From the NCBI GenBank assembly GCA_965644295.1, contig CBFFRP010000132.1, forward strand, positions 218,704 through 282,703: DNA of 64,000 nucleotides, in the 5' to 3' direction. Numbering within the stretch: the stretch's first letter is position 1; the number at the start of each line of letters is the position of its first letter. The stretch is from Paraphysomonas bandaiensis. Lineage: Eukaryota; Protista; Chrysophyceae. Positions 1 to 64,000 of this stretch are shown here, one piece after another. The translations under genes were made by a program, and so were the position numbers. The notes under the pieces were generated by a model that saw only the letters and a list, made by a program, of their open reading frames with translations, searched no databases and had not been told where the DNA came from.

Positions 1-1170
1 TATGTATGTATGTATGTATGTATGTATGTATGTATGTATGTATGTATGTATGTATGTATGTATGTATGTATGTATGTATGTATGTATGTATGTATGTATG
101 TATGTATGTATGTATGTATGTATGTATGTATGTATGTATGTATGTATGTATGTATGTATGTATGTATGTATGTATGTATGTATGTATGTATGTATGTATG
201 TATGTATGTATGTATGTATGTATGTATGTATGTATGTATGTATGTATGTATGTATGTATGTATGTATGTATGTATGTATGTATGTATGTATGTATGTATG
301 TATGTATGTATGTATGTATGTATGTATGTATGTATGTATGTATGTATGTATGTATGTATGTATGTATGTATGTATGTATGTATGTATGTATGTATGTATG
401 TATGTATGTATGTATGTATGTATGTATGTATGTATGTATGTATGTATGTATGTATGTATGTATGTATGTATGTATGTATGTATGTATGTATGTATGTATG
501 TATGTATGTATGTATGTATGTATGTATGTATGTATGTATGTATGTATGTATGTATGTATGTATGTATGTATGTATGTATGTATGTATGTATGTATGTATG
601 TATGTATGTATGTATGTATGTATGTATGTATGTATGTATGTATGTATGTATGTATGTATGTATGTATGTATGTATGTATGTATGTATGTATGTATGTATG
701 TATGTATGTATGTATGTATGTATGTATGTATGTATGTATGTATGTATGTATGTATGTATGTATGTATGTATGTATGTATGTATGTATGTATGTATGTATG
801 TATGTATGTATGTATGTATGTATGTATGTATGTACATATGTATGTAGGCATGTATGTATGTATGTATGTATGTGTGTATGTATGTATGTATGTATGTATG
901 TATGTATGTATGTATGTATGTATGTATGTATGTATGTATGTATGTATGTATGTATGTATGTATGTATGTATGTATGTATGTATGTATGTATGTATGTATG
1001 TATGTATGTATGTATGTATGTATGTATGTATGTATGTATGTATGTATGTATGTATGTATGTATGTATGTATGTATGTATGTATGTATGTATGTATGTATG
1101 TATGTATGTATGTATGTATGTATGTATGTATGTATGTATGTATGTATGTATGTATGTATGTATGTATGTA
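1..1170. repeat. (TATG)n tetranucleotide microsatellite, >=1170 bp, running off the left edge
   Basis: Near-perfect TATG array with a few interruptions at ~833-876; the MYVC-repeat ORFs are artefacts of it. Confidence 0.98.
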
Positions 1171-1213
1171 TTGTGAGTGGGATTTTAAGTAATTGGAATG
1201 CAAAGTTTTTAAA

Positions 1214-2605
1214 ATGGCAGCATATATAGTATCAGCTTTGAGAACTGCTGGTGGGAAGAGAGGTCTGTCTCTTGTAACCATACTTCACTCAACGGGGTTG
1301 TTTTATTTGTATGTGTTGTTTTAGGGGGTCGTCTGAGTGGATGGCACCCTGCAGATCTAGGAGGAGCTATACTGAACTCGCTGGTGTGTAAGTCACTTTC
1401 ATTTTAGCAGTAGTGAGTTAGTATGGTGATTTATATAGGTTGAGCAGACTAAAGTGGACCCTGCTCTTATTGATGATGTGATTATGGGGTGTGTGGACCA
1501 GGCCGGAGAACAGTCCTCTAACATCGCTCGTAATGCTGTGCTTTCATCTAACCTCCCAGAGTCAGTGCCAGGAACTTCAATTGATAGGCAGTGTGGATCA
1601 TCTCAGCAAGCTATTCACTTCGCTGCACAGGCTGTCATGTCAGGTACACAGGATATTGTCATTGCCTGTGGGGTGGAGAGTATGACGCGTGTGCCAATGG
1701 GTCTTCCGTCCGTACTTCCGAGGAAGAATAAATTTGGATATTACATGGGACCGAAAATTCAGGCCCGCTACCCAGGCATTGATTTTAGCCAATTCATGGG
1801 CGCAGAAATGATGGCGAAGAAGTATAATCTTTCCCGTGAAGATCTTGATGCTTTCTCTTTGGAAAGCCATGCACGGGCCATTAAAGCGACAAATGAAAAG
1901 CGTTTCGCTGATGAGATTGTGCCACTTGAGACCAGGATATTTGATCCTAAAACTGGAGAGGAGTCACTTCCAGGAGGCATGCACGAGATCGACGAGGGTA
2001 TTCGATTCGATGCTACTCTAGAGAGCATTGGTACGTCCTGATCCAGCATTGTAGTGTTGTGTTGCGTAGTTTCAACGATATACTTTGTTGACGGCATGTG
2101 TATTATAGCGAAAGTAAAGGTGTTGCAAGATGGTGGCGTTATAACTGCAGCGAATGCTAGTCAAATCTGCGATGGTGCTTCAGGCGTCATGATTGTCAAC
2201 GAGCGCGGTCTAAAGCAGCTCGGTATTGAACCGTTGGCTCGGATTCATCATATGAGTGTACTTGGTCACGACCCTGTGATTATGTTAGAAGCCCCTCTAC
2301 CTGCTACAGACCGCGCCCTGTCCCGTGCTAATATGAAAATTAGTGACATCGATCTCTTTGAAGTCAATGAAGCATTTGCTAGCATTCCTTTAGCCTGGCT
2401 TAAGCATACAGGCGCAGACCCAGCAGCAATGAATGTCCACGGTGGAGCAGTTGCTCTCGGCCATCCACTGGGTGGTACTGGGACGAAGCTGATGTCTACT
2501 CTTGTTCATGCATTGAAGCAAAGAAAATTGAGATATGGACTACAGACAATGTGCGAAGGAGGAGGAATGGCGAATGTTACTATCATTGAGAACTTGCGTA
2601 TTTAG
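1214..2605 (+). CDS. Acetyl-CoA acyltransferase (thiolase), 4 exons (introns ~1263-1324, 1384-1438, 2031-2108)
   Basis: Spliced N-terminus MAAYIVSALRTAGGKRGGRLSGWHPADL; motifs DRQCGSSQQA (catalytic Cys), NEAF, GHPLG, CEGGG; GT-AG introns keep the frame. Confidence 0.95.
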
Positions 2606-3501
2606 ATATGACTACATGTTATAATGCCAATGCGTCACGTTATATGTTTTTCTGCATGTTGTAGCGCTTGACTAATAAATACACTTGGAATTAACAAATT
2701 TAGTATTCTGAGTTTGTGAAGTCAGAGAAGAAAAAATCAGAGTAGCTTGAATTCGGTGAATATACTGCTATTATGTAGATTACAGAGTTCGTTTTCTTCT
2801 CCTTGTATTGTTTCCTACTAACACACATAAAACAGACCCAAAAATATAAACAGATAAGTTTCCTCTTCTATTCATTTCTATGCAAAAAAGCCCGTACCAA
2901 GCAAAATTCCGCTTTCAAAACGAGATTCGTCACCATATATCTGCTATCTTAACGCGAACTGACTGTAGTGAAAGTTTCAATATGTCCCCTTTGAGGGCTA
3001 CTAGCTACTATTATAATTTTAAATTAGAAAGACTTACAATTAAGATTCATCTTTCATCTTAATACAAGATAGATGATAGTATATGTTATATGTACTAGTT
3101 TGTTCAATGAAATAGATCAAAAACTGAATTAATGATTGTATCTGTTACCTGTTGAGGATTCAGGATCGTCACTGTCAAAAAATTTCAATTTACTGCGCTT
3201 TACTCTCAAGAAGTAGGCCGAATAAGTCTTTCTCTAGTTTTCAACTGTCGGTTACAGACTTCCACGTAAGAAGTTGGTAATATTTTAAATAGATATACAA
3301 GTACTCAGAGGATATAATAATGCTCAACAACTCGAGATACATTTACACCCACTCAATTCGACTCATAATCTAAACATGTTAGACACAAACTACTTTTAAA
3401 AATTATCAAATGATATTGAGAACAAATGTTTTCAATACAGAAGCCGTAATTGGTGAATACATTTTACAATCACAGTTTTGTAGGAAATTAACTTGCTGCT
3501 T

Positions 3502-5337
3502 TTAGCGGAAATCTTCAGCGTCAATGACATAGACAAATCCTTCGTCAGTCACAGTTGGCTGCATTTTTACGGCACTGGTCTGAATAAATATGAAGATTAG
3601 ACACATTCTTGTAAGTGCAGACACAATTACGTAAATAAGTATGTGCACTTTACACGAGCACTGTGCCTTACCTCCAAAATATACAGTTTTCCGTCTTCAA
3701 CAGTAAATTCCACGTACTACAAATAACCAACAAATAAGTCAGAACTTTGAATATACACAAATATTGAGTATTCCATACCTGCACATCTCTGTTATAGTGT
3801 TCCTGTAAAGTATCGAAGTGACGTTCCAATTGGTCGTATATTTCCGGGTCCACATCCTTTCGTGAAATCAAGGAACATACTACTCGAAAGAATATGACGT
3901 ACCCATATACTCGCCGATTCGCGACTCCCATCCACAGCATCTACACCTTCCCCCTTTCGTACATATGCTCCTGATATGAGAGGGTAGACATTTAGTGTTT
4001 ACACAAAAACACGAAAAATGATACACAACACAGATCGCCGACTCCAAACGCTTACACTGAACACAATTCATAGTCACTACCACCTACCTCGGATGTGGTA
4101 GTCACCACCTTTGAGGGCATTCGCTGCCACTGCAATACCAGTCCCTGAGCGCGAATTCATGTTTCCAAAGACCATTTGCTACATACCAAATGCGTTAAAT
4201 ATTCAATTGTCATTCAAGAACCTTCTGCAAGGACGCTATTGTATAGATCTACCTGAACAGTTACGGCCACGCCGGCACTAGCAGGGATAGAATGAGCTTG
4301 ACGATAGTCTGCAACCCTAAATATCCAAAAAGTAGGGTAAAATGCGAGAACTACCCCAAGCTTATATGTTATTCACAAACAGGAAACCAATAAAGCATTC
4401 TCAAAGTTATATGATGATGATGATGTGTAATTATGGCGACCATCATTTCATACGTGAGCACATACTTCACTTACCTATCCTCATTCCATTGCATAAAAAG
4501 GGCTTCAATCGCCATTCTCAGTTGCTCATAAGGATCATCAGGAACATCAACAATCCGCTTGAATTCCCCGATGCAATACAACAGAGAGTCAGTAGAAAGC
4601 TTGTGATCTTCGTCAACGCCATCTCGCTCCCTCGCATGACTAAGAATTCTCTCGTATTTTCCTGCATCTGCTTTCAAAACAATGGTGCCGAACATTTGTA
4701 AGAATCGGCGCTGTGTGTCCACTGCAAAATGACGGTAACGATTGTGCGGGCCGGCAATCGCGTCCACAATGGAGTCATTAATTCCGACATTAAGAATGGA
4801 CTCGAACTGGCTATATATACATCATGACATCAGTTATACAGTATTATCTCAAATATACTACTATCATGGAATATAAAGAATCACGCAAACACTGTAGGCA
4901 CTTAACCCACCCTGGCATTTTCACTGTGGACCCAGCCCTCACAGAAAGCAAAAGAGGACTCGGCTTATCATCTGTCACGCCTCCAAACTTTTTGTGAGAA
5001 TCTCGCTCAATACAATAAACAGCATCTCGATGCAAGTCCAGGAGGTGCTCAGTCATTTCATATCCATTCTCATAATACTCTCTGCAGGCAGCAGTGGTAA
5101 TGATAAACCCAGGAGGAACAGGAAGATTGAGCCTGAGAAACATATCACGCACTCTTTATGTTCAATCTATCGAATAATATCATATCAGTACCGTTTCATT
5201 TCACATAAATTAGCCCCCTTAATACCCAGCATCTCAATATCGTCAATAGAGCCCTCGTGAAACTCATACACATTCTTCTGGAAGTGATCAGTCATCTGAC
5301 GAGTGAGTTTTCTTCCAGGCTTTCTCAGGAAGTCCAT
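3502..5337 (-). CDS. Pyruvate phosphate dikinase N-terminal (ATP-grasp) domain-only protein, multi-exon
   Basis: LGIKGANLCEM, LPVPPGFIITT, LLLSVRAG, QQMVFGN, YVEFTVEDGKLYILE; last exon ends ...VIDAEDFR* at TAA 3502-3504; no phosphohistidine or pyruvate-binding domain follows. Confidence 0.85.
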
Positions 5338-7015
5338 TCTTCTAACGATTCAAAGTTTTCGATAAGTGTATGTATATCTTAATAATCTTTATGATAACTA
5401 TAATGAGGAGAGATGTACATACATACAGCACATACTGCTGCCGTGTAGGTGGAATATGTGTGCGTAGCTACATCTATAGCAGCGGAGGTATACCGTATAC
5501 AGCAGTATCCTCCCTGCTGCAAGATGGAACACGGTAGAAAGAATGATGGAAGGATATACCACGTACAGAGTATACAGCTGTAGGAATCCTACCCTGTATC
5601 TTGGTTTTTGAACACACTTTTAGGGGAACAAGGGCGTCATGTGGCTTTTTAGCAGAAAAACGAAAGCTATGTAGGAATTCCTAGTTTTCTTGGAGTAAAA
5701 GTATCAATATCTCCATCCATTGTATCGCTCTACAAAGTGGACGAAGCAATCTTCGGCCTGGTGCCTGCTGTGATGATATGATACAAGAGTATATCTAGAT
5801 ATAGTTATGTGATATGGATATACAGCGTCCGCATATTACGTACGTGATGTTGTGACCTTATGCTGCATTCAATTATTCACATCTCGATATGGATAAGGGA
5901 TAATGGATCGGAGGACAGACAGTATTGCGCCTGGTCCATGTTGTAGTCCTCGCATAACGAAGTGGTGGAAATAATCTCCGATATCACAATACAGACTCCA
6001 CCCATAATTAATTTGCAGATCAACGTTGCTGAACTATACAATGATTGTCATTGCATCATATTCTCATGGACAACCTCCGTGATAACAGTGTACAGAATGA
6101 ACATCTGTACATTAATTACAATTAGCTCCATCATCTAATCTGTAGAATATCGGTGGAAATGAGAATGTTTATTGTTCATGCTTAGTTTTATTGTGTGTAT
6201 AGGGTTATAATAGCCATTCTCCATCATGCCACGGAATTTCAACTTACCATTATATAGAAAGAATTCCACTAGTCCATGCTTAGTATTAGTCCCATTCCGA
6301 TATCCTACCCTGGAGTTGTGGTTATATATATGTAAATAAGCCATAAATAGATCTACTTGCGTCACTCAGACACTATTACCAGACTTGCCTAATAATTAAT
6401 GATTTTAAAGTGATAATTGGTAAATGTTGCCAATTAATTGTAATTACTTGGCTGGCTTAATTATATATAGATATATAGCATCTTAAAATGTATAGCTACT
6501 CATCATAGGTACAAATTCATCATCTGTTAGCATAGAAGAAGTTTGGCCATGTATGTGCACAGCACACAGTCATGTTACCATATATGTGTGGCACGATTAC
6601 GATATACGATAAACCCTACTAATTCTGATGGAGAGGGAAGCCAAGTGATGTCTGCAGTCTGCACAATACGTACTTGTGTCATGCGTGGTAACGAGAAGGC
6701 CTGTATATTCTTCAATTGAGGGGAGGCTTAGCACGGTGGTTGCTGCAGCAGTGTGAAATGTATAAATATATTACTATTGTATATTGTAGTACCAAGGAGT
6801 TCTGGTCCAACATACTTGCCACATTAACGAGACACTTAATCTGTAGTTCTAGTAGAAACGGGTTGTTTTAATTTTACGGTTATATGTTTCATTGAAAAAT
6901 TCTACTAGGTATTACTGCGGCTAGCAGTAGGGACTCTAACTTTCTACAGTAGTACACCTTGTTGATCATATCACTCTGACTACTCACGTGTTACATCAAG
7001 GTCAATCGGCTTATC

Positions 7016-7999
<984 letters not shown>

Positions 8000-9549
8000 C
8001 TACGATATATGGTGTATATATATGGGCCTATACATATACCATGCATGGTATACGCGTATACACTTGTTATACTGTACTGCTGTATATGAACTGCAAGGCT
8101 TCCGCCTGCGGTATACGATGGTCTACGGTGTTATGTGCAGGTGAACAGAGCAGCACGTTCGTAGTACTGTAGAGCACTGCTGTACACAGCAGTGGACATA
8201 TGCAGCATATCCTCACCCACACCACACTCACCAACCTTAACACGATCAGGGGTCATGTTGCTCTGGTATACTGCATTGTGTGACTGTAATCTACGTGATA
8301 TCATCAGTACACTGCATCACACCTGAAGATATATGTAAAGAAGCTCTTGCTCCATCTCATATGACACTAATATGACACAGCTAATAACCCTAGCAAGCCA
8401 TATGAACCCTTATCTATGCCTATGTATTAATATTGAGGTTTGATATCTCTGCTTCACCTCGTATCATTAATGGTCCTCTTGACCATATCTTACATGATGC
8501 ATTATGGTTTAATCTCAAGATGCCCGATGTGATGAAGTTTACAGTTTAGGCCAAACACCTGGTAATAGTTGGATAATGCCTATTGGTTACGAATGTTTTG
8601 AGAATTCATAGATAGTATATGATCTTTCATAATCAATCGTACCAAACGTAATAATAGTACGATTTAAGCTTAGATACCCTTGCCTACAGGTACTTATAAC
8701 TACTACATATGATATGCATTTTAGTTACGGGCTAGATACATCTACAGTAGTCCCTAATAACTTTATGTCGGTAGTAAGATGACACATATTATTGTTGGTA
8801 AATTAGTGCCACGAAAAAGGTATTTGTCGACAAGTATAAATGTTGATACCTGGTAAAAATAATTCAACGATAATGAAATGTTGGGTCATGGACTCACATT
8901 TTCCATTGTAGAATTAAGGCTCAATGAAAGCCATGAAATGTGCAATGACCAGTTTGCAGGATTAGAAATACATGCACTTACTCCTAACGAATTTGTGTCA
9001 TAGGTTCATGTTCCGTGTGTTCCTGGAAGATCTAGTTGTTTTAAAATGTGACAAATGCACTTCAATGTAATTATATATGCTAAGAAAATTGATAGATTCT
9101 CACTAAATATGTAGCTCAACTTAGTTATATGCGAATTAATATAATTATTTATATCACAGCGAAGAATCCCCTTCCTTCCCGCTGTGTGTGTTCCAAATTT
9201 GGGGTGATAGCACAGACTTCATCGTCAACAGTGTTTTATGAAACTTGGAATATCAAAGTTCCATCAGCATTATATCTGCCAATCAAACAACAAGATTACA
9301 AGAATTCTCATTTCATATGAAGTTCAAAAGGATTAATGAAAAGGATCCTCTCTAAAGCCAAATATAATTGGTTGTTTTCTTGTGGGACACTCTGATTCTG
9401 GTATACTAGTCAGTAGATTTCGTTTGTCATTCAGCACTGATAAATTTCATTTACATTTTAATCCCATCATTAAGGGTAATGAGTATAACGATTAGATATA
9501 TACCATATATACCTAAAAATCAACATGTATAGAAATCGGCACATGAAAA

Positions 9550-12132
9550 CTAACACCTCGTAATCGATATCAGTTTTATTTCTAACATTTCGGCTATAAA
9601 ACGACACTGTTCTGCTATTTGTGCTAAAGGCGACGTTTGGGTTTGTGCTTCAGTATTCCACAGTACAGCCAAATTGTACTCGGCGAAATTACTGGAGCTT
9701 CTATTGTTGAAGCTGTATAGTAAATTATTCATCATATCCATGTACCCATCAGTACTCAGTAAATTCTCTGTCCACCGATAACTGGTGTCCGTACTTGGTA
9801 CAACAGTTGACATGTATATTCGAATAGATTCGAGCTCAAAGTTTCCCACTGGCCAACCGTCACGGGAAATTATGGTACTGTCACTTTCACTTGGTGATAT
9901 ATACAATCGCGTCCCACGAGAAGTTGCATTCAGAAAAGGCATCTCAGTCGTGAAAGAGCAGAGCGAAGAGCTCTGGAGCTGAAACTGCCTCGGTGTATAG
10001 GAGTTCGGTCGCAGAAATAAAGTCATACCAACTGACGCACTTAAAGTAGGTGACGAAGTTGGAAGTGACGTCGACGGTGATGATGTGGGAAGTGATGTAG
10101 GAGATGTGCAAAAAGTAGAATCATACTCGGCATTTTCTAAATAGTCACAAGAATTTTCGACAAAATACCCCAATAGCTTCCATGTGGCCCTCACAGAACT
10201 TTCTTCATCTTTACATAGATATGGCTCAAGAGGATCTGTCACACTTGTGCGATTAGGAGCAAAATGATATCGGTCCACCCCAACATAGTGTGCAGCACCA
10301 CAATTGATGGAAAATAGGGGCTGAGTATAAGAATGAGGAGTGGTGTAACCAGAGCAGCGAACTTCACCGCAAGTGTGCGAGCCATTCACAGCGGCACCAA
10401 AGCGAACAGTATCATATGAGTATAATACCACTGCACGCCCTTCCCTATCGCCTTCGCTGTCGACCCATTGGTAAGTCTGATCTACCCACTTCAGTGCCTC
10501 TGCATCAATGTCCGATAGGCGGTCAGTTATCACATATTGGCGATTGTAATATGTGCTTCCCGGATGTAGAGTTAAAAAAGCATTAATTGTAAATACCGTG
10601 TAGTCACGGTCATCCTTGGTACCTGCAATTATATATAATATGAGACACAGAAAAGGGAGAGTGGGTGTTATGTACACAATATATGCCGCAGACTTCTAAC
10701 ATTCTAGCTTCTCACGTTCACTCAGTGGTATATTTACGTGATATAATTTGCACTATTTATTTACAACCCAATTTTCCATACCTGCAGTGCCAACCCGAAC
10801 ACGAGAAGGGGCCGTCATCCAATCGTTATTAGGGTCGTCAGACTCTGCATCAATTCCATGAACCCAAGTCAAAGCCAAGTTATCCTCTTTCCTTTTGCCG
10901 AAATCCGCGTAGGTCACTGTGATGATATCATTCTCAATGAATATGGAGTTGATGACGTCAACCGTTACGTTCGGCCAAAAGAATAAAGTGTTGCCATTGT
11001 GGGCCCAATGTAATACACCCTTCACATACACGCTTTGCCCTCTCGGATTGGTGAATAACAAGTCACCGTACGTGGAAACAGATAGCGTCACAGTAGATTG
11101 AATTGTCATGCGGGCGGTGTACCTTCCCCAGCTCGCAGTATGGCCAACACTCTCGGAGCACGAATTGTTTCGCGAAGGAATTAGCTGTACAGCGACGGCA
11201 TCGTCATCATTACAGTCTACCTCCGATCCTGAGTTGTCTCCACACGGAACGCTAAATTCACTTTCCAGAGGAATATTTTCAGTAAATGTAGTATAGCCAC
11301 CAAGGTCTTCAAGGTTAGGTCTTGTTTCAGATCCAAATGACAAGAGTGGGTCCACTAAATCAGCTTCTCCTGGATTGGATTTGGATGCGTGCAGAACATC
11401 ATGGAGAACTGAGGTACGTACTCCACCCCATGGTACATTGAAATACGAATAGCTATCGGAGCCATAGTTGGATCTCCCATTCTGAATTGCCCACGTCATT
11501 TCCACCACACCATTGCCACAGTCACGATAGCGTGTGTAATAAAGTGCTGAGCTATAGAAAGCCGTGGGAACATGTGCCTGTTGCCCCCAGGAGGCAAAGC
11601 GACATTCCCTGCCACTGCAGTGTTTAGCAACATTAGGAGAGTAAAATGGGTTCTCACGAAGTATATCTTCGTTCTGATACGTTCCAGCTTGATGTATAAA
11701 ATAAGGATCCTCTGGGGGATCGTTTAGAGTCGAATCGACAGCCACCAATTGCCAGACCTCATCGATCCACGGGGCATCAGAGTGTTGTTGCGGCGGCATG
11801 GCTTCACCATACGGTCCAACATAGCTATATATATTTCCACCATGACCCACTCTGAGGGACCAAGTTTTGTTAACATTATTATCCACGTGAGACAACTCTG
11901 CCAAGAAAGCGTCCTTTTCGAACGGTGCACTCAGAATATCCCACTTAGAGCTGCTATTGGTCCAACTAAAATCAAATGTGAAGGTAGTTTCTCCACCACC
12001 TACACATAGCGCACTGGATTCGGGGAGAATATCCTCAGTGAGTGCGTCTTCTAGAGTGACTTGTGCACTCATGCGGCTCACAATGCACAGGACGAGTGTT
12101 GCTCTCCACCTCCATAACACACCCACTGTCAT
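9550..12132 (-). CDS. Secreted protein of unknown function with a short S/P/T linker, 2 coding exons
   Basis: Signal-like MTVGVLWRWRATLVLCIVSRMSAQ; ORFs 10753-12144 and 9550-10677 join through a GT..AG intron (~10624-10781); PTS-repeat linker. Confidence 0.75.
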
Positions 12133-12629
12133 ACTACTCTCCACCTCCCTATAAAATTATAGGCATATCATATTCAGATCCTGCATGCCGTGCATGCATT
12201 GCACTGTGCTATTGGTGCTGGCTGCGCAAGCAATCAAGAGTCCACATCGTCGTATGTCCAGAGGCGCCGTAACGGTATAGGAATTCCTAGCTGGAGGTGT
12301 GTATAGTATGCGCAGTGGTAGAACATACCGGTAGAGGGTGAGTGCAGGTGGTCCGTGGACAGCAGTAGAGGTATACGTATACCGGTATACAGCAGGTGGT
12401 GTGGATACACTGCCTGTATATCTATGTACATATGTACACGCACTGCATGCATATTCTCTTCTGCTCTATACGAACATTTGGCTGCATGTTCTGTGAGCTC
12501 CTACACATACACACATACACACACTTGTCAGTAGAAGCACTGCACTATTACTCGACTCTGATCTATCGCAACTGTTGTTATTGACGTCACTCCTCGGCAA
12601 GAGACATCTCTCAATCCATTGACGTTAGC

Positions 12630-13310
12630 ATGGACCCCTATGAAGAGAATGTGTTTAAGGAGCAGTACGGCAGCCCGGACACTCTCCCTTCTGTTGAGGT
12701 GCAGCTGCGGGATAAGATCATCAAGTATAAGGCTGAACTAAAGGAGAAAAACAGGAAAATAAAGTATCTGGCGAAGCAGCTCACTGAGAAAGAGGACATT
12801 ATCCGCAACTTATTGAGCATACTTGAGCGCTACCACTCACCGGATATTCCTCTACCTGAGCGACCTCTGCGATCCATCAGCGATGATTCATATGGACAAT
12901 ATGGGCGTGTAATGTCCAGTAATTATGTGTCGAGCGCTGTTGCACACAACCAGAAGCTGGAGTCGAAGGTACAGGACCTTACCCAGAAAAATAAGATGCT
13001 AAAACAAAAGCTCAAGGAGCAAAGAAACCGATTGGATGAAGTTGATATATTACGCCAAATTCTGTCCGTAGATGAGCAGATTGAACGGAACCAGCAAGAA
13101 GAAATTAAGGGTCTACAAGAAGTTGCTTCCAGGCAACAGAAAGAGAACTTTGCACTGCAGCGGCAACATTCTCACGACGGCGTTATTAATGGCGAAGCGA
13201 ATTCAGGTGTAAAGCGCCCGTCCCCAGCCAAGCGCCTGCTCAAACAGCGATCAATCAAGGTTATTGAGGAAGTTCACAATATACTAGATCAGAGGAAATC
13301 ATCGTATTGA
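12630..13310 (+). CDS. Coiled-coil protein of unknown function (226 aa), intact copy
   Basis: Single ORF rich in K/E/Q/L heptads; duplicated immediately downstream. Confidence 0.75.
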   Translation: MDPYEENVFKEQYGSPDTLPSVEVQLRDKIIKYKAELKEKNRKIKYLAKQLTEKEDIIRNLLSILERYHSPDIPLPERPLRSISDDSYGQYGRVMSSNYVSSAVAHNQKLESKVQDLTQKNKMLKQKLKEQRNRLDEVDILRQILSVDEQIERNQQEEIKGLQEVASRQQKENFALQRQHSHDGVINGEANSGVKRPSPAKRLLKQRSIKVIEEVHNILDQRKSSY

Positions 13311-13743
13311 TTGATGTTGATTCATGTGTATGATGATTTTTAGTCGGTTTTTGATATCGGTACGTGTTATTAGCTTATACCGCAACAGAATTGTAGAATA
13401 AGTAAAATAATGATGTGCAATAAATGCTTTTGAGCCCGTAAGGTCATAATTTTTAGGATAGTCTGCCCGTATACATTCTCACATGAGCTTGTTGTGCGGC
13501 CAAGAGGTTGCTCTTAAGATTCATCATAATATAGTATATGTGAATTACATTGTTCAATAAAATATATCTCAAACTGAATAAAAGATAGTATATGTTGAAG
13601 AATCATGATCGGCATTATAACGATAGTCATTGTCGGTTAAATTTCTAATTTATTCCGTTGCACGTAAATACTGTATAAATCAAAATTGTTGTTATTGACG
13701 TCACTCCTCGGCAAGAGACATCTCTCAATCCATTGACGTTAGC

Positions 13744-14438
13744 ATGGACCCCTATGAAGAGAATGTGTTTAAGGAGCAGTACGGCAGCCCGGACACTCTT
13801 CCTTCTGTTGAGGTGCAGCTGCGGGTTAAGATCATCAAGTATAAGGCTGAACTAAAGGAGAAAAACAGGAAAATAAAGTATCTGGCGAAGCAGCTCACTG
13901 AGAAAGAGGACATTATCCGCAACTTATTGAGCATACTTGAGCGCTACCACTCACCGGATATTCCTCTGCCTGAGAGCGACCTCTGCGATCCATCAGCGAT
14001 GATTCATATGGACAATATGGGCGTGTAATGTCCAGTAATTATGTGTCGAGCGCTGTTGCACACAACCAGAAGCTGGAGTCGAATGTACAGGACCTCACCC
14101 AGAAAAATAAGATGCTAAAACAAAAGCTCAAGGAGCAAAAAAACCGATTGGATGAAGTTGATATATTACGCCAAATTCTGTCCGTAGATGAGCAGATTGA
14201 ACGGAACCAGCAAGAAGAAATTAAGGGTCTACAAGAAGTTGCTTCCAGGCAACAGAAAGAGAACTTTGCACTGCAGCGGCAACATTCTCACGACGGCGTT
14301 ATTAATGGCGAAGCGAATTCAGGTGTAAAGCGCCCGTCCCCAGCCAAGCGCCTGCTCAAACAGCGATCAATCAAGGTTATTGAGGAAGTTCACAATATAC
14401 TAGATCAGAGGAAATACAGATACTGTATTTATACATAA
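13744..14438 (+). pseudogene. Frameshifted tandem duplicate of 12630-13310
   Basis: Near-identical from ~13688 to ~14415; +2 insertion (cctgagagcgac vs cctgagcgac) near 13975 splits the ORF; homology stops 3 codons before the original stop. Confidence 0.85.
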
Positions 14439-14624
14439 TACTAATATAGTTATAATAGTACTTATATATATCGAAATTGCTGATATATGAATGCATGTTC
14501 GTAAAACATTTTTGCGTTGAAAATCTATTTTTAGGATGAAACCAGAACAGAATAAATTCATTGTCTTTATCTTCCATAAATCTTATAAAAATGAGCGATA
14601 AGTTTCTACGCTGATACTGTACGA

Positions 14625-15774
14625 TAGGGCTGCGTATCAATTAATTGTCAATTAATTGACATAGGTTGTAGTCAATTATAATGGCAAATTATGTAGTACT
14701 AAAATACACTAGCTGCCAATAATATAGCTACCTCAACTGTCGTTTCATTCCAGAGGCGACGATTCATGCGTAAAAGCATAAGTAGCTCTTAAATGTTGAG
14801 GAGTCAAGCTCTTGCGCAAGCCCGTTATTATAACAATCGTAGCTCTACTGAACAAGCTTTTAACCTTATTGGTTATGGCATGCAAGTGTTTAATGCTGCG
14901 GTAACGAGTTTGCTGGTTACGTCTTGCTCGCTTCCGCTGCCTGCTGCCATCAATCAAACGTTGCGCTACGTCGCCATTCCGAACTAGATGCGCACTGTCA
15001 TAATCTTCTTCTTCCTCATCGAGCAAAAATATTTGTTCCTTCCGAGTTACGGCTTCGTTGCCACATTGAATCTTCACGACTGCCTTTTTGAAAGCAGCGT
15101 TATGAATAATAATAGAAGCACTGTCGCCCAGATGACGCTCAACAATCGGGTACCTTATGATGAGTTCATCAAACAATACACTAACGTCGTGGAGGTCAAT
15201 CTGGTGTTAACCTTACTTCTGTAATTGTAAGGACACTAGTTGAAACAATTCCTATTCCTCCCGTATTGCACGAGCTTGGCATGCACCTTTTCGCTTGGCA
15301 TTAGACGTAACGCGTCGGAACCAAACTCGAATGATCTCACATGATTAGATAGAAGCAGGTAGCGGTAAATCATGGAAACTGTGGAGCTCATTTTCCTTGA
15401 GGACAAATCTTTATTGCAACTTCTTCGTTATTACCATTCACTAAAACACACTCGTGCAATGACTTCTGGTGCCAGTTTGTCGCTCATATTGCTAATTAAA
15501 AGTTAAATGAATTACTATGTGAGTTAATCCTATGGATTTTATAGTCTTTCACCAATCTTCGAATTTTATCCTAAAAATTGGATTTTGTCAATAAAAATGC
15601 CGTGTTTTAAAAACTTTTTAGCATAAAAAAGTGGCTTCTTATATCAATTAATAGCAAGTAATTGACAATTAATTGAAGCAAGCTGGAGTCAATTATAATT
15701 GCAATTATGATTCGATGTCCCAATTTCAATTATTGCAATTTCAATAATTGACAATTAATTGATACGCAGCTCTG
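14625..15774 (-). mobile_element. Internally deleted hAT DNA transposon relic
   Basis: ~30-bp TIRs (tagggctgcgtatcaattaattgtcaatta / reverse complement cagagctgcgtatcaattaattgtcaatta); 8-bp TSD ctgtacga (14617-24) / ctgtgcga (15775-82); AT-rich subterminal caatta repeats. Confidence 0.88.
14745..15400 (-). pseudogene. Degenerate hAT transposase C-terminal fragment
   Basis: TNKVKSLFSRATIVIITGLRKSLTPQHL resembles the hAT dimerisation-domain signature (S..ERLFS....RxSL.P..L); frameshifted; lies inside the TIRs. Confidence 0.65.
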
Positions 15775-16140
15775 CTGTGCGAGATGATATTGCACGAGTG
15801 TTCTTTGAGAAGTTGCATTCGATGACAAGTTATGACACAATTGGGTGATTTACTAAGTTAACTGGACGTTTATTTACTCATTAAACAAGTTAAGATGAGG
15901 GAACATTATAATAAATATAATAAACAATATATCACGTTATCTCCACTACCACTCATTTCTAGTACGATCTTATATCGTCACTATCTTCTTGTATGGTCAA
16001 TATATATTCAGTTCTCATTACTTCTCATAATACAGTTAACCACTACTGTATTCTCCAGTAACCGTCATAATTCCAATATCTTAGAATTACAGCTTTTAAT
16101 TGCTTAAACAGCAAAACTCAACACTCCCTCTCAATTCAAA

Positions 16141-16292
16141 GCTGTACATTGAATAGCCAAACCACGAGTCATAACTGACGGATACGCAACCACCAAGACC
16201 TCATGAGCTGTACATTGAATCTTCACATCGCAAGACATAACTGACGGATATGCTGTAGATTGAATCCTTACATTACAAGACATAACTGATGG
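16141..16292. repeat. Three imperfect tandem copies of a ~45-67 bp unit (gctgtacattgaat...cataactgacggata)
   Basis: Unit motifs recur at ~16141, ~16207 and ~16252. Confidence 0.7.
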
Positions 16293-16307
16293 GTAGAATT
16301 AGAGCTT

Positions 16308-19283
16308 TCAATTGCTCCAACAGCGAAACTCAACATTCGAGTGTTGGCAATGTCGTGAGTGTCTTGTATGAAAGGTGTCCTGAGTCGTAAGAAGGGGTAT
16401 GGAAAGAGCAACCTCGCATGCCAACAAGCACGCTGGATGGAAAGAGAAACCTTTGACTTTCCAGTAAGCTTGTGGTGCAATCACACATTCACAACTTGAA
16501 AGAAGTGGTATTAGAAGTGACAAAGAAACTAGTAGTATACGTTGACGAAAAATTTCATTACGAATATTTTTCAATAATTCATCTCCTAAATCAACAAAAA
16601 CATTTTTTTAAATATACTCATTTAGACTGTCATATGTGAATCAATCGGCCATATACTATCATCTTCTTCATCACTGCTCACACATTCCCACAAACCAATC
16701 TGTGGTGTATCGTCGGAACCATTTAACACTCCAGTACTCCTTGCATGGTCTGAAGACTGCTTGGAAGACTCAGATGCAGCACCCGCAATATAATCAGTCA
16801 AATCTAGCTCATTCGCCTGTGATCTGCTCAGCGATGATGTGATTTTATACTTCTGAAGATTCTCAAGACGACGTTGCAAAGCCATTAATTCATTATCTAC
16901 ATCACATTTACACATTGAATGAAAACGTAATTACCAGGCGTACCGAGTTTCCATCCATCCTCGCGATGTTTCTCCTTATTTGACCGACTCATATCGGACG
17001 GCACTGACATATCTACAGTAATGAAACAATTATGTCAAGTAACAATTCCGCTACTACCCAACAAGAGATCACTCAACATATGTGCGCACTAGAACAGAAA
17101 TTGTGCACTTATGACATACACGCCATATCATTTAAGTCTGAACTAATACCTCCTTCGTGTCCGACAAGGTTTCGATCTGAATCCATTAGCGCGGAAAGCC
17201 GATGCTAAAAATATGCAACGTTACCGAATATGAAACGATTTTAACTAGACATCTCAATCTGAATACCTCTAAAATTTGCACAGCAGATGCAATAGTATCA
17301 ATGTCTTTCCCAATATCTCCAGCAGATAAATTTATCTGTATGGGTGCACGATTAACTTCAATACTCGTCGCCCCGCATTTACTATATCCTTTCAAGTCAT
17401 CAACCCTCTGACTTGCAGGATCTAATAGACCATCTGGTTCACATTCCGAGCTCAAATGTTGAATAGGATCTGCTGTAAGTTCACTGGCCGTTAGTGGCTC
17501 GCTACCCTCTACACAATGTTGCTGTTTTGTGTCAAATTCAGGATCCAATAAAGAGGTTTGACCATTGTTACTGTGAGATTCCCGACTGGCATCGCCTTCG
17601 TTAGAATGGAGGCCGTTTCCCAACGATAAATTCCATACATCAGCTCTAGCACTACTCTCTGAATTCTGGTAATTTTTTTCAACATCCGAATCTCTAAAAT
17701 ATAGTAACGTAAGAGGCTTCCCATGACATAAAACTTTATATAACATTCAGGGTACACATCTATATATAATACGGTGTGTGTATTTACTACCTCTTATGGA
17801 ATTTTGGTCTACTATCATGCCTGGGAATGTCTTTAGTATTTTGGCTCATTGACTGCCGCATGTCATGGATTTTCTGCATAAGTGATCCACTGTTCAGAGA
17901 TGATGAATCGAGGTTTAGTAAGCCGAACTCATCACTGCTACTCGAACTACTGCCACTACTCTTACTGGATAAAGTACTCTTTGCATGTTGTAAAGCGCTT
18001 TCCGACAACTTTACCAAATCTAGTACTGACTTCGCCTGACGCTCACGATCCACTTTCGAATGGAACGATGTTCTAGCTCTATTCTTGTAGGTTTGATGAG
18101 AGGTGGCATCGTGGTAATGACTACTTGCTGACTTCTTCGACTTCCTGCTTTCCTTTCTAGAGAGCGATGGGGTATGGCCCTTACCGTGTCTATACCTCGT
18201 CTGCTTAGGCTTGTTGGCTTCAGCACGATACATACTGCGGAATTCCATTCTGCCAATAGAAGAAGTTTCACTCGTCGATTTCAAATCACGGCTTGGAGTA
18301 ATATTTCTATGTCGAAGCACATTTCTTCTACCATATTCGTTAACACTTCCAGAAGTTTGTTTGGAATACTTTAATTCTCTTTCCAAATACTTTATTTCCT
18401 CTTCCTTTTTCTGTAGAATTTTCCTTAAACGTTCCTCCGACATACTTTGATGACCCTTTTGATATTTGATTCGTTGGATTTGTTTGTCTACCTTGAGGTT
18501 TCGCTTATGTGCTGCTTGCTTGACCTGTCGCAGCATATGTAACCGGCGTTCTTCAGCAAGGTGTAGCTTATATAAAAGTTTATCTTCGGCATGGGCAGGC
18601 TGTCTGAGCTCTGGAGCTCCAGTGTGCCATACAGAGAAAGTAGTTTTACGCAACTTAGGAGAGGTAGAGCACTTTTTTACTCGATCATTACTTCGTTGGG
18701 AGTGAGCTGATTTTTTCTTGCTTGATTTCTTTGAGTCATTATAAGCCACAGGTATACTCTCATCTTCATCAAGTAAGTGCTCTGTTTTAGTGTTCCAAGT
18801 CGACAGACGCTTTGGTCCCCAATTTAATCGTCTTGAGCGTAAAAATGTATACTCTTGAATAAACTTTCTTTCCCGGTCAATTGAAGTTTGATCAGATGAA
18901 TTGAAATTATCAATATCTATTGGGAACTGGTAATAGAATGTAGTAAGAGAGATAGTCCCCGTATTCGTATTACGCAACATGAAATCAAGCGTCTTAGTCA
19001 CACCATGCTCCATACTCGATGCTATAAACGAACAGGAGCCTAGAGGATAAGAATCTCCACTCGAAGAATAGGCTTCAGCAGTTATTTCGATATCACAAGT
19101 GGCTGATAGCTCGTCTGCAATCGGAACATAAACAGTCTTACAGAAGTTTGCTGCGACCTGGTCACACAGAGGCGCTGACATATCAAACTTATGAGCATTG
19201 ATTTTAATAGTGAGAAGGATTGATATCGTATCATCGGATAGAGAACGAAACAGTGCTGTGTCGACAAACACATGAACGAGCAT
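16308..19283 (-). CDS. Multi-exon protein of unknown function: C2-like N-terminus, coiled coil, low-complexity middle; 3' end uncertain
   Basis: 498-aa first exon ending at a GT donor (~17790), followed by splice-compatible ORFs 17186-17746, 16622-16915 and 16308-16574; the C2-like call is inferred from a beta-rich pattern. Confidence 0.6.
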
Positions 19284-19871
19284 CTCCTGCTGGCTGTTGT
19301 TACGGTGCTGAGGGCGTTGATCTATACAGCAGGAGCATTACGAGTATGCGAGCGATGCGATGAGCGATGATTGAGATCATAGCAGCTCGAGTCAACTACG
19401 AACTACGATACCGTACACTGGTATACCATACTCCCTACGCTGCTGTGCTACAGTGTATACTGTACGGATATACAGCAGTAAAATCAACTGCCATTTTCAT
19501 AGGCTGTATACCTATACGTATACAGCAGTACACCGTAGTACAGATCCAACAGAGAACCTCCAATGAGGAATCACATACACCAATCATCTCCGAAATACGC
19601 TGTTTGGTTGGTGAACCACATTGCAGTCTTCTTCGAAAATTTGGCTCGTATCGCCGTAGGCCTGCTGTAGAGTGTGGTATACAGACAGCCGTATATGTGA
19701 ACTACATGAACATGAAGTGACGGCACATTCACGTGAAATCTCGAGTCGAGTCGAGTACTCCAGTGCGCTGCATGAGTCGCCTGCTCTCTCGTGCTGCTCT
19801 AGCTCTAGTTGTGTCTTGTATGATGTATCTGTAACGCACGTGTCACTCTTATCGTATTGACCGGCTGTGTC

Positions 19872-22800
19872 ATGAGGCTGTACGTACTGTGTGTATGTAT
19901 GGCTGCTCTATTGCCTCTATCAAGTGGTAAGTGGGGAGTCTTCTGTCTTGTTGTGTAATGGTTACATGTATGTATGTATATTAAGGTTGGAATGAGTATC
20001 AGAGTGCTGCTGTGTCGAATACTTGTGCAACAGATGAAGACTGCGCTCTCTGTGATTTTATTGGGTCGACTGATATCACAACGGCATACAGTTCATCGTG
20101 GACTTGCGATAATGTTAACTCCAAGTGCTCGTGGGATGGAATAGGCTGCAATGGTGGTGGTTCGGTCTCCAGCATTAGTCTAGGAAGCCAGGGTATAACT
20201 GGATCACTTCCATTATCACTTGCAAACATGACTAATTTAGAGCATCTTGATTTGAGCACGAACAGTTTTTCCGGGACGCTTCCGTATAACATTGGCAGTT
20301 TAATCAAACTTTCGTTCTTGTCTCTGAGGTCGAACTTATTCACTGGTACACTGCCATTGTCGCTTACTCAACTCTCTAGCCTTGAGGAAACTGATTGTAG
20401 TGATAACATGCTGAGTGGCTCTCTACCGTCAAGTATTGGGAGTTTATACAACCTCCTGTATTTTTATGCTGAAGATTGCCTACTCAGTGGATTCCTTCCT
20501 GAATCCATTACATCAATGAGTAGTTTAGTGGAGTTCTCAGTGTATCGCAATACGCTCTCAGGTCCACTTCCGTCAGCTCTATCTCTTCTTACCAATGTAG
20601 AATATTTTGACCTCGGAGATAATATGTTTACTGGGACTCTTCCTTCTGGAGTTGGCGCCATGACACAACTCTGGTTATTGTATATTGACTACAGCGATCT
20701 CACCGGCACACTCCCCACTGAGCTCGGCGCGCTTGACCTGCTTACTGATCTATCATTTTACAATAACAATTTGAATGGAACACTGCCCTCTACTCTTGGG
20801 GGAATGACAAGTCTCACCTACTTTGACTTAGGCCAAAATTCATTCACCGGAACGCTTCCTGCATCTATTATTAACATGTCATCGTTAGTGTTCTGGTACA
20901 TGGACAATAGTAGGATTACAGGACCCCTGCCGTTTGGCTTTGGAGACTTAAGTTATTTGCAACAGCTATCGCTTTTCCACAACCTACTCTCTGGCCCCCT
21001 TCCTGAGACAGTCACTAAACTAACCCTTCTCGATCTCCTTGATCTTGGAGCGAATTCGATATCAGGATCACTGCCTAACGACATTGGGGTTTTGCGACGG
21101 GCGGAGTATATCTCACTGGCTCAAAATTCTCTCACAGGAGCACTCCCTTCCACCCTTAGCGATTTATCGAATCTGAAAAGTCTCGTTTTGTCGTTCAACC
21201 ATATTTCGGGTCCCATATTGCCTTCTATAGTGGATCTTACTGCTCTCCAGCGATTAGATATTGGCAACAACGAAATCACCGGGGAATTTCCAAGTGGCAT
21301 AACTAAGATAGCTAATCTTGCCATTCTAAATGGAGAATCTAATGCATTACGTGGAACAATCCCAAGTGATATCGATACTCTGAGTGCCCTTACCTTTCTT
21401 GCCTTAGGAAATAACTATCTTAACGGGACACTGCCAGATAGTATAGCTAATCTGTATGACCTTGAAACTGGTACAGGTCTTTATCAGTTTCGAGCGAATT
21501 CTAACCTGTTGACGGGTTCTATTCCAAGTTCATACGCCAACTTGTCCTCCCTGAAAGAGTTACAGTTGCAAGATAATCTACTAATAACAACGTATAGTGA
21601 CCGCTTTTGTGAATTGACCCGCCTCGAAACGTTTTACGTCACACAATCTGAATATCATGAATGTAAAATACCTACCCCGATGCCGACCTCGGTGCCAACC
21701 TCTCTACCGAGTGGGAACCCAACCTTTGTTCCTACCGCAAACCCATCAGAGCTACCGACACACGATCCTTCATCAGCACCATCTCATTCTCCCACATGTG
21801 TTCCAACTATATCTCCGACATCATTTCCGACGGTTTCGCCGACAAGTACTCCTAGTATGTGTCCCACATATACACCGTCGCTGTTACCTACTGGTGAACC
21901 AACTGTAGCCCCCACGGTAGGGCCATCTCATTCTCCCACTTGTGTTCCAACTATATCTCCGACATCATTTCCGACGGTTTCGCCGACAAGTACTCCTAGT
22001 ATGTGTCCCACATATACACCGTCGCTGTTACCTACAGGTGAACCAACTGTAGCCCCCACGGTAGGACCGTCTCATTCTCCCACCTGTGTTCCAACTATAT
22101 CTCCGACATCATTTCCGACGGTTTCGCCGACAAGTACTCCTAGTATGTGTCCCACATATACACCGTCGCTGTTACCTACTGGTGAACCAACTGTAGCCCC
22201 CACGGTAGGACCGTCTCATTCTCCCACCTGTGTTCCAACTATATCTCCGACATCATTTCCGACGGTTTCGCCGACAAGTACTCCTAGTATGTGTCCCACA
22301 TATACACCGTCGCTGTTACCTACAGGTGAACCAACTGTAGCCCCCACGGTAGGACCGTCTCATTCTCCCACCTGTGTTCCAACTATATCTCCGACATCAT
22401 TTCCGACGGTTTCGCCGACAAGTACTCCTAGTATGTGTCCCACATATACACCGTCGCTGTTACCTACTGGTGAACCAACTGTAGCCCCCACGGTAGGGCC
22501 ATCTCATTCTCCCACTTGTGTTCCAACTATATCTCCGACATCATTTCCGACGGTTTCGCCGACAAGTACTCCTAGTATGTGTCCCACATATACACCGTCG
22601 CTGTTACCTACAGGTGAACCAACTGTAGCCCCCACGGTAGGACCGTCTCATTCTCCCACCTGTGTTCCAACTATATCTCCGACATCATTTCCGACGGTTT
22701 CGCCGACAAGTACTCCTAGTATGTGTCCCACATATACACCGTCGCTGTTACCTACAGGTGAACCAACTGTAGCCCCCACGGTAGGACCGTCTCATTCTCC

Positions 22801-24799
22801 CACATGTGTTCCAACTATATCTCCGACATCTTTTCCGACGGTTTCGCCGACAAGTACTCCTAGTATGTGTCCCACATATACACCGTCGCTGTTACCTACT
22901 GGTGAACCAACTGTAGCCCCCACGGTAGGGCCATCTCATTCTCCCACTTGTGTTCCAACTATATCTCCGACATCATTTCCGACGGTTTCGCCGACAAGTA
23001 CTCCTAGTATGTGTCCCACATATACACCGTCGCTGTTACCTACTGGTGAACCAACTGTAGCCCCCACGGTAGGGCCATCTCATTCTCCCACATGTGTTCC
23101 AACTATATCTCCGACATCATTTCCGACGGTTTCGCCGACAAGTACTCCTAGTATGTGTCCCACATATACACCGTCGCTGTTACCTACAGGTGAACCAACT
23201 GTAGCCCCCACGGTAGGGCCGTCTCATTCTCCCACCTGTGTTCCAACTATATCTCCGACATCATTTCCGACGGTTTCGCCGACAAGTACTCCTAGTATGT
23301 GTCCCACATATACACCGTCGCTGTTACCTACTGGTGAACCAACTGTAGCCCCCACGGTAGGGCCATCTCATTCTCCCACATGTGTTCCAACTATATCTCC
23401 GACATCATTTCCGACGGTTTCGCCGACAAGTACTCCTAGTATGTGTCCCACATATACACCGTCGCTGTTACCTACTGGTGAACCAACTGTAGCCCCCACG
23501 GTAGGACCGTCTCATTCTCCCACCTGTGTTCCAACTATATCTCCGACATCATTTCCGACGGTTTCGCCGACAAGTACTCCTAGTATGTGTCCCACATATA
23601 CACCGTCGCTGTTACCTACTGGTGAACCAACTGTAGCCCCCACGGTAGGGCCATCTCATTCTCCCACTTGTGTTCCAACTATATCTCCGACATCATTTCC
23701 GACGGTTTCGCCGACAAGTACTCCTAGTATGTGTCCCACATATACACCGTCGCTGTTACCTACAGGTGAACCAACTGTAGCCCCCACGGTAGGACCGTCT
23801 CATTCTCCCACATGTGTTCCAACTATATCTCCGACATCATTTCCGACAGTTAACCCAGTTGCTGACCCTACATCTTGTCCTTCGTTTTCTCCAACTATGC
23901 TTTTTGACGTATTGCCTACAATTATTCCAACTGCTGTACCATCTCTATACCCTACAGAATTGGTAACTGTTACTGTAGCAATACCTTGCTCCTTTAATGC
24001 CACCGGCTTGCAGTTTCTTAATAGCTCCTCTGAGTTGGAGATTGCTCTGGAAGATGTTCTTTTGGGGGAAGACGAAGGGTATGTAGTTGTTGATGGCATA
24101 AGCAAGATTGGTGCCGTTAACACGGAGTATCAATCTGTGTTTGTCATAGCTGCTGAAGAGTTGGATGTGTATCTTGTTTCTTACACGGTGTTTGGTGTGT
24201 ATCGACGACACAGTCCGGGAGTGAACAAGGATGTTGTGTTCAGCACGTTGCAGCAAAAGTATTCTGACGCCATTGAGAGCGGTGCTCTAGTTACCAGGGT
24301 GTCTAGTGTTGCTAAAAATACAGTAACGATATCCGGCTACATCAGCAGTATCGACGATGTGAGAGTAACTGCTGCTACGCGAATACCGACGTCATTTCCT
24401 AGCATACAACCAAGCTCTGAGATACTGCATCGGTCGTCCGATAGTCGTACAACAATAGCTGAATCACATTCCACATGGTACATTGTAGCGGCTGTGGTGT
24501 TCGTGTTTTTATTGCTCGCAGTTTTCTTATGTCGGAAGTATGTGTATGCGATGCGTCGGCAAGAAAAAAGTGAATTTTACGGTCTTAATGCCCACACTCT
24601 GGCCACTGAGACAGTTTCTATTGACAGCGAGCGACCAATTTCAAGTATATTCCCTCGAGGTGAGGATACACGAAGGGTAGAAAAGTTTTATAATATGGAG
24701 TCGTCATTAAGGATTGATTTGGGGGAAGAAGATCCTGAGATTGTTAGTGATAAGGTCTCGTCGGCGTTAGTTAGAAATGAAAATATAGAGGCAGTGTAG
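19872..24799 (+). CDS. Type I membrane protein: signal peptide, ~20 plant-type LRRs, PT-rich stalk, TM helix, short cytoplasmic tail (receptor-like, no kinase)
   Basis: Exon 1 MRLYVLCVCMAALLPLSS, intron 19927-19985 in frame with the 1595-aa ORF; LxxLxLxxNxLxGxLP repeats; CSWDGIGC N-cap; TM WYIVAAVVFVFLLLAVFLC. Confidence 0.92.
21779..23850 (+). repeat. Coding minisatellite: 14 full plus one partial 144-bp (48-aa) PT repeat
   Basis: Unit starts at 21779, 21923 ... 23795 (14 x 144 bp); the amino-acid unit is identical in all copies. Confidence 0.97.
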
Positions 24800-24976
24800 C
24801 GTAACAAAGGAAATATATTATAGAATTATCATGCACATTTATTTGTTAAGTCGTACTCTATCGAACGTATTTACACAGTTGAAACTCGCCGGTTGACAGT
24901 GTGTACGCCCATCATATATCTAATCTAATTATAAACACATAATGAACCCCGCGAAACAGATTTAACTTCTGTTACA

Positions 24977-25203
24977 TAGTGAATGTCTTATTATGTGCAA
25001 TAGGCGTGCAAGAGTCAAAACTAATGTAGCAAAACAATTTATCTAACTAGTGCTTAACTCAGATACTCTACTATTTGGCGCTACGAAAGCTGCTTGTGCG
25101 TCACCGCAGGCACCAGGGTGCAACCACTTTCGCACTATTGCTCAAAGCAAATGCAGTGAACAAGCAGAATGTTGATATACCTGACATCTGCTGACATCAG
25201 GAT
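24977..25203 (-). mobile_element. Dispersed repeat (LINE 3'-tail/SINE-like family), copy 1
   Basis: Reverse complement of ~26098-26330; core gaaagtggttgcacc..ggtgc..gacgcacaagcagctttcgtagcg; tail acgcctattgc..aataagacattcacta. Confidence 0.8.
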
Positions 25204-25423
25204 ACTTCTGTTACAAGATGGAATTGTATAATAGCTAAATACTAAATATAGCCCAAGATATATGATCAGCTCTATAGCAAGAGGACTATACAGACTATAT
25301 ATGTACAAAACTTGTTCTATCTGTGAATTAATCTACTGTAACACTATATTATATAACTTGTTCACTAACTTTGAGTTGTTATATAAATGAGATCAGACCT
25401 TTTTCCTCAGCAAAGTCGGTGAT

Positions 25424-25586
25424 AGAGCGGAAGTGGTTGCACCTTGGTCCTTGCAGTGACGCACAAGCAGCTTTCGTACCGTTAAATAGTAAGATATCAG
25501 CGTTAAGCACTAGTTAGTTAATTTTTTTGCAACATTAGTTTTGACTCTTACACGCCTATTGCTAATAATAATATGACATTCACTAC
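25424..25586 (+). mobile_element. Dispersed repeat, copy 2 (short)
   Basis: Same core and same 3' end acgcctattgctaataataatatgacattcactac. Confidence 0.8.
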
Positions 25587-25944
25587 ATCATTTTAATGCA
25601 CAATATTTCTTGTATTATTGAAACCCAGCTCAGAACTGAACTCTCTTTTCTAATGTTAGACTTGTTCAACTATACACATTGAACTCGATTGCATACTTCT
25701 ACTAATAACTACAACAATAATTTATATATCACATTAAATATACAGCGGCACACCACACCTGTGAATAACTTCATCTGACCTGTAAATATACACTTAACTA
25801 TTGCTCACTATATATGTTCTATAATCCCTCAACAAAGTCGGACTCGCATCTTTTCGTGGTGATCTGGAAGACAAGTACCGACAACTAATATATATAATCA
25901 GCATATAATTTTCGGCCCACACATAGCCAAATGCTTGGAACATA

Positions 25945-26330
25945 CAAATATAAGTGATAAGTGTTACATATGTACTATGTACACGTCTTTGGGTCTTGAC
26001 ACTAACCCTCAGGGACCTGGGCCCACCGCATGGGTATCCGAGGTATTTGTCTGCCTGCCAAAGTCAAGCACCCGGGCTGCTCATCTTAAGGACTCAAAAA
26101 TCCTGATGTCAGCAGATGTCAGGTATATCAACATTCTGCTTGTTCACTGCGTTTGCTTTGAGCAACAGTGCGAAAGTGGTTACACCTTGGTGCCTGCGGT
26201 GACGCACAAGCAGCTTTCGTAGCGCCAAATAGTAGAGTATCTGAGTTAAGCACTAGTTAATTAAATTGTTTTGCTACATTAGTTCTGACTCTTACACGCC
26301 TATTGCTAATAATAATATGACATTCACTAC
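25945..26330 (+). mobile_element. Dispersed repeat, copy 3 (long form with 5' head)
   Basis: Core and tail, plus 5' part (ataagtg..acgtctttggg..ttgac..gggcccac..agtcaagca.ccggg..cttaagga) shared with copies 5 and 7. Confidence 0.8.
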
Positions 26331-27399
26331 TGCGTCCAATTACTTCCACTGCTAAATTTAAATGCTACAACCATTGATATGTGTTGAGAATCAGACATGG
26401 AGTACGTCAAAAGTGTACGGCTTGAGAAAGTTGTCTAGAATAAAACCAAGGCGTACCGACTCTGGGATATCTTCGGCTCCTTCGGTAATACTCTCTGATA
26501 GGGCGTGTATCTAGATATTGTTATACCTCCACAGACTTAGGCATTATGAGATTTATACTGTATACTGTACAATACTAATTGCAAACTGTTTGCCATCATG
26601 CACTTTCACGTACATACTCACACCTAGCCTTATCTTGGAGGTCCATCTTCATAGCCATAATGTCGCGGTGCACATGGAGTGAAGCGCACAATTAGAACCA
26701 GACATGGAGTAGTCGAGCCCCATGATGGCATCCCGCAGTACACCACTCATGGAAACGTATTGAACTCCTTTCGTGCAGAATCTATACAATCCCCTGACTC
26801 CAGTGGCCCCTGGATGCGGATAGAGATCCGTACTCTGCGAGAACATCTTCCGTGCTCTCACTATCGATCACTCTGGCGATGAGTCCTGAACTGTGTAACC
26901 TCCATACACACTTCACGTCTACCTCAGAGTCACCGGCAACGGCGTTGAGATGAGCCACACTGAGGAAGTTTGTCTTCTCACTGGCCAGATCCGGCAAAGC
27001 CTCAACTCTCGCTGCTGAGGTACACACACTGGAGGCACGCCACACGGACTGGAAGGCTTTACCTCAAGCAAAGCATTCCTTTCTCCCAATGAGGGCAGTG
27101 TAACTTCATCCATACGACTGTCTGTATGCTTATGAGTGAGCAGCGTGCGCAGTCCAGTCCGCAGTGTAGTCGGGTGCCTACACGAGGAGTCACCTCAAAA
27201 TCAGCCGTCCGAAAGAAAAAAACAAACAAAAACCGGGCAAATTTGATCTTTACCTCCTGCACTCACTGAATTTCCTGGATTTCTCACTGCGTTTCTGAGT
27301 ATTTTCTCAGAAGGGTGAGGAGAGACTGACTCGTCGTCTCTGTGCCCAGCTCATGCATGCAGCTACGCTGTTGAAACACAGTTCATTACACGATTGAAG

Positions 27400-28332
27400 A
27401 TGATTACTTACTCTGGAAGGCGGGAAGTTCCAAAGCATAGAACTGAGCCAACTCTATGTGGCTCTGCCCACCAAATTACAGAGTCATTGTTTCTTGGGCC
27501 AATGCAGGCGTGTGGGCCGAACAGGTCCGAGGAGCTACTCTCTCAGAATGTAACAGGCATAGTCAACTGTTGTCCAAACATATGTGTCAATGTTTATGAG
27601 CACTGTATTGAGTACTGTCTAGTCGCAGTAGAGGATAATGAAGCTGCCAATATTCTTCCGTGGCTACATCCGGCCAGTGATTTCATTCAAAAGCACGTAT
27701 CTGTTGGTGGTAGATGCTTGGTGCACTGTCAGATGGGGGTATCTCGCTCATCTACGGTTGTTATTGCTTATCTAATGAAGTATCATGGAATGACATTGGA
27801 TGATGCCTATGTATTCACGAAGAGTAAACGCCATATAATTGAACCCAACGTTGGTTTTTGGCGGCAGCTACAAGAATTCCAGAAGCAACTAAATAGTATG
27901 TCTGTGCGCCCATCACAAGCGGTGGGATATGATGATGATTGGATATCAGCAATGTACGTAGCGTATAATGTGAACCATGATCAAGGATATGATACTATGT
28001 GCAATGATTTGTCCGCATGCACTAATGTAGAAACTGCAAATGAAGCCTTGATGATAGGACTATACTTTATTCTTGGAAAAGGGTTGAGTGATCATAATTT
28101 AAAGTGGTATATTGCGCTAGCCAGAGCATATGACAAGTGCATACCAGAAATCGTTGACGAGGGTGAAAGTAGTACAGAGAAGAAATATATAGACACCGAA
28201 AGATCTCACTCTGTTATACAGATATGTAATATTATTCATTCCGAGCAGTTTCTAGAAGATTGGTCATCAGAATTTCGACCTTGTGATAAAGAAAAACTTC
28301 TGAGCGCCTTGCAGCTTGTAGAAGAACTATAG
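27400..28332 (+). CDS. Dual-specificity protein phosphatase
   Basis: VHCQMGVSRS (HCx5R), IAYLM, IEPNVGFWRQL, general-acid loop VEDNE. Confidence 0.95.
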   Translation: MITYSGRREVPKHRTEPTLCGSAHQITESLFLGPMQACGPNRSEELLSQNVTGIVNCCPNICVNVYEHCIEYCLVAVEDNEAANILPWLHPASDFIQKHVSVGGRCLVHCQMGVSRSSTVVIAYLMKYHGMTLDDAYVFTKSKRHIIEPNVGFWRQLQEFQKQLNSMSVRPSQAVGYDDDWISAMYVAYNVNHDQGYDTMCNDLSACTNVETANEALMIGLYFILGKGLSDHNLKWYIALARAYDKCIPEIVDEGESSTEKKYIDTERSHSVIQICNIIHSEQFLEDWSSEFRPCDKEKLLSALQLVEEL

Positions 28333-29627
28333 AGTAGTCATAACTAATATGATCAAGATAAATGTATTGATTAACTTGTAGTGAAATTAGTTACTAATTG
28401 CGCTCGAAAAAATTAAATTTAAATAAGTAATCGCCACACCACGACTGCAGATATTTTTTACATCGCAACACTTCGGTTACAACCTTCTACACCAAAGAAA
28501 CATTCAATAACTATTATTAACTCTATAATAGCCAACATTACTGACAGAAGAAGCTGTACGAAACACTGCCACGCATACGATAGACATGGTAATACTATTA
28601 AAAACAAAAAGAAGGTGCTCGGCTCAATACAACCACACATACGACTTAAATGACATACGCTATATTTTGTAGTTATTGTGCAATAAATACACAAGATGAG
28701 AACATATATGTGTATTATCACAATGATTTTTACTCTTGGTAATTTCTATATATTTATATATATATATATAAGCATTGTACAATGTAAGTCATCACAACAA
28801 TGTTTAAATTCAAACGAAATATTCTCTCTGTTACTCAGTCTAATCCATTTCTAGGTTCTCGATCGCTTTTTCAAAATATGTTGGTGTGGTACTATCATAT
28901 GTATGGCAATTGCGTTCATGAAATGGTCATGGATTATTGTAGTTCGGTTGGTGGAACGAGAACATGCTTTTCATTCCACATCGCATTAGGACATGTAGGG
29001 GCACCATGTACAGTTTTCTTCCACTGACACAAATAGTAGTATTACGTTGCAGAGTTCAATGTTTGAGTCGTTCGGTTGAACTCGTAACCTATACTAGTAC
29101 TGTATTCACTTTCAAGAAAAGTGTCCTACGTCTAAGGTGCACTGCATATCCACTGCGGCAATTGGAAACAAAGCATAAAAGTATTGACAACACCACAAAG
29201 AGGTCAAAATACAAGCATTCAGCACTCACAGCTTTAATTATATATGGTCTATTTCTGATTTGTGTGTATGGACTGCAGGCGTTGGACTGAAGAGCACACT
29301 CTTGAGTAAGAAATTGGGACAAACAGGTTTCATATATGTACTCATATACTACAGTGACCCAGCAGTACAGCAGTACAGCAGTACAGCAGTACATGTATCC
29401 GCCACACTCAACAAGAGCTGAAGAGGCGACAGATAAACAAGTCAATCACACGCACAGTGGTCGCCCAGAGTCTCTGAGTGATTGTGACGACGTAAAGCGA
29501 CCCTATATACCCGCCCTCGACCCTTGCATTACAGTGGCTGCGGTTTCTCATTAAGTGTTGACTGCGACAAGCGGTCGGTTCATCACATAGATAAGAACTC
29601 CTTACAGAGCAGCACTTTAATATAAAT

Positions 29628-31064
29628 ATGAGTGAAGAGCCGACACTTGTGTCGATAAAGTGTAGAAATATCTCCTACTTTTTATGGGTGACTGACATCG
29701 ACCACAGCTCAATGCGTGCATTGCTGCAGATAACGAATGGTGTTGACACTTGGGAAGGTTATATTGGTGTAGCAGATAAACCACACAGTAACCAGCAGAG
29801 TGAATCCGTATATTTTAAAACCCTCTTAGAATGTATTCGTCATATAGACACGAAAAAATACGAGTACGAGTTGACTACTGAAAAGCAAAATCATCTTCTG
29901 TTCGCTTTGAAGGTTGCAGGACTTCTCATGTTTGATTATATGGCATCATTTGAATTTGTATAGGAATACTTGGATGATGGAATCAGTGCATTGTTAGCCA
30001 AATGCACTCTTCTTCCTTGCGCATCTCAAATAGGTATGTCCAAGATGTTGTCCTCTATCTGTGATCTACTACAACGAAACGACATTACGCTGAACAGTTA
30101 CAAGCGAGAAGTGGAGAAGAACAGAGAAGTGCTAGACAGACTTGCACACGAGATTCGAGTCTATAGTGACGAAAGAGAAACATTTCAGACTTCTTTGGTT
30201 TCCAAGTTTTGTTTGGTTGTGAATAGCAAAAAGGATGAAATAAAACGTCTTTGCGATGAAGTTAGTCGGCTAAAAAAGCAGCTTCATGAAATTGACAGGA
30301 CTTCACAATCTTCAGCGTCGCTAAAGATGGAGACGGCATCCAAACCCGCATGTCAACCATTCTCCGCTGTCTCGGATGAAGATACAAAGAGTAATGACGA
30401 TGATACACGGGCGAAATCTAAAAGGGGTCGAAATGGAAGGACGCTGCCCCGTAGAGGGAGAAAAGGTGGGCGATGTCCAATTTCGATTGTGTGTGTAGCC
30501 TATTTGCATTGCTAGTTGATCCATGTGTATTGAGATCAGAATACCAAGGCTGCATCATAGTGGGATATGTATGATGTGTACATTTCCTGTTATATAGTAA
30601 TGTGCTGTACGGCAGAAGCAATGTCTCAAATGCTGGCCCCCAGTGGAATGGAGCTGTCGAGCAGCACGCTTGATATTATGCTGACACAGTCACAGTCGTC
30701 ACATGGGAATAATAATTGTGTAAGCGCCACACCCAATGAAGAAATGTCTGATAGTGGAATGGAAAATGAAGAGAGTTTTTCTCCAGCACTTTCGAGTGAT
30801 AACGAGAAAGTGACCAAAAAACGAAGTGCAACTCAAGCAATACAAAACATTATAGAAAGTGACGAAGAGCAGAGTGATAAATCGGATAGCATTCACCGCT
30901 CCTCGAAAAAGGTAAAACTGACCAATAAAGAGGCCAACTCTAGTAAAAGTTCCTCCGGCTGCACTGGAGGTGCTAAGAAGCCCAAGTCTGTGCTTCGTAG
31001 TATGCTAGCATCCGACTCAGATGATGACCCTCCTTCTGAAGACGACTTGATGAACTATATGTGA
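29628..31064 (+). CDS. XRCC4: XRCC4-like NHEJ protein, ~3 exons
   Basis: Head LLQITNGVDTWEG; coiled coil with LVSKFCLVVNSKKDEIKRL (XRCC4 pattern); disordered acidic/basic tail; introns ~29913-29963 and ~30466-30614. Confidence 0.75.
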
Positions 31065-31548
31065 TTTTATGATTATCGTAAACTCAATAACCTTACACTG
31101 TCTAAAAGTAATATTGATATTCAATTAGTTCACATTATTCTTATTTCAATTTTACGTTTATGGTTTATGACGCAGCTACATTACGCAATTCTACCTACAT
31201 TGGCTACAATTACAATACATTGTAAAAGTCTACAATAGCTTATGTGGAGTGGTGTGACGAATACATACCCTAAAAGCAGCAGATTCATAACGAGCATAGA
31301 TGCTGAAAGTAGTGATCACGCAAACAGTACGATGTTGTAGTTGTCTTACAGAAACAAGATTTTGTTTTCGGTGGACTAAACTACCACTCATCAGCATATA
31401 TGTCATCCAGATTCGTATTTATTCAGAAGGATTAGTGTAAAAGTATAGACTGTTTCATATTTTAATTATAAGTTGATCGACAGTATCCAAAAAATGACGT
31501 TGCAAGGAAACAGAAGTCCCGTTTGCTAATAATAGAAAATACGGCTCA

Positions 31549-31899
31549 TCATGAAGTCTTCGTAACTCTCGGCGGAAGAAAATATCTCATAATTAATCCC
31601 ATAAACGAAAACGTGAATGCAGACATTAACTGTTTGTAATCGCTATCCAGTGTTTTCATGTTGGCGAAGCTGGACAGCCAGAGGAACACCGCCACCCAGC
31701 AACATATCTTAGACTGTAACACTTCTGTTGGAAATCAATATACTGACTAAAAAGAGTTTACCTGTAGAGTCATACCAGCCATACCAACAACTAGAGTCAG
31801 AATGGTCAGGTAGTCCGGCTCTCCTCCGCCATTATCTTCAGCCTTCCTCCTGTAATACTTGCGGACATTTTGTGGATCAATAACGCTATTCTCCTTCAT
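31549..31899 (-). CDS. WDR83OS: Asterix / PAT complex subunit (PAT10, WDR83OS family), 2 exons
   Basis: Spliced ...PDYLTILTLVVGMAGMTLQ|SKICCWVAVFLWLSSFANMKTLDSDYKQLMSAFTFSFMGLIMRYF; ~100 aa, 3 TM. Confidence 0.88.
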
Positions 31900-32262
31900 C
31901 CCACCAGCGGGAAATAGATGACGATGGAATATAAGTAAGGTGAATAAGAGCAAGGCTGTGACCTCGCTTGACTTTAATGTTCTACTCTGCGATATGATGA
32001 TGATGTACAGAACCACCACACATGCCATATACACTTATATATGCACCCATACCCATACACCGTAATCCGTACACCATAATCCGTACACCGTAATCCGTAC
32101 AGTACGAGTATACAGGCAGCTGCATATACATGGCATACCATACTGCGGCTATCACACATCCGTATCATGGCAGTGCAGTGCATCCCTCGCTCAGCGTATC
32201 GTAAGAGGCAGCCAACTCATGTGAATAGCGTCATCCCACACCTCTGTCTGTGCCTGTGCTCA

Positions 32263-33018
32263 ATGTATTCAGAGGATGACCTCATCTCTCTCACCGATAG
32301 ACTGGCTCATATGTTCCCGTCTGCTCTCTCCTGTAACGCCCGTATGGTTGAGTTTATGGCTCATGTGTTCCTGATATTCCGCAAGTATGACTTACACTCC
32401 GCTGCTGAGAGACTCAAGAATTATCTGGATTGGAGAGAGAAAGTCTTCGGGTCACTGGATGATCAGACAATAGAATCAGATGCAAAGCTCAGGCAGCAGA
32501 CAGAGACGTCGTTTCTTCGTGTATTGCCTGATCGACTTCCCTCTGGTGAAGCTCTTGTTATAGTGGAGCTAAAGAACCACAACCCTTATATTTACTCAGC
32601 TACTGAAACTGTGAAAGTGTGGCACTATCATATCCTTTGTGCTCTCAGGAAGGATCCTTCCTTAGCCGAGAAAGGATTCGTATTTTTAGGTAATATGAGT
32701 GGTATTGCCCTTTCCAACCTTGACATTCAAGTGCCCGAAGCAATTGCGACCGCAGTTAGCAAATGTATGCCTATTCGCGTAGCTAATTTTCTTATATATA
32801 ATCCCCCCTTCCTAGCTCGGGCGATTATTCCAGCAGTGAAGCTGATATTATCTACCAAAATTGGTCAACGTCTTCATGTCATAATCGATTCTGCGGTTCT
32901 ACAGATGGAATTTGGAATTCCTAATTCGTTTCTTTTGGAATCACTTGGGGGAAGCATGAATGAAGAAGAAGATAGACAAAATATTGACTGTTTAATTCGG
33001 GAGGGCATTAGTGTATGA
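32263..33018 (+). CDS. CRAL-TRIO/Sec14 lipid-binding protein
   Basis: FLIFRKYDLHSAAERLKNYLDWR; MPIRVANFLIYNPP; KIGQRLHV; LESLGG. Confidence 0.9.
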   Translation: MYSEDDLISLTDRLAHMFPSALSCNARMVEFMAHVFLIFRKYDLHSAAERLKNYLDWREKVFGSLDDQTIESDAKLRQQTETSFLRVLPDRLPSGEALVIVELKNHNPYIYSATETVKVWHYHILCALRKDPSLAEKGFVFLGNMSGIALSNLDIQVPEAIATAVSKCMPIRVANFLIYNPPFLARAIIPAVKLILSTKIGQRLHVIIDSAVLQMEFGIPNSFLLESLGGSMNEEEDRQNIDCLIREGISV

Positions 33019-33519
33019 AAAGCATGAGCGAAAGACAGATTTGAGAAATGATTCACGAAAATGCTGCAGTAATATAGTGTTGACTATTCAGCTCATAGCA
33101 ATCAACTGAGCCATTTGATGTATATATTGAAATATTAAGCTTATAAGTTACTTTTGAGTTTTTCTATTTCCAAGGTATATTTCAAAGTTTTTAATTCGTC
33201 TACAACTTAGACTGTTGATATATGTGACAGTGTTCAGCAACAATTTGTTATAGATTATAGAAGTCTCATCGAAGTTACACATTTCACACAACCTAGACGG
33301 CGATGCAGCAATTTTCATCATTAATAATTAGGTGTTTTGAAGTAGAATTCTATGTTGTTTGCAGGTTTATTTAGGGGATAGTTAGTAGTTGGACGGGCGA
33401 TAGACTCCAACTCTGGCACACCTGGCGTGATCACATCACAAAAAGGGAGAGTAGTCCAAGCTGTCAAAACTCACAGGTTAACTCGCTTCAGGTATAGTTA
33501 TTTTCAGTTTGTAACATAG

Positions 33520-34923
33520 AAGTAGACCAAGCCATCGAGCGAATACTCACCGCGGGCTTATGGCACTGACGCATTTCGGGGGAACGACGGCCATTTCGTA
33601 CGAGCCCCCTGCTAACAGACTTCCAGTCCCTCCGCAGACAACGGACGCTGGAGTTCTACACTGCATACAGAGATCAACACTACGGTCACAATCCCGACAG
33701 GGCACCCAGATACTGGACAGGCAGTGGGGCACTACTCCCGCGCAAACTGGCGCAAGCAGGTGGTGGTCCAACAAAGGAAAAAGATAGCTCCCACCTACGC
33801 CAACGAGTGCTCAATGCAGCAGTGACATGGGACAAATCCTTCAGCATAGGTCGAAACCGGGCTAAAACTAAACACGGACTAGACCTGACCAAAGCCGTCT
33901 GTTCTGACTGCGGATTTAGATTGGACTCCCTCAAGCACATGTGCCTATAGACTGCACATATGACGCCATCACTAAAATAAGGGAATTGGCATTTCACAAC
34001 CACAAAAACGCGCTTCAAGAGGTACTGAGAAATTCGGTTTTACCCCATTGGACCACCAATGTGCTAAAGAGACTCTTCAACCGGGCCTGGAACCCTTCCG
34101 TGCCACAGGTGGAAAGATTCTGGACAGGTACCATCACCACTGCACAACTAGAGACGATTTTTGGAGATCACATCCATCAGCCCTTGACAACCCAAGGTCT
34201 GCGCAATCTCGAAACAGCGGTCATCAGCTTGCTTCAACCGCTTTTTGACGCCGCTGAATTAATGATTCAGGACCGAAGTCGACGATACATTACCTCACAC
34301 AAAGGACCCCATAGGTTACTCCCGCGACCGCGCCCGCAACACAAACGGAAATGGAAACGCCCAAGGGTGCTACGATTACTAGGAGTCCAAAGACGACCAG
34401 AGACGGGACTACCATCCACTGCAACCACATGCACCACCTCTCATGCACGCAGGAATAAAGCACCGGACTGCTTGAAAACATCTGGTCCTCGACAAAGACG
34501 CCGTCTCCGGCAACTACACCTATGCCTGATGCCCAAGCGATGCAAGGAAACAACGACACCCTCCACCACTCCACTCCCCTCACAGAACACCCATCTAGTA
34601 CTTGGTACACTTCGGACATTAATGCAAAACCCTGTACCACAGAGCCTGGTAGAGCCGTATCCTAAGGGAAGACCCCCAGACATCACGCGCCAGTGAGTCA
34701 AAGACGCACAAGCAGGGCGAAACTCACAACAAAATTTAGAACGGAAGTGGTTGCACCTTGGTGCTTGCTGCGACGCACAAGCAGCTTCTGTAGTGTTAAA
34801 TAGTAGGATAATGGAATTTGTACGGATTAGTTATGGGTAGAGGTCTCACTAGCAGCATGACTAGCATTCAACTAACCACTATATCATTTTTCTAACGCCT
34901 ACTGCTAAAAAAAGACGCTTAAT
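33520..34923 (+). mobile_element. 5'-truncated, degraded non-LTR retrotransposon 3' end (CCHC knuckle, C-terminus, putative 3' tail = repeat copy 4 at 34738-34923)
   Basis: Frame ...WDKSFSIGRNRAK...CSDCGFRLDSLKHMCL/DC (CCHC broken by a 2-bp insertion near 33948; in-frame TGA near 33567); continues to GRPPDITRQ* at 34696; C/A-rich like the 55-64 kb element; followed by the repeat core in the same orientation. Confidence 0.75.
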
Positions 34924-35898
34924 ATAGTTATTTTCATTGGTAATGGGTAATGAATATAAGAATATAAGCCATTCAGAGTCATTCTCGACTCTCGACTGTC
35001 ACCCCTATCCTAATACGTCTCTTCTTACCATGCTTCATGCTCCTGCCAGAATTTCTGCAGGACTCTACAACTACTACTTCTGTAATCAGATTTATTACAT
35101 GTGCCACACAGATAATTTCTCTATCACTTCTGCTCTGGTGGCCCCTTTTATATATCTGTCAATTTTATGTTGATAAACTCGATAGTCTACGGGCTAAACG
35201 CCCTTTCCTCTTGCACTTATTGCACTGCTTGTTTGAGACGTAGTTCTGCCAATTACTTATTCTCACCAGCGTGTGCCTGTCCATTCGTTGTCGATGTTGT
35301 TGCTTGTGTGCTTGTATACTTTACTAGCCTGCTGGATCTAGTGTAAGTCATGACGGCTGTAGGGGATAGTTGAACATCTCCCTGTCAGTGAGCCCTTCAT
35401 TTGGGCGTGTGGGTTTGTTTTCCCTTATTCGTGCTTGTCTTATCGTAATGCCCACTAATTCTACCACAGTTTGGGTAGATTGTTTCTTCATGGAGTTAAA
35501 CTTGGTCGCTTCGCCTGAACTGTGTTCAATTCGAGATTGAGGAATGTGTTCTAGCAGTGGCATAAGTGTCTTAAAGCTGAAGCCTTGTCGTCCAGGAGAC
35601 ATCATAATAATATGTCTTTTACACAAAGGTACGAATACGGCACCTCATTTCGCTCTTGTCTCATTAATTTTTCAGCTTCTTGAGAGCCCTCTCTCTTGAG
35701 CATCTGTTAATCTCTTTCCTCCTCCTCGCTGTCCACTGATGAGCTCGATTCTTCCTCTTCAGAAAAAAGTTGAAGAATTGTTCATGGTAGGGAAAATTGT
35801 TTTCACATAACAGAGATGATAACATACTTTCGTTATGCGGAGTGAGGCGATGACTTCTGAACAAATGTGTTGTTGCGAACTGTCTGAGCTTCATCGTT

Positions 35899-36265
35899 GA
35901 TTAAAAGTCTTATTATTAGCAATAGGCGTTAAAAACTTGCCCCAACAACTTAGTAGCTAGATGAAAGCTAGACAAACTAGTTAGACCTCTACCTCTAACT
36001 AATCAGTACACACTTTTTATCTTACTATTTAACGCTACGGAAGCTGCTTGTGCGTCGCCGCAAGCACCAAGGTGCGACCACTTTCGCTCTGAGTTCTTAA
36101 GGTGAACATCCCGGATGCTTGACTACCCAAAATACCCCAGTTACCCTTGAGGTGGGCCCTGTCCCGGATGCCCTTGAGGTGGGCCCATTTCCGGTAGCCT
36201 GTTTATTCGTCAACGCCCAAAGACGTCTACACAACACAAGTGACACTTATTGGTGTCCCTTGTAC
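35899..36265 (-). mobile_element. Dispersed repeat, copy 5 (long form; internal cccttgaggtgggccc duplication)
   Basis: Core gctacggaagctgcttgtgcgtcgccgcaagcaccaaggtgcgaccactttcgctct; tail variant shared with copies 4 and 6. Confidence 0.8.
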
Positions 36266-36847
36266 CACACAAGCAATCGGCTATGAGTGGGCAGAAGAAT
36301 ATCTGCTGACTATGTTTGCGGCTCACGTTAGTTTCCCAGAGAGAATCTCTCCGGTACTTATCCCCCAGAACACCACGAAAAGGTGCGAGTCCGATTTTGT
36401 TGAGAGTCTTCATCCTTTGTCACAAGATATTAATAATTAACACTAGCAGCAAGATATGTTCTCTGTGCATTGTACCCTCAAAATTGGATGGCTTTAAGAG
36501 CTGAGAGTACTAGAGATTATATTAAAATCGCAAACATCAGACGTAAAATGCTTATCTCCCAATTTACCCAATAGCAAACGAAAAGAGAAAATAATCATAT
36601 ATTTATTAGTCACATGGCGGATCAAAGTTTACGACAAATAACATGTGCATATTCAAGCGGATTAGACAAAAAAATTATGATAATTACACATTCGTTACTA
36701 ACATAATATCTTAAAGTAAGGTTTGATACGTTAACCAGACCACAACATTGATATACAAATCATTCACAACTTATATATAGCATGTACTACATGGAACTCA
36801 GCAACGGCTTACACATACACATCGTACAAACACAGCATAGAAGCTAA

Positions 36848-39800
36848 CTATAATTTTCCTTCTCGTTTAGCTTTTTGATATGCCTCACTTCTTTCTTTTA
36901 TCTCTCTCAATTTATTTTGCCTTACTTCTTCTTCAGTTAGCTGCTCCGCTTCTTCTATTTCGGGTTCCAAAAACTTGTCTTCGAACCAATCCCCTTCAGT
37001 GACGACTTTCTTATGTTCTACTGTAGCGATATAAGTTCCACTACCATGTCGCTTATCATCTAGCCACATTCCGGTATACACTGATCCATCTGCATATGTC
37101 ATAACGCCTGAGCCTGACTTCACTCCTCCTTCAAACGCACCCACATATACCCCTCCATTCATGCATTCCAAAGTACCGTGCCCATCGTGAAAATCCAACT
37201 TCCAAAAACCAGTATATACATCTATACTCCTGTGAGTTTGAACGCCATATCCATGCCGTAGATCATTTTCATATTCACCATCATATGTATCACCTCGTTT
37301 ACTTGTAAACTTACCCTTTCCGTGTCGCATATCATCTTTGTATGACCCCTCATACACATCCCCGCATGCGTGTTTGAATACACCTTTTCCATTCTTCATA
37401 TCATGTTCCCAGTATCCTGTGTATTTTCCGTCTTCAGAAATGTACTGGCCGTTGCCATGCCTCATCCCATTAACCCAGTCACCAGTATATTCTGACCCGT
37501 CTGGATAAACTTGCTCGCCATATCCGTCGCGTAGCCCATACGCAAAATTACCAGTATACTTCCCATTCGGCCCGCTTAATACCCCACTGCCGGAATATTT
37601 CCCATTTACAAATGTACCATCATATTTCGAGCCATCGGAATTCACCTCCACACCTTTTCCATGGGGCTTATCATGTGCCCAATCACCAGAGTATTTCCTC
37701 CCAGGAGAAATAAATACGCCATACCCATCTCTGGAAGCCATATTAAATCTCCCCTCATACGTATCACCGTTTGCATATGTTAGAAAGCCTACACCATGAT
37801 AGTGATCCTCTTTCCACTCTCCACAATATGTTTCACCGTTGCTTAGCTCCAGCACACCCTCTCCTTGACGACAGTCTTTCACATAATCTCCATCATATAC
37901 GGAACCATCATTATATACATATCTCCCCTTGCCATGCTTCGCGTAGTCCAACCATTCACCATCGTATGTATCACCATTGGAGTATTTCATTATCCCACGC
38001 CCACGCGGTTTCCCTTCAAAATACTGACCGTAGAATGTACAATCAGATTGGGTGAACACCCCCCACCCATGTCTTTTGTCATTAAGAAACTGTCCAACGT
38101 AAGTGTCCCCATTTCCATAAGTAATCGTGCCTTTGCCTTGCATTTTATTATTTTCCCAAGTTCCCTCACATACGGTTCCATCTGTATACTTCAACGTCCC
38201 TTTCCCATGAAATTGGTTGTATTTGTAGAACCCCTCGTAACCTGATCCATCCCGTCGTGTAACTTTCCCCCATCCATGCTTCATATCATTGCGCCACTGA
38301 CCGTAGTGAATCTCATCGTTACCTACTGTTAAAACACCTTGACCATGTCTCTTATTCGCTTCGAATTCGCCATCATAGGAGTCACCATTCGCATAGGTGT
38401 ATACTCCCCTACCATGTTTGATATTGTCGGACCACTCACCCTCATAAGTTTCGCCATTCGCCCTGCAGTGGAGAAAAAATAAAGTATTAAAGTGACACAA
38501 GCACTACATGGTACCATATATTCATGTCTACCTACACACACAACTAACCATTTATTGATTCCTTTTCCACACCGAAGTCCCATGCTCCATTCACCGACAT
38601 ATGTTGCCTGTCCGTCATCATAAGTGTATATACCCTCGCCATGCCGTTTATCGTCTTCCCACATACCAACGTATGTTGCACCATTGCTGTAAACGTTCGA
38701 TCCATAGCCATGCTTTCTGAAGCACACCCATTCCCCGTCGTACTTTTCACCAAGTGAGCTGATGTAAACACCTTTACCTTGAAATCGGTCGTTCTCCCAT
38801 GAGCCATCGTATATATCACCATTGGTACTAGTATATTTTCCTTGACCGTGCATTCTTCCTTTCTTAAACTCTCCATCATAAACAGCTCCATCAGCGAATG
38901 TATACGAACCCTCGCCACTCCATTTGTCAAATTTCCAGTCACCTTCGTATTTTGTTCCTACGTCAGATACATATACTCCATATCCATGGCGCTTTCCTTT
39001 CTTATATTGGCCTTCGTACGTCGCACCAGATGTGTATAGGAAGTATCCATCACCTTGTTTAAACCCATCGACATACTCTCCACGATATCCTGTTCCTTTC
39101 GGAGTAATAAAGTACCCCTTTCCTGCTTTTTTTCCTTCTTTAAATGCACCAGTAAACTGGCCATCTATCATTGGAAATTCAGCAGTCAAAACTCCTCTTC
39201 CATATATACTGTCATCAACAAACCCCTCGTGGTAAACGACATCATTTCCAGCTCTCAAATATCCTCGTCCAGCAACTTCATCATTTTCAAAGAGCAAATC
39301 AAAGCTATTTCCTTCGGGAGATGTATACCGGCCTCTTCCATGCTTCATATTGCTACGAAACTCACCGTCGTATACAGACCCATCTGGCGCTCGGTCTACT
39401 CCATGTCCATGGCGGTTGTCGTCCTCCCATTCACCCTCATACTCTCCCCCGCCGACATATTGATATGTACCTCTTCCATGACGCAAATCACATGAAAACT
39501 CACCCTCATATACTGCTCCACTTTCATATGTGTACCTTCCTATTCCATGTTTTTCGTTGTCTAACCACTCACCGACATACACATCACCATTAGAGTATGC
39601 CATAATACCGCGACCATGTTGAATACCCATCACAAACTCTCCTTCATATTTTACCCCTCCCTCCGATTCACCATACAATAAGATTCCAATGCCATTCCAG
39701 CAGTCGTTCTTCCACTCGCCATCATAACGTTGCCCTGATGGATACGTCTGCACACCCCTGCCATGTCGTAGGCCCATCACATAATCGCCTTCATATATCG

Positions 39801-41277
39801 TGCCATCTGAATTCTTATAGAAACATTTCCCATGTTTCTTACCATCTACATACTCCCCTATAAATGTTGATCCGTCATTGTACACAAACTCCATCCACCT
39901 ATTCTTCAGTCCACGTTGCCAGAGCCCCTTATATGTAACTTTATCAGGAATGCTGATTAACACACCTGTTCCATGCATTTTACCCTCCTCCCAATACCCA
40001 TCATATACACTGCCGTCCACATGTGTATATATACCTTTTCCGTGCCATTTCCCATTCTTATAGCTCCCTTCGTAAATAGACTTATCAGCAAACGTATGGA
40101 TACCCCATCCGTCTTGAGTATCGTGCAACCATTCTCCTCCATACACTTCAACCTGCCCGTATGTCATTATCCCTCGTCCCGATCGCTGGTCGCAAAAATA
40201 CTCGCCATCGTAAACAGCTCCATTAGTATGGGTATACACACCCTTTCCATGCTTCATATTATCCTTCCATTCCCCGTCATACATATCACCATTTGACCTG
40301 CACATAAATAGGTAGAAGAGATTACGAAAAGCAATGCATGCACATATATCGATAACTTATATTCATGTTGATTCATCATCTATGTGCACATTTAAAACAT
40401 CTGAGATCGAGCTAAAAGAAAATATGCAAGCATAGATACTCTCACACTCACCAGGTCGCCACACCATGTCCACATTTTTTACCATTCTTCCAATAACCAT
40501 GATATATATCACCCTTGGACGTAGTTAAAATACCCTTCCCATGTCGCTTCCCACTCGCGTAGTACCCTGTGTAGTGTGAACCATCAGAGCCTTTGTACGC
40601 CCCCCTGCCATGTTTCTTTCCATGTTTGTATTGGCCCTCGTATAAGGAGCCGTCAGCTGACAGAAACACGCCTTGGCCGCACTTCACATCATTTTCATAC
40701 TCCCCTGAATATAAGGCCCCACTTGGGTAACGGTACTCGCCAACCCCGTGGCGGTTGTCGCCTCTCCATTCTCCATTGTAGACAGCTCCATCCTAATGAT
40801 AACGAATTACTGAAATTCCAAATACTCTCAATATAAAATCGTTTTGTCAAATGAATTCTACTATCTTGCAGAATAATATTGTTACATGACACCACAAATG
40901 ATAGACATAGAGTAAATACAACATACCGCATACAGATAGATTCCTTTCCCACTCTTAACACCATTTTCCCAGTCTCCATCATACGCTGATCCATCAGGGT
41001 AGGAATATAGGCCTCTTCCATGCATGGTTCCATTATTATATTCCCCAATATACATTTCATTCTCATTTTCTGACTTTATACCGACAGGATATTGAGTATT
41101 GTCTGCATCAGTACACCAGCCAGAGTTTGAGTACTTTACACCCCTCTCAATAGAAAATTCTCCTCTGTCATCACATATGCTGCCGACAGCAATATCACCA
41201 TTGGCTGTGATGTACACTCTCTCACTCATAGTGTGCGCTGATTCAACCATAATTGTGCTTCTGTCGGTTACAGACAT
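36848..41277 (-). CDS. Giant MORN-repeat protein (roughly 50 repeats), ~4 exons
   Basis: Continuous YxGxWxxxxxHGxG repeats across ORFs 40882-41277, 40448-40687, 38329-40305 and 36848-38500, with GT-AG junctions; short coiled-coil C-terminus. Confidence 0.92.
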
Positions 41278-42498
41278 GATGTTTCAGCACACGATGAACT
41301 AGTATTTCCTGGATTGAACGCTAACTACTCGCTTAACATCATCGAGCTATAGGAGCTACTCAGATCAAATTACAGAATGAACTTTGCTGCTACAGAGATG
41401 AGACGAATACATCGAACAGGACCTAAAGCTTCCATATCCTTAAAGTTCATAAGACCAGACTATTATAGCGATATATATATATATATAAATACTTCAGTGG
41501 TGCACTTCGCTCCAGTGTGTTACGTATGTATGTAGATCGTCTGGAGATGGTTCTGCAGTCTGCAGTGCACTCAGAGTGTCTCTCATAGTTGCAGAGGTGT
41601 ACGACCGTTTTCTATGGCTGCTATTAACCAATCATAGTGGTACTTTATCTATATGTTCAGTATAATTGGTTGAAGTGTATTGGAGCATATACAGCAGTAT
41701 ACGGGTATACGGTCCATATACTGCTCATATCCGCATGCAACCGGGATATCATTGTTATCGTATCCGCCTATTAAAACAAAGAGGTTCGGTGACACAATGC
41801 GTCCAAAGCAGTCTCTCAACTATAGGGCTTTGTTTGTATGTATGAGGATGAGGATGAGGGCAGTTTGAATGAAGAGACTCTCTCTTGTCGTATCCAGTTA
41901 ACGAATATATGTAGCCTGTGACGAATGATACAATGCAAGATCATTGACAGTACCTCTGTATTCCATGACCCCATAGGTTCCGCATATGTCTTAGTTGGAT
42001 GGGATCCCCAGTTACTTTGAGTGTTGATTATCAAATGTAGTGTGTGTGTTCCCGAGAGCAAATGAAGATTCACGAAAGAACATTCAGGACAAGAAAAGTA
42101 TATAGTGGCACTACCAGGTTAATCATATTTGTGTTCCATGAAATGATCCTTTCACGCACCACTTTGGAATGTGCAACCTCCTACTAGTCTATTGACGGGT
42201 TTTTGCATGCGAGGTCGCTGCTGGATGTCGATTTGTGATTTAATGGGCAATTTGTTATAGTATCAAGAACGAAGAAGCAGAGAGCGCTTTATTGGATGTT
42301 TTTTAACTTAAAGACGGTAATGTAAAAGGAAGAAAATAGTATCCGTGGTAAGGAATCTCTGACAAATGGCATGATGATTTACTCCTGGGTCATAGCATTT
42401 GCATTCGAGGGAAAGGGAATTGTGTAATAAACCAATTGCTATATTTGTTAATGAAACTTAGCTAAACTTTACGAAATAGACACACACCAGTTGGAATT

Positions 42499-44199
42499 CT
42501 ATGCGACTGACATATCTGTAGTATCGTTATCGTGGTGGTTCGTAACCGTAAACAGCTCTCGACGTATTTCTGTTGTAATTTGATGATGCTGCTGTGCACG
42601 CAATAAAGCTTTAAGCTTTGCTCGCTGACTTTCATCCAATTCAAATTTATATCTTTGCGCGAATGCCAGAAGGGCTTGGTGCCACAAGACCTTTAACAGA
42701 TGCTTACAAACAGGTACATACTTATACTATACGTACCGGTAGGACTCTTGTCTCTTGAGTAAAGGCACAAAAGTGGTTAACCAATGCATCAATTACACGA
42801 CGTGGAAGGGCGTACTTCTTGTTGATAAGGACCTTAATGAACAGTGACGTAGAGCCACTGTACGTCATATCAGCCAATCGCAATAATGCTGCAGCAGAGT
42901 GGTTCCCGGGGACGGATACCTAGCGACAAATAAAACAGAACAACAAAGATATTACAAGACACCAGCGGTATATAATAGAACAACAGGCAGAATATCACAT
43001 TAAATTTGGCTCAAAATATCACAAAAAGCCAAATGCAGTACCTTTGCTAATACACTGCCTATGATTGTGGCCTCACGAAGAGTGCACGTACGAGAGCTAG
43101 CAAGAGGAATGAGAATACCTTTATAAAATGCACCAGGCTGGCAGAACTCATTAAAACACACTTTAAATATATTTATTCCTACCTTAAATAGCGCTTTCTT
43201 TAAAGCCATATAAAGGTGATAGTTTAACTTGTTATTCGCTCTAATATCATCTCGGCACTTCTCCAATAACACAACACTGAAGAACCTCTGCATAAACACC
43301 AATTTAGTGATATTCAGTGACTATTATGAGCATTTAACCTGAGCCATCTTTTCATTTAAATTAGAGGCAAAGATACGTGTACAAGCGAATGTAGCACAGG
43401 CAGACCATTGATCTGGTCTTGTTATCCAAAGCACTTCCTGAGAAGCCAAATTAAGCACAGACACGACCACACAATATATTACATCAAGATATGAACCGTA
43501 CCTCCCAGTTCTTGAGATGCGGAAGCATCTTGAGGGCTTTCGGAAGTTTGCCGGATTTATAAGTGTGCAGCATTTTGCCTACCATGGTATAGACCTCCAT
43601 TACCTGGATAAACATTAAATGTTGTATTTCATGATAACACCAACAATGGATACCTTTGGAGGAATCGGGGCTTGAGCCATTTCTTCCTCTTGTAAATCTT
43701 CACCAGACTCTTTCTCACGTATTTTGTTCATAATTATATCGGCCAGTGTTCGACTATCCTGCTTATCTGAATCTAGAAACCGATGCACAATGGCTTCTTC
43801 AGCCTCGGTAAGATCATTAACATCAACATATTCGCCATCATATTCCACCATATCCTCTCCCTCTTCATCTTCTTCAACATCATCCTAAGTAGATATCTTG
43901 TCAGCTCATGTAACAGTGTAGGAAACACACACACTCACATCATATTCTGAATCGCTGTCCTGCGGCTGTAATCGTGTCGGCAATCGCTCAGCCTCACCCA
44001 TCGACATCTCCATCCTCTGTTCTCTTGCCTGGTTATATATCTGGGTGCCTAGTGTATCAGGAATAGCCTCATCATCGTCGTTATGCGCAGGCTTCGCCTT
44101 GTGTGTGTGTTTCTTCTTCCTGTCAGTGGTATCAGTCTCCATGCCTAATGGGGTGTGCCTCAGCTGCACAGACTTCTTTTGTTGCTTTTCTTTAGGCAT
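42499..44199 (-). CDS. BYSL: Bystin / Enp1 (40S biogenesis), multi-exon
   Basis: [81 protein letters not shown]. Confidence 0.95.
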
Positions 44200-44575
44200 A
44201 ATAAGTTTTATACGACTTGTATTCGCCTAACTGTGACAGTTGTTCTTCCCTGGTATGTATATCTAACATCTCGTACACAGAGCCGGCCATCTCGTCCTGG
44301 CCACGCCATACATCAACCACTGCACTGACTGACTGACTGACTGACTGCATGAATGAATGGGTGAGGCCATATGAGACTGATCTGCTGCTGGTCCTGTCAG
44401 CTAACATTCCACCAGATATTTTCAGTTTTCATAATTTCCGTCGATTGAAGATACTCTTATATGATGGTTTTAGTGAACGAAAATGAAGAGTGCCTAGCTG
44501 GAGTGTGTGTGCTGTTTCTCGGGTTGTTATATATGCAATTATCCATACATCCATCTATATTGGAGGAAAGCAACC

Positions 44576-45039
44576 ATGGTTAAGGAGGGATCAAAGAGAA
44601 CTAAGGCGAAGGGAAGCGATATCGCTACCCGCGACTACACCATCCACATGAGCAAGCGCCTCTACGGTGTTAACTTTAAGAAGCGCGCTCCTCGTGCTAT
44701 TGCTGAAATTAAAAAGTTTGCCACGAAAGCGATGGGAACAAAGTCTGCTATTGCTGTGTGTGTGATTCATATTTTATATTGTTTTTAGGAACGTTAGAGT
44801 GGACACTATGCTCAACAAGCACATCTGGTCTCAGGGGGTGCGCAATGTCCCCAAGAGAATTCGTGTCCGCCTCGAGAGACGTCGTGATGAGGATGAGGAG
44901 GCTACCGAGAAGGTAAGTGCTATGTAATTGTATATCTGTACTTCCTGTGTGACAATGTCATGTGCAGCTTTACACTCTTGTGAAATATGTGCAAGTCGCT
45001 GATTTCCACGGCCTGCAGACAACCAATGTTGAGGCTTAA
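44576..45039 (+). CDS. RPL31: 60S ribosomal protein L31 (eL31), 3 exons
   Basis: [64 protein letters not shown]; introns ~44743-44788 and ~44912-44967. Confidence 0.97.
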
Positions 45040-46399
45040 ATGTCATCTGCTCTTCCATCCATGTAATTAATGGTAAATTTCCTCTTTAGTGTTGATTTTT
45101 CTGGCAATAATGGAATGTGGATGTTATATTGGCGTTGTATCCAATTACCAAACCTCTTAGCATTCAGTTATTAGGATTCGACGAGATTATTAGTATAGCC
45201 CTATATACCTCCAATGTAGGAAAACATGATAACATTTTTGTATCTATTGTGCTGCTAGACACAGTGTTGATCAATTTTTAGTTCCAAGCACCAGCCCAAT
45301 AGCTACACTTTTAGCTTTTAGATCTAGATAATTCATTATCCAGTTTTAAGTATCCATCTCCGCATCTACAGGATGCATTGTACTAATACTGTTGGCCTGA
45401 ATGTATACAAGTAAGCGAGCAAAAGCATACCCCTGTCTAGATTTTAGATGACATATGATATTACTATAGGTATATTTACCCACTGGAAAAAAGGAGGCTA
45501 TATCGTCCCGGCTCAAAGGGCGATACTCCGTATCTCTAGGTTAACTTGTAGCTTATCCTCATGATGTTGAAAACTCGATATTTGTAGCATGCTTGCTGTA
45601 GTAAGAAATAACTGTCCTCTCTTCTAAAAATTGAGAAATCAAATGAGAAGTCATATTGTTTCAAATCAATGACATGTATAATGTATACTGTATGCTTAAG
45701 GAATAGCAATTGTACTAGATCAATTCAAAGCAATAAACCCCCTAGTTTCTATAACAGCTTCAACAAATAAATGTACTCCTTCTACAGAACTGAGGGAATG
45801 GCAACTGCGAGTTGTTAAGATTCGTACAAAAGTGTGATAAATGTGAACAATTGTAGTCGCCAGAAGAGGTCTTATTGCCTTAATTAGCATACAACACGTT
45901 TACCCTCTGCTAGTGCAACTGATTGAATGATGTGTGTATGATATCCTGATAAGAACGATATGTGGCCCAAACCCTAAAAGAACTGGGTGTCACTGCTCCT
46001 AACCACCTCTAGACAGCATCTGATATGGCATTTAAACTATTCTTGAAGTTTTTTCGAAGTCCTGGTTATGAAGGTGGATCACTTGCATTATGAACTTCTA
46101 CAGCAGAGGAAGGATGGAATATAACTTGTGGAGTGTTAGATGATCTGCTTTGGATAGATGACTCATGATTGCGGTTTCATTGTGTAATATAACGAAATCA
46201 CATACATATGACTGTCAACATTATAATTACAATAATAGAAGTGAGCTTATGTTGAATCGAATATAGAAGTTAAATGTCTGTATTTGCCCGGTGCTGATAT
46301 GAGTGCTCTGTTGAGCCCAAATCAGTCAAAAAAGCTTTTTTTAAGAAGAAGACAAAATGGGGATATAACAATAGTTTATTTGTTGGTCACTAACTAAGC

Positions 46400-46563
46400 T
46401 ACCGTAGCGACGAACATGCAGCTTCCGTAGAGTTAAACAGTAGGATAAAAAAAGTGTGTACTGATTAGTTACAGGTAGAGGTCTAACTAGGTTGACTAGC
46501 ATTCATCTAGTTACTTAATCGGTGCAGGCTTTAACGCCTATTGCTAAATAAAAGACTTTCAAT
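46400..46563 (+). mobile_element. Dispersed repeat, copy 6 (short, truncated within the core)
   Basis: gcagcttccgtagagttaaacagtaggataaaaaaagtgtgtactgattagtt...aacgcctattgctaaataaaagactttcaat matches the reverse complement of copy 5. Confidence 0.78.
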
Positions 46564-47065
46564 ATATAGCATGGTTATAAAACACGGAATTTTTCAGCTG
46601 TGCTCATCGCAATTGTACCCCATGAATTGTCTTCATCATTTTTATTCATTACTAGTCTTCATTATAAACTCGTTCTGTTATCTCTTTGTCCTATTCTAAA
46701 TCATTTCTTACACCAGTTGTGAGATTGTCTTCTCGTTATCATAATCTTTCGTTGACCTATTTCAAACATATAATAATAAGTACTAGAAGAAGCGTCTATA
46801 CTTAAGACCATAGCTTAAAACAACCCTATATCTGGCTATTACACATTGGCAACACCTGGTAGCAACTAGTACTCCAACGACCGTATGTTAAATTATTTCT
46901 TCTGAATTTATCATTCCAACACTTCTGTAATTCTCACACACACCTATGTTTTGTCACCTCTCGCACGAAAAGGCCATCATATATAAATTGCAAGTGTAGA
47001 ACATAGCACTAAATTATCACAAACAAAAATCTACTATTATTATACTGAAATAGGAACACGCACTA

Positions 47066-50000
47066 CTACTTCTCGATAAAGTCATCCATAACAGGCTGCT
47101 CAGGTGCATAATGGCATAACAGCTTCTCAATTTCAGTTCTATATAAGCTTTTCATGTCTTGCATGTCTTGAATAGTGTTTTCTAATTCCTCTTCTTTTTC
47201 ACCCAGTAAAACCAATAGGGCATCATTTTTCCCTCTCAAATCTGCAAGCTCTGCTGTTATTCGAGGCAACGAATCTAAACTTTCTTCATATTCTGATATC
47301 TTTGAGCTCAAAAAACTAACTTCTTCTAGAAGAGCGTCACGAGATTTCTTAAGGTAAAAGTAAGCATATGTCGCATAGTCATAAATATAAAACCTGTATT
47401 TGCTGTATCTGAAGTGTTAGATCGTCAATTTTTTCGTCTTTCTGCAAAATCATCTGATGCGCTCTCTCCGAAGCCATAAACGAAGATTCATTCCCTACCA
47501 TCTCCATAAGTATATATAAATGCATCACTTGTTACTTCCCACCTGGCAATACCACTTGTTTAGCTCCGGTTTCATATCTATGCCACTTTTGGTCTGACGA
47601 AGTTCGGCTACTGTCACTGCACACATCTGGACTTCTCACACTTTTACTTTCTTTCCTTCCATCATATATCCTATCGTTGGTATCTGATACCCTGCCATTT
47701 AATTGACTCCGTAGGCTTTCTAGCTCAGTGCGAAGAACAGCCACCTCATGCTGGCTACTACGGGATAATGCGTCATTCTCATCCCTAACCTGATCCATCG
47801 CTCGTTTATGTCTCATCTCCATATCTCGAACACTACTTTCCAACGATAAACGCTGTGACGTCACATCATCCAATGAGCTCTGCAATTTCTCGATTCTATC
47901 CCTCGATTCTTTATTTTGAAGTGTTAACCGGTCAATTATTGTATTTGACTCCCGACACTGCTCCTCGAGCTCTGACTGCTTTGATGTAAGCGTTTTCACT
48001 TTCTGACGTAAGGCTACACAAAATATGTTAATACATATGCGACTCCACATCAATGACATCATGCAGTACCTGCCGTCTCCTCCTCTAAAAACGCTTTCTT
48101 GTTTTCTGCACACTCGGCAGCATTTTCTGCACGCATTGCACGTTCAGATAACGCACTTTCGACCTTACCGAGTACATTGTCAACAGTATACGAAACTTTA
48201 AAATTTTCAAATACCTTTTGCCAAGCATCAGACTTTAATCGCAACGTCTCTTGGAGAGTTGTTATTTGTCTTAGCAGTGGCGTGGTAGCCCCTCCTACTT
48301 CAGAAGCTAGTGCTTCTCGGCTCGTAATGGCCTCCTGCCATCGCTTGCGAGTTTCGTTTAGTTCTTCTCTCATACGTTCTTCACGAGCTGATGCTTCATT
48401 CATCTGGCGCTGTAAGCTATCTTGTAGTTGCTTGTTCGTTGCACGAAGTATAGCTTCACGTTGTTCCAAATCGCGACGAGATGATTCAGACTCATTTGCC
48501 TTACTCGCACCTAACAACACAGAGCTAAATTAGCAAGTACGCAATAACTGACAACACAAACCTGCCCCAATTTGAGATTGAAGATCGTCTCTCTCTGCTT
48601 TTAACTCAGCAATTGTCCTCTTGAGGTCATTATTGTCGGCCCACGCACTTTCTAATGCTCGGCGCTGAGTAGAAAGCTCATCAACTTTAGAATTAATTTC
48701 CGCCTCTAGTTTAGTCAGTTTTTCCTGAGAGGCTTGATTTACTGCTTGCACGACTATACACAGGAGTAGTGTGCTTTTATGACGGGAAAAATGAGCATTA
48801 TGTTACCTACCAGACATTTGCTTTTGAGAGTTAAGAGCATTAGTTTCGTTCTTCCGAATCACATCCTGCATTTCCTCGATTGTCTTTACGTATTGATCCC
48901 TTTGCTCTTTCAATTTTGCTATCTCCCCATCCTTCTCACGAACTTCTTGACGACTCTTTCGAACATTCTTTTCCATATCACTCTACATATCATTGCGTAA
49001 ATATAATCCAAAGCATAATACGCTAACATACCTGTTTCTTTGCTAATGCTTGGCCTTCTTTCTGAAATGCCGCCAGACTTATATCCTTCTCATTGATTAA
49101 TTCTTGCATTCTTGCAAGCTCCTTTCGTAGTTCGCCCTCTCCGGCACTGGCACTCTGCATCTGTTTCAATCGCCCCTTATAATCGTTCAACTCACTGGAG
49201 AGAGAAGACATCCTTTCAGACGCTTCTTCATACTGGCGATTCAATTCAGCAGTTTGCACATTGGCGTTTTGAAGAGCACGTTCGCGTTGAGTTATCACTT
49301 CTGTGAGATTGTCGATTTCCAAACGCATTTGTTCCGACAGCTTAACAGTCGCTGACTCGAATTCACTTTCCTTTTGCCGCAACTTAGACTCCAATGAAGA
49401 AACCTCCGTTTGAAGAACACACACATTCTCTTCGGCATACTTCAGTGAACTTACAAGTTCTTTGTTTTCAGCCTCTAAACGTGAAATAGTTTGATTCGAT
49501 TCTCTCTTAAGCTCCTCTATCGCGACATCATGAGTGTGTCGAAGATCAACCAACTCCTGTTGCAAAGTATCGATAGTACCCTGGAGTCGCAAACTATTAA
49601 CAGAATCCGATCCAGATACAACATCACTTTCTTCTTGCAGTAAATGAGCACTGCTCATTTCACCCCCTAAACTTTTCTCTAGCTGTTCCAGCCTTTGAGA
49701 ATTCGAATCAGCCCCTGTATTTGCATTCTCTTCCTTATTCAGTCTTACAGCTTCAGCTCTAGCCTTCTCTTCCTCTTGCTGCCTCACAGCATCTGCTTCT
49801 TCCTTCAGCCTCTCGGATTCAGCTCTAGCTTTCGCCTCCTCCTGTTTTCTTAGAGCTTCTGCTTCTTGCTCCTGCCTCTCGGCTTCAGCTCTAGCCTTCG
49901 CCTCCTCTTCCTGCTTCTTTTGTTCTTGATGCAGCCTTAGAGCTTCTTCACGTTTCTGCCTCTCAGCTTCAGCTCTAGCCTTCGCCTCCTCTTCCTGCTT

Positions 50001-51065
50001 CTTCAGTTCATGTTGCAGCCTTAGAGCTTCTTCACGTTTCTGCCTCTCGGCTTCAGCTCTAGCCTTCTCTTCCTCTTGCTGCCTCACAGCATCTGCTTCT
50101 TCCTTCAGCCTTTCGGATTCAGCTCTAGCTTTCGCCTCCTCCTGTTTTCTTAGAGCATCTGCTTCTTGCTCCTGCCTCTCGGCTTCAGCTCTAGCCTTCG
50201 CCTCCTCTTCTTGCTTCTTTTGTTCTTGTTGCAGCCTTAGAGCTTCTTCACGTTTCTGCCTCTCGGCTTCAGCTCTAGCCTTTGCTTTCTCTTCCTTCTT
50301 CTTCTTTTGCTGTCTCAGAGATTCTGCTCTAGCTTTCTCTTTCTCTTCCTTCTTCTGTTGCCTTACAGCTTCAGCTCTAGCTTTCGCCTCCTCCTGTTGT
50401 CTTAGAGCTTTCGCATCTTGCTCCTGCCTCTCGGCTTCAGCTCTAGCCTTCGCCTCCTCTTCCTGCTTCTTCTGTTCATGTTGTCTCAGGGCATCTGCCT
50501 CTTGCTCCTGCCTCTCGGCTTCAGCTCTAGCATTCTCTTCCTCCTGTTGTCTCAGAACTTCTGCTTCTTCTTTCTGCCTCTCGGCTTCAGCTCTAGCTTT
50601 CGTCATCTCGTCTTTCTTCTTCTCTTCCTCTTGCTCTGTCAAAATATCTGGTTCTTTGTCAAAAACATTTCCCCCTTTTTGAACCTCATTCTGGCTCTTA
50701 TAAACTGTCTCGTCGCTTACTAAATGATCACTAGCCTTGCGTGTCCTCTTCCCATTCTTCGCTCTTGCTGCACTGGAAGGCGTACGAGACGACAAAGACA
50801 TTGTTTTAGATGGAGTCGAAGGTGTGTCCATAGTGGTATCTACACTGGGAGTGGAGTTGAAATCATCACATTTCGAAACTGTTTCATCAGGTCTGGATTG
50901 AGTGGCCTCTTCCACCTTACAGTTGCTGCTATCGTCATAGTGAACATCATCTCCTTCAGCGACTGCTGCGTCCATCTGAGCCTCAAATTCCTCACTCATT
51001 TTCTTAACGTTCTTAATGGCTTCTCCTACCATCCCAGACATATTAACGCCCAGTGCGCCCCACAT
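47066..51065 (-). CDS. TMF1: TATA element modulatory factor 1-like golgin (TMF1/Sgm1), multi-exon, with charged repeat insert
   Basis: EGQALAKKQ; ATTPLLRQI; C-terminal LLVLLGEKEEELE...DMKSLYRTEIEKL; long coiled coil. Confidence 0.85.
49745..50630 (-). repeat. Coding repeat (EAKARAEAERQ units) with a higher-order 300-bp duplication
   Basis: cttcagctctagc recurs throughout; sequence from 49751 repeats from 50051. Confidence 0.9.
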
Positions 51066-51247
51066 GATCTTATATACTTAGCAGGGACAGGGGTACACCT
51101 GGGTCAAGCTATTCTACTCTCCCGACAATCAATACGGCTGTTTTCCCCCTAGTGAGAGCCGAAGATGTCTATAGTCCAGTATAATTATGACACGATTTAA
51201 CGGACGGGCCGATTGTAACTATAGATGAACACTCAGTGCAGTGTGTT

Positions 51248-51287
51248 ACTGTGCTGTGCTGTGCTGTGCTGTGCTGTGCTGTGCTGT
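51248..51287. repeat. (CTGTG)n microsatellite in the TMF1/POP1 divergent promoter region
   Basis: About 8 tandem copies. Confidence 0.9.
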
Positions 51288-51609
51288 ATATTTCATGCGG
51301 CATATATCTACATACCCGTATACGGTATACCATATATTGAAATGTGATCCGTAGTGATTCGGCATGGACAATTTTACATTTTGCAGAGCAATTCTTTCGA
51401 AAAAATATGCATTCGTTTGATTTCAGTGCTATTTTTCTGTGTGCTGTATATTTTATGACGTAAAAATGATCATGTAAAAAAGTTAGGAGTAAATGTACGG
51501 TGTTTGAGTGACCTCTGAAGTGATAGTATGAAAGAAGTGAGGAAGTGGCAAAGACTGAAGGGTTCAATTAGTCGTCAGCGAATATTCGTGTTGTCCAATC
51601 AGCTGCTCG

Positions 51610-54258
51610 ATGGACCTGGTCACTCCTAATCTAGTGATATCCAGCTACTTTAATGTGAGACTGTCTGTATATGCGTGTGTAGAGATCCATATATGGGTGT
51701 CTCATTGTCTGTTAAGAGCATAACTACATCCCCCTCATATCATTTTATCACAGGAGCGTTATGATGATATTCAAAGACTCCGAAGTAAACTGCGAAGCAT
51801 GTCTAATAAACGCAAGCTTGATGATGGCCCGCCTGAGAGGCGCTGCAGTCGACGTCGAACAGGAAGTTATCGCAAGTTTCGCATTAATAGGAATGCATTG
51901 AGATTACTGGAGAGACACAACAAGGCCAATCATAGGGATAGGGATGATAAGTGGTGTCGAGAGTATCGAAGAAGAAGATCTCAACTGGTTGCTCGTCAAG
52001 GGACCAGCTCTGGTCATGCTGTGGTTGATGCTCTCTGGCTGCCAACACATTTATGGCATACGAAAAGATTTCAAATGAAAAAGCAATGGAATTTCATATT
52101 ACCTCAAAAATCAGCTGCTAGAGGACAGAAGTTCGTGTGGGAAAAGATGCGAAATGGGAGTGTGGTGCACGATGCATCGTACATCAGACCAATTCAAGTG
52201 GAAGGGAACACTGAAGTAATTATTGGCGTGCTTCAGGCACTCATGGTACGCACACATCGAATATATGAACGCAGCTTATAGTATTTTTTGTAAGGATCCT
52301 TTAAAAAAAGATTGGCAGAAAGAAATAAATATCGACGGGATCTGTGAGCAGAAGGTAGGGCCTATTGTGTGCTAGCGTATGTTGTGTTCATTACTCCACG
52401 CTTCAGGTCTGCTTTTATAAGGCCAATAGTTTTCCGTCGCAATGTATCGGTCCTGTTATATTGCACTTTCATCCATCTGTACTTGATAGAGACAGTAATC
52501 ATTCCAAGGTAATACTTTTTTACCTAAGACTTTTTTTTGACTCAGTGACAGCTATGGGTGTGGTGTCATCCGTCCATTTATGACGACGTGTTCGGTGAGT
52601 TGGTGTCAGGAGTTGACTCCTTGGGAGCTGGTGAGGAGCCTTCTGCTACTGTCGAATCACTTTCTAGTCAACTTTGTCGATTTTCGATAATTGGATCGCT
52701 ATCTGCGACAGTGCTGCAGCGTGTATTGGTACCAGCCACGCTGCCCTGCAATGCACAGGGAACACCAATGGGTGAAAATGGTGACTTCTTCTTGGAGCTT
52801 CTGAATAGCCCCGCAGTGGGGGCTGTGTGGAAACATGGCCATGTGTTGGGATTAGACGTGATTGACTGTAGAGAGCTTAAATACTCTACTTCAGGTAAGA
52901 CAGATGTCCGGGAGGAAAACCCCTATAAGAGATGGGACAAAACCAGCGATATATCGGATCCTCGTCACAGTAGCGCCCTACCAGGACAATCTCAATGGCT
53001 GAAGTGGCCAGAGACTGCGCCCATGTCGGGTTTATATTCCGAGTTGTGTCGCAAGCAGTGTACTGAAGAGATGATTTCAACTAGTGCACTAAACGCACAT
53101 AGACATAAACAAAGAGAGAGTGCGTGGACACTTCCCACCGGTGTACGAGGGGACGCCAGTGGCACATGGACTGCAACTGGTACACCCAAATCACAAGAAA
53201 GTTGTAAAACTTCTGTTCAAACACGTAATGTGTTCCCTATACTTTTGGTTCGTAATCACGGGTCTTCTTTATGCTCTGAGCCTCAGGGTAGTGTGCTCCC
53301 ACGAAAATCAACGTCTTACGGTCACAAATGGCCACACAAACGTATGAAATCTGCTGCTGGTGTCCTGCCGAGTTCGTACTGTGGGTGGGATATCATTGCT
53401 CCGGCAGCGTGGGCTTGTGTGTTGTGGCAAGCGTTAACATACGCCGGTGCTTGCGCAGTTGGTCAAGACGAAATGAACCTGATCTACACCGCTTCGAAAA
53501 TCCCTGCATTCCCCAGAGATTACCCTGATACCAAAGCAGGGTTGCAGTATTGGAAAGAGCTGGAAAAATCTCTTAACAATCTTAGAAGCAAACGACCAAG
53601 TAGGAAAAAGTTGATTAAAAAGACAGGAGAGGACGCTATATTCCGTGATTTTTTTAGTCTTGTATCTCACAGAGATGGCGAGTACCAACTTGTTCAAATT
53701 CGTAACCCAGAGTATGTTGCCCCATTTCTTCCACCCGTAGTGTTGTCACGGACTAGTATGCGATTCGTACAGCCCGATCGCCTGGTGGAAATGAATAGTC
53801 CGGATGAAGGTACTAGAGACAGTTGTACGGCGACACTTTCTCTTCCTTTTCCAACTGTAATCAGAGTATTCATCACCTGCACAGGACGGGGTGTACCTCA
53901 AAGTGGAGCAGCTTTGTATCAGCCTCTGCTATCTGATTATGAAGCATGGGTGAAGCACAAGAATAATAAAGACACCAATACGACTGCACATGGCCGCAGA
54001 CTTGCAGATTGGTGGGGCGATAGAGCCCAGGCATGTGATGATGACAGAAATGTTATTGGCTATGTGACGTCGGCGTGTGGTTTGACACATATCAGTGATA
54101 CTAGAATAGCGATCGGATTTTGTGAAGCTTTAGCATTGAAACGTCTACTTTATGCGTCGTGCGAAAGAGTAGTCGGCAGTGGCAGTTTGTTGATACTATA
54201 TCGCAATAGTTTGTCTGAGTGGTTCAGACCTGCCCTACTAGAAATTCACGTGTTTTAA
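51610..54258 (+). CDS. POP1: RNase P/MRP protein subunit POP1, multi-exon
   Basis: WLPTHLWHTKRFQM, VHDASY, WVWCHPS, GWDIIAPAAWACVLWQAL, FPRDYPDT, IGYVTS. Confidence 0.92.
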
Positions 54259-54522
54259 TAATAATTTGTCTCCTATACTTCGAAGCTGTTCTGAAGGATG
54301 CATTGATATGACTAACTACGTATAGTTTCCTATTGTCGGTTGCTTGGTAGTTTCGAACAGGATATCTAAACTGTGGCAGAAGACTTAAATATAGTTTATA
54401 CAAATAGCAACACACTCTCATTGACGCGAAATCAATGTGAATGAAAATGAAAATTATTTTATTCGCTCCAGTTTAGGACATAGTGTATAGGTACTAAGTA
54501 CTGATGTTTCAAGAAGATGCAA

Positions 54523-54832
54523 CAGTGAATGTCTCATAATTAGTAATTAGCAATAGGCATGTAAGAGTCAGAACTAACTAGTAGTACTTAACTCTGATAT
54601 CCTAATGTTTAGCGCTACGAAAGCTGCTTTGCGTCACTGCAAGTACCAAGTGCGACCACTTTCGCTCTCTGTCCTTAAGGTGAACTAGCCCAGATGCTTG
54701 ACTTCAGCAGGCAGCCCAATATACCACAGATGCCGTTGACGTGGGCCCATTCCCGGATTTCTGTTTATAATAGTCAACAAGGCCCAAAGGTGTCTGCACC
54801 AGAAATGACACTTATTAGCGTCCCTTGTATCA
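54523..54832 (-). mobile_element. Dispersed repeat, copy 7 (long form), head-to-head with the large LINE
   Basis: Colinear with 35899-36265 (core, cttaaggtgaac, gggcccatt.ccgg, gacacttatt..gtcccttgta). Confidence 0.8.
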
Positions 54833-55248
54833 TATTGAATGTCTGATTATTAAAAAGCGCAAGCTTGTGCGTTGTCGCGACCAACCTAACAACTCGCGCG
54901 ACACTCTAAGACTCTAAGCATATATTATGACTCTCAACTCTGGTTACTATTGCATGCACGAGACCGACAAGTGCTCAACTATACAACACGATTAGTTAGC
55001 TACGTGGGCATACGACGAGTTGTGTGTTTTAGCCGGATCATACGCTTCTGCCCAATCTACTTGTCTTAACACACAAACAACTTGCGGTCGGTGTCTTCGG
55101 CATAATAATCTATATTATGTCTCCTGTATAATATGCGGCAGATCATTAGGACCCTCTTCAAGGTGGTATTTTCACAGCAGCAGGTAGTCTGGAGGGGAGA
55201 GTAGAGTAGCTCCAGCGCCTGTCCTCCCACGGTCACAAGCGGTCTGAG

Positions 55249-56730
55249 TTGGGGTTTCCCATTCAACCCCCTACCCCCCAAGACATCGCTACCTTCAGGG
55301 CAGCCAAGGATGCACGAACGTGTTCAGACTTACCCGCTCCCACAGCGAGTAGGGTAGTCCGAGCGTTCGACCTAGGCAGACCTGGGTACGAAGTCCGACA
55401 GGGCATGGGAGCGAATGTTACCGCTGACTCATGTATGTACTCCTCCCCTCTATGCTTTGACCTCCATGTAGAAACGGGCACATCAGTCGATGACAAAGGC
55501 CTCCTTCGGACCGAACGCCGACATGTCCAGATATCACTTTTCCGAACGCCACGAGAACTCTTCGTGGGTCGCACCAAGGATGAGCCCTCGCTGATACCAG
55601 TGGCGGCTATATATGGGCTACATGCAGACTCAGCGCACACCAGACCTGCACATGCCTTTAGGTTACGAAACACGCTGGATATGCTTCTCCGAACGGGAGG
55701 TTTCCCCACGCCACCTCTATACGAAGTATTCTGGACTCTAACACACTATAGAGGCAAGACTCGAGCCACTGATAAAACATATAGGTTCTATCAGATTCTA
55801 TTACTCCACGATCCCATTCACGATCAGGATCTAAGAGCTAAATTCTATAAAGCACTCTTCAATAATGAAATAGGAGGACATGTCGAAATCAACCTCGGCT
55901 CACTCTGTTGTAGAATGGTCAGCACTGAAACACCCACGCAAAAGCAGTCCAACTGGACACCGTCTCAAGAACTCTTCCGCATCGCTGTCTGCTCTGAAAC
56001 ACTCCTATCTCCCATCCAAGTCTGGCAAGCCTGTGAGGCTATAGGTATCCCATCCACGGACATAGAGGACATCATTTGGACCGCCCGCAACCCACTCACA
56101 AGCGGGCGCAAAGAAAAAGAACGCTTAGTTGAACAAACCTACATTTACCTGGACGACAGGAATACCAAGATCAAACTCTGTTGGGAAATCTCACGCACAG
56201 GTATCGTGCCTTTACTGCGCAAAGCTCTGGGTGACGAAACTCTAAGGCTCCTCTATCACACCATAGCAGTCCCCCCTGGCCTCCCTACTCAGCGGTTTCT
56301 ATACGGCCTCCATAAGGCCACAGACACAGCAACAAACGCCCCTCCCATAATACCGCCTCCAACGTCCCTTCAACCCTTCGGTCCAACTGTTGCTCCACAA
56401 ATGCAGACCGATACACCGCGATCGTACACTCCCAAACGACAGCGACAGATGGACACATCCCCATCAACAGAGCCAGCACCAGCTCCCACCTGCCCAGAGC
56501 TCTGCGAAATAGCTCTACACATCGCTTCAGATCTTGTACCTCTGTCAAAAATCCATGCCATCCTCGCGCAAATGGAAAACGCGGTTGCAGCTCTCTATGA
56601 GATCGATGCTGGGGCGACTCTCACGGTACTTGATTACTATAAAAACAAGGTAGATCACAGTATCCCAGAAAGGTCCTCAGAAGAACACTCTCGGGTGGAC
56701 TCGGACATCTTCGGCTCCGACTCCAACTGA
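55249..56730 (+). CDS. Retrotransposon ORF1-position protein, no recognised domain (first in-frame ATG at 55405)
   Basis: 493-codon intronless ORF directly upstream of ORF2, with the same composition. Confidence 0.7.
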   Translation: MGFPIQPPTPQDIATFRAAKDARTCSDLPAPTASRVVRAFDLGRPGYEVRQGMGANVTADSCMYSSPLCFDLHVETGTSVDDKGLLRTERRHVQISLFRTPRELFVGRTKDEPSLIPVAAIYGLHADSAHTRPAHAFRLRNTLDMLLRTGGFPTPPLYEVFWTLTHYRGKTRATDKTYRFYQILLLHDPIHDQDLRAKFYKALFNNEIGGHVEINLGSLCCRMVSTETPTQKQSNWTPSQELFRIAVCSETLLSPIQVWQACEAIGIPSTDIEDIIWTARNPLTSGRKEKERLVEQTYIYLDDRNTKIKLCWEISRTGIVPLLRKALGDETLRLLYHTIAVPPGLPTQRFLYGLHKATDTATNAPPIIPPPTSLQPFGPTVAPQMQTDTPRSYTPKRQRQMDTSPSTEPAPAPTCPELCEIALHIASDLVPLSKIHAILAQMENAVAALYEIDAGATLTVLDYYKNKVDHSIPERSSEEHSRVDSDIFGSDSN

Positions 56731-56877
56731 CTCCTACTGGACTGGGACACAACGAACATCAAACGTACACTCATAGAAGTGTCCGCAGCTGCTCACACGT
56801 GGTTATCCCCCAGTCCACACTTACATATCCATAGTTGGCCCTCACCTGACACAACGACCTTCGCCTGTAGCACCCAC

Positions 56878-57441
56878 ATGCGTCCACCACGTAAACCGCC
56901 AGACAAACAGTCGAGATCCACCAGTGTACATCCCACGAAAAGGCACCAAGGACCGCACTTTTCCTGTGATAATAGTGGTGATGGACCACGAAAACGGCCG
57001 GCCTCGACACAACGTAAGCGAAACAACCTCCGGCGGCTCAGTCGCAAACGAACTCTGCAACAATTTCGTGAAGGAACAATCCAGTCCCTCCCTCCACACA
57101 TACAACGTCAACAGACACGAAACAAGCTCCGCATCCGTGCCCACAACAAGCAAGCATGGCGAGAGCATTTACAACACCTGGCACAACAGTGTGTAGACAC
57201 ACACAACATCGTGACCACTCCTATACCTGACACAGCACCCACAGCTGTTACAGCACCCCCCGTCCAGAAGACTCCACACATACTATTTGCCTCCCTCCGC
57301 CCACAGTGGAGGACGAACAAGAGAGAACAATCACTGACACAAGTGTACTGCCTCAACTATTTGTGCCGCACCCTCTGCCAGCTGCCTTCACGGACCCCGG
57401 ACTGCAGAATTGGTCCTTCTACTCGCCCAGCGGTCTGTTAG
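56878..57441 (+). CDS. Basic ORF (MRPPRKPPD...), probable N-terminus of ORF2 separated by a -1 frameshift
   Basis: Overlaps the long frame over 57231-57441 and shares the QGxxFSxDNSGDGP motif with it. Confidence 0.55.
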   Translation: MRPPRKPPDKQSRSTSVHPTKRHQGPHFSCDNSGDGPRKRPASTQRKRNNLRRLSRKRTLQQFREGTIQSLPPHIQRQQTRNKLRIRAHNKQAWREHLQHLAQQCVDTHNIVTTPIPDTAPTAVTAPPVQKTPHILFASLRPQWRTNKREQSLTQVYCLNYLCRTLCQLPSRTPDCRIGPSTRPAVC

Positions 57442-60400
57442 CCATTGCCATACACGAAGAGGTGGTTCACAGTGTCATGTCCATGCTACAATCGAGGCAC
57501 GCTTTAGAACGCATAGAACAGCACCTCAGATGTTCGCTTGAGGAGGGGAAAATGCTGGTTGCACGTCACTACACACACACAGAATACAACAACACACCAA
57601 TGGAGGGCTTCTGCGGACTAGCTGCTATTGCCGCAATATACCACAAACAACCGGAGGAGGACCACTACCCGTATTTAAATCCCGATGATCCAGCCTCGAA
57701 AGCAAAACTGCTCCAAGTCATTCAGACAAGCAGGACGGTACTTAGTACCTACACGCTCGCTGAAGCCAAGATGCTTAACTTTGCATGCATCCGGAAGAAG
57801 CTCCGACAGCAGCTAACAACGTACAACAAAGCACTACGCCGCAAACGACCAACTGCTGTCGGAATACCCCCAGAGCAATGGGGCTACACAGACATCATAG
57901 CCCTCCTGGCAGAAACCCTGAGTATACGAATTCGTATCTGGCAAGATTCACCAGTGGACCTTGGCCACAACTGGGCGTACTGGTCTACCCACCATTCCTC
58001 CTTCCTTCCACAAACTCAATTCCTTCCATCTTATGATGTGTTTTGCTCCAACGACCACTTCTTCCTGGACACCAAATACCCGGTGGAGTTGGAACTACAC
58101 GCGCTACTCGAGAGAATTCCTGACCTCGTCATCATGCGTCTCCAAAATGTGTTGCAATATCATTCCAAGGGAATGCAAGGAGTACATCGTGCCAGGTCCA
58201 TCAACCATCCCTCCCACGCCCTTCAGGGGAAGGAATTCTCTTCCGATAACAGCGGTGACGGACCCAGCAAATCCACCCACACATTACCCTTACCCACTAA
58301 GGATGCCACCACACCGTATGCAACTCTATTTGACTATTTCCCAGTCAAACGGAGGCCACCTACCACCAACCCTACTCAACTGAACACCATGGGAACTCCA
58401 GCATTAGCCCCAGACGGCCCATCCTCACACTCCACTACCACTCCTGACATCAGGCCGGATGCACTGCCCAAGGACATTGCCACACACCCCCGACACTACA
58501 CAGAGGGCTGGGGTCACACGCCCTTTCACTCCGATCTGCTGAACAACTGGGTTAGATATGATGAAACCCAAACCATTGCTGCCTCCCCACAGGGAAACCT
58601 TTTAAAAGAAATATATGCACACATGCTATCCCCTGCCTGTACAGACATATGGGAAGGATTCATAGCCAAGGCTTCCAGGACGGACAACTATGATCTCATG
58701 ATATCATTCACGCTACCAGAGCACAAATTGGATACCACGCACAGCGCCCTACTAGTTGCCCAGCATCTCGCGAATGGCAACAAACCCTGGGCAGACTCCA
58801 CTCATGTTGTATCTAGGCATGTGCGGACCCTTTGCCTGACAAAGGGTATTCCCTCAACAGCCACTGTTAGTCTCCGTAAGACACTCATGCAATATGAATC
58901 CTCGACTCCACACACAGGACTACATCTAGACACGGAGGATTTCCAACTGCTACTCGATCTTCTCTCCATACCATACAGACTATGGGACGCTGTTCAACCG
59001 CACCTGGCGCCTGGTTGGGCACAGCTGTCACCATTCTCCAGACAGGCACTAACAGTGCACGCTTCTACCAACACTGTGGTAACCCATGACATCATACGCA
59101 GCCAGCATGGGTTTCACATACTCAATGCAACAAATATCCCCACCTGCATCATGCACGCTCTAACACGGACTCAGGAGCGGCTATCCTGTTTTCTACAACA
59201 CCAGACCTCCAGACAGAGCACCAATATCCTCTGGACTTCTGAGCCGTCAACTGTACCACCTATGCTACATGAGCACAGAGAGCAACAGGAACAGAGGGAA
59301 GTAATTGCAGTCTCCTTGTCACCGAGAGCTCGACGTCAACTACGACAGATGAACCCCACGGACCGTCGACAACTCAGGCTCCATATGTGCGACATGAGCA
59401 GAGTCTACCGCCTCACCCTCAGACCCTCAGCCCTTCGCACACAACAACATATCCCTAGTGATGGGTACTGCGCATACAGCACACTCTATCATCTGCACAT
59501 TCTTGCTTCAAGCAGGCGACACACTCGCTCCTGTCTGAAATTAGACCTCAAACAACGCAAGGACCGTCACACGCTAGCATCTTTCATAAATACATTAGGC
59601 ACCCAAGCGTTCGACATAATGCAACGGGAGTGCATGGCCCATCACACACTTCAGCCACTACGACATAAGTTAGATCACGCACAGGCCGCACTTTTAATAC
59701 CTACCAAAACAACATACACTACGGAAGACGACATAACTCACTGGCTCTCAGTGCGAGAAGTCCACCTTTTAGCCTCTACTATCAACCCCTGCACGACGTG
59801 GGCGCAAAATGGTAATTACCTCAGCATTGTAGGCATCCCTACTGACAAAGTAGCTTATAACATCGCATGGAAGGTGGACGAACTTAGGGACGCTATTCGT
59901 GATAACTACTACCATGTCATACTACAAGATGCTCACTACTTCCTCTTAGACCCTGCCGGTCTTTCTACTGCCCTAGACAACGCCCTACTATCTCTTGAAA
60001 ACACCTTGGCCACCAGTATACTCTCAACGGCTGACCCCATCGCTCCACCTACACTCCCCGCGGACTCAATCACGAACAACAATAGGACATCAAAGATGAC
60101 CAGCACCAGAACAACCTCGTCAAGCAGCACCAAGTTAGCACGAACAAATCGACAGATTCTGCAGGCTTCAACCCCTGGAGCACTACCATCGCACAAGAAG
60201 ATGCAGTTGAAACACGCCCAAACTGCGTTGACAAGTCGATGCCAGCCAACCCGGAAAGCCAAAAAGGTCGTAAATTACGATGAAAGTGACCAACCAACGA
60301 ACCTTCACAACTCACACCCAACCACGACCACACGAACGATCAGACCAACTCCAGCACTAGATACCACCGGCTGGGACAGGGACTGGTCAAGAAAGTTCTA

Positions 60401-63400
60401 CATTGCGTACGCCGATAACACTGCCAAAGGACTATCCCTTTATGCGAAGAACACATTCCCAGCAGACGTCATCATTGCTGAGTACAAAGGCAAACGCTAT
60501 CCACTAACAAAGATGAGTCAGTCTACAAGGCGTTCTGATTACATAGTTCAAGACAGTACTGGTACCTTCGCAATAGATGGCTTTGACCAAGTCCGACAAT
60601 GTGTAACATGCGAAGCTGGGTATATTAATGACCCCCTAGCCACAAACATGGCTAATGTCAAGTTTGTCACGAAAAATAAACGCCTCTATGTCCGTACAAT
60701 ACGTTCCATTGCTAAGGATGAAGAACTTCTCATCAACTACGGACATCATTATTGGTGTGATCAACGCTGGCCACTTGAGATATTAATCCAAGCCAGGGCT
60801 GCGTACGACAGCGACATAGGCGGTGCCAATATAGCAGTATGGGACAGACTCCTTGCAGACAAGAGTGGAACTCCTACAGAGACCTCCAGCAGCATCCCCA
60901 AGGATCCCTCGGGAGCAGCCATGGGACTCCGACTCTCCACATGGAACACAAATGGCAATCCGGCATCACACACAGGTAAAGCCCAAGCTATCATCCGACA
61001 CTTTAAGCGGCAAAAATTGGACGTGCTCCTATTACAGGATGTCCGTCTAACAGAAACTCAGGCCAACTTCTTCACGCGTATCATCGAAGATGCACTCCAG
61101 GGAACAAGAATATGCCTCTTCCTCAGCAAGCAGCCAAAACTGACTTCAAGAGACCCACTAATGGGGGGTACAGTAGTCATAATCAGCGAATACTGGAAGC
61201 GCCGTCTCGCCTTCACAAAGGCTGACTTTACGGGACTTGGTTTAGTGAGCCGACTAGAGTTCAAAACGTCGGTGGCGCACACCCTAGTACTAATAAGCGT
61301 CTATCTACCCCCGAAGCCATCCACGCCAGGCACTTGCACATTATGGAGCAAATTGACCAAGCTAGGGAGAGCGTCCCGTGGTATCTGTACTGCTGACCCC
61401 TACAAGCTCCTATGCAACATCCTTACGAAATGGGTCACTAAAGCCAGAGCCAAGGACCATACTGTCATTGTCGCCGGCGACTTCAATGGCTCCATGGAGA
61501 CAAATCCTAAAGGCAGAGACATACGACCACTTGCCGACAAACTCCAACTGGCTGCACCACTCCATGAGCTTCTCCTACCCAGGAAAACATATCATACCTT
61601 CCACAGATTAGACAAAGGAATATCGCGGATCGATCATATTCTACACACGCCGTTACCTCCGAACATGTCTGTTACGGACACTGGCTGCCTTGACTCCCCC
61701 TCATTACTCGCAGCAGCCTTCGATCATCGACCGGTCTGGGTCGGTTTCACCGTACCAGTCAATCTTGACCCTCGACCACCTGAGTCGCACCTCCGAATCC
61801 CCCCCCGTCTCAATGTAAACCCGAAGGACTCCAAGGAAGTACAGGCATACACCGCAAGACTCCTCCAACTTCATGCACAACTACCACATTTAGACAACGG
61901 ATCGACTACCATACTCCCTCCTGAGGTGGCAGCCAACAGACTAGCGGCCATCCATCACATAACCCTCCAGGCTTCGCTTGAGGCGAAGCGTCCTGCATGT
62001 ACACATAGCACACGCCTACACGAACGTTGTCAGCGCACACGCTCAAAGTTCAAGAATGGCTTTTCCCCGGAAATGAGAGTAATACAGGAAGGAATGCTCA
62101 TGGTTTTGCGGATTATCCAAAAGATGTTCAATTCTGCTGGATACAAACGGCATGGATGGCGCGGCCCCCCGGCAACCACCCCCACCCACGAAATCATCAC
62201 TGCATGGTTCGCCCGATGGGACTCCTATCTCAGGAGTTCTCAGGGTCACATCAAAGGCATATCGGACATCAACTTCTGGTGCAGCCACCGCAACGCGGAC
62301 CCACGAGTAATCCTGGGTTGGAACGAAAAGCAAGCCACCAAGAAAAACCTTCTCCGAATTGCCTTGCGACTGAGAGGACTTCTTCATGGAAGAGCCAGGA
62401 CAGAAATGCGGACTAGACTCACGGCTCGCACCAAGCAGATGGAGGCACTGCTACAGCAGAAAAGACTTCAAGCAATTCTTCAGAAAATTGGTCTCAAGGT
62501 CAAAACACCACTCCGACTTACCACGGTGAAAACAACGGACGGACACATCCTCACAACGCCGCAAGACATTCATGAAGGCATTAATGCGCACTTCCGTGAA
62601 CATCATGCCAAACCTCCTGGACTTGACCCTGTAGCACAACAGCTCCAGGATGACCCTACATGGTGGAAATCACTTCTTGATCCGGGCTCAGCGACATGCC
62701 AGGAACCACTCCACCCCCGCTCGAAAATTCCTCTTCCCCTGCAACTGGGGTTACGACGGGCCCTTTGTACCAAGACCACTCCGGCCATGGCAGCCACACT
62801 CAAATCTACTCTTGCAAAAGACATCACCCAGGATGAATTCTACTGCACACTTCACTCTCTCTCCTTCAACCGCGCGCCTGGACCCTCAATGGTCTCCTCC
62901 AACATGGTCAAATCCTGGCCACCGGTAGTTCAGCGAGAGGCTTACATCCTCACCAGATCTCTCTGGAAACATAAACATGTGCCCATTTGGTGGAGAGACA
63001 GGGTAATGTCTCCCATTCTCAAGAAACCAGGAGAATCCTCCCTCACTAATCTCCGACCGATTGGTCTGCTTGAAGTCAGTAGGAAAATATTAACAAGGAT
63101 AATCACTCATAGAATTCTTACCGTATGGGAGGAACAGAAAGTTTTGCATCCGTCCCAGCATGGTTATCGCTGGAGGAACGGGACGGACACAGCGATACTA
63201 CGGGTACTCGCGGCTGCAGAAGAAGCAAGACGAAAAGGCGACCAGCATATATGTACACTCTGGGACTTCAAGAAGGCCTTCGACTCAATTGCGCCTAACC
63301 TCATGCGTCTCGCGTGGGCACGACTGGGCGTTCCGGACGATGTAGTTGACTGGTTTGGCAACTTAGATGCCGGCGGTCTAACATTTCCCTGGACACCATT

Positions 63401-64000
63401 CATGGCAAACAACATAGAGCCACGTTCTCTCCTTGACCTCCTGTCCGCAGACGGCCACTTCATTGCACTATTCAGTCTGGGTTTCGAAGCCGAAAGGGGT
63501 ATCACCCAAGGGGGCACAGAATCCACATGCGCCTGGGTGGCACTCTACGACATCCTTCTCACGTGGCTGGACATTGAACTGTCAACAACGAGTCCAACGT
63601 TACCAACTATTCAACTCACGACTCCGACTACAGGCGAAATAAAGATCTCCTTCGCGGATGATCTTAACACAATAGCTAAATCCATACACGCTGCCCAACT
63701 CATTGCCCAACAAATATCTGCGTTCTGCGTACTTTCGGGAATGGAACTCTCTATCCCCAAAGTAGTTTGCACAGTGTTTCCGATCCTACAGGATTCCAAC
63801 AAGTCCTCCGACCCCATTGGCTACATCATTCTCTACGACTGGTCATGGCGCCCACACCCAGTCCCTATCCAAACATCACTAGAGTCGATACATTACCTCG
63901 GAGCAGACCTTCCTCTCACAATCACAGACAAGGCCTCCCATGACTGGTGTCTAAAATACCTGAAAGTCGTGACCACACACCTAGGGATCAAACAGGCCTC
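57231..64000 (+). CDS. Retrotransposon ORF2 polyprotein (>2250 codons, no stop in window): OTU-like x3, SET, AP endonuclease, reverse transcriptase
   Basis: Frame opens after TGA 57228-30, first ATG 57477. OTU-like: PMEGFCGLAAI..QWG..NDHFF and PSDGYCAYSTL..HWL..DAHYF. SET ~60390-60755: KGLSLYAK, EYKG, GYINDP, RSIAKDEELLINYGHHYW. APE ~60927-61750: STWNTNG, LLLQD, AGDFNG, SRIDHIL, FDHRPV. RT ~62870-63905: APGPS, LRPIGLL, QHGY, WDFKKAFDSI, GITQGG, FADD (63651), YLG. Confidence 0.93.

Follow-up and report, generated by a model that had tools for sequence, protein, structure and literature searches.

We conclude, with a probability of about 0.78, that the retroelement at the end of the window (the whole 64,000-nucleotide stretch of Paraphysomonas bandaiensis DNA that was analysed) belongs to a young, autonomous, APE-type non-LTR retrotransposon (LINE) family of a marine protist, in which the accessory modules would be functional parts, SET methylating lysine and the OTU-like modules acting as clan-CA cysteine proteases. 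As a whole, this reading offers the best explanation of the data. An APE-RT retroelement whose ORF2 carries SET and OTU-like modules ahead of the endonuclease, as the earlier note had proposed, is supported, with the OTU-like modules themselves assigned as probable. The full-length element spans 12.3 kb (12,340 bp) and consists of ORF1 (851 aa), a single in-frame TGA and an ORF2 of ~3160 codons. Along ORF2 follow an S-D-x-x-G-D-G-P motif, OTU-like module 1, the motif again, module 2, OTU-like module 3, a Ser/Thr-rich linker, SET, the AP endonuclease, the reverse transcriptase (RT), RNase H and a Cys-rich, basic tail (Table 1).

Table 1. Positions in the window of the LINE copy and its parts
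Feature	Position	Strand	Details
LINE copy	55245..64000	+	Element positions 1129-9884 of the 12,340-bp full-length element
ORF1, C-terminal ~493 codons	55249..56727	+	From the ORF list; full-length ORF1 is element 59-2611, 851 aa
Single in-frame TGA between ORF1 and ORF2	56728..56730	+	From the sequence; context TGA CTC
ORF2 N-terminal extension	56731..57255	+	In another frame in the window copy (1-bp deletion); C255 ORF2 open from element position 2615
Frame noticed first	57231..64000	+	2256 codons; main part of ORF2
1-bp (C) deletion site	57256	+	Copy alignment against C255 and two independent samples
OTU-like module 1 (probable)	57528..58100	+	Cys motif MEGFCG 57600-57617; His motif SNDHFFLD 58047-58070
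Second motif copy, SSDNSGDGP	58239..58265	+	Between modules 1 and 2; motif also in P0002, P0003, P0005, P0007 and P0020
Module 2 (perhaps a degenerate copy of an OTU-like module, lacking the catalytic Cys)	58491..59150	+	WEGFIA 58650-58667; LSIPYRLW 58962-58985; QHGFHIL 59103-59123
OTU-like module 3 (probable)	59406..59975	+	Cys motif SDGYCA 59457-59474; His motif QDAHYFLL 59925-59948
Ser/Thr-rich basic linker	60033..60365	+	aa 935-1045; 30% S+T over 111 residues
SET lysine-methyltransferase domain, PR/SET-like	60429..60755	+	YINDP 60621-60635; EELLINYG 60720-60743
AP endonuclease (EEP)	60939..61736	+	Pfam Exo_endo_phos 1.4e-9; N, D, GDxN and DH motifs
Reverse transcriptase	63021..64000 (to window end)	+	Pfam RVT_1 7.7e-15; FADD 63651-63662

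The start of the window copy at 55245 was placed by blastn against the full-length copies C255 and C152 (99.8%). The copy is 5'-truncated, lacking the first 1128 bases of the element, and on the 3' side it is cut off by the end of the contig, which is also the end of the window. The observation that started this work, an uninterrupted frame of more than 2250 codons missing from the ORF track, holds on both counts: the 2256 codons of 57231-64000 contain no stop, and the sole cause of their absence from the ORF list is that the frame runs off the end of the window and contig. The copy had also been described as intact and young; it is young, being 99.7-99.9% identical to other copies, and it is not intact, given the 5' truncation, the cut at the contig end and a 1-bp deletion. 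An extra C after 57255 is present in C255, X2 (depth 12/12) and X4 and absent from the window copy, so that the deletion hides the true start of ORF2 there. In C255 and two independent samples, ORF2 opens at 56731, right behind the ORF1 stop, and in C255 the two ORFs share the same frame. Across 55245-58016, the X2 metagenome contig differs from the window by 3 mismatches and 1 gap, none of them listed at the TGA between ORF1 and ORF2. Reassignment of TGA as a common sense codon in this element was rejected, the long ORF2 frames inspected being free of any in-frame stop. ORF1 gave no known domain in Pfam, even at E<=10. All proteins searched here and below were natural, unaltered frames.

Evidence for the mode of spread came from the other copies, of which at least 40 were scored in the genome at 97-100% identity. 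Target-site duplications (TSDs) of 10-12 bp flank four of the five copies inspected, three of the five are truncated at differing 5' points, and all five share one 3' end, the element terminating in a fixed non-A sequence; the earlier note had called for a search for just such a 3' end and TSD. No LTR, TIR or integrase was found in the inspected copies. Because it has 10-12 bp TSDs and 5' truncations and lacks LTRs and an integrase, the element spreads by target-primed reverse transcription (TPRT). The genome also holds more than 100 short, internally deleted derivatives. Metagenome contigs match the element at 99.9%, and polyA metatranscriptome contigs, a type of data that can contain DNA, cover parts of 57970-60521.

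The position of the window copy at a contig end, in an assembly that repeats interrupt, could suggest that the architecture is an artefact, produced by chimeric assembly or by insertion of a LINE into OTU and SET genes of the host. The same continuous frame, however, recurs in many copies on different contigs, with TSDs of their own, and in independent metagenome contigs, and the domain order is kept in five distant relatives. An assembly chimera was rejected on these grounds, and the chance that the architecture is artefactual in either way is negligible. Copies with the same architecture number more than 40 in the genome, with further examples among metagenome contigs and relatives that are 26-35% identical, so that a chimera confined to this locus, which the earlier note had named as a possible refutation, was not what we found.

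The catalytic core of the LINE was readily identified. Exo_endo_phos matched aa 1237-1474 at 38.5 bits (cut-off 24.5) and RVT_1 matched aa 1931-2224 at 55.6 bits (cut-off 29.6), both following SET in the order first proposed. The catalytic-type N, D, GDxN and DH columns of the endonuclease are invariant across relatives, and the best solved relatives of the RT are human LINE-1 ORF2p (E 2e-7). Beyond the contig end, ORF2 continues in other copies for ~740 codons, comprising RNase H and a zinc-finger tail. Pfam finds nothing in this post-RT region, and RNase H was assigned by fold: its model (pLDDT 77) matched foamy-virus, human, E. coli and MLV RNase H in Foldseek with a probability of 1.00 and E-values down to 1.6e-4, confirming the fold, and the columns D28, E93, D116, H163 and D185, a D-E-D-(H)-D set, are invariant. 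An APE-RT-RNase H order fits several LINE clades. The element resembles human LINE-1 ORF2p (PDB 8C8J, 8UW3, 8SXT, 9HDO) in the order of APE and RT, in the hallmarks of TPRT and in offering the best solved RT match. In contrast, L1 ORF2p is ~1275 aa long, begins with APE, lacks RNase H as well as SET and protease modules, and belongs to an element with a poly(A) end.

Judged by its sequence matches, the SET domain is genuine. Pfam SET (PF00856) matched aa 1067-1171 at 35.1 bits in the whole ORF and at 39.7 bits when the domain was searched by itself (cut-off 22.4), and PRDM2_PR matched the same region at 21-26 bits. The family SET profile matched more than 100 solved SET chains, including EZH2 (7.9e-9), PRDM12, LegAS4, SET1/MLL, PRDM9 and SETD7, and the relatives also pass the Pfam threshold, P0007 being borderline. 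In the C-terminal block, EELLINYG..YW in the window copy, the Y, G, Y and W are invariant among five sequences at 26-34% identity. The N-H-(S/C) motif of the cofactor site was not found in the five aligned sequences, four of which read I/L-N-D and the fifth, P0007, I-D-E. With NH reading ND, catalytic competence would not be assured. Activity does not depend on a canonical NH motif in PR/SET enzymes such as PRDM9, and thus the ND reading is compatible with SET activity.

This precedent, the invariant C-terminal EEL...YG..YW block with its catalytic-region Tyr and the lack of an evident common target sequence among the five inspected TSDs weigh against SET being a tether or reader that would steer the endonuclease to particular chromatin, by analogy with chromovirus chromodomains, and write no mark. 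We consider such a role unlikely, although it would fit the ND reading of the family (I-D-E in P0007), the position of SET adjoining the endonuclease on its upstream side, and a broad survey in which transposable elements were found to have captured reader domains more often than other chromatin domains (10.1101/2021.11.30.470311). The preferred reading is that SET would act as a lysine methyltransferase.

The N-terminal modules were harder to place. PF02338, the Pfam OTU model proposed as a check, gave no match at E<=10 with the whole ORF, the split modules or the modules of eight relatives. Searches of PDB sequences by phmmer and profile, using the N-terminal region and the module alignments A1 and A8, returned nothing relevant, a viral OTU chain appearing at E 0.75 only. 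The module 3 model had no significant Foldseek match in PDB, BFVD or ESM Atlas, a search for homologous proteins with the module profile recovered a near-identical fragment only, and an exhaustive representative search with the 990-aa N-terminal region recovered five fragments only. Support for an OTU assignment came from other quarters. Modules 1 and 3 are mutually homologous, both carry the Cys/His pair, and in a language-model search each landed independently on PF02338 clusters, the Atlas features of module 1 pointing to them at 0.90. Module 1 also aligns to aa 45-226 of the relative P0002 (E 9e-7), and the relative L036 matched the module profile at 96.4% (E 1.3e-9). Nearly all of the structural matches that span the domain, weak as they are, are OTU or related DUB folds. 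Wherever the N-terminal part of a module is available, in the window and in relatives, it shows a G-[YF/L]-C Cys loop, and the His is the sole invariant polar residue of the modules; the predicted model puts the Cys, residue 48, where helix 48-61 begins, and the His, residue 203, on strand 203-207.

Modules 1 and 3 are thus probable OTU-type cysteine proteases. A fold that is neither OTU nor papain-like, with the N-terminal modules being helical/beta domains under fast evolution (binding RNA or protein, for instance) and their Cys and His structural, is doubtful: two modules fell independently on PF02338 clusters, the domain-spanning structural matches are nearly all OTU or related DUB, and the kept Cys loop lies at a helix start and the invariant His on a strand, an arrangement shared with clan CA proteases. 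That module 2 is a degenerate OTU is weakly suggested by its local alignment to module 1 (z = 3.6, a score matched by 5 of 500 shuffles), which sets EGF-I opposite EGF-C; against this, hhalign gave only 2-7% with OTU-like profiles. Module 2 is kept at 54% in fragment P0018. Of the order first read from the sequence (OTU-like, degenerate OTU-like, OTU-like, S/T linker, SET, APE, RT), SET, APE and RT are therefore borne out by Pfam and the linker by its 30% Ser/Thr content, whereas the OTU-like modules fail in Pfam and are probable on weaker evidence, with module 2 weak.

We evaluated the conservation of this design in relatives and between subfamilies. The SET-APE-RT order is kept in five metagenomic relatives at 26-35% identity (P0002, P0003, P0005, P0007 and L036), and four of the five keep an OTU-like module. 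The exception, P0005, has no recognisable OTU-like module though it keeps the GDGP motif, and the N-termini of P0005 and P0009 gave nothing against the OTU-like profile. The dN/dS between subfamilies, which the earlier note had asked for by domain, is 0.22-0.25 overall (about 0.24), falling to 0.15-0.20 in module 3 and 0 in the RT; module 2 stands at 0.17-0.34, and the linker is the least constrained part of ORF2 at 0.5-0.75. In subfamily B, the more abundant, most of ORF1 has disappeared, as has the catalytic half of module 1 with its Cys, leaving a single open frame of ~3000 codons, as inferred from P0017, the loose ends of reads and match tables; one copy is open over all 2333 codons available, with 3021 reported open. 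Given that subfamily B thrives in this state, module 1 is either dispensable for spread or supplied in trans.

A short peptide motif accompanies the modules; the element has it as S-D-N-S-G-D-G-P, and most relatives as S-[DN]-x-x-G-D-G-P. Its first copy, SCDNSGDGP (56962-56988), lies in the ORF2 N-terminal extension together with a basic stretch. The 2A-like ribosome-skipping signature D-x-E-x-N-P-G-P was not found, N-P-G-P being absent from the motifs of the element and its relatives. By analogy with tymoviruses and arteriviruses, the OTU-like modules might act chiefly in cis as polyprotein proteases that cut at S-D-x-x-G-D-G-P and free the N-terminal pieces from SET-APE-RT-RNH, rather than as host-directed deubiquitinases. 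Two copies of the motif in ORF2, each ahead of a module, its retention by relatives that are 26-35% identical, where it invariably precedes the first module, and the plausible need of a polyprotein of more than 3000 residues for processing all speak for this. However, a Pro behind the scissile bond is unusual for OTU-like viral proteases, P0005 keeps the motif with no recognisable protease module, and the motif could instead be a ribosome-skipping-like or other signal. We regard a chiefly cis-acting role as possible, though a minority reading. Viral OTU-like proteases often do both, processing the polyprotein and deubiquitinating.

Only fragments of this OTU/SET/LINE design have been reported before. 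No description of OTU-like modules, SET and APE-RT in one LINE family was found in the literature searched, nor one of a LINE with a SET domain in main texts. The novelty first claimed for an APE-RT element with several OTU modules and SET is thus partial: the combination is undescribed in the literature searched, and an OTU-bearing ORF2p, a 'SET RVT_1' gene model and Helentrons with OTU or SET are precedents for its parts.

Among LINEs, an ORF2p of Symbiodinium necroappetens has an N-terminal OTU deubiquitinase domain and Dualen/RandI-type ORF2p of Haematococcus has N-terminal Josephin DUBs (preprint PMC13405545). As is probable for our element, a clan-CA DUB-type domain stands at the N-terminus of an APE-type ORF2p behind a short conserved peptide, 2A-like there and S-D-x-x-GDGP here. 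Those elements differ, as far as published descriptions can be compared, in having one OTU domain, no mention of SET, a second, C-terminal RT and an NPGP peptide (PMC13405545). The Symbiodinium microadriaticum model Smic2990, 'SET RVT_1 DnaJ' with a PRDM-like SET and classed as LINE (Supplementary Table 6, 10.1101/2021.11.30.470311), likewise places a PR/SET-type domain N-terminal to a LINE RT in one predicted marine-protist protein, with partial expression support. It is, in contrast, a multi-exon gene model with DnaJ and no endonuclease or OTU listed, described in a single table row and absent from the text, by which description alone it is compared here (10.1101/2021.11.30.470311).

Further parallels lie outside LINEs. 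Helentrons and proto-Helentrons are rolling-circle DNA transposons with an AP endonuclease, alongside which OTU-like cysteine protease genes and, in one Phytophthora proto-Helentron, a SET-domain gene occur; unlike our element they encode Rep/helicase and no RT, and their OTU and SET are separate, unfused ORFs that were not reported together (PMC4067079). Ginger1 DNA transposons similarly fuse a DUB/ULP-type cysteine protease (C-terminal OTU or Ulp1) to a transposition enzyme, but that enzyme is a DDE transposase and its OTU is recognised by pfam02338, which the modules here are not (PMC2836005). Capture of DNMT by dinoflagellate and charophyte retrotransposons (PMC5890265) and of MBD by arthropod Copia (PMC6673714) again yields retroelements encoding a module that modifies or reads chromatin or DNA, with different domains (cytosine methyltransferase, MBD) and different element classes.

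These data allow us to hypothesise how the modules serve the element, of which they would be functional parts rather than passengers. Lying directly ahead of the endonuclease, SET may methylate a lysine in a protein of chromatin, with a histone tail as the likeliest substrate, or in a protein of the element or the host that is present at the integration complex. As clan-CA cysteine proteases, the OTU-like modules may remove ubiquitin-type modifiers or cut the polyprotein at the GDGP motifs. A bolder extension, which we think improbable in its entirety, is a widespread protist LINE family with its own epigenetic and ubiquitin toolkit. Working in cis next to the endonuclease, SET would place a lysine-methyl mark either on a factor of host defence or on the nucleosomes where a copy has just inserted. 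The OTU modules would take off ubiquitin-type marks, or else save the giant nascent polyprotein from quality control that depends on ubiquitin. In this way the element would set the chromatin state of its new copies.

In the usual picture, host chromatin silencing has transposable elements as its targets. That a LINE should keep SET and probable DUB-type proteases under purifying selection, in elements only 26-35% identical, suggests that some retroelements actively modify proteins where they integrate or along the pathway of their own expression. The few kinds of epigenetic module known to have been captured by retroelements (DNMT, MBD, chromo, PHD) are also joined by a lysine methyltransferase, here fused to the TPRT enzyme. 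The system is tractable, since the separate domains can be assayed in vitro, and its natural "deletion mutants", subfamily B and the mini-elements, reveal which parts are dispensable. The conserved GDGP motif, in turn, may represent a new processing or skipping signal.

The single reading frame at 57231-64000, claimed in the earlier note to run uninterrupted, shows no stop over 2256 codons on translation. It does not appear in the ORF list because it overruns the window, the end of which coincides with the end of contig C132 (assembly: 62.6 Mb, 669 contigs). Of the domain order proposed for it (three OTU-like regions, here modules 1 to 3, then an S/T linker, SET, APE and RT), Pfam recovers SET, APE and RT in sequence, with a PRDM2_PR match near threshold at the SET domain, and the stretch from module 3 to SET is indeed 30% Ser/Thr; the OTU assignments are unmatched by Pfam. 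The original observation is thus real and its core is confirmed.

Features of the window, with Pfam bit scores and dN/dS (Nei-Gojobori, window against five copies of subfamily B, all sharing one A-B split and so not independent)
Feature	Window position	Residues of frame	Pfam score (cut-off)	dN/dS	Remark
LRR/PT-repeat host gene	20012-24799 (+)				long uninterrupted frame
MORN-repeat host genes	36848-40305 (-)				long uninterrupted frames
POP1 host gene	52558-54258 (+)				long uninterrupted frame
S-[SC]-D-N-S-G-D-G-P, first copy	56962-56988				in shifted frame
Module 1	57528-58100
S-[SC]-D-N-S-G-D-G-P, second copy	58239-58265
Module 2	58491-59150			0.17-0.34
Module 3	59406-59975			0.15-0.20
S/T linker				0.53-0.75
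SET		1067-1171	35.1; 39.7 scanned alone (22.4)	0.34-0.70	only 5-9 changes
APE (Exo_endo_phos)		1237-1474	38.5 (24.5)	0.27-0.32
RT (RVT_1)		1931-2224	55.6 (29.6)	0
Overall				0.22-0.25	dS about 0.04

The coding layout was taken from natural copies only. In the genomic copy C255, ORF1 comprises 851 aa without any Pfam match and is followed by a single in-frame stop, which in the window is TGA CTC (56728-56730); past it, as read in C255, the frame is open into the 57231-64000 region. One C at window position 57256 is missing from the window copy and from C152. Given that this base is carried by contigs from two independent sequencing runs (X2, a marine metagenome, at 99.9% identity over 55245-58016, and X4, another organism-labelled run), the window copy has a 1-bp deletion, and position 57231 is simply the first codon past a stop in the shifted frame. 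The copy C433 contains a natural open frame of 2818 codons to the ORF2 stop, in which Pfam gives the same SET, EEP and RVT_1. Within the 769 residues after the RT are a CxxC...CxxC block and motifs of RNase H type. For this region neither Pfam nor a sequence search of the PDB returned anything; its D, E, D, H and D columns are invariant in an alignment of nine relatives, and its AlphaFold model (pLDDT 77) resembles the RNase H of foamy virus, human, E. coli and MLV (Foldseek probability 1.00). The frame in C433 and the evidence after the RT therefore give the order of ORF2 as GDGP motif, module 1, GDGP motif, module 2, module 3, S/T linker, SET, APE, RT, RNase H and a Cys/basic tail.

ORF1 and ORF2 share a frame across the single TGA, and the distant relatives L034 and L035 have TGA CGG (1441-1443) and TGA TGG (1244-1246), respectively; conservation between these two contigs starts at the TGA. 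Stop-codon read-through at the ORF1 TGA is possible. In L036, a metagenomic relative, the two ORFs lie in different frames.

We evaluated the nature of the modules by sequence, profile and structure. No OTU match was obtained from Pfam for the window modules, even at E<=10 with each scanned singly, or for any relative's module; comparison with the PDB by sequence or profile gave no match, and Foldseek against PDB, BFVD and Atlas gave nothing significant. Separate language-model feature searches with modules 1 and 3 both landed on PF02338 clusters, at 0.91 (29/30 matches) and 0.90, scores that count as leads. Profiles of modules 1 and 3 that draw on three to five elements could be aligned across 193 columns with 87% probability (E 4e-6), with Cys loop over Cys loop and His motif over His motif. 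A Leu, a Trp and the His are invariant across module sequences that are only 10-20% identical, and a G-[YF]-C loop is present in every module that has its N-terminal part. The model of module 3 has a mean pLDDT of 62 and reaches 75-92 across most of residues 51-150. It puts the Cys (residue 48) where helix 48-61 begins and the His (residue 203) in strand 203-207; this modelled layout is the clan-CA arrangement. We consider modules 1 and 3 to be probable OTU-like cysteine proteases (clan CA, DUB-type; probability roughly 0.8) that fall outside the family as Pfam defines it.

Module 2, described in the earlier note as degenerate, gave only a short in-register match to the module profiles around LSIxxRxW (2-7%). 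Its local alignment with module 1 (z = 3.6) was matched by 5 of 500 shuffles, and in semi-global alignment the EGF-C of module 1 faces EGF-I in module 2. The region is conserved, at 54%, in the fragment P0018, and its dN/dS of 0.17-0.34 marks it as constrained. Judged by these alignments, module 2 is plausibly a degenerate OTU duplicate that would lack the Cys.

The SET domain is 26-34% identical to its counterparts in four relatives when aligned, and in the EEL...YG..YW block Tyr, Gly, Tyr and Trp are among the invariant positions. The family profile matched more than 100 solved SET chains, including EZH2 (7.9e-9), PRDM12, Legionella LegAS4, SET1/MLL, PRDM2/9 and SETD7. The cofactor-site NH motif is ND in four of the five SET sequences and I-D-E in the relative P0007. 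Given that PR/SET enzymes likewise deviate at this motif, the SET domain may still be active; functions of both the SET domain and the protease-like modules are ones that we infer.

A length-bounded search with the part from APE to the C-terminus returned proteins from metagenomes, 2472-2831 aa long and 29-35% identical, that carry precomputed RVT_1, EEP and SET annotations. Our own scans placed SET, then EEP, then RVT_1 in P0002, P0003 and P0005, and SET and RVT_1 in P0007. P0002 and P0003 lie on contigs of ~10 kb, each contig being in essence a whole element; window modules 1 and 3 align with aa 45-226 (E 9e-7) and aa 428-585 (E 6e-5) of P0002. L036, from a metagenome scan, has an ORF1 of 931 aa and an ORF2 of 2782 aa with SET, EEP and RVT_1, and the module profile recognises its N-terminal module at 96.4% (E 1.3e-9). 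The number of protease-like modules varies among relatives from none recognisable to three: P0005 keeps SET with no recognisable OTU-like module, and relatives further away, at about 25% identity, lack both SET and module as far as tested. From this domain content SET is therefore the more stable accessory.

Variants of the GDGP motif, mostly S-[DN]-x-x-G-D-G-P, occur in the N-termini of P0002, P0003 and P0007, at aa 521-540 of P0005 and in the fragment P0020. Wherever kept in these relatives, at 26-35% identity, the motif lies upstream of the first protease-like module. It resembles 2A peptides in length and in its final G-P but lacks their N-P-G-P signature. By its sequence, the motif is a candidate cleavage site or skipping-type signal, though it may also serve some other role.

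The final 4 kb of the window has at least 40 genomic matches at 91-100% identity, mostly 97-100%. Element boundaries were obtained by comparison with five copies fetched with their flanks; at full length, as in contigs C255 and C152, the element spans 12,340 bp. The five copies have a common 3' end without poly(A), three are 5'-truncated at differing points, and four have target-site duplications of 10-12 bp. These 5' truncations, common 3' end and target-site duplications are footprints of target-primed reverse transcription. The window copy, 99.8% identical to full-length copies, starts at 55245, element position 1129. By this comparison it is not intact, as the first 1128 bases are absent and it has the deletion at 57256. 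Assembly error, rather than mutation, may account for several of the single-base indels between copies. Many element copies also lie at contig ends (starts of C654, C269, C405, C248, C590 and C113; end of C132), and the repeat family is therefore a main cause of breaks in the assembly.

Copies of the window's type (subfamily A), window included, are 0.1-0.3% apart, and those of subfamily B differ from the window by about 1.6-1.8%. B copies (for example those on contigs C440, C20, C231 and C434: L007, L008, L011 and L013) match the window only from 57970 on, at about 98% identity; all that lies upstream is replaced by a leader of ~580 bases related to the beginning of ORF1. At 57970 read depth increases about tenfold, which suggests that B is more abundant than A by about that factor. 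Loose ends in a metagenome, an organism-labelled run and a polyA metatranscriptome have one common upstream sequence. P0017 spans the junction: it begins with a part 65% identical to ORF1 aa 79-195, followed by a short stretch like ORF2 aa 42-61, ORF2 from aa 415, the GDGP motif and, at its end, the final ~30 ORF2 residues. Its first 193 residues have at least 189 genomic matches, comprising B copies (a single open frame of 3021 codons is reported for one, and its inspected 7 kb has no stop), over 100 short derivatives whose open frames span about 400-460 codons, and A copies at 53-54% identity inside the 851-codon ORF1. By the junction and these matches, subfamily B keeps little of ORF1 and is without the catalytic (Cys) half of module 1.

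The short derivatives, most of which keep their open frame, combine the leader with the terminal part of module 1, including the GDGP motif, and with the final ~30 ORF2 codons. They have the highest read depth (58031-58428), with loose ends at 58273 and 58841. These internally deleted forms look like non-autonomous riders of the family. A further copy, L020 (C624:15253-20849), is B-like in its 5' part and far more diverged in the APE-RT linker and RT (dS 0.12-0.17, dN/dS 0.6-0.75, two stops); it represents either a recombinant or an older lineage in decay.

The stretch was found in runs labelled marine metagenome and in runs labelled with three organisms. Contigs from a polyA metatranscriptome, a type of library that can contain DNA, match parts of 57970-60521 with 95-99% identity; one contig falls on the A-specific 5' part. 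Among the neighbouring host genes are a homologue of the RNase P/MRP subunit POP1, 1 kb upstream of the LINE copy, and two adjacent genes for MORN-repeat proteins, which have 12-13 repeats each. Another, in a strongly C-skewed stretch, encodes an LRR protein that has a long tail of PT repeats. At 1-1170 lies a (TATG)n microsatellite, about 1.17 kb long and almost perfect.

A survey of chromatin genes (10.1101/2021.11.30.470311) counts SET methyltransferases among the domains that occur in fusions with transposable elements, and Supplementary Table 6 there classes as LINE a gene model from Symbiodinium microadriaticum, "SET RVT_1 DnaJ", whose SET is PRDM-like. OTU-like protease genes occur in Helentrons and a SET gene in a proto-Helentron (PMC4067079), and OTU occurs in Ginger1 transposases (PMC2836005). 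Our full-text search turned up no LINE described as having both SET and OTU modules, and a family with one to three OTU-like modules, SET and APE-RT-RNase H is not described in the literature searched. Each accessory has precedent in mobile elements, with trace precedent in dinoflagellate LINE-like proteins. The element is an ordinary LINE by its mode of movement and an unusual one by its cargo.
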